56,255 nt of DNA from Prorocentrum cordatum (taxonomy: Eukaryota). Positions 1 to 56,255 of this stretch are shown in pieces. Position numbers and translations under genes: made by a program. The notes beneath the pieces were generated by a model that worked only from the letters and a program-made list of their open reading frames with translations, searched no databases and was not told the DNA's origin. Within the stretch, counting starts at the first letter, position 1; each line of letters begins with the position of its first letter. The stretch spans positions 62,001 through 118,255 of the forward strand of contig CAUYUJ010000099.1 of assembly GCA_963575745.1 (NCBI GenBank), written 5' to 3'.

Positions 1-59
1 AGGAAATCTCCTGCACACCCGACGGCAGCGCACCGCCCCTCGCTCTTGGCCCGAGCGAG

Positions 60-93
60 GCATCCTTACCGAGTGCAGCTCGCTCTTGAGCAG
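60..93 (+). CDS. Probable internal exon of Na+/Ca2+ exchanger (Calx-beta region)
   Basis: AG at 58-59, GC donor at 94-95. Reads HPYRVQLALEQ and joins in phase 0 to GGASFD at 3048, resembling Calx-beta 'F.V.L....GGA.FD'. Boundary echo agcag|g at both junctions. Confidence 0.45.
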
Positions 94-280
94 GCGTCCC
101 GTTCCCTGCTCCCTTGGGAATGCGACGCCTTCCGGGAGCGGGCGCTCTGACCCACGCCCTCTCATTGGGCAGAGTTTTCTGGCGGGGAGGGGTGTGGCAC
201 CTCAGCAGTGTGCCCCCATCCGCCGCCTGGACTGAAGGCTGGCTGGGGCAGGGATCTGCCAGGCGGGTTCTCGCAGCAAA

Positions 281-1330
281 CCTCCTCCTCCTCCTCCTCC
301 TCCTCCTCCTCCTCCTCCTCCTCTTCCTCCTCCTGTTCCTGTTCCTTCTCCTCCTCCTCCTCCTCCTCCTCCTCCTTCGCCTCCTCCTCCGCCTCCGCCT
401 CCTCCTCCTCCTCCGCCGCCTCCTCCTTCTCCTCCGCCTCCTCCTTCTCCTCCCCCATTCACCAGCCTCCCCCTCGTGGCCCCACCCTTCCCGCTTCCTC
501 CCACCCACCCCAGTCCCCCCAGGTTTGTTCCACTTCGCTCCAATTGCATCCGCCTCTGCCGCTTTCTCCGGATGCAGAGACGAAGCATGTGGAAGCGCAG
601 TAGGAACAGGAGGTGGTTGAGGAGGAGGAAGAGGAGGAGGAGGAGGAGGAGGAGGAGGAGGAGGAGGAGGAGGAGGAGGAGGAGGAGCGAGGGGTGCGTC
701 ACAAATTGGTCCGAGTTCTGGTGAGTATTGAAAACATTGTCGCAGTCAAAGCCTCGGCTTTATTTGGTTGGTTTGTGGTGTACGCATCTGTGTATGCTTG
801 TCAGTATGTATGTATGCGTGTCTGTATGTATGCATGCATGTATGCATGTGTGTACGGATGCATGTGTGCACGTGTGTATGTTTGTATGTATGTATGTACG
901 TATGTGTGTGTATGTATGTATGTATGTATGTATGTATGTATGTTTGTATGTATGTATGTATGGATGGATGGATGGATGGATGGATGGATGGATGGATGGA
1001 TGGATGGATGGATGTATGCATGCATGCATGCATGCATGCATGTATGTATGTATGTATGTATGTATGTATGTATGTATGTATGATTGTATATATAATATAC
1101 ATGAACGTAAGTATGTAGGTAAGTATGGGTGGTTGGATGTATGGATGGATGGCTGTACGTAGGTATGTCAGTAGGTAGATCGGTAGGTATGGATGGATGC
1201 AGGCATGCATGGATGCTTACATGCTGAGCTTCCTAAACGACGCGTGAATATACATGTGATTACATATATTTACATACAAACAGATATATATATATATATA
1301 TATATATAATACGCATGTATGTGTGTGATG
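281..1330. repeat. Compound microsatellite cluster (CTC)n, (GAG)n, (TATG)n, (GGAT)n, (TA)n
   Basis: Directly visible simple repeats. Confidence 0.97.
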
Positions 1331-2009
1331 TAGAACTCGGCCTCCGTGCCGCTAAGCACGAAGTCTCTTTTCGTCTCCAACAATCCTTTATGCTTCAACA
1401 TTTAGTGAGGCAAGTACTGTTACATGGGCCCATACCCCCATTGGCGGATTTCCCCAGGGTTATCGCATGCGTCCGTGGGCGCCCCGCGTGAGCATTGGGC
1501 CGTCCGCATGACTGTGCGGGGTGCGTCGCGTGACTTTCCATGGGCACGAGAATTCAAAGACGAGCCAAACGGGACCCAAGAGGTCCCTTATACGGTCCAA
1601 GAGTGTTCCGAGGCGGCCCACGAACTCTCCAAGATTGCACAACATGGTTTCCATACGGCCAAGAGGCTCCCAACACGCCCCGAGAGGGCCACAAGAGAAC
1701 CCCCCATGAAGGTCCCAAGGGGTACACAGCATCACTGTTTTTTTGTATGTGCTGAAGGGTTTTTCCCCTGTTGCCTTTTCTGGCTTCCAACCGCGCAGTA
1801 TCGCCCCAATGCAGCCAAAACAGCTCCCGAGAGGGCCCGTCGACGGCCCCAAGATCGCCGAAAAGCGGCATAAGAAGCCCAGGAGATTGCCCAGTTGGTC
1901 CCCAGGAGGGCCCCAAGAGGGGGAGATCAAAGGGGCGTTGAAAGCCTTTCCCCAGAGCCCAAACTCCAAGATGCTCCCATGAGGCCTCCGAGAGGCTCCC
2001 AAGATGGCC

Positions 2010-2910
2010 CGAAGGAGTGTTCTTCAAAGTGCAAGTTTATCATCCGATCTCCATGGGTTTCGTGGTATGGCTGTGGCAGTGGCAGAAACCGTATTCCACT
2101 ATTCGGGAGGGGGTTTAGCCTTATCAGTCTGATCATTGGGGCCATCTTGAGCGGACAGTTCAGACATCCATATTGCGCCAGATAGGTGCGGGTGCCTTAC
2201 GTGTAGAAGTGCTTGTCCTTCTGTCGGATCAAGGTCGAAAGATCGCGTGTTCAATCGCACCACGCTTATTGATTGCGAAGTGGAGTGCGCGAGCGATCAA
2301 GAATTGATTGGTTCAGGGTACCTTGGACGTCTTCGATCGCAACCGAGAAGCAAGACATCCAACCTTGAACCGAGGAAAACTCAGCGAATTTGAGAATTGG
2401 GCCTCTTGCGGTGGATATATTGTGGATTCGTCTTGGCGTGGGTGGACATGGCAGAAGGAGGAGGACGAGGAGGATTGGGGGGGAGGACGATGACCACACG
2501 GACAAAGACGAGGACGAGGACGAGGACGAAGAGGAGAGACAGTTGAGATCATACTTTACAGAAAGAGCATGGATGAGGACGCCGGAGGGAGGAACAAGGA
2601 GGAACACGATGAGGAGGGAGGCTGGAGGAGGGAGAAGCAGGCGGAGGAGGAGGAGGAGGAGGAGGAGGAGGAGGAGGAGGAGGAGGAGGGAGGAGGGAGG
2701 AGGAGAAGGAGGAGGAGGAGGAGGAGGAGGGGGAGGAGGAAGGACACTTGAAACTGGAGGGGAGTAGGGCGCTGTATCGAGGATACCCATCGTTGGGGAG
2801 CACCACCACGTATGTTTCTGTGGGCGGGGTCGAGCAGTGGTCGTCGAGCGTGACTTCGCACGTCGCACCAAGAACATCCAATACATACTGAATACGGCGC
2901 TGGAGTCCTT
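2010..2910 (+). pseudogene. Possible highly decayed LINE endonuclease fragment interrupted by GGA tracts
   Basis: Only weak motif echoes (..GWTWQ.., RQL-DH, GRAVVVE) across frameshifts. Confidence 0.2.
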
Positions 2911-3047
2911 CCGCCGGAGGAGGAGGAGGAGGAGGAGGAAGAAGAAGAAGAAGAATGAGGAGGAGGAGGAGGAAGGAGGAGAAGGAGGAGGAGTGCCAGA
3001 GGTGGGCGCAGGGATGAAGCAGGAAGAGGAGCAGCAGTCGCCAGCAG

Positions 3048-3140
3048 GGCGGCGCCTCGTTCGACCCCGAGTGCGACGGGGGCAAGGACAACAGCTGCAT
3101 CCTGTCGGTCTTCATCGAGTGCAGCGGGGAGGCGGCCAAG
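3048..3140 (+). CDS. Na+/Ca2+ exchanger exon (end of Calx-beta domain)
   Basis: cag|GGC acceptor, aag|GC donor. 93 nt reading GGASFDPECDGGKDNSCILSVFIECSGEAAK; phase 0 fits the next exon. Confidence 0.7.
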
Positions 3141-3282
3141 GCGCCAGAAGGGTATCCAAGCCTGGGCGTGTGCCCCGCCCAGATTCGTTCTTGCCGAATG
3201 TCTCTCTTCCACCCTGTTTTTTGTTTCTTGTTCTCTCTCTCTCTCACACACTCTCTCTCTCACTCTCTCTCTCTCTCTCGGT

Positions 3283-3321
<39 letters not shown>

Positions 3322-3868
3322 GAGAGTTCCGTCCTGTCCCTTCCCTATCCTTCCCTTCCTCCCCCCCTCCGTCCTCCTTGCCCTCCATCTCTTCTCGCTT
3401 CCCTCTCCCATCCCTCGTCGTCCTCATCCCTTCTTCCTTCCTCCCCTGTTCCTCGCTTCTCGTCCTCCTACTCATATTATATTTTTCTCCGTCGGGCATG
3501 CGCTCGCGCGTCTGTGCGCGTGCAATGCGTACCACTGATGTGTCATAACACCTTCAGGTGACTCTAGGGGCCTGCGATTGTACGTCCTCCCTTCATGGTT
3601 GCTGGGGGCTCGTGCATACAGTCTAGTTCCATGGTAAGGACACGGTACTTGCATCTTTGCATCCTTGCATCCTTGCATCCTCGGCCAACCCTTGGCCAGT
3701 TTCGACATCCAAGGGCGTCCAACTTGGAAGGTCCAAGGACCTCGCATCCTGACCTTGCGTCCTTACTGACGATTTTGGCTGTACTCTTCCACTCCCTCCC
3801 TCCGTGAGGAAACCAAAAGGAGACAGGCCGCGGCAGGCGCGTGCGTTCCGTGAGATCCCCCGCGGCAG

Positions 3869-4161
3869 GAGCGCGTGGATCACGTCTGGCAGAAGCTCCA
3901 GCGGAAGTGGGACAAGTCTCGGCTCGGGCACTCCAACTGGAGGGACCAGTTCATGAGCGCGCTGTACGTCAATGGCTCGGCCCCGGATGAGCCCAATCCC
4001 GCCTCCGAAGGAGGACGGTCGATGCAGGCTGGCGTGACGTTATCGGAGATATCGTCGGCGGTAGAGCAGCCCAGCGCAGCAGACTACGCCATGCACTTCA
4101 TCACCCTTCCCTGGAAGCTGCTCTTCGCATTCGTGCCGCCAACCGACTACTGCGGTGGCTG
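3869..4161 (+). CDS. Na+/Ca2+ exchanger exon (cytoplasmic loop end)
   Basis: ERVDHVWQ...NWRDQFMSALYV...DYAMHFITLPWKLLFAFVPPTDYCGGW matches the NCX signatures W.EQF..A and HF...WK.LFA.VPP..Y.GGW. AG acceptor 3867-3868, GC donor 4162-4163. Confidence 0.93.
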
Positions 4162-4754
4162 GCTCCTGGCGCGCAAAGACTAGTACTGCACGTTTGAGTG
4201 CAAGGGTGGTAGGCCCAGATGGCCTGGACCATCTAACGTGTTGAATTGAGACCCTCCCCGCCACGGGCAGCTCCCAAAAGTCTCCCTTCTGGTGGGGCTC
4301 TCCTGGAGGTCTCTGGGGCCGTCATCGGCCGACGGAAGCTCAAACAGGCGATGAGGCGAAAAGCATCACAAAATGCAAGATAATCCATGACTTGGGTCTC
4401 TTCGTGCCCTCTTGGAAGTCCTCTTGGAGCCCTCATAGGTCGTATCGGGGGCCGAGTGGGCCGTCTTGAGGCCAGCTGGGGCCGTCTTAGGGCCATCTTG
4501 GGCCCCCCTCGCCGTTTTGGAAGCCGTCATGGAGGCATCTCGGGCGGAAAAGCTCACGGGACGTAGTTCGCCCGGGTGGCCGGCGGGTTGGGCCGGTGGC
4601 CATTGGGAATTTGTGGCATAGTAAAAGTCACCCCAGCACAGCACCTTGATCACAGCAAAGGTGAAGAGGCGTGTCGAGGAGTCGGATGATGGCCAGTGAG
4701 TGCGTGCATTCCCAGGCATTCTTGGGGATTCCCAGGAAGCGCACGGTCATGTGC

Positions 4755-4775
4755 ATCGTAGTTATTTGGCTCGAG
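4755..4775 (+). other. Degenerate dinoflagellate spliced-leader relic
   Basis: atcgtagttatttggctcgag vs DCCGTAGCCATTTTGGCTCAAG, with several transitions and one gap. Confidence 0.4.
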
Positions 4776-5679
4776 GCATCCTGGCCGTGCGGAACAAGAA
4801 TGTAGCCAGCACTGAGGCGAGGAGGAGGAGGAGGAGGAGGAGGAGGAGGAGGAGGAGGAGGAGGAGGAGGGAGGGAGAAGAGGAGGAGGAGGAGGAGGAG
4901 GAAGAGGAGGAGGAGGAGGCACGGTTCCTGAGTAAGTTGTGGGGAAGCCTCGGGCGCAAGGGCTGCCAGGACGGGCGGTGCAGGGCCGCCCGTCCACTTC
5001 TGGAGTTCTTCTGCAGCGTCTTGTTGATATTACCAGAGCCCTCCAGCGAATCGCTGTTAGGTAAGTTTTCAAAATTCTAAACGCTTCGCGTATCCCCCCA
5101 GCTACAGCTTCTGTCGCCGCCTGCGCTCTCGCGGCCGCGACCGAAAAAGTATCCCCCCAGCCGCACCAGCTACCCTGGGCGTCTGCAGACCACCCAGCCA
5201 GCTCCCCCCAGCAGCAGCCCCGCGGCAGCCGCTTCTGAGTGCTGGCCCGGCCGGCTTGCGCGTCGCTCAGTAGCCAATTAGGCTGGCCCGTGCCCCGGAC
5301 CCCCTCTCGGAGACTGCTTCACGCGTCTGCCCGCGGCCAAAAAAAAGTATCCCCCAGCCCATCCAAAACCGACGCCCAGGCGAGTTGAGACGATCAAGGA
5401 CGTGTAGAAGCAAAGATGGGGACAGCCGTCATCGTTCGAGGAAGGAGGAGGATGGATGAGGGAGGACGGGGGAGGATGATCAATTTGCTGATGAGGAGGA
5501 GCAGGAGAAGGAGGACGAGGAGGAGAAGGAGGAGGAGGAGGAGGAGAAAATGGACAAGGAGGAGGAGGAGGAGGAAGAGGAGGAGAAGGAGGAGGAAGTG
5601 GGGGAGGGGGAGGAGGGAGGAGGAGGGAGAGTATGCGGAGAAGGCGGGGGATAAGGAAAAGCGAGCAGAAGAGCCATAA

Positions 5680-6400
5680 GCCTCTTGAATGCCTCTCGGA
5701 GTCTCCTCGGATGTCTCTTGGAAGCTTGTTAGAGGCCTCTTGAAGCGTCTGGGGAGTATCTTGGCGGACCCACGAACGTCTTTGAGCGTCTTGGGTGTTT
5801 CGGGGATGGTCTCTTGGGGGTCTCTTGGGAGCCTCTTGGAGGCCTCTTGGAGCCGCCTGGGCGCCTCTTGTGGCCCTCTTGCGGCGCTCTTGGGGATTTT
5901 AAGTGCGCTCTTGGGGCCATCTTGGAGGACATCGATCAAAAAAGAGGGGAGCTCCAATTCGCCCCCCCCCCCCCCCGCTCCCCCCTCCTGGGGAGCCCCA
6001 AAAATCGTGTCGTGGGGCGCTCTCGGGGCGGTCTTGGAGCGCTCTCTGGCACTTGGGGGCCGTCTTCGGGCTCTCTCGGGCCTCTCTTGGGGCTCGCTTG
6101 GGCCATCTTGGAGGCATCTTGAGGCTTCGGAAGGCTATCGACAGCGAACGGGCGACGATGCAACAATCATGAATGTTCCTTAGTTTGTTGACGGTTGTTG
6201 GCTTCTTGGATGCTTCTGTAGGGGTCTCGGAGGCCTCTTGGAGCCGTCTTGGGGCGGCCTTGGGGCCTCTTGGAGCATTGTGGGGACCATCTTCAGGCGA
6301 TTTGGGCTGGTTGGGGCGATTTGGGCTGGTTGGGGTCAGCTTGGAGATCATCCTGGGCTCTCCGAGGCGCTCTTGGAGCCTTCTTGGGCAAACAAGTACC
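5680..6400 (+). repeat. Interspersed 'tcttgg/ccaaga'-rich repeat family
   Basis: Recurrent ggcctcttgg/gccatcttgg units. Related tracts at ~4300-4545, 7745-7900 and 20880-21270; opposite orientation at ~1560-2010, 21280-22003 and 29047-29290. Confidence 0.85.
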
Positions 6401-6525
6401 CGCTGACACCTCGCGGCCGGCCCCGTCCAGGGCCAGGGGAGGGGGTAATGGGGAGGGGTCAAGGTACCCACCCGCCCGCAAGCCGTCTAGCTCACTCCCA
6501 CCCGCCCTCACAACACAGAAGTAAC

Positions 6526-6692
6526 TCAGAAGGGGTAAAAACACACAGACACAATGAATCGTCGATTCCCCTGAAAATATGGGAAAATATGGGAAGTGGG
6601 GGGGGAGACGAAAACCCAGAAAATATAGGGAAATATGGGGAAGCCTTTTTTTACTTGTGTGTATTTCTTTGTGTGTCCCTGGGGCCCCTGCA
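6526..6692 (+). mobile_element. ~165-bp non-autonomous element family A, copy 1
   Basis: g(g/a)aggggtaaaaacacacagacacaa...ttgtgtgtccctggggcccct, homologous to four other copies. Confidence 0.88.
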
Positions 6693-7924
6693 GTAACACC
6701 CGAGCCTGAGCATGTTCAGCGGTCGTCTTTGCATGGGCAGCTGCTGGGAACCAAAGCCGACCCCGGGCGCGCCACGCTCGGGCCGGGGGCGCCGCGCGCG
6801 CCAGGGGCGCCGCGCGCGCCTAGGCACCCCTGGGCCCGAGCGTGTCGGGCACGCCTGGTGCGCCGGGTGCGCCACGTGCCCCGGGTGCACCGGGTGTGCC
6901 ACTTTGAACCTCCTCCTCCTGCTCCTCCTCCCTCCTCCTCCTCCTCCTCCTCCTCCTCCTCCTCCTCCCCTCCTCCTCCTCCCCTCCCCCTCCTCCTCCT
7001 CCTCCTCCCCTCCCCCTCCCCCTCCCCCTCCTCCTCCGCGCCGGGTGCGCCACGCTCGGGGCAGGTGCAGGGTGCGTCAGGTGCGCCTGCGCACGTGACA
7101 GCACGCATCGGGAGTCGTGTCGGCCCCAGCCATCGCTGCCGAAAGCCAATGCCCATCGTTGTGTCTGGCGGGCCTGCGCACAGCAGGCCACGCGCCACGC
7201 GGGATGGCCGCGCATGATCCAGATTTAGCCGCGAGGTGCGTGTTGTACTGTTTTTTGTCAGCGATGGTAGCCTGGCGCACAGCAGGGAATATGCTGAACC
7301 CCCCGCCGCCCCGGTCAAAACAATACTCGCGGGCCTCACGAATTTAGCTCAAGATTTTGCCCCAAAGTGTATTCTGCATTGTTTTTTGACAGGGATGGTG
7401 GGGGCGGGCGCATCAGGTTGGCCGCGCATGCTCCAAATGTGGAGGCAGAGTGCGGCTTGCATTGTTGTTTGACAGCAATGGTGGGGAGCGGGCCCGCATG
7501 GAGTCGGCATGGTTCCGGGTTGGCCGCCGGCCGCGTGGGGGAGGGGGTGCATATTAATAAGGAACAGCGATAGACCCCTCCCCGAAGGGGAGGACGGGGG
7601 TTGGAAGAGAAGCTGCCCTGGACCACCTACGCCCAGAGGGCTGGTGGGATTTCGGCAGGCCAAGCACCATTTTGTAAGCAACAGGGGTCGGCGGATCTAG
7701 TTGCATTCGGTCCGTCCTGCCACCGTGCCTGGGTCGTGCACAGAAGGCTTCTTAGAGGCTTCTTAGGATCTCTTGGGGTCTCTTGGGTTGTCTTTGAGGG
7801 GCCTCTTGGAGACATCTTGGGGGCATCCTGGGGGCCTCTTGGAGGCCTCGTGGGGACCTGGCCTGGGGACCTCTTGGGGGCTTCCGAGCCCTTGCAAAAG
7901 GCGCTTTCGGAAGTACGCCGTGTG

Positions 7925-8087
7925 TGAGGAGGGGTAAAAACACACAGACACAATGAATCGTCGATTCCCCTGAAAATATAAGAAAATATGGGAAGTGGGG
8001 GGGAAGACGAAAACCCAGAAAATACGGGAAAATATAGGGAATCCTGTTATTTGTGTCTACTTATTTGTGTGTCCCAGGGCCCCTTCA
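7925..8087 (+). mobile_element. Family A copy 2
   Basis: Same sequence; ends 28 nt upstream of the NCX exon at 8116. Confidence 0.88.
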
Positions 8088-8115
8088 GTGTGTGCTGGGA
8101 TGGGTGGCTCCCTAG

Positions 8116-8583
8116 GCTCAGTTTCATGTGCTCCTTGCTGATGATCGCGCTCGTCACCGCCATCATCGGCGACATGGCCGCACTCCTTGGCTGCGTTCTT
8201 GGCCTCCCAGACGAGGTCACCGCGATCACATTTGTGGCGCTCGGCACCTCCTTGCCCGACACTTTCGCGTCAAGAACGGCAGCCGTGCAAGATCCCACCG
8301 CAGACGCATCGGTTGGCAACGTTACGGGCAGCAACTCTGTCAATGTCTTTCTTGGATTGGGCCTGCCATGGACGATGGGTTCGCTTTACTGGTCTTATTC
8401 CGAGCCCGATGCGAAATGGCTGAGCAAATACGCACCACCTTTGGGTGTAGAATCTTTGGTCCCGATCCAATCGCGTTTCCGTGAAGGTGCGTTCGTTGTC
8501 AGGAAGGGCGCGCTCGTCCCCAGCGTTGCCGTCTTCACTTGCTGCGCACTCGTGGCCATGGGCATGCTCTACTACCGCCGGAG
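8116..8583 (+). CDS. Na+/Ca2+ exchanger exon with alpha-2 repeat
   Basis: [21 protein letters not shown]...[18 protein letters not shown]...[24 protein letters not shown] is the NCX alpha-2 repeat. The Trp codon split tg|g joins 4161 in frame. GC donor at 8584. Confidence 0.96.
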
Positions 8584-8666
8584 GCTCCGTGGGCGTCGAA
8601 GGCGAGGACAGGGAAGAGGAGGGAGGGGAAGGAAGAAGCAGGAAGCAGGAACAGGAGGAGTCCGAG

Positions 8667-8742
8667 GCACCTTGGCGGCGAGCTTGGCGGGCCGAAGTAC
8701 AACAAGATGGTGTCCGCCGGCGTCCTCGTCGTCCTGTGGGTG
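8667..8742 (+). CDS. Na+/Ca2+ exchanger exon (last TM helix start); final exon not located
   Basis: After an 83-nt GC-AG intron it reads (R)[25 protein letters not shown], the NCX C-terminal 'GGELGGP' motif. 3' end uncertain (GT at 8740 or 8743). Confidence 0.85.
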
Positions 8743-8924
8743 GTCCTCACGGGCGACGCCAGAAGGGGGTCTCTGCACACACACACACCACACACACACA
8801 TACACACACACACACACACTGGGTCGGGGTGCACCACGGGCTGGTCCGTGGAATGATGGTCGGGCGGGGACCAGCTTCGACGGTTCGCGGTTTGGCGTCC
8901 CTCCATGTGGTTGGTGGGTTGGCT

Positions 8925-9120
8925 CGAAGAAGAGAAACACCATCGACATAAACTTTTGGCGCTCCGCGCGGATTTCTTGGATCCGCGCCGGGCCACCCCA
9001 GCGGCGCCTCGGGCGCCACCCTGGCGCGCTCCGCGCTCCAGGGAGGGGGGTCCAGCGCAGATCCAAGAAATCTGCGCGGAGCGCCAAAGGTTTCTGTTCA
9101 TGCCGTGGCTTCTTCTTCTG
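8925..9120. mobile_element. ~195-bp foldback MITE family C, copy 1
   Basis: Long inverted arms ttggcgctccgcgcggatttcttggatc ... gatccaagaaatctgcgcggagcgccaa. Second copy at 13183-13380, half copy at ~11640-11708. Confidence 0.88.
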
Positions 9121-9199
9121 TTGGCCGCGGGCGGCGGGCTGATCTGGTCGGGGTGGTCTGGGGTGGGGCTCGGCACTCCCCCTTTGGTTCAGGGTAGAG

Positions 9200-9363
9200 T
9201 CAGGAGGGAAAGAAACACACAGACACAATTAATCCTCCATTCCCCAGAAAATATGGGAAGACATGGGAATTGGGGGGGGAAGACAAACATGCAGAAAATA
9301 TAAGGAAATATGGGGCATCATTTGATTTGTGTGTATTTATTTGTGTGTCCTGGGGCCCCTTCA
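9200..9363 (+). mobile_element. Family A copy 3
   Basis: Flanked by TCA...TCA. Confidence 0.88.
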
Positions 9364-10219
9364 TGGAGCTTGGACGGTGGTTGGTTGACTGCGGGAGTTC
9401 CCCCTCGACTGTCTGTGGCTGGTCCCCGCGGGGCTTCTCGTCTGCCTTGATCCTCTTCCGCCCTCCTCCTCCTCCTGCTCCTCCTGCTCCTCCTCCCCTC
9501 CTCCTCCTGCTCCTCCTCCTTCTCCCCCTCCTCCTCCTCCTCCTCCTCCTCCTCCTCCTCCTCCTGCTCCTCCTCCTCCTCCTCCTCCTCCTCCTCCTCC
9601 TCCTCCTCCTCCCTCTACGCGCTGGCTCTCCAGGGCCGCGCAGTCCGATACCGTACCGAACGTGGCCCTCCCTGCTACACCTTCGGCGCTGATGAAGCTT
9701 GTGCGGCGTTTCTCTCTTGGTCCTCCTTGCTTCAGACTGGAGGGGGCACTTAGAGACACTGCGGCTTCGGCCATCCGCATTGAGTCTTCGGCGACGCTGT
9801 AATTGGTCAAGGGAGGAAAAACTACCCGGACCGGACAATTGGCGTTTATGAAGCGGCCTTGGGCGTTTACTAAGACAGCCCCGCCCTGTTCGATTCCTTC
9901 AGTGGGGGCCTGTCGTAAACGGCTTCGCGTGTCGGGGTGGTTATCCCGGGGGTGGATTTTTTTGCCCTCTAACTGGGGAACGTGCACAACACTTGCGCAC
10001 TTCGAAGGAGTGCTACGCATGCGAGCGCGGCCAGCCGCCTCGAGGAAGTTATTCGCGGAGGCCATCCACAGCGCTGAATTCGTGCGCCTCCGCGGCACAG
10101 CATCTCGACTACATGGAGGAACTGGAGCTGATGCGTGGCGAAAAGTTCTGTTGCATCTGCGGGGGACCTCGCCTGTCCCAAAAATTGGTGTCTTTTTGGG
10201 GGCCCGACGCGTGCTCGAT

Positions 10220-10322
10220 GCGGACTCGACGCGGATTTGGCGTGGATTCGACGCGGATTCGACACGGATTCGACACGGATCCGACGCGTCCGACATGGAT
10301 TCGACACGGATTCGACGCGGAC
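10220..10322. repeat. 11-bp minisatellite (gattcgacrcg)
   Basis: Visible tandem units. Confidence 0.85.
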
Positions 10323-10749
10323 AGGGCCGCGACGGGACAGACAAGGTCCCCCGAGGATGCAACATAAGAAAAGGTGGCGGTGGATGGCGTCTTGAGGCAG
10401 GACGGCCCAGATCGGCGCCCAGCGACAAATCGCGCGAATGTGTTCAGCACGTGCGGACCAAGGAGCGAGAGACCAACTGTGGTTTAGAGTGGGGTGGCGC
10501 CTGCAGCTGGACGAGGCATTCCGGCTAGAGTTCGACCCAAACTTTATGATATTGGCATGGCGTTTGTGAAGTACAGTCAACTTGCATAGCAAGGATGGGC
10601 AGCCTTCCCAACGGTACCCTTGCATCCTTGCCTCCTCGGCCATCCTTGGCCATCCTTGACCACTTTCGTTGGCCGCGCCCCGCTCGAGAAACTTCGAAGC
10701 AGCTCTCCGAGGCCCTTACATCCTTATCGTGCATACTTGTGATACGGGC

Positions 10750-11230
10750 CGACTGTATCTTCCTCTGCCCAGCAAGGCAGCGAGGCAACATCTATTGTCA
10801 GACGCGTGCTTCACTTGCCAACTGGTTGACTTCATGTCCCTTCTAGGGTGCGCACATATGTTTTCCAATATACAGGTTTGGACTTCAGGCTTTGGGGGTA
10901 CCGAGCAATGGAGACCCATAGCTCCACCATTACTCGGCAACCAACACGACATGGTCAGACACAGATATCCGGCGGTTTGCGCTCTCTTCTTGTTTATTTC
11001 GTTGTTCGACCTGGAGGTCATCAGCAGTTTCAAAGGGGGAGGCCCACTCTATGTCAACAGCCAGGACAAGGGCTCACAGCTTGACTTCATTATCGCGCCT
11101 CGCTGTTCTATTCGCATGGTGAGATCGGTGGGCCCACTACCTAAGCTAGGCAGATCGCTGCAGGCCATCGCGTCTCGTCCACCCAGATATCACGTGCCAG
11201 TGCATGCCAGCTTCGCTTGTGCTTTCGCTG
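10750..11230 (+). pseudogene. Decayed LINE APE-endonuclease fragment
   Basis: GGPLYVNSQDKGSQLDFIIAP...GRSLQAIASRPPRYHVPV resembles the APE 'T....S.LD..' and 'DH.PV' motifs. Confidence 0.55.
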
Positions 11231-11356
11231 ACATCCTGGACCTCCCAGGCAAGTTTCCGATGGACATCGGTTTGGACCTGTTCAGAGTCATGGTGGAAGG
11301 CGTCGAGATGCCTTCACGGACGGCCTCGGAAGAGGCTCCAGTCGAGCAGAGTATAA

Positions 11357-11519
11357 TCAGGAGGAGAAAAAACACACAGACACAATTAATCGTCGATTCC
11401 CCAGAGAATATGGGAAAATATGGGAAGTGGGGGGGAAGACAAAAACCCAGAAAATATAGGAAAAGATGGGGAATCCTTTTATTTGTGTGTATTTATTTGT
11501 GTGTCCCAGGGCTCCTTCA
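11357..11519 (+). mobile_element. Family A copy 4
   Basis: Flanked by TCA...TCA. Confidence 0.88.
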
Positions 11520-13182
11520 TATAAGCGCTTTCCCATTCCACCTTTTTTTACCCCGACGACGCAGGGAGGCCCCGCTGGGAGTCGCTCCGCCTGGCGCGGT
11601 GCAGAGCAGATGGTCGTGACCGCCGCCGCTCGCGGCCGCGCGCACCCAAGACATCCGCGCGGAGCCCCAAGAGTTGATGTCTATGGCGTTTGTTGTTCTT
11701 TCTTCTCTGCCCCGGGCAGCTCCCCTGCGCGCGGGCGCCGCCTGGGCAGCCGGGCAGCGCGCTCTCCCTCCCCGTGCTGCCGCTCGCAGCTCCTCGGGGA
11801 GCGCGACTCGCGCGCCACCGACGATCGGAGCGGTGCTGCACTCCACCCGGCCTGGCACGGCCAGTGGCTCAAGGGCTCCCACGAGGGCGCGCTTCGCGCT
11901 CCGCGGGCCTCATTCCTCCTCCCCCTCCTCCTCGTCCTCCTCTTCTCCCTTGGGGGGGGGGGGGCGGCGCGAGAGCGCGAGGTTATTCGCGCTTCGCGGA
12001 GCGCGAAGCGCGAGGTTGGGAGCCCTAGCGGCCGGAATGGCAGACCACCGGGCACGGCCTGCGGAAAGGGGCCAGGCGCCTTGCCCAGGGCTCTGGCCCA
12101 GGCCCCTGCGCGGCGTGCGGCACCGCGCTGGCGCTTGGTCGTGACAGCCCCACCGCGGCTCCCTGTCGTTGGTGAAGAAGTTCCGGCCGGCTCAGCGGAC
12201 CCCCAGGGGGTGCGGATCCCTTCTCGAGCAGTGGCGAAGCGTCCCGGCTCGCTTATAGTCCCACCGAACAATGCTCTGAGAACCTTTTGTGGTTTCCGCG
12301 AGATGTTCTTAGAACATTTCTGGCGGGGCCTGTCTTATTTTAACACATCGGGCTTATGTCATAAGAGCATTGTTTTTGGTCTTGGAATATGTTCGGGTCC
12401 TAAGAACATTTCGTGGTAGGACTATAGGGATGCCGAGACGGTCGGTCCCTGCTCAACCTTCGCCTGGTGCGGAGGTCATGTCCAGCACCCAGTCGCCCCT
12501 GCAGCTGATGTCTTCTTTGGTGTCGGTGCACTTGCGGCTTGGGATTCCCGCCGAGCCAGCTCGTCCCACTTAAAGAGCGTCTTGTCTGTCACCACCTCAA
12601 TCCCAGGGGGTGTTCGCCAACTCGGCCTCCTGTCCGTCCTGCGTTCGAACCCACTCCCCGCCCCACCAGACGCTGACGGCTTGACAGCCAGGTGGGTGAT
12701 TGCGACTGGTTCCATCTGGGGCAAGCGGTCGGGGAGAAGTATACACTCCTCCACACCTTCCTCCTCCTCCTCCTCCTCCTCCTCCTTCTCCTCCTCTGCA
12801 CTCCCCCCTTCGTCCTCCCCCTCGTCCGCCTCATCGTCGCCTCCCCCCCCCCACTGGTGAAGGCACATAGTACCCCCATCAACCGCTGACGTCAGCCCCA
12901 TTAAACCTGTCCCCAGGTATTCGTGTGCTTGTGCTCCCACTTCGCTCTGGATCACCGGCTCTGCAGCTGACGCGCGGGGGCAGCGAGGACCCCCCCGCCC
13001 CTCCGAGAACCGAGCTTTTTTGGGGGAGGGAGGGCAGACGGCGAGATCCTGAAGTGCCGTTTCGATCGATTCTCGAGGCTCGAATCCGCAAGAGGTGAAT
13101 CACCGGACGGATTGATTTTCGGGGTGCAAGAACCCATATGGATCTCACCCTGAGCCCTCCACCCTGAGAAAAGGCTCAGGAT

Positions 13183-13380
13183 CGAAGAAAAAAACACACA
13201 TAAGCATAGACGTTCGACGCTCCGCGCGGATTTCTCGGATCTGCGCTAGGGCCCCCTGGCGGCGCCTCAGGCGCCGCCCCATGGCGCGCTCCGCGCGCCA
13301 TGGAGGGGGGCCCAGCGCAAATCCAAGAAATTCGCGCGGAGCGCCAAAAGTTGGTGTTTATGTGGTGTTCTCTTCTCTTG
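13183..13380. mobile_element. MITE family C copy 2
   Basis: Homologous to 8925-9120. Confidence 0.85.
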
Positions 13381-13504
13381 GCATCGCTCGGACGTGTGCA
13401 TTTCTTCTCGGCGAGGGCGATCGAGGAGCATCCTTGATCATTTAGCGAAAAGGCCACGCGCGAAACCGAAAAAAAGCACAGGGAATAGACGTCCGAGCGA
13501 TGCC
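13380..13504 (+). mobile_element. ~125-bp MITE family D, copy 1
   Basis: TIR ggcatcgctcggacgt...acgtccgagcgatgcc. Confidence 0.8.
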
Positions 13505-13980
13505 AGGGGTTTTCTCTTCTCCTACAGTAGAAGTTCGCATGCTGCCGTGGCGCCACGCCCGGGAGGGGGAGGAGGAGGAGGAGGGGGAGGGGGAGGGGGA
13601 GGGGGAGGAGGAGGAGGCGGAGGCGGAGGAAGAGGAGGAGGAGGAGGAAGAGGAGGAGGAGAGGGAGGAGGAGGAGGAGGAGGAGGAGGAGGAGGAGGAG
13701 GAGGAGGAGGAGGAGGAGGAGGAGGAGGAGCAGAAGAAGGCGAGGCGGCGCACGGCGGAGCGCCCCGCGGCAGGGCGGGCCGCGGCACCTGCTGCGCGGG
13801 CCGGCGCCTGCGGAAGCGCAAGAGCGCTCGGCGAGCAGGCCGAAGCTCGGGTCGGGCGAAAGGGGGGGTTTTAAAACAGGGCTAGGGGGGGTTTTTAAAA
13901 CAGGGTTTTAAAAGGGGGGGGGGTTAAAACAGGGATAAATCGCTCTCAGAGCGGTCGGCAGCGCACCTCCCGCCACTCGC

Positions 13981-14104
13981 CATCGCTCGGACGTCCACTC
14001 CCTGTGCTTTTTTCCATCTCGCGCGTGTTTTTTTTTTCTCGCTGAATAATCAAAGATGCTCCTCGATGGCCCTCGCCGAGGAAAAATGCACACGTCCGAG
14101 CGGT
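13981..14104 (-). mobile_element. MITE family D copy 2 (inverted)
   Basis: Reverse-complement homologue of 13380-13504. Confidence 0.8.
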
Positions 14105-14649
14105 GCCGAGGCCAACCTCCCCCCGAGGGGGCCTAAAACAGGGCTAGGATCGGGATAAATCGCTCCAGAGCGTTCCGGAGCGCTCTCAGAGCGTTCCGGA
14201 GCGCTCTGGAGCGGCCGCGGCGCCCAATGCGTCCTCCAAACCCGCCGCTTCTCAGAGATTTCGAGTCATCCCGATCCGATTTTGTCCCGATCTTCGCGTC
14301 GTTTTAGGTTTGGGAAAGGCGGGGTTACGAAATCTGCTGCATGCAGTTGGTTTCGGCCTCGCCGCCGGGCCCATTCCTCGATGCATGGGCGCCTCCTGCG
14401 CCGGGAGGCGCCGGGAAAATCAGCCACGTGAGCTGATTCTCAAAGCCCCCCTTTGCTATCCCCCCCTTTCGCCCGACCCGAGAAGCAGGGCGGCCCAGGC
14501 GCCTGCAGTCGTCAAGCGCTGCCGGCAGTGTTCTTCGGGGGCGGCAAGGAGGGGGGTGATGACCAGGGGGGGTGGATATCATGGCGGGGGCCATAATTTT
14601 TCCGCTGATTTCATGGCGCCTCTTCTTATTTCATTACGTCCCTGGCCCT

Positions 14650-17600
14650 CTGCAGTGGGGGAGTCGGTTTAAGGAATGTCTACATCCCTCGTCGAAATTG
14701 AACGCAAGTTTTAGCCGCGACCTGGCGGCGCCCCCCGACCCCCATTTTCAATGTTCACGCCGACGCCGGCGACTCCGAGATTTTCTCCGGACCCCGCCGG
14801 CCGCGATGCGCCTGTCGATGAACATTGAAATTTGGGGGCGACGGGGGTGGAAAAACTTGCGTTTAATTTCGACGAGGGTTGAAGGGAAACGAACAATGAC
14901 GTAAACATCGAGATTCGGAGGTCTGCGCTGATGTCTTGGATCGCCAAACGTGGCTAGCAAGCAGTGCTCTGCAGTGGGGGAGTCGGTTAAAGAATGTGTA
15001 GGGGAACGAGCAATGACGTAAACATAACAAAAATCGGAGGTCCGCGCGGATTTACTGGATCGCAAAACGTTGCTGGCAAGCAATGTTCTGCAGTGGGGGA
15101 GGCGGTTAAGGAATGCGTAGGGGAACGAACAGTGACATAAACATAAAAACTCGGAGGTCCGCGCGGATTTCTTGGATCGCCAAACGTTGCTAGCAAGCAG
15201 TGTTTTGCAGTGGAGGAGTCGGTTAGGGAATGTGTAGGGGAACGAACAATGACGTAAGCATCAAAACTCGGAGGTCCGCGCGGATTTCTCGGATCGCCAA
15301 ACGTTGCTAGCAGACAGTTTGTTGAAGAAGGGGGGGTCGGTTAAGGAATGTGTAGGGGAACGGACAATGACGTAATCATAACAACTCGGAGGTCCGCGCG
15401 GATTTCTTGGATCGCCAAACGTTGCTAGCAAGCAGTGTTCTGCAGTGGGGGAGTCGGTTAAAAAATGTGCAGGGGAACGAACAGATCGTTAACATAAAAA
15501 CTCGGAGGTCCGCGCGGATGTCTTTGATCGCCACACGTTGCTAGCAAGCAGTGTTCTGCAGTGGAGGTGTCGGTTAAGGAATGTATAGGGTAACGAGCAA
15601 CGCCGTAAACATAATAACTCGGAGGTCCGCGCGAATGTTTTGGATCGCCAAACGCTGCTAGCAAGCAGTGTTCTGCAGTGGGGGAGTCGGTTAAGGAATG
15701 TGTAGGGGAACGAACAATGTCGTAAACATCGAAACTCGGAGGTCTGCGCTGATGTCTTGGAACTCCAAACGTTGCCAGCAAGCAGTGTTCTGCAGCGGGG
15801 GAGTCGGATAGGGAATGTGTAGGGGAACGAACAGTGACGCAAACATAACATCTCGGAGGTCCGCGCGGATTTCTTGGATTGCCAAACGTTGCTGGCAAGC
15901 AGTGTTCGGCAGTGGGGGAGTCGATTAAGGAATGTGCAGGGGAACGAACAATGACGTAAACATCGAAGCTCGGAGTTCTGCGTCGATTCCTTGGATCGCC
16001 AAACGTTGCTAGCAAGCAGTGTTCTGCAGTGGGGGATCGGTTAGGGAATGCGTTGGGGAATGAACACTGACGTAAACACAAAAACCCTGAGGTCCGCGCG
16101 GATGTCGTGGGGCGCCAAACGTTGCTAGCAAACAGTGTTCTGCAGTGGGGGAGTCGGTTAAGGAATGTGTAGGGGAACGTACAATGACGTGAACATACAA
16201 ATGCGGAGGTCCGCGCGGATTTACTGGATCGCCAAAAGTTGTTAGCAAGCAGTGGCATGCAGTGGGGGAGTCGGTTAAGGTATGTTTAGGGGAACGTACA
16301 ATGACGTGAACATCAAAATTCGGAGGTCCGCGCGGATTTCTTGGATCGCCAAACGTTGCTGGCAAGCAGTGTTCTGCAGTGGGGGGGGGCGGTTAAGGAA
16401 TGTGTAGGGGAACGAACAATGAGGTAAGCATAAAAATTCGGAGGTTCGTGCGGATGTGTTGGATCGCCAAACGTTGCTAGCAAGCAGTGTTCTGCAGGGG
16501 GGGGAGTCGGATAAGGAATGTGTAGAGGAACGAACAATGATGTAAATATCAAAATTCGGAGGTCCGCGCGGAGTTCTTGCATCGCTAAAGGTTGTTAGCA
16601 AGCAGTGTTCTGCAGTGGGGGAGTCGGTTAGGAATGTGTAGGGGAACGAACAATGACGTAAACATCAAACCTCGGAGGTCCGCGCGGATTTCTCGGATCG
16701 CCAAACGTTGTCACCAAGCAGTGTTCTGCAGTGGGGGGGGGGGTCAGTTAAGGAATGTGTAGGGGATCGACCAATTGCACACACACACACACAAACTCTA
16801 AGGTCTTCGCGAATGTGCTAGCTCGCCACACGTTGCTAACAAGCAGTGTTCTGCCGTGGGCGAGTCGGTTAAGGAATATGCAGGGGAACCAACAATGACG
16901 TACACATACAAACTATGAGGTCCGCGCGGGTTTCTTGGATCGCCACACGTTGTTAGCAAGCAGTGTTCTGCAGTGGGGGAGTCGGTCAAGGAATGTGTAG
17001 GGGAACGAACAATAACGTAAACATAATGACTCAGAGGTCCGCGCGGATTTCTGGGATCGCCAAACGTTGCTAGCAAGCAGTGTTCTGCAGTGGGGGAGTC
17101 GGTGAAGGAATGTGTAGGGGCACGAGCAATGACGTAAACATCAAAACCCTGAGGTCCGCGTGGGCTTCTTGGATCGTCAAACAATGCCAGCAAGAAGCGG
17201 CATGTTGTGGGGGAGTCGGTCAAGGAATGTGTAGGGAACGAACAATAGCATACTCACAACAGCTCGGAGGTCCGCGCGGATTGCTTGGATCGCCAAACGT
17301 GGCTAGCAAGCAGTGTCCTGCAGCGGGGGAGTCGGTTAAGGAATATATAGGGGACCGAGCAATGACATAAACACACAAGTTCTGAGGTCCGCGGGGATTC
17401 TTTGGATCCCCAAAAGTTGTTGGCAAGCAGTGTCCTGCAGTGGGGGGTCGGTTAGGGAATGTGTAGGGGAACGGACACTAACGTAAGCATACACCATCGG
17501 GGGTCCGCGCGGATGTCCTGGGTCGCCAAACGTTGCTAGCAAGCAGTGCTCTGCGTTGGGGGGTGTCGGCTAAGGAATGCGTATGGGGGGCGAACAATGA

Positions 17601-18285
17601 TGTAAACATAAAAACTCTGCGGTCCGCGCGGATTTCTTGGCTCGCCAAACGTTGTTGGTAAGCAGTGTTCTGCAGTGGGGGGGGGGTCGGGTAAGGAATG
17701 TGTAGGGGAACGAACAATGAGGTAAGCATAAAAACTCTGATGTTCGTGCGGATTTCTCGGATCGCCAAACATTGCTAGCAATCAGTGTTCTGCAGGGGGG
17801 GGGTCGGATAAGGAATGTGTAGGGGAACGAACAATGATGTAAACATCAAACTCGGAGGTCCGCGCGGATTTCTCGGATCGCCAGACGTTGTCAGCAAGCA
17901 GTGTTCTGCAGTGGGGGAGTCAGTTAAGGAATGTGTAGGGGGACGACCAATGACACAATCACAACAACTCTAAGGGCGTCGCGGATTTACTAGATCGCCA
18001 AACGTTGCTAGCAAGCAGTGTTCTGCAATGGGCGAGTCGGGTAAGGAATGTGCAGGGGAACGAACAATGACATAAACATAGAAACTCTGAGATCCGCGGG
18101 CGTCTTGGATTGCCAAACGTTGCTAGCAAGCATCGTTCTGCAGTGGGGGAGTCGGTCAAGGAATGTGTAGGGGAACGAACAGTTACGTAAACATAATAAT
18201 TCGAAGGTCCGCGCGGAATATTTTGCTCGCCAAGCCTTGCTACCAAGCAGTGGTCTGCATTGGGGGAGTCGGATAAGGAATGTGC
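14650..18285. repeat. Satellite array, ~118-119-bp unit, ~29 copies
   Basis: Consensus ~ggggagtcggttaaggaatgtgtaggggaacgaacaatgacgtaaacatmaaaactcggaggtccgcgcggatttcttggatcgccaaacgttgctagcaagcagtgttctgcagtg. Confidence 0.97.
14683..14881. mobile_element. 199-bp MITE inserted at a TA in the first satellite unit
   Basis: Arms ccctcgtcgaaattgaacgcaagtttt / aaaacttgcgtttaatttcgacgaggg. Removing it restores gaatgtcta-gggaaacgaac. Confidence 0.85.
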
Positions 18286-19635
18286 CCAAGAGAACGCAGA
18301 CCCTTTAGGAGTGCTTATCTGATGAGGGCGGCGGTGAGATCCATGCCCAGGCTTCAATTTGCGTTCCACCGTGTTTCAGACCTTGGGTTCCCGATCCAAG
18401 AGTTCATTATCTAATGCCCTCTTGCCGTATATGTTTTCGAGGTCCGTGCGAGAAGGAGCCAGAACAGTTTGAGGAGGCGGAGGAATGGGGGATTAGGACC
18501 TGCTTCTCTATGCGCGAATTGATTGACTTATGTCTTCAGGTATACCTCATAGCCATGTCTGGACTGCCGTCGCACTCCCTCCTCATCCAATCTATGGTCG
18601 GAAATCCAGCTGACCCTCCTTCGCCATGGCTGAGCTCCCCTCGTTGCCGCGACTGGACCCGCCTCCCCAATCGGTCCCCGCCACCTCCATCCTCCCCATC
18701 CTTTTGAATGGATTCGAATGGCTGCAGGAGCTTCCGATTCAGCTTCGAGTATTGAGGGTGGAAGCGCAGAGAGCGAGAGAGAAAGATAACGCGCCAACAT
18801 AATGATGGCAGCCAGCGGGAAGAAGCGAGCCATCAGAGGAGGGGAGGAGGGGAGCACGTGCGGAGGACGAGGAGGACGGCGGGAACATGTAGGGACGAGG
18901 ATGGGGAGGATGAGGAGGGCGAGGAGGAGGAGGAGGAGGAGGAGAAATGGTTGAGAGGGCGGAGGATGAGAAAGAGAGAAGGAGAAGGGGAGCGGGGTGG
19001 AGACGAGAGAAGTAGGACGAGGAGGGCGAGGAGGAGGAGGAGGAGGAAGAGGAGGAGGAGGAGGAGGAGGGGGAGGAGGTGCATTTCGCGCGCCTTTGAG
19101 AGCCCATCTGTAGTGCTTACCGCCCAGCCTGTCCTCGCTTCCCTTTGCATTGACAGGCGAGGCATCCAGAGGGCCATTTAGGGGGGGGGGAGGCCGCGGG
19201 GGGGGGGGGGGGGGGCGGTCCAGAAGAGGGGGAGGACCCACTCCACATGGATCCCCCCCTCTCTCTCCCTCCTCGTTCCCTCCCCTCCCCTCCCCTCCGC
19301 ACCCCCCCCCCCCCCTCCGTCCTTCCACCCCTTGCCACCCTCCCGCCATTGTCGCCCTCTGCCTCCGCCCGCACTCCCCCCCCCATATCGCCCCCCTTCC
19401 CCAAGGATGCTCCCCCGCGCGCTCCCCCCTCGGGCAGGCCTGCTCGCGCGAGGCCTGATCTCTTCGGCTGCAGCAGCCGTGCAGACAGACGTCGCGCTCG
19501 TTTGAAGCGCTGCGCCGCGCTTGACAGCGCGCAGAGGGGGGGCTGCGCGGTCAGGGGGGGTGGCCTTCCAAGGGGGGCGCGGCAGGCGCACGGCATCTAG
19601 AGGACGGTCCCTTGTAAGAGGCGCTGCGCCTTTTA

Positions 19636-19814
19636 CAGTCGAGGCGCTGAAGAAGGAACCCCTTTTCGTTGGGGAGGGGCTCCGTGCTCCTCAAGTGTTT
19701 CGCGGCTTGCCTGGGAGTTTCCTTGTGTTCTCGATCGGAAATGGAAGTTCAGCTTGTGGAAAAAAAGGGGGCCCCGTTCCCTATCTAGGGTTCCTTTGGT
19801 CAACGCCCCGACTG
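19636..19814 (+). mobile_element. Tc1/mariner-type MITE family F, copy 1
   Basis: TA|cagtcgaggcg...cgccccgactg; homologous to 30558-30732. Confidence 0.82.
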
Positions 19815-22003
19815 TCAGAGGGGGCCGCTCCCTGCCAGCTTGCGCCCCGCCCGCCCGCTCTGCCGCAGCCCCTCTTCTGCGAGCCCCCCCCCTTCGCCCT
19901 TTCCCCGCCGGCGCCCCGCCGATCTCCGTACGCGCGGCCGCCTTGCTGCGTCCGCCACCCTGCCGGGAGGGTTCTGTGCGCCCTCGCCGACCTGGCTTTC
20001 ACCTCCCCTTCCCTCCTCGTCCCTTGCTCTCGCACCGCATCCTCCCTCCTCCCTCCTCCTCCCTCCTCCCCTTCCTCCTCGTCTTCCCTTCCTCCTCCGT
20101 CTCCCCCCTCCTCCGTTCTCCTCCTCCCTGCGAACCAGTGGATGGCCCTGCCTCGTCTGACCACCAGGCGTGTCGGCAGGGCGGGAGCTGGGCGTTCGCC
20201 TCCGACCGTTTCCCCGCTTTGGGCCCCAGATCCAACAGCCACACACATGGAGCACAGGTCGTTCTAACATGTGGTCCAACTGAGGCCCTCGCCTACAAGC
20301 CGCGCGCATTCGTCTGAGAAGCACACAGCAGCTGAACCGATGGAGGACAGATCGTTGTAAAAATGTGGCTTCCGCATGGAAGCCGAGCGCAACCGTTTTC
20401 GAGGCAACATTTACACGGATAGAACACAGGACGTGTTTTTAGTATGTGACTCTCGCTGTAGCGCCACGAACACTCGATTTGATCTGTTCCAGCAGTTATA
20501 CGGATGAAGCACATGTCGTTGTCAACATGTGGCACTCTAGCGCCGCGGAAACGGGGTCGTTTTAAACATGTGGTTATCGGCTTCGCGCCGAGCACGTTCA
20601 TGCCAAACATCATCAGCTACACGGATTGCGGGTGGTCGTTTTACAACATAACACTATGCTAACCCCGTTGATCCGATATTTGAAGTTGTGTAGCAGCTGC
20701 ACGTATGGTAGGTTTGTTTTTCAAAGTAGGGTTTTCGTTTGCGTGTTCCTCCGTTGTTCATGGCCATACCTTCAAACCTTAGAGGAGATTCGCACCAGCC
20801 CATCCAGGAACGATGTCCAGGGAAGTTCCGCTTCTCGCGGGAGCGACACGTTATTTTCATATTTCGGGGAGCCTCAGTGAAACAGAGGCCTCTTTGATGC
20901 CTCGCGGACTCGATTGGGATGTCTCCTGGGGGGCGGCTCTTGAAGGCCTCTTGGGATGTCTTGGGGGACTCCTCTTGAGGTCCTTTTGGGAACCTCGTGG
21001 GGGCGTCTTGGGGGCGTTTTGGGTTTGTTTTTTTGGGGGGGAAGAGGGGCGCCTAGGAGGCGGTGTGGGGGCCATCTTGGAGGATATCGGTCAAAAAGGG
21101 GGGGAGCTACCAGGACTGCCCAAGTGGAGCCTCTCAAATCGCCCCCTGGCGCCCTCTTAGGGGTGCCCCTGGAGCTCGCTTGGGCGCTTTGGCGGCCGTC
21201 TGGCAGCCCTCTCGGGCCCCTCTTGCTCTTGGGGCTCTTTTGGGACACCTCGGAGTCAACATTGGGGCTTCGGCGGGCGTCCCAAGATGCCCCCAAGATC
21301 GCCCCCACAGCGCCCAAGAGGCCTCCAAGATGGCCTCAGGACTGCCCAAGAGGCCCCCAAGACGGCCCCAAGAAGGCACAAAGACGACCCAAGAGGCTTC
21401 CAATACGCCCAAGATGGCATTTAAGACGGCCTTGGAGCACCACAACAGGGCCCCAAATCGGCCCAGAAAGGCCACCCAAGCGGCTTCCGACGGCGTCAGA
21501 CGGGCCAGGAGCCCACCAAGATAGCCAAAATTGGTTCGAAGCTGGCCCAAGACGGCCCAAGAGGCCTCCACGAGGGCCTCCAGGAAGGCCAGAAAAAGGC
21601 CAAAGACACTAATGTTCCATAGGTGTTTGAAGGACTTTGTCATTTGCTTCGTTTCGGCCTTCGTCGGCCCGATACAGCCCAAGAGCCCCCAAAGATCGCC
21701 CAAAGATCGCCCAAGAGGCCTCCAAGATGGGCCCAGAACGCTCCAAGAGGCCCCCAAGACGGCCCAGGAGGGTTCTAAGACGCCCAAGATAGCCTCCAAG
21801 ACGGCCCTGGAGCATTCCAAGAGGGCCCCAAGTCGGCTCAGAGAGCCCCCCCAAACGGCTTCCGACGGCGTCGGACGGGCCAGGGGCCCACCAAGACGGC
21901 CGAAGATGGCACTAAGATGGCCCTGAGATTGCCCAAGAGGCCTCCAAGAGGGCCTCCAGGAAGGCCCGAAAAGGCCAAAATCATTAATCCCCCATGAGTT
22001 TTT

Positions 22004-22066
22004 CATAGGAGCGCTTGCACGTGATTGTCTGGGTCGCTCCATGGCTTTTGATCTTTCTCAAGTGCA
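22004..22066 (+). repeat. Split direct repeat A1
   Basis: 62/63 identical to 28773-28835. Confidence 0.97.
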
Positions 22067-22655
22067 TGAGTGGGGCTGGGCCATGGCCCCGGGCGGCGCC
22101 GCCACGCTCGCGGTGAGCGCCGCGGTGGGGGCGCCCGCTGCCTGGGCCGGGCTGCGCTGGGCAACGAGCTGGCTGGCGGCGCTGGTTGCCGCCTCGACCA
22201 GCTGCCCGTCCTGCGTGTGCCACGCGCCGCAGTGGCCCCCGCCCGCGCCGTCGGCGCCGCCTCCGCCGCCAGCGCCAAGCGCCGGCGCGGTGGCCGCGGC
22301 CGTGGCGCAGAAGCTCGGGCCCTGGCTGGCGGCGAACTCCTCGCCGGCGCCAGCCACCTGCCCCTCGGCCGACGAGGTGGCCGCGGCGCTGCTGGAGCGG
22401 CTGCCGCCCCTGGGGCCTGAGGGGGCCCGTGCGGCGCCGTCCGCGCCCGAGGCAGGCCCAGCCGTGGGCGAGGGCTGTCCCTTCGCCTTCATCTTGGCGT
22501 GGGGGGTCGCCTGCGGGGAGGCGGTGATCTTGGTGCGCTGCTGCGTGGCGGCCCGAGCCCGTCGGAATCATCGCCCCACTCCCCCGCCGCCGCCGCGGCC
22601 CGACGACCTTGGCCGCGGACGGCACGTTCGTCGTGGTGGGGGCGTGGTGCAGTGA
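22041..22655 (+). CDS. DIRS 5' ORF (204 aa), hydrophobic segments and CPSCVC motif, unknown function
   Basis: ATG lies inside repeat A1; ORF is intact and overlaps the next ORF. Confidence 0.6.
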   Translation: MAFDLSQVHEWGWAMAPGGAATLAVSAAVGAPAAWAGLRWATSWLAALVAASTSCPSCVCHAPQWPPPAPSAPPPPPAPSAGAVAAAVAQKLGPWLAANSSPAPATCPSADEVAAALLERLPPLGPEGARAAPSAPEAGPAVGEGCPFAFILAWGVACGEAVILVRCCVAARARRNHRPTPPPPPRPDDLGRGRHVRRGGGVVQ

Positions 22656-24065
22656 GCCCCGGCCAGGGCGCCGAGTCGGGCTCTGGTACCCACGCGACAC
22701 GGTGTGGCATGAGCGAGTGCTGCTCCACCTCGCGGGGTGCATGTACTGGTGGGTGCTGACGCCGGGCGGCGACCGGTGCGCCGAGGACGTGTCGGGTGCG
22801 GTCGGCGACGGCTGCAACAGGGCCTTCACCGTCGCGCTGGATGGCACGGCGCCCGCCTTGGCCCATGGCGCGTCCTACCGGTTCGCGCAGCCGCTGACCT
22901 GGGAGGAGCTGCGCGCCGCCGTGCTCAGGTCGAGGACTGATCCGCAGGTGCACGTTGGTGACGAGCCGCTGGTTGATCCCGAGGAGATCCATCTTCGTCT
23001 GGGAACCGAGGTGGCGCTGGAGTCTGGCGGTGTCAGGCTGGACGACGACCACGCAATGGTGAGGGAGGTCGGCGTTTGGCAGCTCGTGGAGGCAATCCCC
23101 GTCGACGCGGCGGACACCTTCAGAGACAGGCGCCCGAGGGAGCTGCTCGGGCTGGTGGAGAGGGACCCGCCCGCCGACGCCCGCGCGGGGGGGCCGCCGC
23201 TGCCGCCGCCGGCCTTGCCACCTGGCGGCGAGGCCGACCCCGCGCGCGGAGCTGCCGAGGCCGCCGGCCCCAGCGCTGGCGATCAGGACCTGAGAGGCAG
23301 GCTGGGGGCGCCCCCCCGGGGGCTGCGCGCGAGGCGGCTTCGGTCGATGACGCGAGGACTCTGTGGGTTCAGCACGACGAGCAGGGAGACCGCCACAGGC
23401 CGTGGCGCGAGGTCGCCCGCGAGACCAAGAAGTACACGTTCGAGGACTTGCCGCTTGAGGGCGGCCTCAGCACGGTGGAGCACACGGCGAAGCGCTGGGA
23501 GCAGAGCTGCGGCCCCCCTCTGCTCCGGTTGGACCTGCGGGCGCGGGGCCGCCAGCTGAGCCAGACGGACCGCAGCTACATCGAGATGAAGTGCCTGCTC
23601 ACTTCGATCTTCTACGCGGGAAGCTACTACCAGGTCAACCTACCCAGCATGGCCAGCATTGAAGTGTTGTGTCTTCGTGTGTCGCAGATCGTCGAGGCCC
23701 ACTCGGGCGCCCCCCTCAAGCCCCCGATGTGGGACGGGCTGCGGCACTACATGGGCGTGGCAGGCCCGATGGACATGATGGACCCAGCCTTGAGGACCGC
23801 ATTCTTCCGCCGCAACAAGGAGGAGATGGAGCGGGAGAGCTGGAAGAGCCGGGCTGCCGGGCCCCCTGCGCCCCGCCCCCTGGCGCTGGAGGCCGGCGAG
23901 GGGCTGTCGAGTGGGCCCTCTGGCGGCGCCGACGGGCGCGGGCGGGGCCGCGGCGACGGCCGGGGCCGCGGCGCAGACGGGCGCGGCCGCGGCGCTCCAG
24001 GAAACGGCGGCGGGCGTGGGGCGGCTGGGCGCGGTGGGAGGCCCACCGCGCCCGAGGGGGCATGA
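22609..24065 (+). pseudogene. gag-like ORF with one frameshift (~23310-23340)
   Basis: WHERVLL...WWVLTPGGD in one frame, then DDARTLWVQHDEQGDRHRPWREV...YYQVNLPSMASIEVLC..GRGRG tail in another. Positioned upstream of pol. Confidence 0.7.
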
Positions 24066-26515
24066 CTGCTCCCGCCGGCGGGTTTGGGCGTCCCGCCGGT
24101 TGCGCACAGCCCAGTCGCGAAGTCGGGGTGGACCTGCTGTCGGTGTCCCCCCATGCCGAGGCTGAGCGACCATGAGGGGGACCGGCCGCAGCTCCAGGGC
24201 CGTGGGGCTGCTCAGCTCGCCAGGCGAGCCTGCCAGGACTTCGACGAGGTCGTCGACGCCTTGAATTGGTTGATGAACCGCACCTCCACATGCGACAGGC
24301 CGAATTTTGACCAGATGAAGGTGCACGCGCGGACCCTGGAATGCGTGGCTGAGCGCATGCCGCCGATGGAGACCGCGATCCCTTCCCCGCGAGCGGCCTT
24401 TTCTGAGCTGCTGCACGGCCGCAGTGTCTACGACGAGTCGGCCGGACGGAAAGTCGGACGTCTTCGCAATATGGGGCAGATATCTTTACCTAAGACCGCG
24501 GTGGGAGGGCAACGGCTGTTGGACATCGCCCCTGCCCATGCACGCCATTTTCTCGAAGACGGTTTTTCTCGGATGCTTCTAGATGAGGCTAGCTAGTTTA
24601 CGTTGTCGCCTTGATGAGTGTGATGTCATTCCTCACTGGGACCCTTCTCTGGCTCGCAACCGCAGACTCTACGTCCGCCTGGTGAAGCTCCTCTACGCCA
24701 AGGGCCTTCTGGTGCTCCTGGACGAGAGTGAGCGGCGCGAGGACGTCGGGATCTTTTTGAGTCTCCAAGAAGTCAGACCAACTGCGCCTTATCATAGATG
24801 CTCGGCGCAGCAACCTGCATTTCACTTCGCCCCCTGGGGTATCGCTCGTGACGGCCGAGGGGCTCGCCGGCATCGAGGTGGAGGGCGTAGAGTGCGGTGG
24901 CCAGCCGGACCTCGGTTTCACGCTGGGCACCTCCGACATCAGCGACGCCTTTCATCGGTTCAGGATCGACCGTGGGCTCTCCTCCTATTTCTGCCTCCGC
25001 CCCGTGACAGCGCAGGAGATCGGGGTGACCGGCAGGGCCGTCGGGGACAGTGCGGCGCCTCCCGACCGCCGCCTGGTGCCAGCCTGTGCCGCCCTGCCGA
25101 TGGGGTTCACCTGGTCGCTCTATTTCTGCCAGGAGGTGGGCGAGGCCGTCATGGACGCCACGCCCGGACTAGAGCGGGCCCACCGCATGAGCGACCGGGG
25201 CCCGACGACAGTGCTTCGGCCGTCGGCCCAGCTGGCCGAGGGAGGAGGCGCTCAGTATACGCACGTCGACAACCACGGGGTGATGGGCTTCGACGGCGCA
25301 GAGGTGTCCTCGAGCCTTGCCGCCGCCACCACGAGGTTCGACGCCGCGGGCCCGAGGGCGCACGAGACGGACATTCAGAGGGGCCGCGGCGTGACGCTGG
25401 GTTGCGTGCTGGACGGAGTCTCGCTGACCACCAGGCTCACGGCGAAACGCTACTGGCGGGTGCGACAAGGTGTCTCGCGGGCCCTGAGCTGCAGAGCCCT
25501 GCCAGGCTGGACATGGGAGATCGTCCTCGGTCACTGCACTTACTGCGCCATGTGCAACCGCGACCTCCTCCCGGTCTTCAACGCGATGTACAAGTTCATA
25601 GCGGTCCACTACCAGGAGGCCGCGCCGCTCTGGCCCACGGCGCGGGCCGAGATGGTCGCCTTCCAGGGCCTGATGCCCTTGCTGCGCGGCGACTGGGCGC
25701 TCCCGCGGTGCCCGCTGGTCTGCCTCTCCGACGCGTCGGAGCACGGCTACGCGGTGAGCGCCTCGCTGTTCGAGCCGGCCGCTGTGAAGGAGATCGGGCG
25801 GGTGCAGGAGCGATCCCGTTTCCGCCGCCTGGGCGGCCATTCCGCTCGGGCCCACTTCTTCGCCAGCAACGGCATCGTGATGACCAGTGCCGGGACGTTC
25901 AAAGATGCTGCCGATCTTGGTGAGCATGACGAGGTTGCGCCCCAGACCCAGCGGGGGCTTGACAGAACTTTCAAAGAGATGGCAGCGGAGATCTTCTCAG
26001 GGTCCCGCTGGACTGAGATAGTCGCCCGTGGGTGGCTTAATACTTCGGAGGACATTCTGGTCTACGAATCACGTGCCCTCTTGCGAGCTGTAGAGATATT
26101 GTGCAGCCTGTCACCGCGAGAGGGCGAGCATGCCGTCGTGAGCGACAACCTGCCCGCCGTGCTCTGCTTTGAGAGGAGGAGAGCAAAAAACTTTACTGTC
26201 CTCGCATGCATTCGTCGGGCTGTCGCCCTGTGCCTCTCCCTCAACAAGCGCCTGCACGTGAGATGGGTCCCGAACGAGCTCAACCCGAGTGACGAGGGCT
26301 CTAGGCTGTGCGACCCGAGCTACGACCCCGGTAAGACCCTGGTGCACACTTGGGAGGCTTCTGGGGACTACGGCAAAGTACCAGTGAATCGCAGGCTACC
26401 CCAGCATGTACATGAGCAAGATAATGCACGCACCAAGACGACGCACTATTGCAAGCACGTGGATACGGAAAACTGCAAGCACGACAAGTTTGGCAAAGAT
26501 GAGAGCACGAGCTAG
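24062..26515 (+). pseudogene. pol: DIRS-type reverse transcriptase + RNase H, frameshifted 5' part
   Basis: ATGA overlap with the gag stop. RT motifs KKSDQLRLIIDARRSN, SDISDAFHRF, LPMGFTWSLYFCQ, YTHVDN. RNase H motifs LSDAS, DILVYESRA, SDN, RWVPNELNPSDEGSR. Confidence 0.92.
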
Positions 26516-26524
26516 CACACAGTC

Positions 26525-27814
26525 ATGGGCCTCACCAGTACCTCAGCCACTACGAGCACGAGCCCCAGAACAGCCCCGCAGGCCCTCGACGAGCTCACCG
26601 AGACCCCCGGCACTCTAGACCCTCAGGACCTCCACGAGCCCCAGAGGAGCCAGCCTGCCGCCGTCGCCACCTCGGCTCCCGAGAGCGTCCCTGCGGGGGA
26701 GCCCCGGCGACCCGCCGCGGCGGTAGGCGATCAGGGGCACTGTCGCCGCCTGGCAACGCCGCTGCCGGCAGGAGGCAGCGCGCCCGCGCATGCCGCGCCC
26801 GAGCCGCTTGCGAAGCACTCGCAAGTGTTGTCGCCCGGGCCGGAGGGCCTGCCGAGCGGGCCACAGGCGCCAGCCAGCCAGACGCGGGCGCTGGGAGCGC
26901 CCCGGGACGGCGCGCGGCAGCGGCTCACCCTGGCCCCGCCCGCCTCAAGGGCCGCGGCGCGCGACCTAGAGGCGAACTGCAGCCCGACGGGCGACAGCGG
27001 GGGCAGCGACGCCACGACCGTGGCCAACGAGTCAGAGGCAGCTCGCACCCGTCAGCTCCGCCAGACGGCTCGGCACCACGCTCGGGCTGTCGCCCAGGCC
27101 AAGGCGCCGCCCAGTCTGGCGGGGCTCACGCTGCTGGAGCGCTCGGCGGTGAGGCTGGGCACAGAGGCGCAATACCAGGTAGAGCTCAAGACCTTCATCG
27201 ACGCCGTCAAGGAGCGCCAGCTCGTCGTGGACAGCGAGGTGGACGATGTGCTCGTGCACTACATGAACGGGCTATACGAGCCGGGCCATCACTCGAACAA
27301 GGGCGACGTGCTGCTGTCGGCCTTGCTGCACTTCCAGCCCGAGTATGGCAAGCTGGGGAGATCGCGCTTCCTCTGGGCCTGGCGATGCCTGAAGGGGTGG
27401 CGCCGGAGATGCGGGCGGCGCTCAAGGAAACCGGTCGCCCGCATGGTGTGGTCAGCTGTCGCCTGGGACCTCTGCTGCCGAGGGTGCTGGCTCATGAATG
27501 TGCACATCCTGTAGATGATCGTGACGCACCACCGCCCAGGCGAGCCGCTCACAATCCAGCGCCAGGATCTCATCCAGCCAGCAAAAGGAAGCTCGAACGA
27601 TTGGGGGGCGCTGCTGTTCCCGCTGTCAAGGGCGGCCACCCACAAGATGCTGGACCTACAGAACCGCCACGGCGATCACATGGAGCTGAAAAAGCGAGGC
27701 GGCCGGGAATGCAGGAGCTCGCTCAAGAGATACCAGAACGCCGCCAGGCTGAACCTCTCTGCCCACCGCCTGCTGCCTTGGGAGGTGGCTTCCCCCCGAA
27801 AGGCGGACCAGTAA
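26525..27814 (+). pseudogene. Tyrosine recombinase (internal TAG at 27512; apparent internal deletion)
   Basis: AWRCLKGWRR, HRPGE (catalytic R box), ELKKRGG...SLKRY (catalytic Y box). The HxxR box is absent. Confidence 0.8.
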
Positions 27815-27869
27815 CTCGAGGCTCTCTTCTTCGACCACGCGGCCGCCCTGCCTTTTGTGGCGCCGCGAA

Positions 27870-28618
27870 TTATCGCCAGTATTTTGCCGACCTGTTCTGT
27901 GGCGAGGGCGGCGTCGGGAAGGCAATTGCGCGCCGTGGTTACCCTGCACGACTCTGGGATCTTCGTTACAGCCAGAGCCTAGATCTCACCGATCACGCCG
28001 TGCTTCGCCGCCTGGAAGAGGATGCCAAGAGTGGTCTGATCCTCGGCGCAGCGATCGCAACAGAGTGCACCAGTTTCTCGATAGCAAGAATGCGAACTCG
28101 TTTCATCAGAACCTCGTCGCAGCCCTGGGGAGTTACAGACAGATCAGATTTCAGTGTCAATGATCACGCCGCACTACAGCGCGGCAACAAGCTGCTCAGG
28201 GCAACCCTCCGTATCATTCGTGCGCTAGACCTCTATCAGCTACCTTGGTTTTGGAAAACCCTTATAGCAGCATGATGTGGAAGATTCCGGCATTGCGGCG
28301 ACGAGCTCTACGGGGCGCCGCTCAGGTCTCACTGGATTTCTGCAGCTACGGAACGCGGTGGCGCAAGAGGACCCTTTTTCTGTTTGGCAACGTAGATGAT
28401 GCGTGTCTAGAACCTCTGCGCAACCGCCTCTGCTGTGGAAAAGGATGTTGTTTTTTTACAGCGGCCGCCCACACATCGAATTGAGCGGCCCACACCCCAG
28501 CAGAGGCATCCCGTGGACAAATGTGGCCGAACCTTACCCTACAGGCTTGTGCCGCGATCTCGCCGCCGCTCTCATTGCTGCTAGTTATCAGAGAACACCT
28601 TCTTGTTTCGGGAAGTGA
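27870..28618 (+). pseudogene. C5 DNA cytosine methyltransferase-like domain, two frameshifts in T runs
   Basis: Motif I FADLFCGEGG, motif IV-like ATECTSFS, motif VI VLENP, motif VIII-like DFCSYGTRWRKRT, C-terminal AEPYP. Confidence 0.85.
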
Positions 28619-28625
28619 TTTGGGG

Positions 28626-29046
28626 TATTGTGGTGGCCGTCCTGCTTAGCACAGACCGCCGTGTGGCCACGCCTCCGGCTGCTCTTCGCTGCCGGCCGAG
28701 CTTCGCCTGCCGCGCCGCGTTCCTCGAGACAGATTCTCTTGCCCAAAATGTTGGGAATGGAGCACTACCAGACATAGGAGCGCTTGCACGTGATTGTCTG
28801 GGTCGCCCCATGGCTTTTGATCTTTCTCAAGTGCACCCGGGGCCTGCCCTCCGCCATCCGAGTGCGCTTCCCACTGTCCTTTTCAGCCTCGAAGCATTAT
28901 TGTGGTGGCCGTCCTGCTTAGCACAGACCGCCATGTGGCCACGCCTCCGGCTGCTCTTCGCTGCCGGCCGAGCTTCGCCTGCCGTGCCGCGTTCCTCGAG
29001 ACAGACTCTCTTGCTCAAAATGTTGGGAATGGAGCACTACCAGACA
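28626..29046 (+). repeat. Split direct repeats B1-A2-(62-bp spacer)-B2
   Basis: B1 (28626-28774) and B2 (28898-29046) are 149 bp each with 4 transition differences. Confidence 0.97.
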
Positions 29047-29659
29047 AGGATTGTGGCATTTGCTTTTTTCGTCCTTCCGACGGCCCGAGACGGCCCAAGT
29101 GTTCCCAAAGATCACCCACGAGGCCCAAGACGGCCCCAAAAGGCCCCCAAGACGGCCCAATGCTTCCAAGACGCTCAAGATGGCCTCCAAGACGGCCCAA
29201 GAGCCCTCCAAGACGTCCTCCAAGAAGGCCCGAAAGGGTCAAAATGGCCATCAGACGGCCAAGAGGACCTTCAAGATGCCCACGTGTTCCCCGAAGGCTT
29301 TCCGAACCGATTCGGGGAACACATGGTCCGATAGCTTGGCAGGTCCGGCCTCAACGTTCGGCCACACAGGTGCTTCCAAAAAAGCTGAAGGATCCGACCT
29401 GGAGGGCGCATGTTCTTCCAGCGGGCACGCGCGAAACACATGATTTCCACGCCCAAAAGGTATTTGTATTGTTTTTGACGAGCGGAAATCCGCCGGCCCA
29501 CCCCCAACATGGCCTCCGGAGACGGATTATCATCTTAAGAGAGAACCTTGGGTTGGAGCACTTGCCAAGAACATGATCGACCACGAACCCAGAAGGGATT
29601 GAGAACTGCGAGGTATGGAACCGTTTCTAAGGATTTCAATTGAAGATGCGCTTGGGCGA

Positions 29660-30400
29660 TACCAGGGGGACATGCCAGGGGGGACGCGCCGGGGAACGCC
29701 CCAAGGGGCGCGCCTGGGGGCGTGCCAGGGGACGTGCCATGGGGACGCACCGCGGGATGTACCAAGGGGACGCGCTACGGAACTTGCCAGTGGACGTGCC
29801 ACGGGACGTGCCAAGGGACGCGCTGCGCGACGTGCCAAGGGGATTCGCCACGGAACGTGCAAGGGAACGTGCCAGGCGACTCGCCAGGGGACGTGCCAGG
29901 GAACGCGTCAGGGAACGTGCCGCGGGACGTACCTGACCCGCTGCGTCCGCGCTCCCAGGGCCACGATCCATCATGATTGGCCCGCGTCCGCGTTCCCAGG
30001 GCCACGATGCCAGCAAATTACGCTGCGCCCGCTCCCCCTGGGCCACGATCCCTCGTAACCCAGCTGCGTCCGCGCTCCCAGGGCCGTGCTCCCTCGTGCA
30101 TTGCGAGGTGTCCGCGCTCCCAGGGCCACGATGCCTCTTGAACTATGCCGTGTTCTTCGCGCCTCAAGAGCCAGGATCCCGGGATCCAGCGCCAATGACG
30201 CTGCATCCGCCCTCCCTGGACCACGATACCTCGTAGACAACGCTGCGTCCGCGCTCCCAGGGCCGCGCTCCCCCATGAATTGCGCAGCGTCCGCGCTCCC
30301 AGGGCCGCGATCCCTCATAAACGGTGCTGGGTTCGCGCCTCCGGGGCCAGGATCCCTAGTCAATTACGCCGCGTCCGCGCTCCCAGGGCCAGGATCGCTG
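29660..30400. repeat. Minisatellites: ~12-bp gggacgtgccag then ~40-bp gcgtccgcgctcccagggcc.. units
   Basis: Visible tandem units; the 12-bp unit recurs at 31260-31355 and 31567-31690. Confidence 0.9.
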
Positions 30401-30557
30401 CAAGACAAGCGCTTCGTCCGAGACATCCGCAGAGATTCGGCACGCCACAAGCAAACCTTCCTTCTGCACAACCAGCGCCGGGCTCGAGACATCCTCGAAA
30501 TCCTGCGCGCGGGACGCGCCATCCTCGAGCGGGAACGCAAAAATTAGATGTTCCATA

Positions 30558-30732
30558 CAGTCGGGGCCCTGAGGAATGAACCCTTTTCGTTGGGGAGGAG
30601 CTCCGCGTTCCTTGAGTGTTTCGCAGCTTGCCTCAGGCTTTCCTGATGTTTTCGATCGGAAATCGGAGTTTAGCTTATGGAAAAACGGGGCCTCGTTCCT
30701 TATTTTGGTTCCTTAGGTCAAGGCCCCGACTG
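30558..30732 (+). mobile_element. Tc1/mariner-type MITE family F, copy 2
   Basis: TA|cagtcggggcc...ggccccgactg|TA, with perfect 11-bp TIR and TA TSD. Confidence 0.9.
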
Positions 30733-31689
30733 TATTTGTTTACAAATTTCAGGGGCTCCAGACCTCGTGTTTCATCGCGGACTCTGCGCAAGACGCTCTG
30801 CAGTCTTACATATCAAGGGAAAACGGGTGTCTGCGGACCATGTTATTTATCGGGGATCGGAGATAGGGTGCGCATTTTCCTTGAACGGGCACGCGCGAAA
30901 CGAATATGTTGAACAACAATCAGGTTTCACATTGTTATTTATCGCAAACAACTCCGCCGGTCCACCTGAAGTCATGGCCAGGGGAAATTAATTCACTAAA
31001 AGAGAGCCATGGGCCTCCGCCTTTTCCGGTAAACATTATCGACCCACGAACCCTGAAAGGAATATAGAAACGTAAGGCATGCAATGTGTTCAAAACATTT
31101 GATTGGGCGACGGGCAAGTGCAGTGCTGAGTGTGCCGATATCGACGTATTGTGCCAAGGGCTGTGCTGTGCTGCGCCGTGCTGAATTGCGATGTGCCATG
31201 CCGCGATTGTGCCCTATAGCGTCGTGGATCGAGTCCCCCTTTGCATCCGAGTCTTGAAGCGGACGTGCCACGGGACGCGCCAGGGGACGCGCCGCGCGAC
31301 GTGCCAGTGGGACTAACCATGGAACGCGCCAAGGAACGTGCCAGGGAATGTGCCAGGTTGCAAAGCTGAGCATATCGATCTTGACGTGCCGTGCCGAGGG
31401 CTGTGCTGTGCCGCGCCGTGCTGAATTGCGATGTGCTATGCAGCGATTGTGCTCCTCTATAGCATTGTGGGTTGAGTCTTCCTTTGCATCCGAGTCCTGA
31501 CCGAACTGATCTGGATCTTAAGCTCGAGCTGCCTGAGCGCATAGTAGCTGCCACAGCTAATTGACAGGGGGACGTGCCAGGAGGACGCGCCGCGGTACGA
31601 CCCAAGGGACGCGCCAGGCGACGTGCCAGGGGACGTGCCATGGGGACGCACCGCGGGACGTGCCAAGGGGACGCGCTACGGGACGTGCT

Positions 31690-32312
31690 GGGGACAAGCG
31701 TTTCGCTCGAGACATCCTGCCCGAATCCTCATGCTAGACATCCGCCTGGGCGAACTGCGCACATGAAAACAAGCGTTTCGCTCAACACATCCTCATGCGA
31801 GACATCCGCCTGGGCGAACTGGGCACCTGAAAACAAGTGGTCCTCTCGAGACATCCTCAACACATCTTCAGGTTCGACGTCCGCCTGGGTGACCTGGGCA
31901 CGTGAGAACAAGCGTTTCGCTCGGGACGTTCTCAACACCTTCTCACGCTAGACACCCGCCTGGGCGACCTGGACACGTGAAAGCAAACGTCTCGCTCGAG
32001 ACATCCTCAACACATCTTCATGTTAGACATCCGCCTGGGCGACCTGGACACGTAAAAGCAAACGTCTCGCTCGAGACATCCTCAACAAATATTCATATTA
32101 GACATCTGCCTGGGCAACCTGGACGCGTGAAACCAAGCGTCTCGCTCGAGACATCCGCAAGATCTGGCACGTGATGACAAGCATTTCACATGAGACATCC
32201 TTTGAATTCTGGCCCCCAGGAGAGGAGCAGTCTATAACACGAAACAACGTTTCGCTCGAGACGTCCTCAACCAATTCTGAAAGGCAAGCGTTTTGCTCGA
32301 GACATCCTCAGA
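31690..32312. repeat. Degenerate ~60-75-bp tandem repeat (aagcgtttcgctcgagacatcctcaac...)
   Basis: Visible tandem units. Confidence 0.85.
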
Positions 32313-32734
32313 CATAATTTCGCCGGCCCTCTTGCCATGCCGTTATTCACCGCAAATGATTCCGCCGGCCTTCTTCCCGTCGTCCCTGGGGGGGGAACAA
32401 CTAGAAGAGAACCTTGGGCCAGAGCTCTCTCCGGGAACACTGCAAAGTGCTCGCACGCCCCCTCCCCCCCCCTTTCCCCCAAGAGCATGACCAAAGATGT
32501 TGCTTGCTGCGGAGTGCACTTTGCATTGTTTTCTGAATTGACACACCACTCACCCAGAACAGCGTTGCCCCCCACCCAGTGCAGCGCTTCGTGGCCCCAT
32601 AGGGAGGGAGTTTCACCGAAGAAGATTTTCACAATTGCGGTACCCACAACTGCAGATGGTTGGGTCCTTCGCCAGGATAATTGACGGGGCTGGCAGGGGG
32701 GGGGGGGGGGCGCACTGGCCTGGGCTTGTCGCCA

Positions 32735-32850
32735 ACGTGTGGGGGAGGTGGTGCGCATGTATCGGAAGCAGTGATAAAGCCCTCCCCGAAGGGGGTTGGA
32801 AGAGGAAACGCTCCAAACCACCTCCGCCCGAAAGGGCTGGTGGGATTCCT
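32735..32850 (+). repeat. Interspersed repeat shared with ~7530-7652
   Basis: ccctccccgaagggg...gttggaagag...accacct.cgccc..agggctggtgggatt in both. Confidence 0.8.
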
Positions 32851-33462
32851 GTAGGGAGCTTGTAAGGAGCGGGCTTGATACGGGTGGGCGCACTGCAGCA
32901 TCGTTCACGCATGTTGGGTTTATTCTGGTCACTCCTCCCCCGCTCCGCGTACGCTCAACCTGCATAGCAAGGATGAGCAACTTTCCGAGGTTTCTGGCCG
33001 GTTGCGCCAGTCGCGCCCCGCGCGCAAGGTGTCGGCATGGCCTTCCAAGGCCCTCGCATCCTTGCCGCGCGTCCTTACTATACGGGTTGGCTGTACCTCT
33101 ACGGGGAGAGGGGGCGGCGAGAACGAGAAGGGCGAGAAGGAGAAGAATGTGGACAGAGGAGAAGGAGAAGGAGAAGAAGAAGAAGGAGAAGGAGAAGGGC
33201 GAGAAGGAGAAGGAGAAGGAGAAGGGCGAGAAGGAGAAGGAGAAGGAGAAGAATGTGGACAGGGGGGGCGGCGAGAAGGAGAAGTCAACGGCATCAGGGC
33301 GGCGGGCGCCACAGGAGGTGGTGCCCCTTGCTGGGCTTGGCGCTCGCAGTCCCTTTGCGCTGCGCGGTCGCGGCCTTCCGCTGGCGACGCATGTAGATAA
33401 GCACTGCTGGCGTTCTAGCTGCTAGGGGCCGAGCAAAATGTAATGTTGTCAGGCGCGACAGT

Positions 33463-33679
33463 ACATGGACAATATATTCGAACCCAATGCAGACGTGAAG
33501 GGAATGCTGGTCCCCCCCCCTGCCCCCCCACTTCAATGTTGAGATCGGTATGGGTGTTGCTTTGGGGGTTCGAATATTCCTGTCCACCCAAGCCCCCCCT
33601 TCATTGCCACATCTCTCCAATATTAATTTGGGGGTCCGGGGGACATCTTGTGTCGCAGGGTTCGGATATATTGTCCATG
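33463..33679. repeat. Inverted-repeat (hairpin) element
   Basis: atggacaatatattcgaaccc ... gggttcggatatattgtccat. Confidence 0.7.
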
Positions 33680-34339
33680 AACGGGAGGGAGCACAGACGA
33701 GGAAGGAGAATATGAGGAAGGAACCATGTTCACAAGGCTCTGGATAAGAAGCGATTGCGGATACGAATGATGACCTCGGTGGGCGAACCCCAAATAGGGC
33801 CATCGGCTGTATGTATATATATATATATATATATGTATGTATATATTATTGTTTTTATAATAAAATGAAAACGTTTTTTCATAAACACACACATACATAC
33901 ATGTACAAGTGTACATGTTTAACTATATAAATTCACACGTGATCCCTTCCAAAGGTCATGGATTTCATTTCCCTTGGTGTTGATTAGATTCTCTCTTCCC
34001 TCTCTCTCTCTCTACCTTCTCTCCTTATCCTTCTCATGTTCCTTTTCCCTCTCTCCTTCCCCCCTACTCTTCCTCCGATGTTTTCTATATTTGTCCTCCC
34101 CTCCCCTGGGAGGCTGAAGTTCTGCAGCACACAAATTTGCAATACAAACAGATGTAGCGATGTGTCTGTCCATGTGCAGGGCAGCTTTACATGTGTATAC
34201 ATTTGTACATACATACACACATATGTATATGTTCACATACATACATGCATGCATACATACATGCATGCATACACACATACATGCATGCATGCGTACGTAC
34301 ATGCATGCATGTATGCAAACATACGAATATAACATACAT

Positions 34340-34361
34340 GTCGTAACCATTTTGGCTCAAG
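34340..34361 (+). other. Dinoflagellate spliced-leader (DinoSL) relic
   Basis: gtcgtaaccattttggctcaag, 20/22 to DCCGTAGCCATTTTGGCTCAAG. Confidence 0.9.
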
Positions 34362-36700
34362 CCGGCCTTGAGTAAGTCCGACATGGTTCGCAATTGTCTT
34401 CGCAACTCTTCCGGTATGGATGCCGCCCTCTGCATGCTTTGCTGTGTTCCATGTTTGTGTACACGGGCGTTCTGCAACGTGTTTCCTCTTGTCCTGTAGT
34501 TCATGTTCTCTCACTGCCGAGGGCGAGGTTTTGCATCCTCTGCATGCGCTATCCGTTGGGCCGCCGCGAGGTGCTCGTGCCCCCCGCGCTGGACAAGGAT
34601 AATGGTTTTCTTCTGCAGTGCTGTGCGGCATGCTGGCTTTCTGGAGGCCGCTCCGGCGCGGCGTCCGCGCCGTTCCGCAGTGCCGGGGCCCCCGCTGCCG
34701 AGGCCACACCACCTCCCGAAGAGCCAGACCATCGGTCGCGGCCTGGTGTGCGCCCTGGCCTCCGCCACAGGCGGGCGCAGATGCCAGCTTTGCTTTCTTC
34801 AGGAGGGGAAAAAACACGCAGACACAGTGAATCGTCGACTCCCAGGAAAATGTGGGAAAATATGGGACGTGGGGGGGGGAAGACAGAAACCCAGAAGATA
34901 TGGGAAAATATGGAGAATCTTTTTATTTGTGTGTATTTATTTATGTGTCCTGGGGCCCCTTCAGAGACATGCGGTGCGTGCTCTGGGAGCGCCCGGGGGC
35001 AGGGAGGCTGGCCGCGTCCATCTGCTCAGGCGGGGGCGCGGCAGTCCACGTTGCACGCCGTGCAGGAGCAGCCCAACCAGCATGGTGCATTGAGTACAGG
35101 CGTGTCCGCGGATTCGCCATTGCCTGTCTCAGGGTCCACTGCGGCCGAGGAAGGTGGTAGCCTGGGCCCTGGTGCCGTTCATCCAGAGTCCAAAAGCCAC
35201 GAGGGCGTCTCTCCCTTCCCCTGCTCCAACTGAGACAGAAAAGGCAACGGTGTGCATTTCGCATTCAGAAGAACTCGTCGGTTCTCGTGTGGCTTCTTCT
35301 CTGCCAGCCCACGGGCCTACGACGCCTGTGAAAGTCCTTCACAGGCGTCGTAGGCCCATGTGCTGTGCTTTCCAGGCTGGATTATATCCACCTGCTCGTA
35401 CGTGCGCTTTACAATTGCAAAGGTCATTTTTCAAGAGCCCAGAAAACAATGAAATCCCCACCATCGAAAGTACCATCTCAGACACCTCCTCCTACACCCT
35501 CCTAAGACATTTCAGACCAATTAGAACACCAAGGATACAAGTGAAAGATGGCATCTTGGGCCCTGGGTCCTTTGCGACCGAGGAATGTGGTAGCTTGGGC
35601 TCTGGTGCAGCACTGCCAGGGTCTAAAAACCATGAGGGCATGACGGCGGACGTCCCGAAGGTCGTCCTTGAGAAGAGCCGCTGGCACATGCCACCCAACG
35701 CTGATGCTGCAGATTTTTTTCTAGCGCGATTGGGATGGAGCGCTACTCAATGTGTCTAGATGTTGAGATTGGCCTTTTGGTTTGCGTTTCACATCAGACT
35801 AGCTATTTCTTGCTCGGGGAGTTTTACACCCGGCATGCGAGGTGTCTGGAGTTGGCTTGTCGATTGCAGGATACAGACGAAGTTCGGCGATGTTGTTGCG
35901 TGGTCGTTCCGAGCACTCGCCGAGGAATACTCGCCCGACGCGCCCCCCGCGGTCTCCAAGCCCAGGATCATTAGCCTCGCTGCCGAGCTGGGCCTCGAGG
36001 GAGCTATCTAACGTCTTGAGAAGAACATCGAGGTGCTGCGAGGCTCCCTCGGTAGTGCGGCCCAGGCCTCGCTCGACAAAAGGCTGGGTCTTCGAAGCCA
36101 AGATATTGGAGTTAAGGCTGAGTGTGGCCTGAGTGCTTCGCCCTCGTATCCTCCTCGCTCCTCTCGCGCCGCTGCGCTTGCTTCTCCTGTTTCTTTTCGC
36201 ACTGCAAATACTTTGGGTGCCACTTCACAGAATCAGACTGTTACGAAATGTTTAGGGCGTGCCCTTACACGCAACATTCGAAGGACAGCAAAAATGATTC
36301 GGGATCGCGCGTGCGACTTCGGCGACCAGATGCAGCATCACCTGGATGATTTCAGAGGAAACCGATGAGTTGAAGGCCTCATCGAGCTGAGCTGTGTGAC
36401 TGATTTGCGGGAGTTTGAGCGACACATCTAGGACAGCTAACATGTAACATATACACCAGATTGCATGGAGTTCCTTGTCGTGGCGGTTCCCCACAGGGAT
36501 TCCTTATTGTGGCGGGTTTCGAAAGGATCCCATGGTGGCGGATTACAGAAGAATTCGTTTTGTGACAGCGCAGGACGAGACCACGGAAAAACGTGAAACA
36601 GTTTGCAAATATGAGCAAATCTCTGACGCGGCGGCGGCCTTTCCAAAGTTGGGAGGCGCATCTGCCGCCCCCCCCCCCTTCAAAGTTGACAGGCACTTGG
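34362..36700 (+). pseudogene. Decayed retroposed sequence downstream of the SL relic, unknown product
   Basis: Broken + strand frames. Internal peptide repeat EEGGSLGPGAVHPESKSHEG / EECGSLGSGAALPGSKNHEG. 3' end uncertain. Confidence 0.45.
34799..34963 (+). mobile_element. Family A copy 5
   Basis: TCA...TCA flanks; inserted in the SL-capped relic. Confidence 0.9.
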
Positions 36701-37084
36701 AACACTCGCGCGCAGGCGATTGCGCTCGCGGTGCCAATGTTGGAGGGGACGGGGGGGGGCGGCGGAACCCCGTCTTCCGTTATGCGTTGTTCTGGTTGCT
36801 AACGACGCATCTTTCAGCTCAGGGTATGATCGCGCTTCCCACTCCGCCATGTGAAATGTCACCTTCGCCTTATCCATCCAGGCAGACAACAGACAACACC
36901 CAACCAGACAACTAACGCGTTTTCGCTGACCAGGCAGCACGCAGACATTCCCTTACCAGACAGCCAACAGGCATCACCCAGCCAGACAGTTAACATGCAT
37001 TCATTTACCAGGTACCACACGGGCATTCCTTGACAAGGCAGTACGCAGGCATTCCCTTCTAAGTGGAAGCCACGGTGGCGTGCG

Positions 37085-38135
37085 AAGGAGGAGGGGGAGG
37101 AGGAGGAGGAGGAGGAGGAGGAAGAGAGGAGGAGGAGGAGGAGGAGGAAGAGGAGGAGAAGGAGGAGGAGAGTAATGATGATGACGATGGTGTCCAGTTC
37201 GATGGCGATGATGATGAGGATGAGGGTGGGGATGGCGATAGCGACGAGTCTGATGATGCTGACGACGATGGCGATTATGATGATGCTGATGATGATGATG
37301 GTGGTGATGATGTTGGTGCTGTTGATGATGGTGATAACGATGATGGTGGTGATTCTTATAGTGATGGCGAAATGGCGATGATCCCCCCGATGAGGATGAT
37401 GATGGTGGTGGTGGTGATGACGATGACGACGATGACGATGGCGATGACGATGGTGACGATGACGCTGATGAAGACCTTGATGATTATGATGATGACGATG
37501 ATGATGCTGATGCTGATGATGGTGGTGGTGCTGCGGAGGATGAGGATGAGGATGAGGATGAGGATGAGGAGGAGGGGAATGACGAAGAGGAGCGGTGATG
37601 CCGTGACGGGATGCTGGATATATAGAGGCGTGTGTTCGAGGGATGGTAGCCAGATGGGTGATGGATACGTAAGGAAGGGGTGGGGGAGGGCGGGAGACAT
37701 GGATGGAGGCGTCATGGAGGGATGAGGTTGGATGGAGGGAGGCGCTCATGCTGCATTGATGGAGGGGTGGTGGCAACTGTATGGAAGAGGGGGGGGGGGG
37801 GCCCAGAGGGCTGGAGACAGGCTGCGTGGAGGGAGGAGGAACGAACAGGAATTGGAGGAGGAGGAGGAGGAGGACGTGGAGGAGGAGGAGGAGAAGCAGC
37901 AGCTGGCAGGAGGAGGAGGAGGAAAAGAGAAACGCGGACGGCGGACGGACTCGTCACTCCTCCTCCTTTTCCTCCTCCTCCTCCTACTCCCTCCTCCTCC
38001 TCCTCCTCCTCCTGCTTCCTCCTCCTCCCTCCTCCCTCCCCCCTCTTCCTTCCTTCCTTTTTTCCTCGTTCCACCTCCACCTTCCTCGTTCTCCTCTGCC
38101 TCCTCCTCCTCCTCCTCCTGCCTCCTCCTCCTCAC

Positions 38136-38178
<43 letters not shown>

Positions 38179-38231
38179 CATCATCATCATCATCATCATC
38201 GCCATCATGATCCTCATCATCATCATCATCA

Positions 38232-38268
<37 letters not shown>

Positions 38269-38337
38269 ACATTTCATCACCACCACCATCATCATCATCA
38301 TCATCACCATCCTCATCATTATTATCATCGTCATCAC

Positions 38338-38421
<84 letters not shown>

Positions 38422-38447
38422 ACTCATCATCATCATCATCATCATCA

Positions 38448-38518
<71 letters not shown>

Positions 38519-40680
38519 ATCACCACCATCATCATCATCAGCATCATCATCATCATCATCATCATCTGCATCCTCATCTTCACCTTCCCCACCCTCCCCC
38601 CCCTCTCCTCCTCCTCCTCGCCTTCCTCCTCCCTCCTCCTGCTCGTCTGAAGAAATGGATGAGGAGCGAGAGGAGGAGGAGGAGGAGGAGGAGGAGGAGG
38701 AGAAAGAGCAGAATAAGGCGGAAGAGGAGGAGGAGGAGGAGGAGTAGGAGGAGGAGGAGGGGAGGAGGAGAATGAAAGAGACGTGAAAGGCGGCGGGGGC
38801 TGGGTGCAAAGGGTGGTGGATTTATACGAGAGAGAGAGAGAGAGCGAGAGAGAGAGAGAGGACGCTAGAGAGAGAGAGAGAGAGGACGCTAGAGCAGCAT
38901 GGGGAGGAGGTGGGTGAGGAGGAGGAGGAGGAGGGCGAAGAAAGAAATCTCCTCCACGGTTCAGCCACAAAAAACAAACAACCGAGACAACCCAAACCCC
39001 TCTCCTCCCCCCACGCCTTCCTTCCACTATCCCCAACCCACCTCCTCCCTCCCTCCTCCTCTTAGACTCCTTTTTTACGACGACCTAAACCTGCCTCCCT
39101 GCCCTCGCTCCTCCTCAATCTCCTCCTCGCATCCTCCTCCTCCTTGCCCTATCCTCAGCCAACTCCCACCCCCCTTCCCCGCCCATCCCCCGTTCCCCTT
39201 CTTCCCACCCCCGTTCCTCTCCCTTCTTCCCTTCCTCCCTTCTCCCCCCTCCCCCTTTCTTCCCCCCCCCACCTCTTTTACTCTTCCTTCTCGCCGCACC
39301 ACTCCCATCGCCCTCAACCTTATAACCTGTCCCCTTCCCCGTTCCCCCTCAGCTCCTCCTCCTTCTCCTCCTCCTCCTTTTCCTCCTCCTCCTCCTCCTC
39401 CTCATCATCATCCTTCTTCTCCTACTCTTCATGCTGTTCCTCTTCGATCGTGCTCCTCCCCCTCCCGTTCATCCTCCTGCTGAGGTTGCTGGTGCTGGTG
39501 CTCCTCCTCCTCCTCCTCCTCGTCCTCCTTCTCCCCACTCTCCTCCTCCTCCTCCCCACTCTCCTTAGCTCTCCCCTCCGTCCCTCTGCCTGTCTATCCT
39601 CTCCCCTCCTCCTCCTCCTCCCCTCCTCCTCCTCCTCCTCCTCCTCCTCCTCCTCCTCCTCCTCCTCCTCCTCCTCCTCCTCCTCCTCCTCCTGCTCCAC
39701 CTTTTCGCCATGATTCCTCTGCATGTGTTGCTGGGACACACCTTCCTTCTTGACAGGGGGCTCCCATTGCGGGTGCTGGTGCTGAGGCTCCTTTTGCATG
39801 TGCTGCTGGTGCGTGCCTTCTTTTTCGATGCTGAGCCTCCCATTGGGGGTGCCGGTGCTGATGCTCATCTTGCTACGTCTCCTCTCCATTCTTTGGCTCT
39901 TTCTCACCAGTGCTCCTCCTTATCAATCAGTCTCACTCCTCGTCATCCTCCTCCCCCTACTCTTCATCCTCCTCCTCGCGCCCCCTCTTCCCCTGCCTCC
40001 CTCATCAGCATCCTCATCATCTTCCTGCTCCCCCTCCTCCTCTCCCCCGTCGCTCCTTCTTTTCCTCATCGTTTCACACTTCCTCTTCCTCCGAGGAGGA
40101 CGGGGAGGAACGCGAACAGCAAAAGAAATGATAGCAAAGAAGGACGGGGAGGAGGGGGAGGAGGAGGATGAATGAGGATGAGGATGGCAAGGAGGACAGA
40201 CAGGAAGGAAGGCGGACGAGAAGGAGGAACAGGGAGAGGAGGAGGAGGAGGAGGAGGCCGAGATGGAAGTGAATTGAGGAGGAGGAAGAGGAACATGAGG
40301 AGGAGGAGGAAAAGGAGGAGGGGGAGAGAGGGACGACGAGCGAGCAGGAGGAATGATAACAATCATCAGTGGATAAAATGAGTGAGGCGGCGGAGGCAGG
40401 AGGAGGGGGATAAGGAGCGATAGAAGGAGGAGGAGGAGGAGGAGGACGACGACGACGACGAGGACGAGGAGGACGAGGAGGAGGAATGAGGAGGAATGAG
40501 GATTGCTAGCGACGAGAAATGATGACGGTGCGGCTGTTGCTGACTGTATGATGATGTTGATGGTGCTGTTGCTGCTGATGATGATGACGATGATGATGAT
40601 GATGATGATGATGATGCTGATGCTGATGTTACGGATGAAGTCGATGATGTGAGGACAGGGGTTATGATAGTAGAAGGAAG
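37085..40680. repeat. 3.6-kb low-complexity block of (GGA)n/(GAT)n/(CCT)n/(CAT)n/(GA)n
   Basis: Directly visible. Confidence 0.96.
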
Positions 40681-40689
40681 TGATCTGCA

Positions 40690-43600
40690 GTTTTCTCGGG
40701 CCGAGCCCGCCCCGCGCTGCGCGCCAGGCGCGCTCGCGTTTGGTGCGAAGGGGGCCCGCGGCGAGAGCACGGGCGGTCCACGAGCCTGCCCCTGGATTCG
40801 AGGCCTCGTCCAAGGCCGCTCCCAGCGGCGAGGAGGCCGCGCCAGAAGCGGCGGAGGACCCAGAGGGGGGCCCCTGGGTCGTCATCCCAGACAGCACCCA
40901 TCGCGGGCCACCCGGGGGGGCGGCATGCGCCGAACCTGCGGTTCGGGCGCCTGCGGCAGCGCTGGTCGCCCGAGTCTGCTCGTCAAAAAGCCGAACCTGT
41001 GGTTCGGGGTGCCCGTGCCGCCGGCAGCCACTGCGACGCAATCTGGGCCGCCTCGGGTTCAAACGAGGACCCCGTCGGGGTGCACGCGGCCCGTCGTTGG
41101 GCGAGGCAATTGACAAGTTCTTCGACGAGCAGCGGTACTATTCATACGATTGCGATGATATGACGACGCTGCCACCTGGGCCGCTGCAGCAGTCGGGGAA
41201 CGTCCCGCTTCGCTCGTGGTAACTCGAGCTACGTATATGCAGCCAGGGCCTGAGCCGCTGGCACGGCAGCGCGGCGCGAGAGGTCGGCGTCTAGCTCGCG
41301 AGACTCGATGTTCCGTCGCCGTCGACGCCTTGACCCAAGAAGACCTCAGCGACCTTGAGCTGGAGGAGCTCATTGCGGTGCCCGCCGTCTGCCTCCCCTG
41401 CGACGCCGACCCGCTCCGCTCGCCTCCATAGAGCATGTCTCGGCGACGTCGCGGCCGGCCTTAGAAATGCCGGCAGACGTGGCCTGCGCGAAGGTCTCGC
41501 TGGCGTTCCTGGACGTGGCCTGCGCGAAGGTCTCGCCGGCGTTCCTGGCGCGACTCACCGAAAGCTCCGCGGAGGACGAGGTGATCGAGTTCTTCGACTC
41601 AGCTGGCGGACCTGCTCAGCCAGACCCGCTCGAACTGGCCGATCTCGCCCCGCAGACGATTGGAACAGCGGGATCTTTCTCCGACCCGTCGCGTTCCCCG
41701 ACCCCCCGGACGACCCGGGGCGCGTCGGCTCTCAGCTCGCCGTCGACGGGCAGCTCTATTAAGGTGCCCCACCACCGACGAGCACGACGGCGAGGGCACG
41801 GGGGGCGACGAGGCCGACGCAGCCCGCGAGGCTGCCGCGCAGGAAAGGGCAAGTCTGCCGCGCGGCGCCTGCGCGGCGGGCAGCGTGGGCGCGGAGGGCG
41901 AGGGGCCCCTGGCGGGCCTTGGAAGCCCATGGCCCCGCCCACCAGGTGCCCCCCCTTCCACGGCGACGCCGCCGCTGGCCGCGCCCGCGGCATGGCCTGC
42001 GCCCGCCGCCCCCCCCGCCGCGCGCGGGCGCGCGGCGAGCAGCGCCAGGAATGCAGCGGGCCCTCGGCGCGTCAACGCGCCCCACGACGATCTGCAGATC
42101 GTCCTCGGGAGCTACAGACGCGATTTGCTGGGGGCCGTCGGCAGCCAACCGAGGCGCTTCTCGCGCCGAATCGAGCAAAGAGAAGCATGGCGGCCCATGG
42201 CCTCGCATCTGCAGGCGCCCCCCCCGCCGCTCCGGGGTCGCCCCCCCGGGCAGGGTCTTCCGCGAGCGCGCCGGCGCTTATCCTTTTCGTTCCGAACAGA
42301 TCCCCCCTCCAGAGCTGGCCCGCGGCGCCGCCCAGGACAGCGGCTCAGCTTCCGGGGGCGCCGCCCGCCCCGACCCCCCCCCAGCCCAGGGCGGCAGAGG
42401 AGGCCCTGGCGAGGGCTCGGGGGCCGCCCCCCGCCGCGCGGGCAGGGCGGCCGCGCGGCTCCGGAAAGGAGGGCCGACCTCGACATCAGGGCCCCGTCGA
42501 GGCAGGCGGCCGCGGCGTAGACGAGGCCGCCCACCAGCTTGCGACGCGGCAGGCGCTGGGGAATGTCAGCGACTCCAAGACGGAGGGCCAGCCCACCCTG
42601 GGACCCTGAGCGACCTCCTGGGGCGCAACCTCGAGCTCCGGACAGGCGGGCCCAGTGGCCTGGATCAGCGGCGCCCAGGGGGCAGCGGGACCCCCAGCGC
42701 TCAACGGGGCCATCGAGCGCGAACCGCAGAGGGTCTGCCCACATCGACGCCGCGGCTTTCACCGAGCTCGGCCGCGACACCACTGGCGCGCCGTGGAGCG
42801 CGACGCTCTGCGGCAGGCAGAGGATCAGGTTCGGGCGCCTCGGGTCACGGGCGCTTCCGTGGATGCTTGCGCTCCTCCACGCGCCGCGCAGGTCGCAGCG
42901 GCGCGACCTCCGCAGTACCAGGATCGGCCAGTTTCCGAAGGCCGCGCAGCATTCAGCGAATGCGACCGGCCCCCGGAGACCGGCCCAGCTGATCACGGGG
43001 CCCCCAGGCCCGCGGCCAAGAGCGGGCCGGGCGGCGAGTGGCCCCGCGAACCCGGCGGCCTCGGTCGCCCACTCGCGGTAAACAGAGGCGCTCGAGAGCG
43101 CCCTCAAGGGAGGGCGGGGGGGCGCCGCCAAGGATCGCATCGGCAGGGGCCGCGCCTGGAACAAGACCAGAAAGTGCACCGACAGGAGGGGGCGGGGCGG
43201 CGGCGGCGGCGGCGGGGGGGGGGGCCAACGATCGTCTCCAGATGGGCCCGACAGCTCAGACACACACCGGGGGGGGCCAGCTCAGGAGTCGGGCCTTCAT
43301 CGTCGATGCTTGCGAATCCAGCTTCGGAGGCCACCGTCGATTCGGCGATCTGCGCCCTTCTTGCGCCCAGCCTGCCGACTCTGTTCTGCGCCTTCCTCGA
43401 GGCGGCGCCCCAGTTCACCCCGGCGGGGCATCTTGCCGCCCAGCCGCGTCAAGAGCTGCCCATGCCCCGCGGGCTTTCCCACGAGTGGCGCGAGAGTGCG
43501 GCTGCGCCACGGCCGCCGCAGATGCGTGCACGGTGGCTTCGGAAGAGACGTCGGCGGCGCTGGGCCAAAGCGCCCGTCGCGCATCTCCCCCGGCTCTCGC

Positions 43601-44320
43601 TCGGGCGCCCCGCAGGGGGGGGGTCGACGGCATCCTGCCTCGGCGCGCCCTTGACCGAGAGGCGGTGGCAGCTGGTGCGCCAGCTTGATGACAAGAACGG
43701 CCGTTGCCGGGTCGAGGAGCCCATGCCGCCCCTGACTGGCACCATCGCTGGCGCCCCGTCCATCTGGCGCAACGATCTGGCCCCAGGAGCCAGACGCGCC
43801 GCCTGGGCGCGGCAGCATCTTCCGCACGCCCCGCGCCCTTGACCTCGAACCACGTCGCCGCCCCAATCAGCTGCCCCCCATGCGCGCGCGCGGGCCATCG
43901 GGCCGCGGCGGCAGCGCATGCGCGGGGCGTTCGGCTCCATCGACAGGCGCCGCCGCAACGCATTCGAGAAGTCTTCGAGAGAGGTCCTCCGAAAGTGCGC
44001 TTTTGCGGCAGGGCTCCCCGGCAGTCAGCGCGCCTGCCTCGAGCGCCTCGCCGCCCTGCCCCCATGTTTCGCAGCTCACGGAGCCGTTCCTCCCGAAGAG
44101 CGGGCGCTCGTCGATCTCCGCGGACGACGCCGAGGATGTCGCCCACCTCCTGCAGCGGCCGGCCCAGGAGTCCGACATTGGTTTTGAACTTAGGGCCGGC
44201 GACCTGCTGGAGCAGGGGGTCTCCCACGAGGTGGACCTCCTCCGCCGGCGCGGTTATGACTGGGTCTCGCTGGCCCGCATGGCATTATTTGACCGGGGGC
44301 TCGCCCCCCCCACCGCCCCC
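40690..44320 (+). mobile_element. Second, heavily decayed and 3'-truncated DIRS-like element (gag-like + start of RT)
   Basis: GC-rich broken frames: APWSATLCGRQRIRFGRL...RIGQFPKA, then SISADDAEDVAHLL..P..SDIGFEL...GLAPP (RT-like, ending just before the expected MG motif). Confidence 0.55.
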
Positions 44321-45584
44321 CGCCTCCCAATCGCGCGCGAGAGCGGTCGAATGATTTCGCGCGCGAGAGGCCCGCTGGCTCGCATTTGACGAACACGTTG
44401 GAAAAAAACATGGCTTTCGCAAAAACTTGCAAGAACGCGCAGATGTCGCTGACAAGCCGCGTTGCCAAAGTTTTTTTCATGACGCTGGGCACCACGATCT
44501 TCAATCCGTTGTGAAACCTGCGGGCGCTGGAAGGATCTCGACGTGCGTGCGCGACGCCGCGCGCGTGGACTTTGTCATTGCCTTGTTCAAAGGACTCTTG
44601 CAAATGGTGTGGGGGGGGGGGGGGGGGCGCTACCAGCCTGCCTGGGAGGGTACGAGTTCATCTTGAAGAACAATGGGCGTAATTAGTAGCAAATTGTAAA
44701 TCCCCAGGGGGAGGCGGATAAGTGGGGGGGCGGTCGAGTTGTTGCTCTTTCTCTTGCGAGAAATGAGAGCCCATGGAGCGCAATTCACCCTGTCGTACTT
44801 GAAGTTGTCAACCCAACTGATCGCGCAACCATCCCACTCACCCACCCGCAAAACCCACGCAGTGGCGATTGCGATGACTTCTTGTTGGCGCCGGCTGGCC
44901 CATCGCTGCGGCCGCGCTAGTGCGCGCAGGCTCGTGCGCACAGCGGCCAGCTAGCCTGGCGCGATCGACGCGACCGCGGTGGCGCTGACCGTTTGGGATT
45001 TCCCAGCGCGTCTCGCAGGCTACGCTGACGCGCGGGCACTTTAGTGCGAGTCGGGATTTGGAAGGGCGTGGTATCATGGCGAGCGACGATGATCGTGGCA
45101 GTGCGAGTGACGATAATGACAATGACGACGGCAAGGCCAATGACGGCGCCGATGCTGATCGCGACGCCGATGGCGATGATGGTGTCCACGCGTCGGCGAG
45201 GAAGGTTTTGGGAGGATTTCGACATGCGCGCGCGGCCGATGGGCACGAGTGGCCCGCGAGTGGCCGGGGCGGCGAAGCGGCGACGGGGCGGCGACGGCGG
45301 CAACGTAGCCAGCTGACAGGCTCGGTTCCTTAGAAGGAAAAAGCACGTTGTGTGGGCGCTTGAGGGGGTGCGGGTTGGAATCAGACCCCCCACCCTTCCA
45401 AAATTGAGGGGGGGGGGTCGAGCCCCCCCCCCCTTCTCCCGTGACGGAAGGGGGGGTCGAACTCCCCCCCCGTCTTCTCCTTCCTCCCCTATTTTTCCTC
45501 TCTCCCGCTCTTTGGGCCGGCGCTGGCGTCGGCGGTGGCTGGCGGCGGCGGCGCCAGCGTCTCTTGGGGCCTCTCTGAACTGGC

Positions 45585-46512
45585 GGTGGTGGTGAGTTGT
45601 GGTGGTGGTGGTGGTGGTGGTTGTGGTGGTGGTGGCGGTCGTGGTGGTGGTGGTGGTGGCGGCGGTGGCGGTCGTGGTGGTGGTGGTGTGGTGATTAGTG
45701 ATAGTGGTTGTGGCGGTTGTGGTGGAGGCGGTGGTGGTGGTGGTGGTGTAGTGGTTTGTGGTGGTGGTGGTGGTGGTGGTGGTTGTATGGTGGTTCGTGG
45801 TGGTGATGGTGGTGTGGTGGTTTGTGGTGGTGGTTGTGGTGGTGGGTTGTGGTGCTGATAGTGGCGGTGGAGGTTGTGGCGGTGGTGGTGGTGGTCTGGT
45901 GGACTCTGGTGGTGGTGGTGGTGGTAGTCGTGGTGGGTTGTTTTGTTGCTGGTGGCTGTGGTGGTGGTGTTGGTGTTGGTTTGTTGTGGTGGTGGTGGTT
46001 GTGGTGGTGGTGCTTGTGTGGAGGTTTGTGGTGGTGGTGGTGGGTTACGGCAGTGTAGTGGTTTGTGGTGGTGGCGTTGGTGGTGGTGGCGTGGTGGTTT
46101 GTGGTGCTGGTGCTGGTGATGGTGTTGGTGCTGGTTCTGGTGCTGGTGGGTGGTAAGTGGGGGTGGTGGCGGTGGTAGTGGTGGCGTGGTGGTTTGTGGT
46201 GCTGGTGCTGGTGATGGTGCTGGTGCTGGTGCTGGTGCTGGTGGGTGGTAAGTGGGGTGGTGGTGGTGGCGGTGGTGGTTGTGGTGGTGGTGGTGGTGGT
46301 GTGGTGGTACGTGGTGGTGGTGGTGGGTGGTGGTGTTGTGGGTTGTGGTGGCGGTGGTGGTGGTGGTGCGGTGACTTAAGGTGGTGGTTGTGGTGGTTTT
46401 GGTGGGTTGTGGTGGGTTGTGGTGGTTGTGGTGGTGGTGGTGTAGTGTTTTATGGTGGTGGTGGGTGTTGTGGTGGTTGTGCTGTGGTGGGGTTGGTGGT
46501 GGTGGTGGTGTG
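45585..46512. repeat. Degenerate (GGT)n microsatellite
   Basis: Directly visible. Confidence 0.97.
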
Positions 46513-47914
46513 GCCTTCGAGTCTTCCCGCCACCGTGTCTGGATGTGTGTCACAGTTCTAATGGATGCCTTCTGGGGTCTCGTCAGAGAGGTTTCGGGGG
46601 CGTCTGAGGCGTTTTTTGGGCGTCTCCTGGAACTTCCTAAGAGCCCCCAGTGATTTTTGGGGAGCGAGGGCTCGGTATGGCGATTTATGTTTTCCCGCTG
46701 CGGCCTCTGGGCTCTCTCTGGTCATCGTCGCTGCGTTTTGCCGTTGGTGCTGCCGGCCGCCGTCAGCGCAGGCGCCAGCACCGGCACCGAAGGATGAGGG
46801 GGGGGGTTCGACCCTTCCCCTCCCTCGGAGGGGAGGGGGGCGGTTTGGGGACTGGGGGGGTAGGGGGGAAGGGGGTCGGGGCCCCCCTGGTTCTGATCGA
46901 CGGCGCCGAAAGTTGGGCCCCCCCACCCCCAGTTCGAAACGCGCCGCCGAATGTTCCCAAGGCAAGTCCCGTGAACGCATTTTCTCCTAAGAAGAAAAGT
47001 AGGAACCCCTAAGTTCAATTACCGTTTGGAACAACGAGCCCAAGAGCAGCCCACCCTGTTTCATTGCGTTGCGCCCCCACGGGTGCCCGCGGACTTTGAA
47101 TCCAGCTTAGCGCCGCCAAGGAAGAGAGAAGGCCATGAGATACCGAAATGAATCGAATGTGCGCAAAATATACCAATGGTTAGGACGTGGATGAGGAGGA
47201 GGACGGCGAGGGAACGACAGTGGAATAGAACGGGGATGAAGATAAGTACGCGGGTCATGATGGTGATACTGCAGATTGGATGATAACGAGGAGGAGGAGG
47301 AGGAGGAGGAGGAGGAGGAGGAGGAGGATAAGATGAGATGATGAAGCGCCTTGAAAGGTCGGTTCTCCCAAAACACAAACCTGAGAAGCCACCAATACGC
47401 CAAATGCGCACGGTAGAGAAAGAGGGAAGCGGGAGGAGAGGCGGGAGAGGGGTGAAGCAGAAGAAAGGTGAAGCCCAGCCCAGGATTGAAACCCATGATA
47501 CTGAAAGAAAGAAATCATGAATGACAGATTGTCCAATGTCCCAAATGAATCCCACCACAAGGTCTCTCTTGCTTTGAATGAAGATGAGAAAAATGAGAAA
47601 CGTAATGCAAGATAATGGAGCATGCTCAAATTGATCAACAATATCTTGAGTGACTTGAGTAATTCTTGAAGCCAATCTTGAGGGCATATAGTCCCAAGGT
47701 CTGAAGTAAGTAAGAAGTGAAGAAATCTTCCATTAAGTCTCATGAAACCCATTGAACATAAGTAGCAACCAAGACGGTTATATGTACTGAAAGAGAGTCT
47801 AAAATAGAAACTGAATGTCCCAAACACGCAATGAATCCAGAAGATACGGAGGCATACAAAATGGATTGTCAAAGCCGAGTGAGAACTCATCCGTGAGAAC
47901 CCACCCAAGGCATA

Positions 47915-48121
47915 TCAAGACATATGGAGTAAGGTTGAATTCAAACAAGTATGGAGGGCGCAAGATGGCTGGGAATGTTTATAACCTTTGTATTTTGCCA
48001 ACCAACAACGTTGAAGGACATGCATGAGAGATTGAGGGAGACTGAGAGTCCTCCAAAAGCCGCAGGCCCATGCACCGCAGACGCCAGGGGATTCAGTCTG
48101 TCGGAGTCCCAGGAATGGCAT
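47915..48121 (-). CDS. LINE-downstream ORF (68 aa), unknown
   Basis: ATG directly abuts the previous stop (TGAATG). Confidence 0.35.
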   Translation of the reverse strand: MPFLGLRQTESPGVCGAWACGFWRTLSLPQSLMHVLQRCWLAKYKGYKHSQPSCALHTCLNSTLLHMS

Positions 48122-48367
48122 TCACGGGTACTTCCAACGCCACTTTTCCACAAAGAAGTCTCCGTCCCACCAGTAGTCAGACAGGTACCATACAACTGGG
48201 TGAGGCCAGCCCGATTCGGGGTCGAACCACGTGTCATAGTACTCCGTATACCAGACTTTGGTGTAGACTTTTTCCTCTTCACAGTAGTTCCACATTCCTC
48301 CTGAACCGTGTGTCCACTTGAGACGCTTCTTGGCGGCTAGCTTGACTGGAAGGCTGCGTTTGGCCAT
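48122..48367 (-). CDS. LINE-downstream ORF (81 aa), basic N-terminus and Trp/Tyr/acidic-rich C-terminus
   Basis: MAKRSLPVKLAAKKRLKW...WYTEYYDTWFDPESGWPHPVVWYLSDYWWDGDFFVEKWRWKYP; strongly non-random composition. Confidence 0.55.
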   Translation of the reverse strand: MAKRSLPVKLAAKKRLKWTHGSGGMWNYCEEEKVYTKVWYTEYYDTWFDPESGWPHPVVWYLSDYWWDGDFFVEKWRWKYP

Positions 48368-48440
48368 CCCCTGGAATTGGATATGGATGTTTCCCAGCCG
48401 TCTCGGACGAGAGTTCCCGTCAGGGTTTGAGGCGAAACGG

Positions 48441-48767
48441 CTACTGACCAGCAGCCAGTTCTTTCCAAGGGACTCTCCGAACCCTTTCGTCGGGACCCCG
48501 AACGTTGACATACAGTCCATTAAAGCCGCTGTCCCGACAAGCTTTGAAAAGCGGGATTTTGCACCAGTCATAAGTGAAATGAGGACCACCAAGGTCCGAT
48601 GGCATAAGAAACCGAGCCGGCAACTTGACCACCCTTTGGAATAGCAGCGTAGAGCAGTATGAGAGTGCCTCAAGATCTTGTTTAGACAGGAAGCAGACTT
48701 TGCGTTTAGACCTGCAAAGCTTCCCCTGAAAGATAACGTGAGGGTCTGACGCCTTGGGAAGTAGCAT
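48441..48767 (-). CDS. LINE-downstream ORF (108 aa, MLLPKASDPH...), unknown
   Basis: ATG 48767; overlaps the previous ORF by 62 nt. Confidence 0.4.
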   Translation of the reverse strand: MLLPKASDPHVIFQGKLCRSKRKVCFLSKQDLEALSYCSTLLFQRVVKLPARFLMPSDLGGPHFTYDWCKIPLFKACRDSGFNGLYVNVRGPDERVRRVPWKELAAGQ

Positions 48768-49089
48768 ACCGAAAGCTTGAGCCCGAGACTGCAGGAGCCG
48801 ACAGGAGGCAAGGGAAGGGGAGGGGGCCCATCCCCCCAAACCCCAAGAGAGTAAAACAGACTCGAGTCCCAAAACACGGAGGCATCCTGAGGAAGGAGGG
48901 ATTGTTGCGAAGCCACGGTGTCCCTAAGATCGCATGGATCAGGCGGGTCCCAGATAGAATCGCACAAGTGACATCTCCTGGTGTCAGCCAATCCCCTAGG
49001 TGGGAGGCAAGGAGGGGAGAGGAGAACACAAAGAGGTCTCGATACAGACCCAAATGAATTCCGTGGGGCGTCAAATACCCCCGCTCCAT
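48706..49089 (-). CDS. LINE-downstream ORF (127 aa), unknown
   Basis: Starts in a TAATG overlap. Confidence 0.45.
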   Translation of the reverse strand: MERGYLTPHGIHLGLYRDLFVFSSPLLASHLGDWLTPGDVTCAILSGTRLIHAILGTPWLRNNPSFLRMPPCFGTRVCFTLLGFGGMGPLPFPCLLSAPAVSGSSFRYATSQGVRPSRYLSGEALQV

Positions 49090-49364
49090 TAGTATTGGAG
49101 CCTGTTCTCTGAGGCCGCAATTAGGTAAGATACCCAGACCTCTGAAGATTCCGTAACATTAAATTTGTGCACTAGCATTCCGTGAAACATTGCCACGGCA
49201 AACTTCCGAGTGTGGGGTGCACATGGGCCGCGAAAAAGGCGACGGTCTTTCCCGGTCCTAGCAAAAGACCCATGTTGATCAGCAAACGTCAAAATAGACC
49301 GAATGGAGCAGATGATGGGAGAAATCCCCTGAATTATGCTCCAGAACCGATCTGGGTCAAACAT
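49089..49364 (-). CDS. LINE-downstream ORF (91 aa), unknown
   Basis: ATGTTTGA overlap upstream and TAATG overlap downstream. Confidence 0.5.
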   Translation of the reverse strand: MFDPDRFWSIIQGISPIICSIRSILTFADQHGSFARTGKDRRLFRGPCAPHTRKFAVAMFHGMLVHKFNVTESSEVWVSYLIAASENRLQY

Positions 49365-49959
49365 ACCCCGCTCCCAACCCTAGCTCCATCAAATCTCCAA
49401 TAAGCTCTAGCCATCGAGAAGTGTCGGGTTCCCTGTTCCACCGCTCTCGGACCATCCTCTGTACATCGGTGACACGACCAGCGACTGAGCGAAGCTCCTC
49501 CATGGACTTGGACGAGGCACCGGTAGGTTGTCGTCTTTGAAGATACCTGGCCATTTGACCCCAAATATTCCACCAGACAGTGTAAATGAAATTCCCAGGA
49601 TCTGACCAGCGGTTGTCGTAGAACACTGCGCCCTTGTATGACATTGTCTTGATCTGTACAAAAGACATAGAGCGTACTGCAATTCCCACGATCCCAATAA
49701 GGTCCTTGCATGCCTTACTTGAGAAAAATTCCTCAAAGAGATTCCATAGCTGCCTGAGAGGTATCTCGAATTCGCGCCCCTTCTCATACATGTGGAGTGT
49801 GACGCATTTCCGTGGGTTGTATGATCCTGAATTTACAGGAACGATCTCGGAACTTTCGATTGCCCGTGCACGTGGGCAGGCGGATGCCCACGCCTCGAAG
49901 ATACAGCACTGGAGGGACTTTGAATTCCATGGCCTGACGACCCTCTGAGGGGCAAGCAT
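49357..49959 (-). CDS. LINE-downstream ORF (200 aa), unknown
   Basis: ATG start, protein-like composition, stop overlaps the next ATG. Confidence 0.6.
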   Translation of the reverse strand: MLAPQRVVRPWNSKSLQCCIFEAWASACPRARAIESSEIVPVNSGSYNPRKCVTLHMYEKGREFEIPLRQLWNLFEEFFSSKACKDLIGIVGIAVRSMSFVQIKTMSYKGAVFYDNRWSDPGNFIYTVWWNIWGQMARYLQRRQPTGASSKSMEELRSVAGRVTDVQRMVRERWNREPDTSRWLELIGDLMELGLGAGYV

Positions 49960-50134
49960 GAGAGTGTGTTCCCAAATAACTTGAGAAGAGGTTGGAGCAG
50001 AACGGGCAAAGCGAATTGAACCAAAATGACTACAGAAATCAGCCAGGACATCAGGACAACCGAAAGATGTGGATTCAAAAGATGGTGAGATAGAGAAAAG
50101 AGATGCACTTTATCAGGGATCGGACGGCAGTCAT

Positions 50135-50648
50135 CGTCCTGGCCAGCGAAGTGAGATTAACAATCCCAGGCCAAACCCATTTGTACTGAAGTGGAGAAGC
50201 AAACTGGTCGCCAAACTACCCCAAGAAGAAACTTGAAACTTCGAGGCCTTGGGCAAAGAGTGGGAAACAACCCCACTTAACCCCGTCAGCCGAATTGAGA
50301 AGAATATGATGCAGTCTCAGCTCATGAGAAATGGCCTGGAGGCCTAATGCCCTGAGGCACTTGTAATCCCAAGCGTTCCCAGATTGAATCGAAAGCCATA
50401 ATCCTGGCAAAGTGATGAAATTAGCAATCCCATCCAAGCCCGTTTTGAACTGAAGTGAAGGACCAAACTAAGAGCGAAGCAATCCCAAGTTAAGTAATGT
50501 CCCATCGAGGCTGTGGGCAAAGACCAAGAATCGACCCCACTACTTTGGCCCTGACGGACGTATTGAGGAGAGCAGAACTTAATCCCTGCCTCAGAGAAAT
50601 GGCCTGGGGTCCCACTGAAAGCCCTTGTAATCCCAGATTGATCCAGGG
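50135..50648. repeat. Diverged ~265-bp tandem duplication inside the LINE 3' extension
   Basis: Collinear blocks tcctggc, caatccca, actgaagtg, tcgaggc, tgggcaaaga, accccact, gagaaatggcctgg and cttgtaatccca each occur twice. Confidence 0.85.
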
Positions 50649-50718
50649 TTGAACCAAGAAGAGAGCTGAGGACCCGAAGGGAAGAAACACATTAGCTGTA
50701 TCTTCTGAACTGCCTCGG

Positions 50719-51792
50719 TCACATCAGGAAACGAGGTTTGCAAAGCAGATGGCACCTTACATTGGCACCGTTATTGCCAGACTCCACCGTGATAAGATCT
50801 CCAACATCTTCAAACATGTCCTTGACGTAGAGGAGTGCAACAATGCAGCTGCCAGCGAAGATCTGAGATTTGTCATGTAACCTTTCCTTCTTAGGGCAGA
50901 CCTCTGGGCCAATGAACGCTTCTTTGGTATAAAACCGCGCATTGAACAAATGAATATCCTTGGAACGAAACGTGTTGAGCCCAAAGTGCCAGAGAATCTT
51001 CGTGACGTCCCTGGTAGTGAGAAAGCCGTGCTCTCCCAAAATTGGGATACTGTCTGAAACCAGAGGCCCTTGATTGTCGATGATGAAAGGCGTAAGCTCA
51101 CGAGCTGTGATGATTTGGAAGTGTTCCCCTACCTTTGCCTTGAAGGTGTTCAAACCTGTAAGCTGGGGAACGAAAGCCATAATGTAGCGCCTTGAGCTGG
51201 TGTGGTCTGTGCCGCCCTTTGGGGCGAAAATTGGGCATCCTGAGCGATCGTACTCCAACTGAGACTTCAACACTGGAGGGCCCAACTTACTGATCCAAGG
51301 CTTCTTATCCTGTTCCCAGCTCTTTGGGGCAGGCTGCGACCTTCGGTCAGGCGAGTCGACTTCCGCTTCAGAGCCAGAGGAGGAACTCCTGGAGTCTGGT
51401 GATCCCGAAGACGGTACTTCCCAGGTAGTGCCTCCCACAGGTTTGACAGGTGTTTCCCCACGGTAGTCCTGCGTCTCTGGTAAGGCATCATCCGACTCGG
51501 GCTTCGACCCCGACCCGCCACCCTGCAGCTGTTTCTTGAACCCAACTGAGTACTGCATCTTTCTGGCAATCGGTGAACGGCTCCGCGACGCCGAGTCTCC
51601 CCTGTGCACAGGTGCTGGGGGCGGCGTGGGGAGTATCCTGGCTTCGCGAGGGTCAGCACTGGAGGATGCTTTGGCCTTGGGACCCTGATTCTTGAACTCG
51701 ACTGTCCTTGCTTGGTCCTCCTTTTTCTGTTCGAGCTTCTTCTGCAGCTTGACTTTCTTCTCATTCGAGGTAAGCACGGGCTTCGTTTCCAT
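50719..51792 (-). CDS. LINE-downstream ORF3 (~357 aa): basic/disordered N-half, globular C-half, unknown
   Basis: Long open frame in non-repetitive DNA; ATG lies 1 nt after the preceding TAA. Confidence 0.75.
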   Translation of the reverse strand: METKPVLTSNEKKVKLQKKLEQKKEDQARTVEFKNQGPKAKASSSADPREARILPTPPPAPVHRGDSASRSRSPIARKMQYSVGFKKQLQGGGSGSKPESDDALPETQDYRGETPVKPVGGTTWEVPSSGSPDSRSSSSGSEAEVDSPDRRSQPAPKSWEQDKKPWISKLGPPVLKSQLEYDRSGCPIFAPKGGTDHTSSRRYIMAFVPQLTGLNTFKAKVGEHFQIITARELTPFIIDNQGPLVSDSIPILGEHGFLTTRDVTKILWHFGLNTFRSKDIHLFNARFYTKEAFIGPEVCPKKERLHDKSQIFAGSCIVALLYVKDMFEDVGDLITVESGNNGANVRCHLLCKPRFLM

Positions 51793-51993
51793 CTTAACCA
51801 GACGCTTCCGAGCCCAACGATCTAGTGCGTGGCGATCGAATCCAAAGAAAAGGGGGATAGTCGGCTGAATCTGATTCCCAATCAAATCCAGATCCTGAGA
51901 GTAACAGGTGTCCGTGGCGAAAGTAAAGGTAGCCCCACTGGGCGCAGTACGATAGCAAAAGTGTGTCTGGGTTGCGCCAGACAGAGCCGATGG

Positions 51994-54936
51994 CTACTGA
52001 AGGCGAAGGTGAAGCTGTTGCCGAACCCAATCAAGCATTTCTTGAGCAAGCCCCAAACGAAACTTTTTGTCCCGAGAGCCCTGAGGAGAAAATAAGGTGG
52101 TCCAGGCATCCTTGTCATACCTGAAAACGCACCCCCTATGCGAGCGTGAGTGGGTACGGCTGCCACCAAAGTTGTCAAAGGAGCGATTCTGAATGACCCA
52201 ATGCTTGCAATATTGAAACAGCCTCGACGAAAAATCTTCTGGATGTCTTTGCATGTGTGAAACCCAACTATTAGCTGAATCCAAATGGAAAATAGCCCAT
52301 GAGACCTCTTTGAACCCCTTGGTTTTGCGATTTCTGCGTAAACTGAATTGTTCGGGAGATTCCCCCGGGAGCCTTCTGAGTTTCAACATGATCCTGATAC
52401 ATTGATTCTGAGCCTTGGTAATCAAATCCGCCGTCGTTTTACAAGGGACCCAGGCAGCACCTCTGGATCGGATAATCCCCCCCGCCATACAGTTAAGTTT
52501 AGAGAGACGTTTAGACATGGGGATTTGCTCGTTAATCAAGAACTTACTGTTAGCCCAAAAGGCTTTGTTGATCTGTGAAATACCCTGCTTGACATCTTCG
52601 TGACAGGAACCAGTGGCGGAGAGAATTGGGCCCAGCACCTTGGCCTCCGGTACTACAGACCAAGTTTTCCCAAAGGGATCAGACCACTTGTATCCTTGAA
52701 AGAAGTAGGGGTATGCCGGAAAGATTTCCCGATCGTCTTTGAGTTTAAGCCGATGTTCATTCCAGAGCTCCGACTCTACCAGTGCGGTCAGAGTTGCAAG
52801 GTCTTGTTCTGAGGACGCCACCAGGAAGATGTTATCTGACCAGCTGAGAAGAGCAATCCTGAAATCGAAGCCCAACTGCTCGCAACGGATAGAGATTCCC
52901 AAAGAAGAATGGGTGATTTTCTCCCGGGTGGAGGCGAAACAGTCTTCTACGGAAACGCGCGCCAGTATGCATGCCGTCCCGGCTCCTTGCATCGACCCAC
53001 GGTCTCTTTGGATAATCCCAGTGTTTGAGTCCAAAAGTGAAATGGAAACTCGAGGATTTCTGTGCAACCTGATGCAGCCCACTGCTAAGAAGAGGGGGAC
53101 TCCTCGTCCCAATAGACTCCGCAGGACTAATCCATAACGAATCTGGTCGTGGTGTGCTTTGATATCAGTAATCCCAACCATTCCTTTGTTAAAGTGATCT
53201 CGGCCATATTCTAAAATGTGATAGACACTCGTGTGAAGTTCCTGCAATTGTCCACCTTTGCTGAGCCCAAAAATCAGACCCTTGAGACCTTTAGAATCAG
53301 TGTATGAATCCAGAACTGGCAGAATGGCCCTTGCCACATATGCGTGCCCAATCTTGGCAATAGCAGGCTGAGGAATGACAACTCTAGTTTGAGAAGGGGT
53401 TCCAAAACCCTTGATCTTGTTACCCAGGTGGCCCCCGAATGTGACGTCGTTCCAAAATTCGGGGTCGCCTAAGCAGGCCTGTATACACCCCGTGAGCCTT
53501 TGGGACCAGCCCGAAGCTTTTACTACAGCCGTACAGGCGAACTCTGTGTCGATCTTTCGGGGGGCCTTGATGTCGTCCAGCGCGTCCTCCAGCAAGGAGG
53601 GAATGATGGGGTCGCCGTAGAAGTTGAAGAAACCCAAAGAGCGAAGCCAGGCGATGTCCTCCTGACGCTCCGATTCTGAGAGCCCCCACCTCTCGCTGTA
53701 TTCTTCAGCAACCAGTGTGGTACAGCGGTCCACTTCACAAATCTTGACTTGATCTACACAGAAACCCAATATGGGTAGGAGAGACTTGCGGGAGGCCCAG
53801 ACCCGTTTTCCTCGAGAGGCGTTGAGCGCAACCTGCGCCAAATCGCGTTGAAGTTTAGTTATCTTAAGAGCTTTCAAGAGGAGCTGACCCAAGGCGACCC
53901 TCGTGGCTTCGTTAAGTTCGGAGTTGAACCGTGTCCTGAGACTCTTGACCCAAAATGGCTCTTCGGCAAATCTCCTAAAACTCCTTGGGAGAGCCTGAGT
54001 CGCTTCATAAACCTGGCCCAACATGTTTTCCCAGAAATCAAAGGAGAGGGTGAGGTCCCTTGGATCATGATACCTGACCGCACATGACTCGGGCTGTTCT
54101 TCGTCATTTAGACGAATAAGTTCCGCTGATTCGGGAAACAGACCCTGGGCGATCTTCCTAACCTCCAAAATGTTTGTAGGAGTCCATAGGAGAGGTCTTC
54201 TCTTACGAACCTGCTGGTGAAAGGCCAGGACATCACAGCCAATAAGGGCATGGTCCCCAGGAACGCCCGCCCAGCAGGCGAAACAGTCAAAAGATAGATC
54301 ACCCCTGGCGAGAGCAATGTGATCGATCGTGCTGTTGGCTTGGGAGAGCGCCTGCTCACCATCGGGCTTCCTAGTGAATTGCATGGAAGTCTCTTGGAAC
54401 CTGAGAGGGCACCAATGGAGATCGAGGTAGGAACAGGCTTCGCAGAACGATCGGAATTTTTGGTCTCCGTTGCCTTGATCGGCATTCATGTCCCCCAACC
54501 AGGAGAGAGTAGACCCCACCGGGCGGGATCGACCGAGTTGGATGGCACAGTTTAGAGAATCATGGAAAAAATCATGGGCAAGATGAGAGAAGAGAAAGGA
54601 TCTGGCATGATGGTGGCATCCATCGAGACAGTCGGGACGAAGATCAACACGGATAGATCTCCAATCGCAGACAATGTCTTTCACACGTTTTCTCAGAGAT
54701 TTGTGCACAAGCACGCCCATGGCCCTACACCCGGGGCCAGAGTGGTGGCGGAAGTAAGCGTGGCCATTGAAAACGGGGCGTAGTAGCCCATCGTTTTGAA
54801 GGCAGCCCTTGAAATCCGCCTCTAAGATACAAATTAAGCCCCAGCACTTCAGCTCGAGCAAATCTAGGTTGGCTTGCATTTGAGTCTCGTCGGCCCACTT
54901 GCCCTGCACATTGAGTGCACAAACGAGACCCCTCAC
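51994..54936 (-). CDS. LINE ORF2: APE endonuclease + reverse transcriptase (980 aa, open)
   Basis: APE motifs ALNVQG, ILEAD, LGDMNAD, STIDHI, GDHALI. RT motifs TRVV, FGLSKG, TDIKAHHDQI, RGSMQG, LSWSDNIFL, VLG. Confidence 0.95.
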   Translation of the reverse strand: MRGLVCALNVQGKWADETQMQANLDLLELKCWGLICILEADFKGCLQNDGLLRPVFNGHAYFRHHSGPGCRAMGVLVHKSLRKRVKDIVCDWRSIRVDLRPDCLDGCHHHARSFLFSHLAHDFFHDSLNCAIQLGRSRPVGSTLSWLGDMNADQGNGDQKFRSFCEACSYLDLHWCPLRFQETSMQFTRKPDGEQALSQANSTIDHIALARGDLSFDCFACWAGVPGDHALIGCDVLAFHQQVRKRRPLLWTPTNILEVRKIAQGLFPESAELIRLNDEEQPESCAVRYHDPRDLTLSFDFWENMLGQVYEATQALPRSFRRFAEEPFWVKSLRTRFNSELNEATRVALGQLLLKALKITKLQRDLAQVALNASRGKRVWASRKSLLPILGFCVDQVKICEVDRCTTLVAEEYSERWGLSESERQEDIAWLRSLGFFNFYGDPIIPSLLEDALDDIKAPRKIDTEFACTAVVKASGWSQRLTGCIQACLGDPEFWNDVTFGGHLGNKIKGFGTPSQTRVVIPQPAIAKIGHAYVARAILPVLDSYTDSKGLKGLIFGLSKGGQLQELHTSVYHILEYGRDHFNKGMVGITDIKAHHDQIRYGLVLRSLLGRGVPLFLAVGCIRLHRNPRVSISLLDSNTGIIQRDRGSMQGAGTACILARVSVEDCFASTREKITHSSLGISIRCEQLGFDFRIALLSWSDNIFLVASSEQDLATLTALVESELWNEHRLKLKDDREIFPAYPYFFQGYKWSDPFGKTWSVVPEAKVLGPILSATGSCHEDVKQGISQINKAFWANSKFLINEQIPMSKRLSKLNCMAGGIIRSRGAAWVPCKTTADLITKAQNQCIRIMLKLRRLPGESPEQFSLRRNRKTKGFKEVSWAIFHLDSANSWVSHMQRHPEDFSSRLFQYCKHWVIQNRSFDNFGGSRTHSRSHRGCVFRYDKDAWTTLFSPQGSRDKKFRLGLAQEMLDWVRQQLHLRLQ

Positions 54937-54945
54937 GTAGGCATC

Positions 54946-56009
54946 TCAGAGAGAGAGTGCCTCGTCGATGGTGTCTTTCAGCGTCTTGCGGAGTGCTTCA
55001 TCGGGGATCTCCTTGAGAGACTCGTGCCACTGAAATTCCCCATCCTTGATAACACCTATCTGATGGTCCAAGACGAAAAATTTTCGAGTCCGAGAACAAA
55101 TCACGTAACTGTCTGTGCGATCTCCCATAGCCTTTTCCAGTGCACCTGAAACTGTCTTGAACAATTTTGCTGGGCCCCGCTCCTCCTTAGTACTGATCTG
55201 TCCACACCAGATCAAATTTTCCAAGTACCCAGGGATCTTGAGATCACGGATCGTAGCTGCCGCTTGAAGTCCCACCGCAATCGAACTCCATTTGATCTCA
55301 ACGCAACTCCCATATCCAAATGGTGCAACAATATGCGTGGGCTGGGGAACGTCTGCTCGGCGAAGGATCGCCCGCGCCTTTTCCAGAGCCTCCTGCTTCT
55401 TGAGATTCCAGCCCAAGTTGGTGAGAATGAAGATGTCTCTATCTGCTCTTGGGGTGCTGGCCCATGGCGGACCCTTTTTCTGAAGGAACCCTGGCTTGAC
55501 TGGCTTTCTAGTTGTTTGGCTGCCATTTCCGCGCGCAGGGACTTCTGCTCCAGTTCGACAGCCAGAATCCTTTCGTTGAAGGCTTTCTGCACCTCGGTCT
55601 CACCTGCCTCAAGGTTGGCAAGCTTTACTTCGTGGTCATTGATCAAAGTGACGGCTACTGAGAATTCCTGAGCCAACGCCTTTTGAGTTCCCAATACGTC
55701 AAGTTGTAACGAGTCGATACGGTCCTTGATGGGAGCGATCTTTTTATCTAGAAGCGACTCGAGTTGTACCAAAAATCCGTCAGCCCCTGTGGCTGTCGAG
55801 ACAGCCCCTGAAGAAATTGAGCCATTCTCTCCCAGGCCTGTACCCTTAGCAGAACCCTTGGCCGCCAATGTTCTCATAGCCTTCGAGGCCTCTTGCTGAT
55901 TTTCTTTGTCTTCGTCTACCATCCGAGCATCGTCTCTCAGTCTTTTTTGCTTGTCGATATCTAAAGACAAGAGCTTTTGCATGGTTTCTCCAATCTGCAA
56001 AGTCGGCAT
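54946..56009 (-). pseudogene. LINE ORF1 (coiled-coil-rich), one frameshift near 55480
   Basis: ATG 56009 (MPTLQIGETM..). Heptad-like stretch LESLLDKKIAPIKDRIDSLQ... A frame switch near an A run gives KKGPPWASTPRADRDIFILTNLGWN...TIDEALSL*. Confidence 0.8.
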
Positions 56010-56255
56010 GGCCGAAAGTGTAAGTACGAGCCAGTTACCCAAAATTTGAGATGGAAATGAAGCGCCGAATTGACAAAACCCAACAAATTCGCGAATTCGC
56101 CAAATTGAGTCGATATCCCACCAATGAAAGTGATATCCCACTGATAAATCTCACTGATTAAACCCAAATTGAACCAATCTCGCTGGCCCCGAAGAAGACG
56201 AAGGCAGCGATGGCTGCCGCGCCCCCGCGGCGGCGCACCCCCCGCGGCGGCGCAC

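Follow-up and report, generated by a model that had tools for sequence, protein, structure and literature searches.

The locus raises the question of whether a LINE reverse-transcriptase gene and the several kilobases of open frames downstream of it form a single element, and whether those frames are genes. The analysis covers a 56,255-nt stretch of Prorocentrum cordatum DNA, called the window below, in which all features of the element lie on the minus strand. We think it fairly probable that the block is one copy of a high-copy non-LTR (LINE) element of a divergent APE-RT clade, ~8.9 kb long, whose 3' region is part of the element and carries at least two further genes (ORF3 and ORF4) and possibly a third (ORF5).

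The repeat unit (~47290-56200) stands out as a low-GC block of ~8.9 kb, with a GC content per kb of 0.46-0.55 across 47001-56000 versus 0.62-0.75 in 41001-47000. The block had been described as ~9 kb free of simple repeats, and this was borne out: Tandem Repeats Finder gave 109 rows in 1-40000 versus 7 in 40000-56255, and none between 47329 and 56221. The block does hold one diverged tandem duplication of ~264 nt at 50160-50700. We likewise observed no tail, simple repeat or composition break after ORF2, as initially reported. The sole microsatellite lies at the far end, where contig cover drops; this (TCC)13.7 tract (47288..47328), which reads (GAG)13.7 on the plus strand and (TCC)n on the minus strand, forms both the 3' tail and the end of the unit. 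A search of 46900-56255 gave no long terminal direct repeats, and this, together with the microsatellite tail and the drop in cover, fits a LINE. At the other end, a composition change near 56200 approximately marks the limit of a 5' UTR (56010..56200). Only ~55 nt of the window, in GC-rich simple repeat, lie beyond it, and contig cover reached the last bin (55938-56255) in all four sequencing runs. A target-site duplication was not found with these ~55 nt of 5' flank, the longest word common to both junctions being 8 nt and not at the ends. Comparison of the window with itself by blastn revealed no further copies of the element inside it.

The minus-strand open frames listed in the initial annotation were all confirmed, from ORF2 down to the hydrophobic frames at ~47060. 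ORF2 (51994..54879) had been presented as an open APE-RT frame of 980 aa. The frame is indeed open and its family profile supports the assignment, but the length is 961 aa from the first ATG (983 codons from stop to stop) and the query alone gave no Pfam match and no PDB sequence match. The ORF2 family comprises 417 representatives at E<=1e-3, and a profile (A4) built from 32 sequences was searched against the PDB. Its best match was human LINE-1 ORF2p (8uw3_A, E 9.3e-15, profile positions 114-733), and it also matched R2 (E 2e-7) and the APE-type exodeoxyribonuclease 2jc5_A (E 1.3e-3, positions 7-234). Since the profile of its family matches human L1 ORF2p, ORF2 is, by homology, a divergent LINE APE-RT. 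Most family members are missed by the Pfam models RVT_1 and Exo_endo_phos: among 22 relatives scanned, the RVT_1 cut-off was passed by two (P0079 and P0108) and that of Exo_endo_phos by one, with P0079 reaching 1.2e-21 and 1.5e-7, respectively. RT motif C of ORF2 is SWSDN, and x-D-N instead of x-D-D was seen in 29 of the 30 family rows covering the motif; the endonuclease G-D-x-N and D-H motifs were aligned in the family. ORF2 thus combines a LINE-homologous RT, from which D-N in motif C is a deviation, with an N-terminal apurinic/apyrimidinic-like endonuclease, as expected of a LINE. Pattern matches to the ORF2 alignment in JGI metagenomes (147) and to ORF2 in GTDB genome contigs (74) and IMG/VR (50) yielded no confirmed relative.

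Upstream of ORF2 lies ORF1 (54946..56009), putatively gag-like, which as a single frame would encode ~354 aa. The copy in the window changes frame near 55479, passing from frame 0 (56009-55480) to frame 2 (55476-54949). A codon model trained on ORF2 only gave the two halves strongly ORF2-like scores of 0.245 and 0.139 bits per codon, and no Pfam family was matched. One extra base behind 55479 was present in contigs making up 37-56% of the local depth in all four runs. By eye, ORF1 has a coiled-coil look.

We then consider whether the 3' block belongs to the same unit. Copy evidence came from contigs of four sequencing runs from four studies (X1, X2, X3 and X6), the absolute depths of which differ ~20-fold. 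The region 47244-56255 was repeated throughout, with cover in 30/30 bins for X1, X2 and X6 and in 28/30 for X3, and each run contributed 687 to 2786 matching contig pieces with identities to the window from 99+% to under 90%. Taking contig depth as a rough guide, neither a copy number nor a means of ranking parts, the summed depth of the 3' block relative to ORF2 was 1.32, 0.99, 1.15 and 1.40 in the four runs, whereas that of the adjacent flank (46600-47243), in the same order, was 0.06, 2.1, 0 and 0.12. Depth fell from 1301 to 94 in X1 and from 43 to 0 in X3 between bins 47244-47565 and 46922-47243. The ratio of ORF1 to ORF2 was 0.49-0.79 in three of the four runs and 1.31 in X6, and contig depth, again as a rough guide, is in keeping with many dispersed copies and more 3' than 5' ends, as in LINEs. 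The 3' block therefore seems to behave as part of the same repeat unit as ORF2, the linkage being drawn from short contigs. This agrees with the original proposal that the extension belongs to the LINE: ~4.6 kb past ORF2 to (TCC)n track ORF2 in depth in 4/4 runs and hold real coding sequence.

Two elements could instead lie side by side, the block being an independent repeat family, or a non-autonomous element borrowing the LINE machinery, that merely abuts ORF2. Such an arrangement would account for the internal tandem repeats of the block and for several of its pieces being somewhat deeper than ORF2 in X1, and no contig bridged the ORF2/ORF3 junction at 51994 among the pieces listed (32 of ~6100). 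We consider it improbable, since block and ORF2 kept a depth ratio of 0.99-1.40 across four unrelated runs, while a true neighbouring repeat varied from 0 to 2.1, and since the block shares strand and codon use with ORF1 and ORF2 and follows ORF2 without tail, microsatellite or composition break. Moreover, neither a joint nor a loose end was found near 51990 among the best-supported ones listed, and the copy bearing the ORF3 homologue P0002 extends to ~10 nt from the ORF2 stop. A one-off 3' transduction fits no better: the block was as deep as ORF2 in 4/4 runs, and its GC content (0.46-0.55, ~0.50 overall) resembles that of the LINE and not that of host DNA (0.60-0.75), which argues against recent capture of host sequence.

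The coding content of the block was assessed by shuffling and by codon use. None of 1000 dinucleotide-preserving shuffles of the 4665-nt block reached the first to fifth longest sense frames (424, 332, 250, 195 and 184 codons), whereas the longest antisense frame, of 121 codons, was below the shuffle mean of 165. With a codon model trained on ORF1 and ORF2, ORF3 (+0.138 bits per codon), ORF4 (+0.09 and +0.10) and the end of ORF5 (+0.16) scored like ORF1b (+0.139), while the spacer, ORF127 and the tail scored at or below 0, the repeat-region, ORF127 and tail frames ranging from -0.02 to -0.07.

ORF3 (50719..51792, 357 aa) is probably a real gene, as judged from a homologue, codon use and shuffles. 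Its N-terminal ~150 aa are Lys/Ser/Pro-rich and of low complexity, and its C-terminal ~200 aa look globular. Only one homologue, P0002, was found, and its presence in the database as an open frame introduces an ascertainment bias into the comparison: 292 of 357 residues are identical (82%), with two gaps of one residue each, all in frame, and identity is 86% in the C-terminal globular part versus 77% in the N-terminal low-complexity part. The codon log-likelihood of ORF3 was +49 bits in frame versus -79 and -52 bits out of frame, and none of 1000 local shuffles had a frame as long as the 424-codon frame. In this copy the ORF2-ORF3 spacer (51793..51993) is also open in frame with ORF2. Compared by eye, the first ~30 residues of P0002 map to three frames of the window, pointing to frame-shifting indels between the two copies, and the last ~38 codons ahead of the ORF3 ATG are kept in frame; the spacer is probably non-coding at its 5' end. 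We rejected read-through of the ORF2 stop codon into the in-frame 424-codon frame, as frame-shifting indels just past that stop distinguish the two known copies.

Between ORF3 and ORF4 lie two diverged tandem units of ~264 nt (50160..50700), identical at 164 of 260 aligned positions. The number of units varies among copies, since joints skipping 263 nt were present in 4/4 runs and one going back 265 nt in X2. This region gave no coding signal (-0.07 bits per codon), and its frame length was reached by 404 of 1000 shuffles.

ORF4 (49089..49959) is predicted to encode ~289 aa, mostly helical and of no recognised family. In the window it appears as two frames, ORF200 (49357-49959) and ORF91 (49089-49364), separated by one extra base at 49359. 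One relative (P0153, 289 aa, 96% identical) runs unbroken across this junction, and contigs one base shorter at 49359 made up 37-71% of the local depth in 4/4 runs. By this comparison, ORF200 and ORF91 together make up a single conserved 289-aa gene. Among 10 ORF4 homologues, all on contigs of 733-1973 nt that carry no genomic context, six (P0155-P0158, P0160 and P0162) are 53-56% identical to ORF4 with a single 1-residue gap, and four of these are full-length (277-302 aa). Conservation of the full length at this level of identity is hard to explain without long-term purifying selection. Pattern matches of ORF4 in GTDB genome contigs (28) and IMG/VR (60), like those of ORF3 in JGI metagenomes (44), gave no confirmed relative.

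Roughly 30-60% of the depth at the two sites comes from the frameshifted states of ORF1 and ORF4. Each of the two genes carries a 1-base frameshift in the window relative to many other copies, and this copy is, as its frames read, not autonomous. The suggestion of a single young insertion is thus upheld in part: ORF2 is open as such an insertion would have it, but the contig data show ORF1 and ORF4 frameshifted relative to many other copies.

The broken ORF4, with its large share of the depth at the site, is also what might be seen if the block were passenger cargo. In that case a master copy would long ago have gained the block by 3' transduction or gene capture and fixed it as part of the LINE unit, and ORF3, ORF4 and ORF5 would do nothing for the element. 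The ORFs have no recognisable domain, and 3' transduction is an established way for L1 to gain sequence (PMC6431247). We nevertheless regard this explanation as unlikely, because relatives 53-56% identical to ORF4 retain its full length, with one 1-residue gap, and because codon use and GC of the block are like those of ORF1 and ORF2 and unlike host DNA. Furthermore, few transduced segments are longer than 1 kb in humans or 3 kb in mice according to the same review (PMC6431247), versus 4.6 kb here.

No domain had been recognised in the accessory ORFs at the outset, and this held: Pfam and PDB sequence searches of ORF3, ORF4 and ORF5 gave nothing credible, nor did Foldseek with models of ORF4 and of the ORF3 C-terminal part. 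The AlphaFold2 models were too poor to use (mean pLDDT 41.6 for the ORF3 C-terminal part and 40.8 for ORF4), and Foldseek with these low-confidence models found no PDB match at E<=0.001, with no profilin among the matches listed for ORF3. In the Atlas, language-model features linked ORF3 to profilin in 29 of 30 matches (score 0.90, 185-188 common features), which the tool itself rates as a lead. No sequence match to profilin (PF00235) was obtained by hmmscan with P0002 at E<=1 or ORF3 at E<=0.1, and no profilin-like retrotransposon protein was described in the literature searched as full text, a search blurred by "profilin" also matching "profiling". The profilin-like domain of ORF3 is therefore an uncorroborated hint. 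The ORF4 relative P0158 retrieved unnamed Atlas clusters only (best score 0.87). When ORF4 was compared by hhalign with ORF3, the C-terminal part of ORF1 and ORF5, the probability was 0.1 or less, indicating that these are not internal paralogues of ORF4.

Downstream of ORF4, a 332-codon frame (48122..49120) is a candidate only for a further gene, ORF5. It overlaps ORF127 (48706-49089, 127 aa) and ORF108 (48441-48767, 108 aa), and its last ~150 codons, with a Trp/Tyr-rich end, correspond to ORF149 (48122-48571, 149 aa). No frame as long was found in 1000 local shuffles; codon scores were +0.16 bits per codon for the last 100 codons versus -0.05 for the first 180, there is no ATG before codon 184, and Pfam and PDB gave no match. 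The out-of-frame tail of P0159 resembles ORF127 by eye, but this was not significant by BLASTP. The remaining sequence (47329..48121) is a T/C-rich 3' UTR that contains the hydrophobic frames (-0.03 and -0.02 bits per codon) and an open frame of 68 aa (47915-48121). The sense strand of the tail is only 18% A, which reduces stop codons and lengthens frames by composition alone, and the tail frames at 47064-47914 were rejected as genes on codon score and this A-poor composition. By these measures, neither ORF127 nor the tandem-repeat spacer nor the hydrophobic tail frames look like coding sequence.

The initial annotation had listed about nine accessory ORFs, and a virus-like polycistronic array in which all of them are separate genes would fit their common orientation and the overall depletion of stop codons on the sense strand. 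We hold such an array to be highly improbable: ORF200 and ORF91 form one gene, the ORF127, repeat-region and tail frames score -0.02 to -0.07 bits per codon, frames in the tail are lengthened by its composition, and ORF108, ORF149 and the 332-codon frame overlap one another and represent at most one further gene. The count of nine was therefore not sustained.

In the favoured reading of a single LINE with at least two extra genes, the unit would run from the 5' UTR through ORF1, ORF2 and the 4.6-kb 3' region, the last ~0.8 kb of which would be UTR, to the (TCC)n tail. The whole element would be transcribed as one RNA and bound by the ORF1 and ORF2 proteins, and a target nick would prime reverse transcription from the (TCC)n end; with such priming, we propose, the accessory block would be copied first and survive 5' truncation. 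On this view, selection acting on the element would maintain ORF3 and ORF4 as accessory proteins that it encodes itself. Their translation would depend either on re-initiation along the full-length RNA or on a shorter transcript beginning within the tandem repeats, and they would most plausibly act in the RNA-protein particle of the element or in handling the host. A more far-reaching version, which we regard as possible but doubtful, is that a whole LINE lineage with an x-D-N reverse transcriptase stably holds three orphan 3' accessory genes, expressed from its own RNA or a tandem-repeat promoter, with ORF3 perhaps profilin-like and tying the particle to host actin; this would amount to retrovirus-like genetic complexity in a non-LTR element. 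Should the favoured reading of a LINE family with conserved genes past its RT be true, target-primed retroelements can carry and maintain cargo, the question arises of how a eukaryotic ribosome gets to a third and fourth cistron, and two orphan protein families (ORF3 and ORF4) become available whose function is testable by retrotransposition assay. That a large, mostly unannotated clade has a near-invariant D-N in its RT motif C is of biochemical interest in itself.

The usual picture of a LINE is a minimal one, in which one or two ORFs are accompanied by a short 3' UTR. Accessory genes have been described in LTR elements, in retroviruses and in the Penelope-like Terminons. To our knowledge, accessory genes in LINEs occur only upstream of the RT, and a full-text literature search found no description of a LINE with conserved ORFs downstream of ORF2. 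The element shares with canonical APE-type (L1-like) LINEs the order of ORF1 and ORF2, the latter with N-terminal APE-like endonuclease and RT, as well as dispersal at high copy and a tail, here a microsatellite. It differs from them in motif C (x-D-N in 29/30 family rows versus x-D-D) and in having, instead of a short 3' UTR, ~4.6 kb that hold two or three more coding frames. Unusually long 3' regions are also found in the Drosophila telomeric LINEs HeT-A and TART, whose multi-kb 3' UTRs are non-coding; by contrast, at least ORF4 appears to be a conserved protein gene here.

In L1 3' transduction, too, sequence 3' of ORF2 is retrotransposed along with the element, but such segments are typically one-off, of host origin and rarely above 1-3 kb (PMC6431247), whereas the block shows ORF2-like abundance in four runs, LINE-like composition and a gene conserved at 53-56%. 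The giant Athena/Penelope-like Terminons of bdelloid rotifers are likewise non-LTR RT elements with several co-oriented accessory ORFs and are often 5'-truncated (PMC6431247). Their RT is of the Penelope/telomerase type, they have hammerhead ribozyme motifs and telomeric attachment, and enzymes are recognisable among their accessory products. The element described here has a LINE-type RT profile with an APE domain, not a PLE-type RT with a GIY-YIG endonuclease; an Rfam scan of 46500-56255 gave no family at E<=0.1, and thus no hammerhead in that interval, and the accessory ORFs belong to no recognised family. Finally, acquired protein modules with auxiliary roles are shared with ORF3-bearing LTR retrotransposons and with the esterase-ORF1 LINE clades CR1, L2 and RTEX (PMC5408684). 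Those modules are of known families (env, GDSL/SGNH esterase and DEDDy) and are located either in LTR elements or, where LINEs are concerned, upstream of pol, whereas the extra ORFs here are orphans that lie downstream of a LINE RT.

The frame listing of the minus strand contained all of the co-oriented frames named in the initial annotation. ORF2 (54879 to 51994; 983 codons between stops and 961 aa counted from its first ATG) was followed by open frames of 357 aa (ORF3; 51792 to 50719), 200 aa (49959 to 49357), 91 aa (49364 to 49089), 127 aa (ORF127; 49089 to 48706), 108 aa (ORF108; 48767 to 48441) and 149 aa (48571 to 48122), and by smaller frames, along with a pair of long hydrophobic ones, as far as ~47060. 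Tandem Repeats Finder placed a (GAG)13.7 repeat, reading (TCC)n on the minus strand, at 47288 to 47328. The program returned 109 rows in 1 to 40000, 7 in 40000 to 56255 and none between 47329 and 56221, and the GC content per kb was 0.46 to 0.55 across 47001 to 56000, compared to 0.62 to 0.75 in the preceding 6 kb. The block is thus simple-repeat free and compositionally distinct, as had been proposed. When the 4665-nt 3' block, between the ORF2 stop and (TCC)n, was shuffled 1,000 times with dinucleotides preserved, no shuffle matched its five longest sense frames (424, 332, 250, 195 and 184 codons); its longest antisense frame had only 121 codons. The sense open frames of this block are no chance effect. 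Elsewhere in the window, we observed an imperfect 930-nt (TGG)n tract (45581 to 46510) ~800 nt past the 3' end of the element and a satellite array (14883 to 18284; a 117-nt unit repeated 29 times with 81% matches) in lower-GC, strongly G-skewed surroundings. A scan of 20 long frames lying outside the element gave a single host-gene domain, that of a sodium/calcium exchanger (Na_Ca_ex; E = 3.9e-20), in an open frame on the plus strand (7982 to 9142).

ORF2 alone matched no Pfam family at E<=0.1 and no PDB sequence at E<=1. P0001 (89% identity) was the only close copy found by a word-index search, and an exhaustive HMMER search returned a family of 417 representatives at E<=1e-3 (162 at E<=1e-10), with full-length members of ~900 to 1050 aa. 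When 22 relatives were scanned against Pfam, 13 gave no family; the RVT_1 cut-off was passed by two, P0079 (1.2e-21) and P0108 (2e-12), and that of Exo_endo_phos by P0079 only (1.5e-7). A profile built from 32 family members (A4) matched human LINE-1 ORF2p from the endonuclease end through the RT (E = 9.3e-15), as well as R2 proteins (2e-7) and an APE-type exonuclease (1.3e-3). Thus, ORF2 is a LINE endonuclease-RT of a divergent, mostly unannotated clade. The frame is open, as initially described, and its APE-RT identity holds through the family profile but not by direct Pfam or PDB match. Motif C of the RT reads S-W-S-D-N (52835 to 52849, residues 679 to 683), and x-D-N stands in place of the usual x-D-D in 29 of the 30 A4 rows covering the motif; the sole exception, P0079 (W-A-D-D), is the only member well recognised by Pfam. 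Motif B in the family is of the L-T-G-S-R type. ORF1, upstream of ORF2, has strongly ORF2-like codon use and, in the window copy, a frame change near 55479.

ORF3 is probably a gene. Its one homologue, P0002, was identical at 292 of 357 residues with only two 1-residue gaps, and conservation was higher in the globular C-terminal half (86%) than in the low-complexity N-terminal half (77%). A codon model trained on ORF1 and ORF2 scored ORF3 at +49 bits in frame versus -79 and -52 in the other frames, and its 424-codon open frame was reached by none of 1,000 local shuffles. In the spacer directly after the ORF2 stop, frame-shifting indels separate the window copy from the P0002 copy, which disfavours read-through of this in-frame codon.

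Using the 250-codon frame as the query, the search for ORF4 homologues returned 10 proteins. One of these, P0153 (289 aa, 96% identical), runs continuously from the 200-aa frame into the 91-aa frame. Moreover, in Logan contigs from four sequencing runs of four studies (X1, X2, X3 and X6), aligned to 46600 to 56255, contigs one base shorter at 49359 made up 37 to 71% of the site depth in every run. The two frames, initially annotated as separate, are therefore one gene, interrupted by a 1-base frameshift in the window copy. Six distant relatives (P0155 to P0158, P0160 and P0162), four of them full-length (277 to 302 aa), were 53 to 56% identical over the whole length, with a single 1-residue gap and strongly conserved blocks in common. 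Judged from these sequences, such deep divergence with length kept indicates long-term purifying selection. ORF4 is clearly a real gene. Its stop codon shares bases with the start codon of ORF127 (TAATG, at 49089 to 49091), a classic stop-start arrangement.

A 332-codon frame (49120 to 48125, minus strand), reached by none of 1,000 local shuffles, is a candidate gene only (ORF5). Its codon score was +0.16 bits per codon in the last 100 codons and -0.05 in the first 180; its first ATG is at codon 184, and it is overlapped out of frame by ORF127 and ORF108. Inside ORF5, a G/C-rich segment (48793 to 48898) that encodes Pro-rich sequence in this frame varies in length: other copies omit or substitute 102 to 104 nt of it in each of the four runs, and in X3 7 different letters take the place of 53 nt. 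Codon scores were non-coding for ORF127 (-0.05 bits per codon) and for the hydrophobic frames of the tail, and these are not retained as genes; the sense strand of the tail is only 18% A, a composition that by itself gives longer open frames. The ~264-nt tandem repeat between ORF3 and ORF4 (50160 to 50700) is non-coding. Its two units share 164 of 260 aligned positions (63%), and unit number differs among copies, with joints skipping 263 nt in all four runs and one joint leading back 265 nt. This duplication could be an internal promoter, by analogy with mouse L1, in which tandem monomers serve as promoter.

No second copy was present within the window, and ORF2, ORF3 and ORF4 queries gave no confirmed match in public contig collections. 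In all four runs, short contig pieces numbering in the hundreds to thousands covered 47244 to 56255 throughout, at identities ranging between 99+% and less than 90%. The element forms a multi-copy family whose members differ in age. Cover fell at the (TCC)n tract from 1301 to 94 in X1 and from 43 to 0 in X3. Expressed as contig depth, which is not a copy number, the ratio of 3' block to ORF2 (bin averages) was 1.32, 0.99, 1.15 and 1.40 across the four runs, which span an about 20-fold range in absolute depth, and that of the flank (46600 to 47243) to ORF2 was 0.06, 2.1, 0 and 0.12. As initially annotated, no tail sequence follows ORF2. The ORF2/ORF3 boundary showed no joint or loose end among the best-supported ones listed, and no contig bridged it among the 32 listed of about 6100 pieces. 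The 3' block resembles ORF1 and ORF2, unlike host DNA, in GC and codon use, and the P0002 reading frame begins at most about 10 nt from the ORF2 stop. This is good circumstantial evidence, not proof, that the 3' block is physically part of the LINE unit; it is circumstantial because of this limit on depth and because a bridging contig was not among the pieces listed. The flank past the tail is a repeat family distinct from the element, repeated in some runs (depth 287 to 722 in X2, 0 in X3), and many contigs diverge inside it at 46966.

The element is a LINE-type unit in which additional coding sequence is placed between an APE-RT ORF2 and a 3' end formed by a microsatellite. A full-length RNA would be transcribed from it and target-primed reverse transcription would begin at the (TCC)n end, so that the accessory block would be copied first and hence retained in 5'-truncated copies. 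The ORF1/ORF2 depth ratio was 1.31 in X6 and 0.49 to 0.79 in the other three runs, the latter being consistent with 5' truncation. Translation of ORF3 and ORF4, putative accessory proteins of the element, might rely on re-initiation or on a shorter transcript that begins in the tandem repeats. In the window copy ORF2 is open and ORF1 and ORF4 are frameshifted, and this copy is thus not autonomous. Neither 1-base frameshift (55479 and 49359) is confined to it. At 55479 in ORF1, contigs showing the alternative state account for only 37 to 56% of depth in the four runs; given this and the corresponding ORF4 share, a large share of copies may carry broken ORF1 and ORF4, and these could form a non-autonomous subfamily.

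Pfam and PDB sequence and profile searches recognised nothing in the accessory ORFs (ORF3, ORF4 and ORF5), in agreement with the earlier impression that they hold no recognisable domain, and comparing the ORFs with one another recognised no relation. AlphaFold2 models were poor both for ORF4 (pLDDT 40.8), which looked mostly helical, and for the C-terminal part of ORF3 (pLDDT 41.6), and Foldseek with these models found no match at E<=0.001. The sole hint came from language-model features, by which the ORF3 C-terminal domain matched profilin clusters (29 of 30 matches; score 0.90; 185 to 188 shared features); the tool grades this match as a lead, and it was corroborated by neither Pfam nor Foldseek. 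A profilin-like domain is unlikely here.

The element has the marks of a LINE, namely, RT, APE, a tail, no LTRs and a high dispersed copy number. It did not behave as a one-off 3' transduction; L1 transductions seldom exceed 1 to 3 kb, according to passages of PMC6431247, a review on large transposons of eukaryotes. The element is not Penelope-like, as its RT is LINE-type and an Rfam search at E<=0.1 showed no hammerhead, which is a feature of Penelope-like elements. In the same passages, multi-ORF cargo among non-LTR-type elements is described only for Penelope-like Terminons (PMC6431247). In the openly accessible full-text literature, we encountered no LINE that carries conserved ORFs on the 3' side of ORF2. 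Extra LINE modules such as esterases are described, in a portion of PMC5408684, upstream of pol, whereas ORF3 and ORF4 lie downstream of ORF2.
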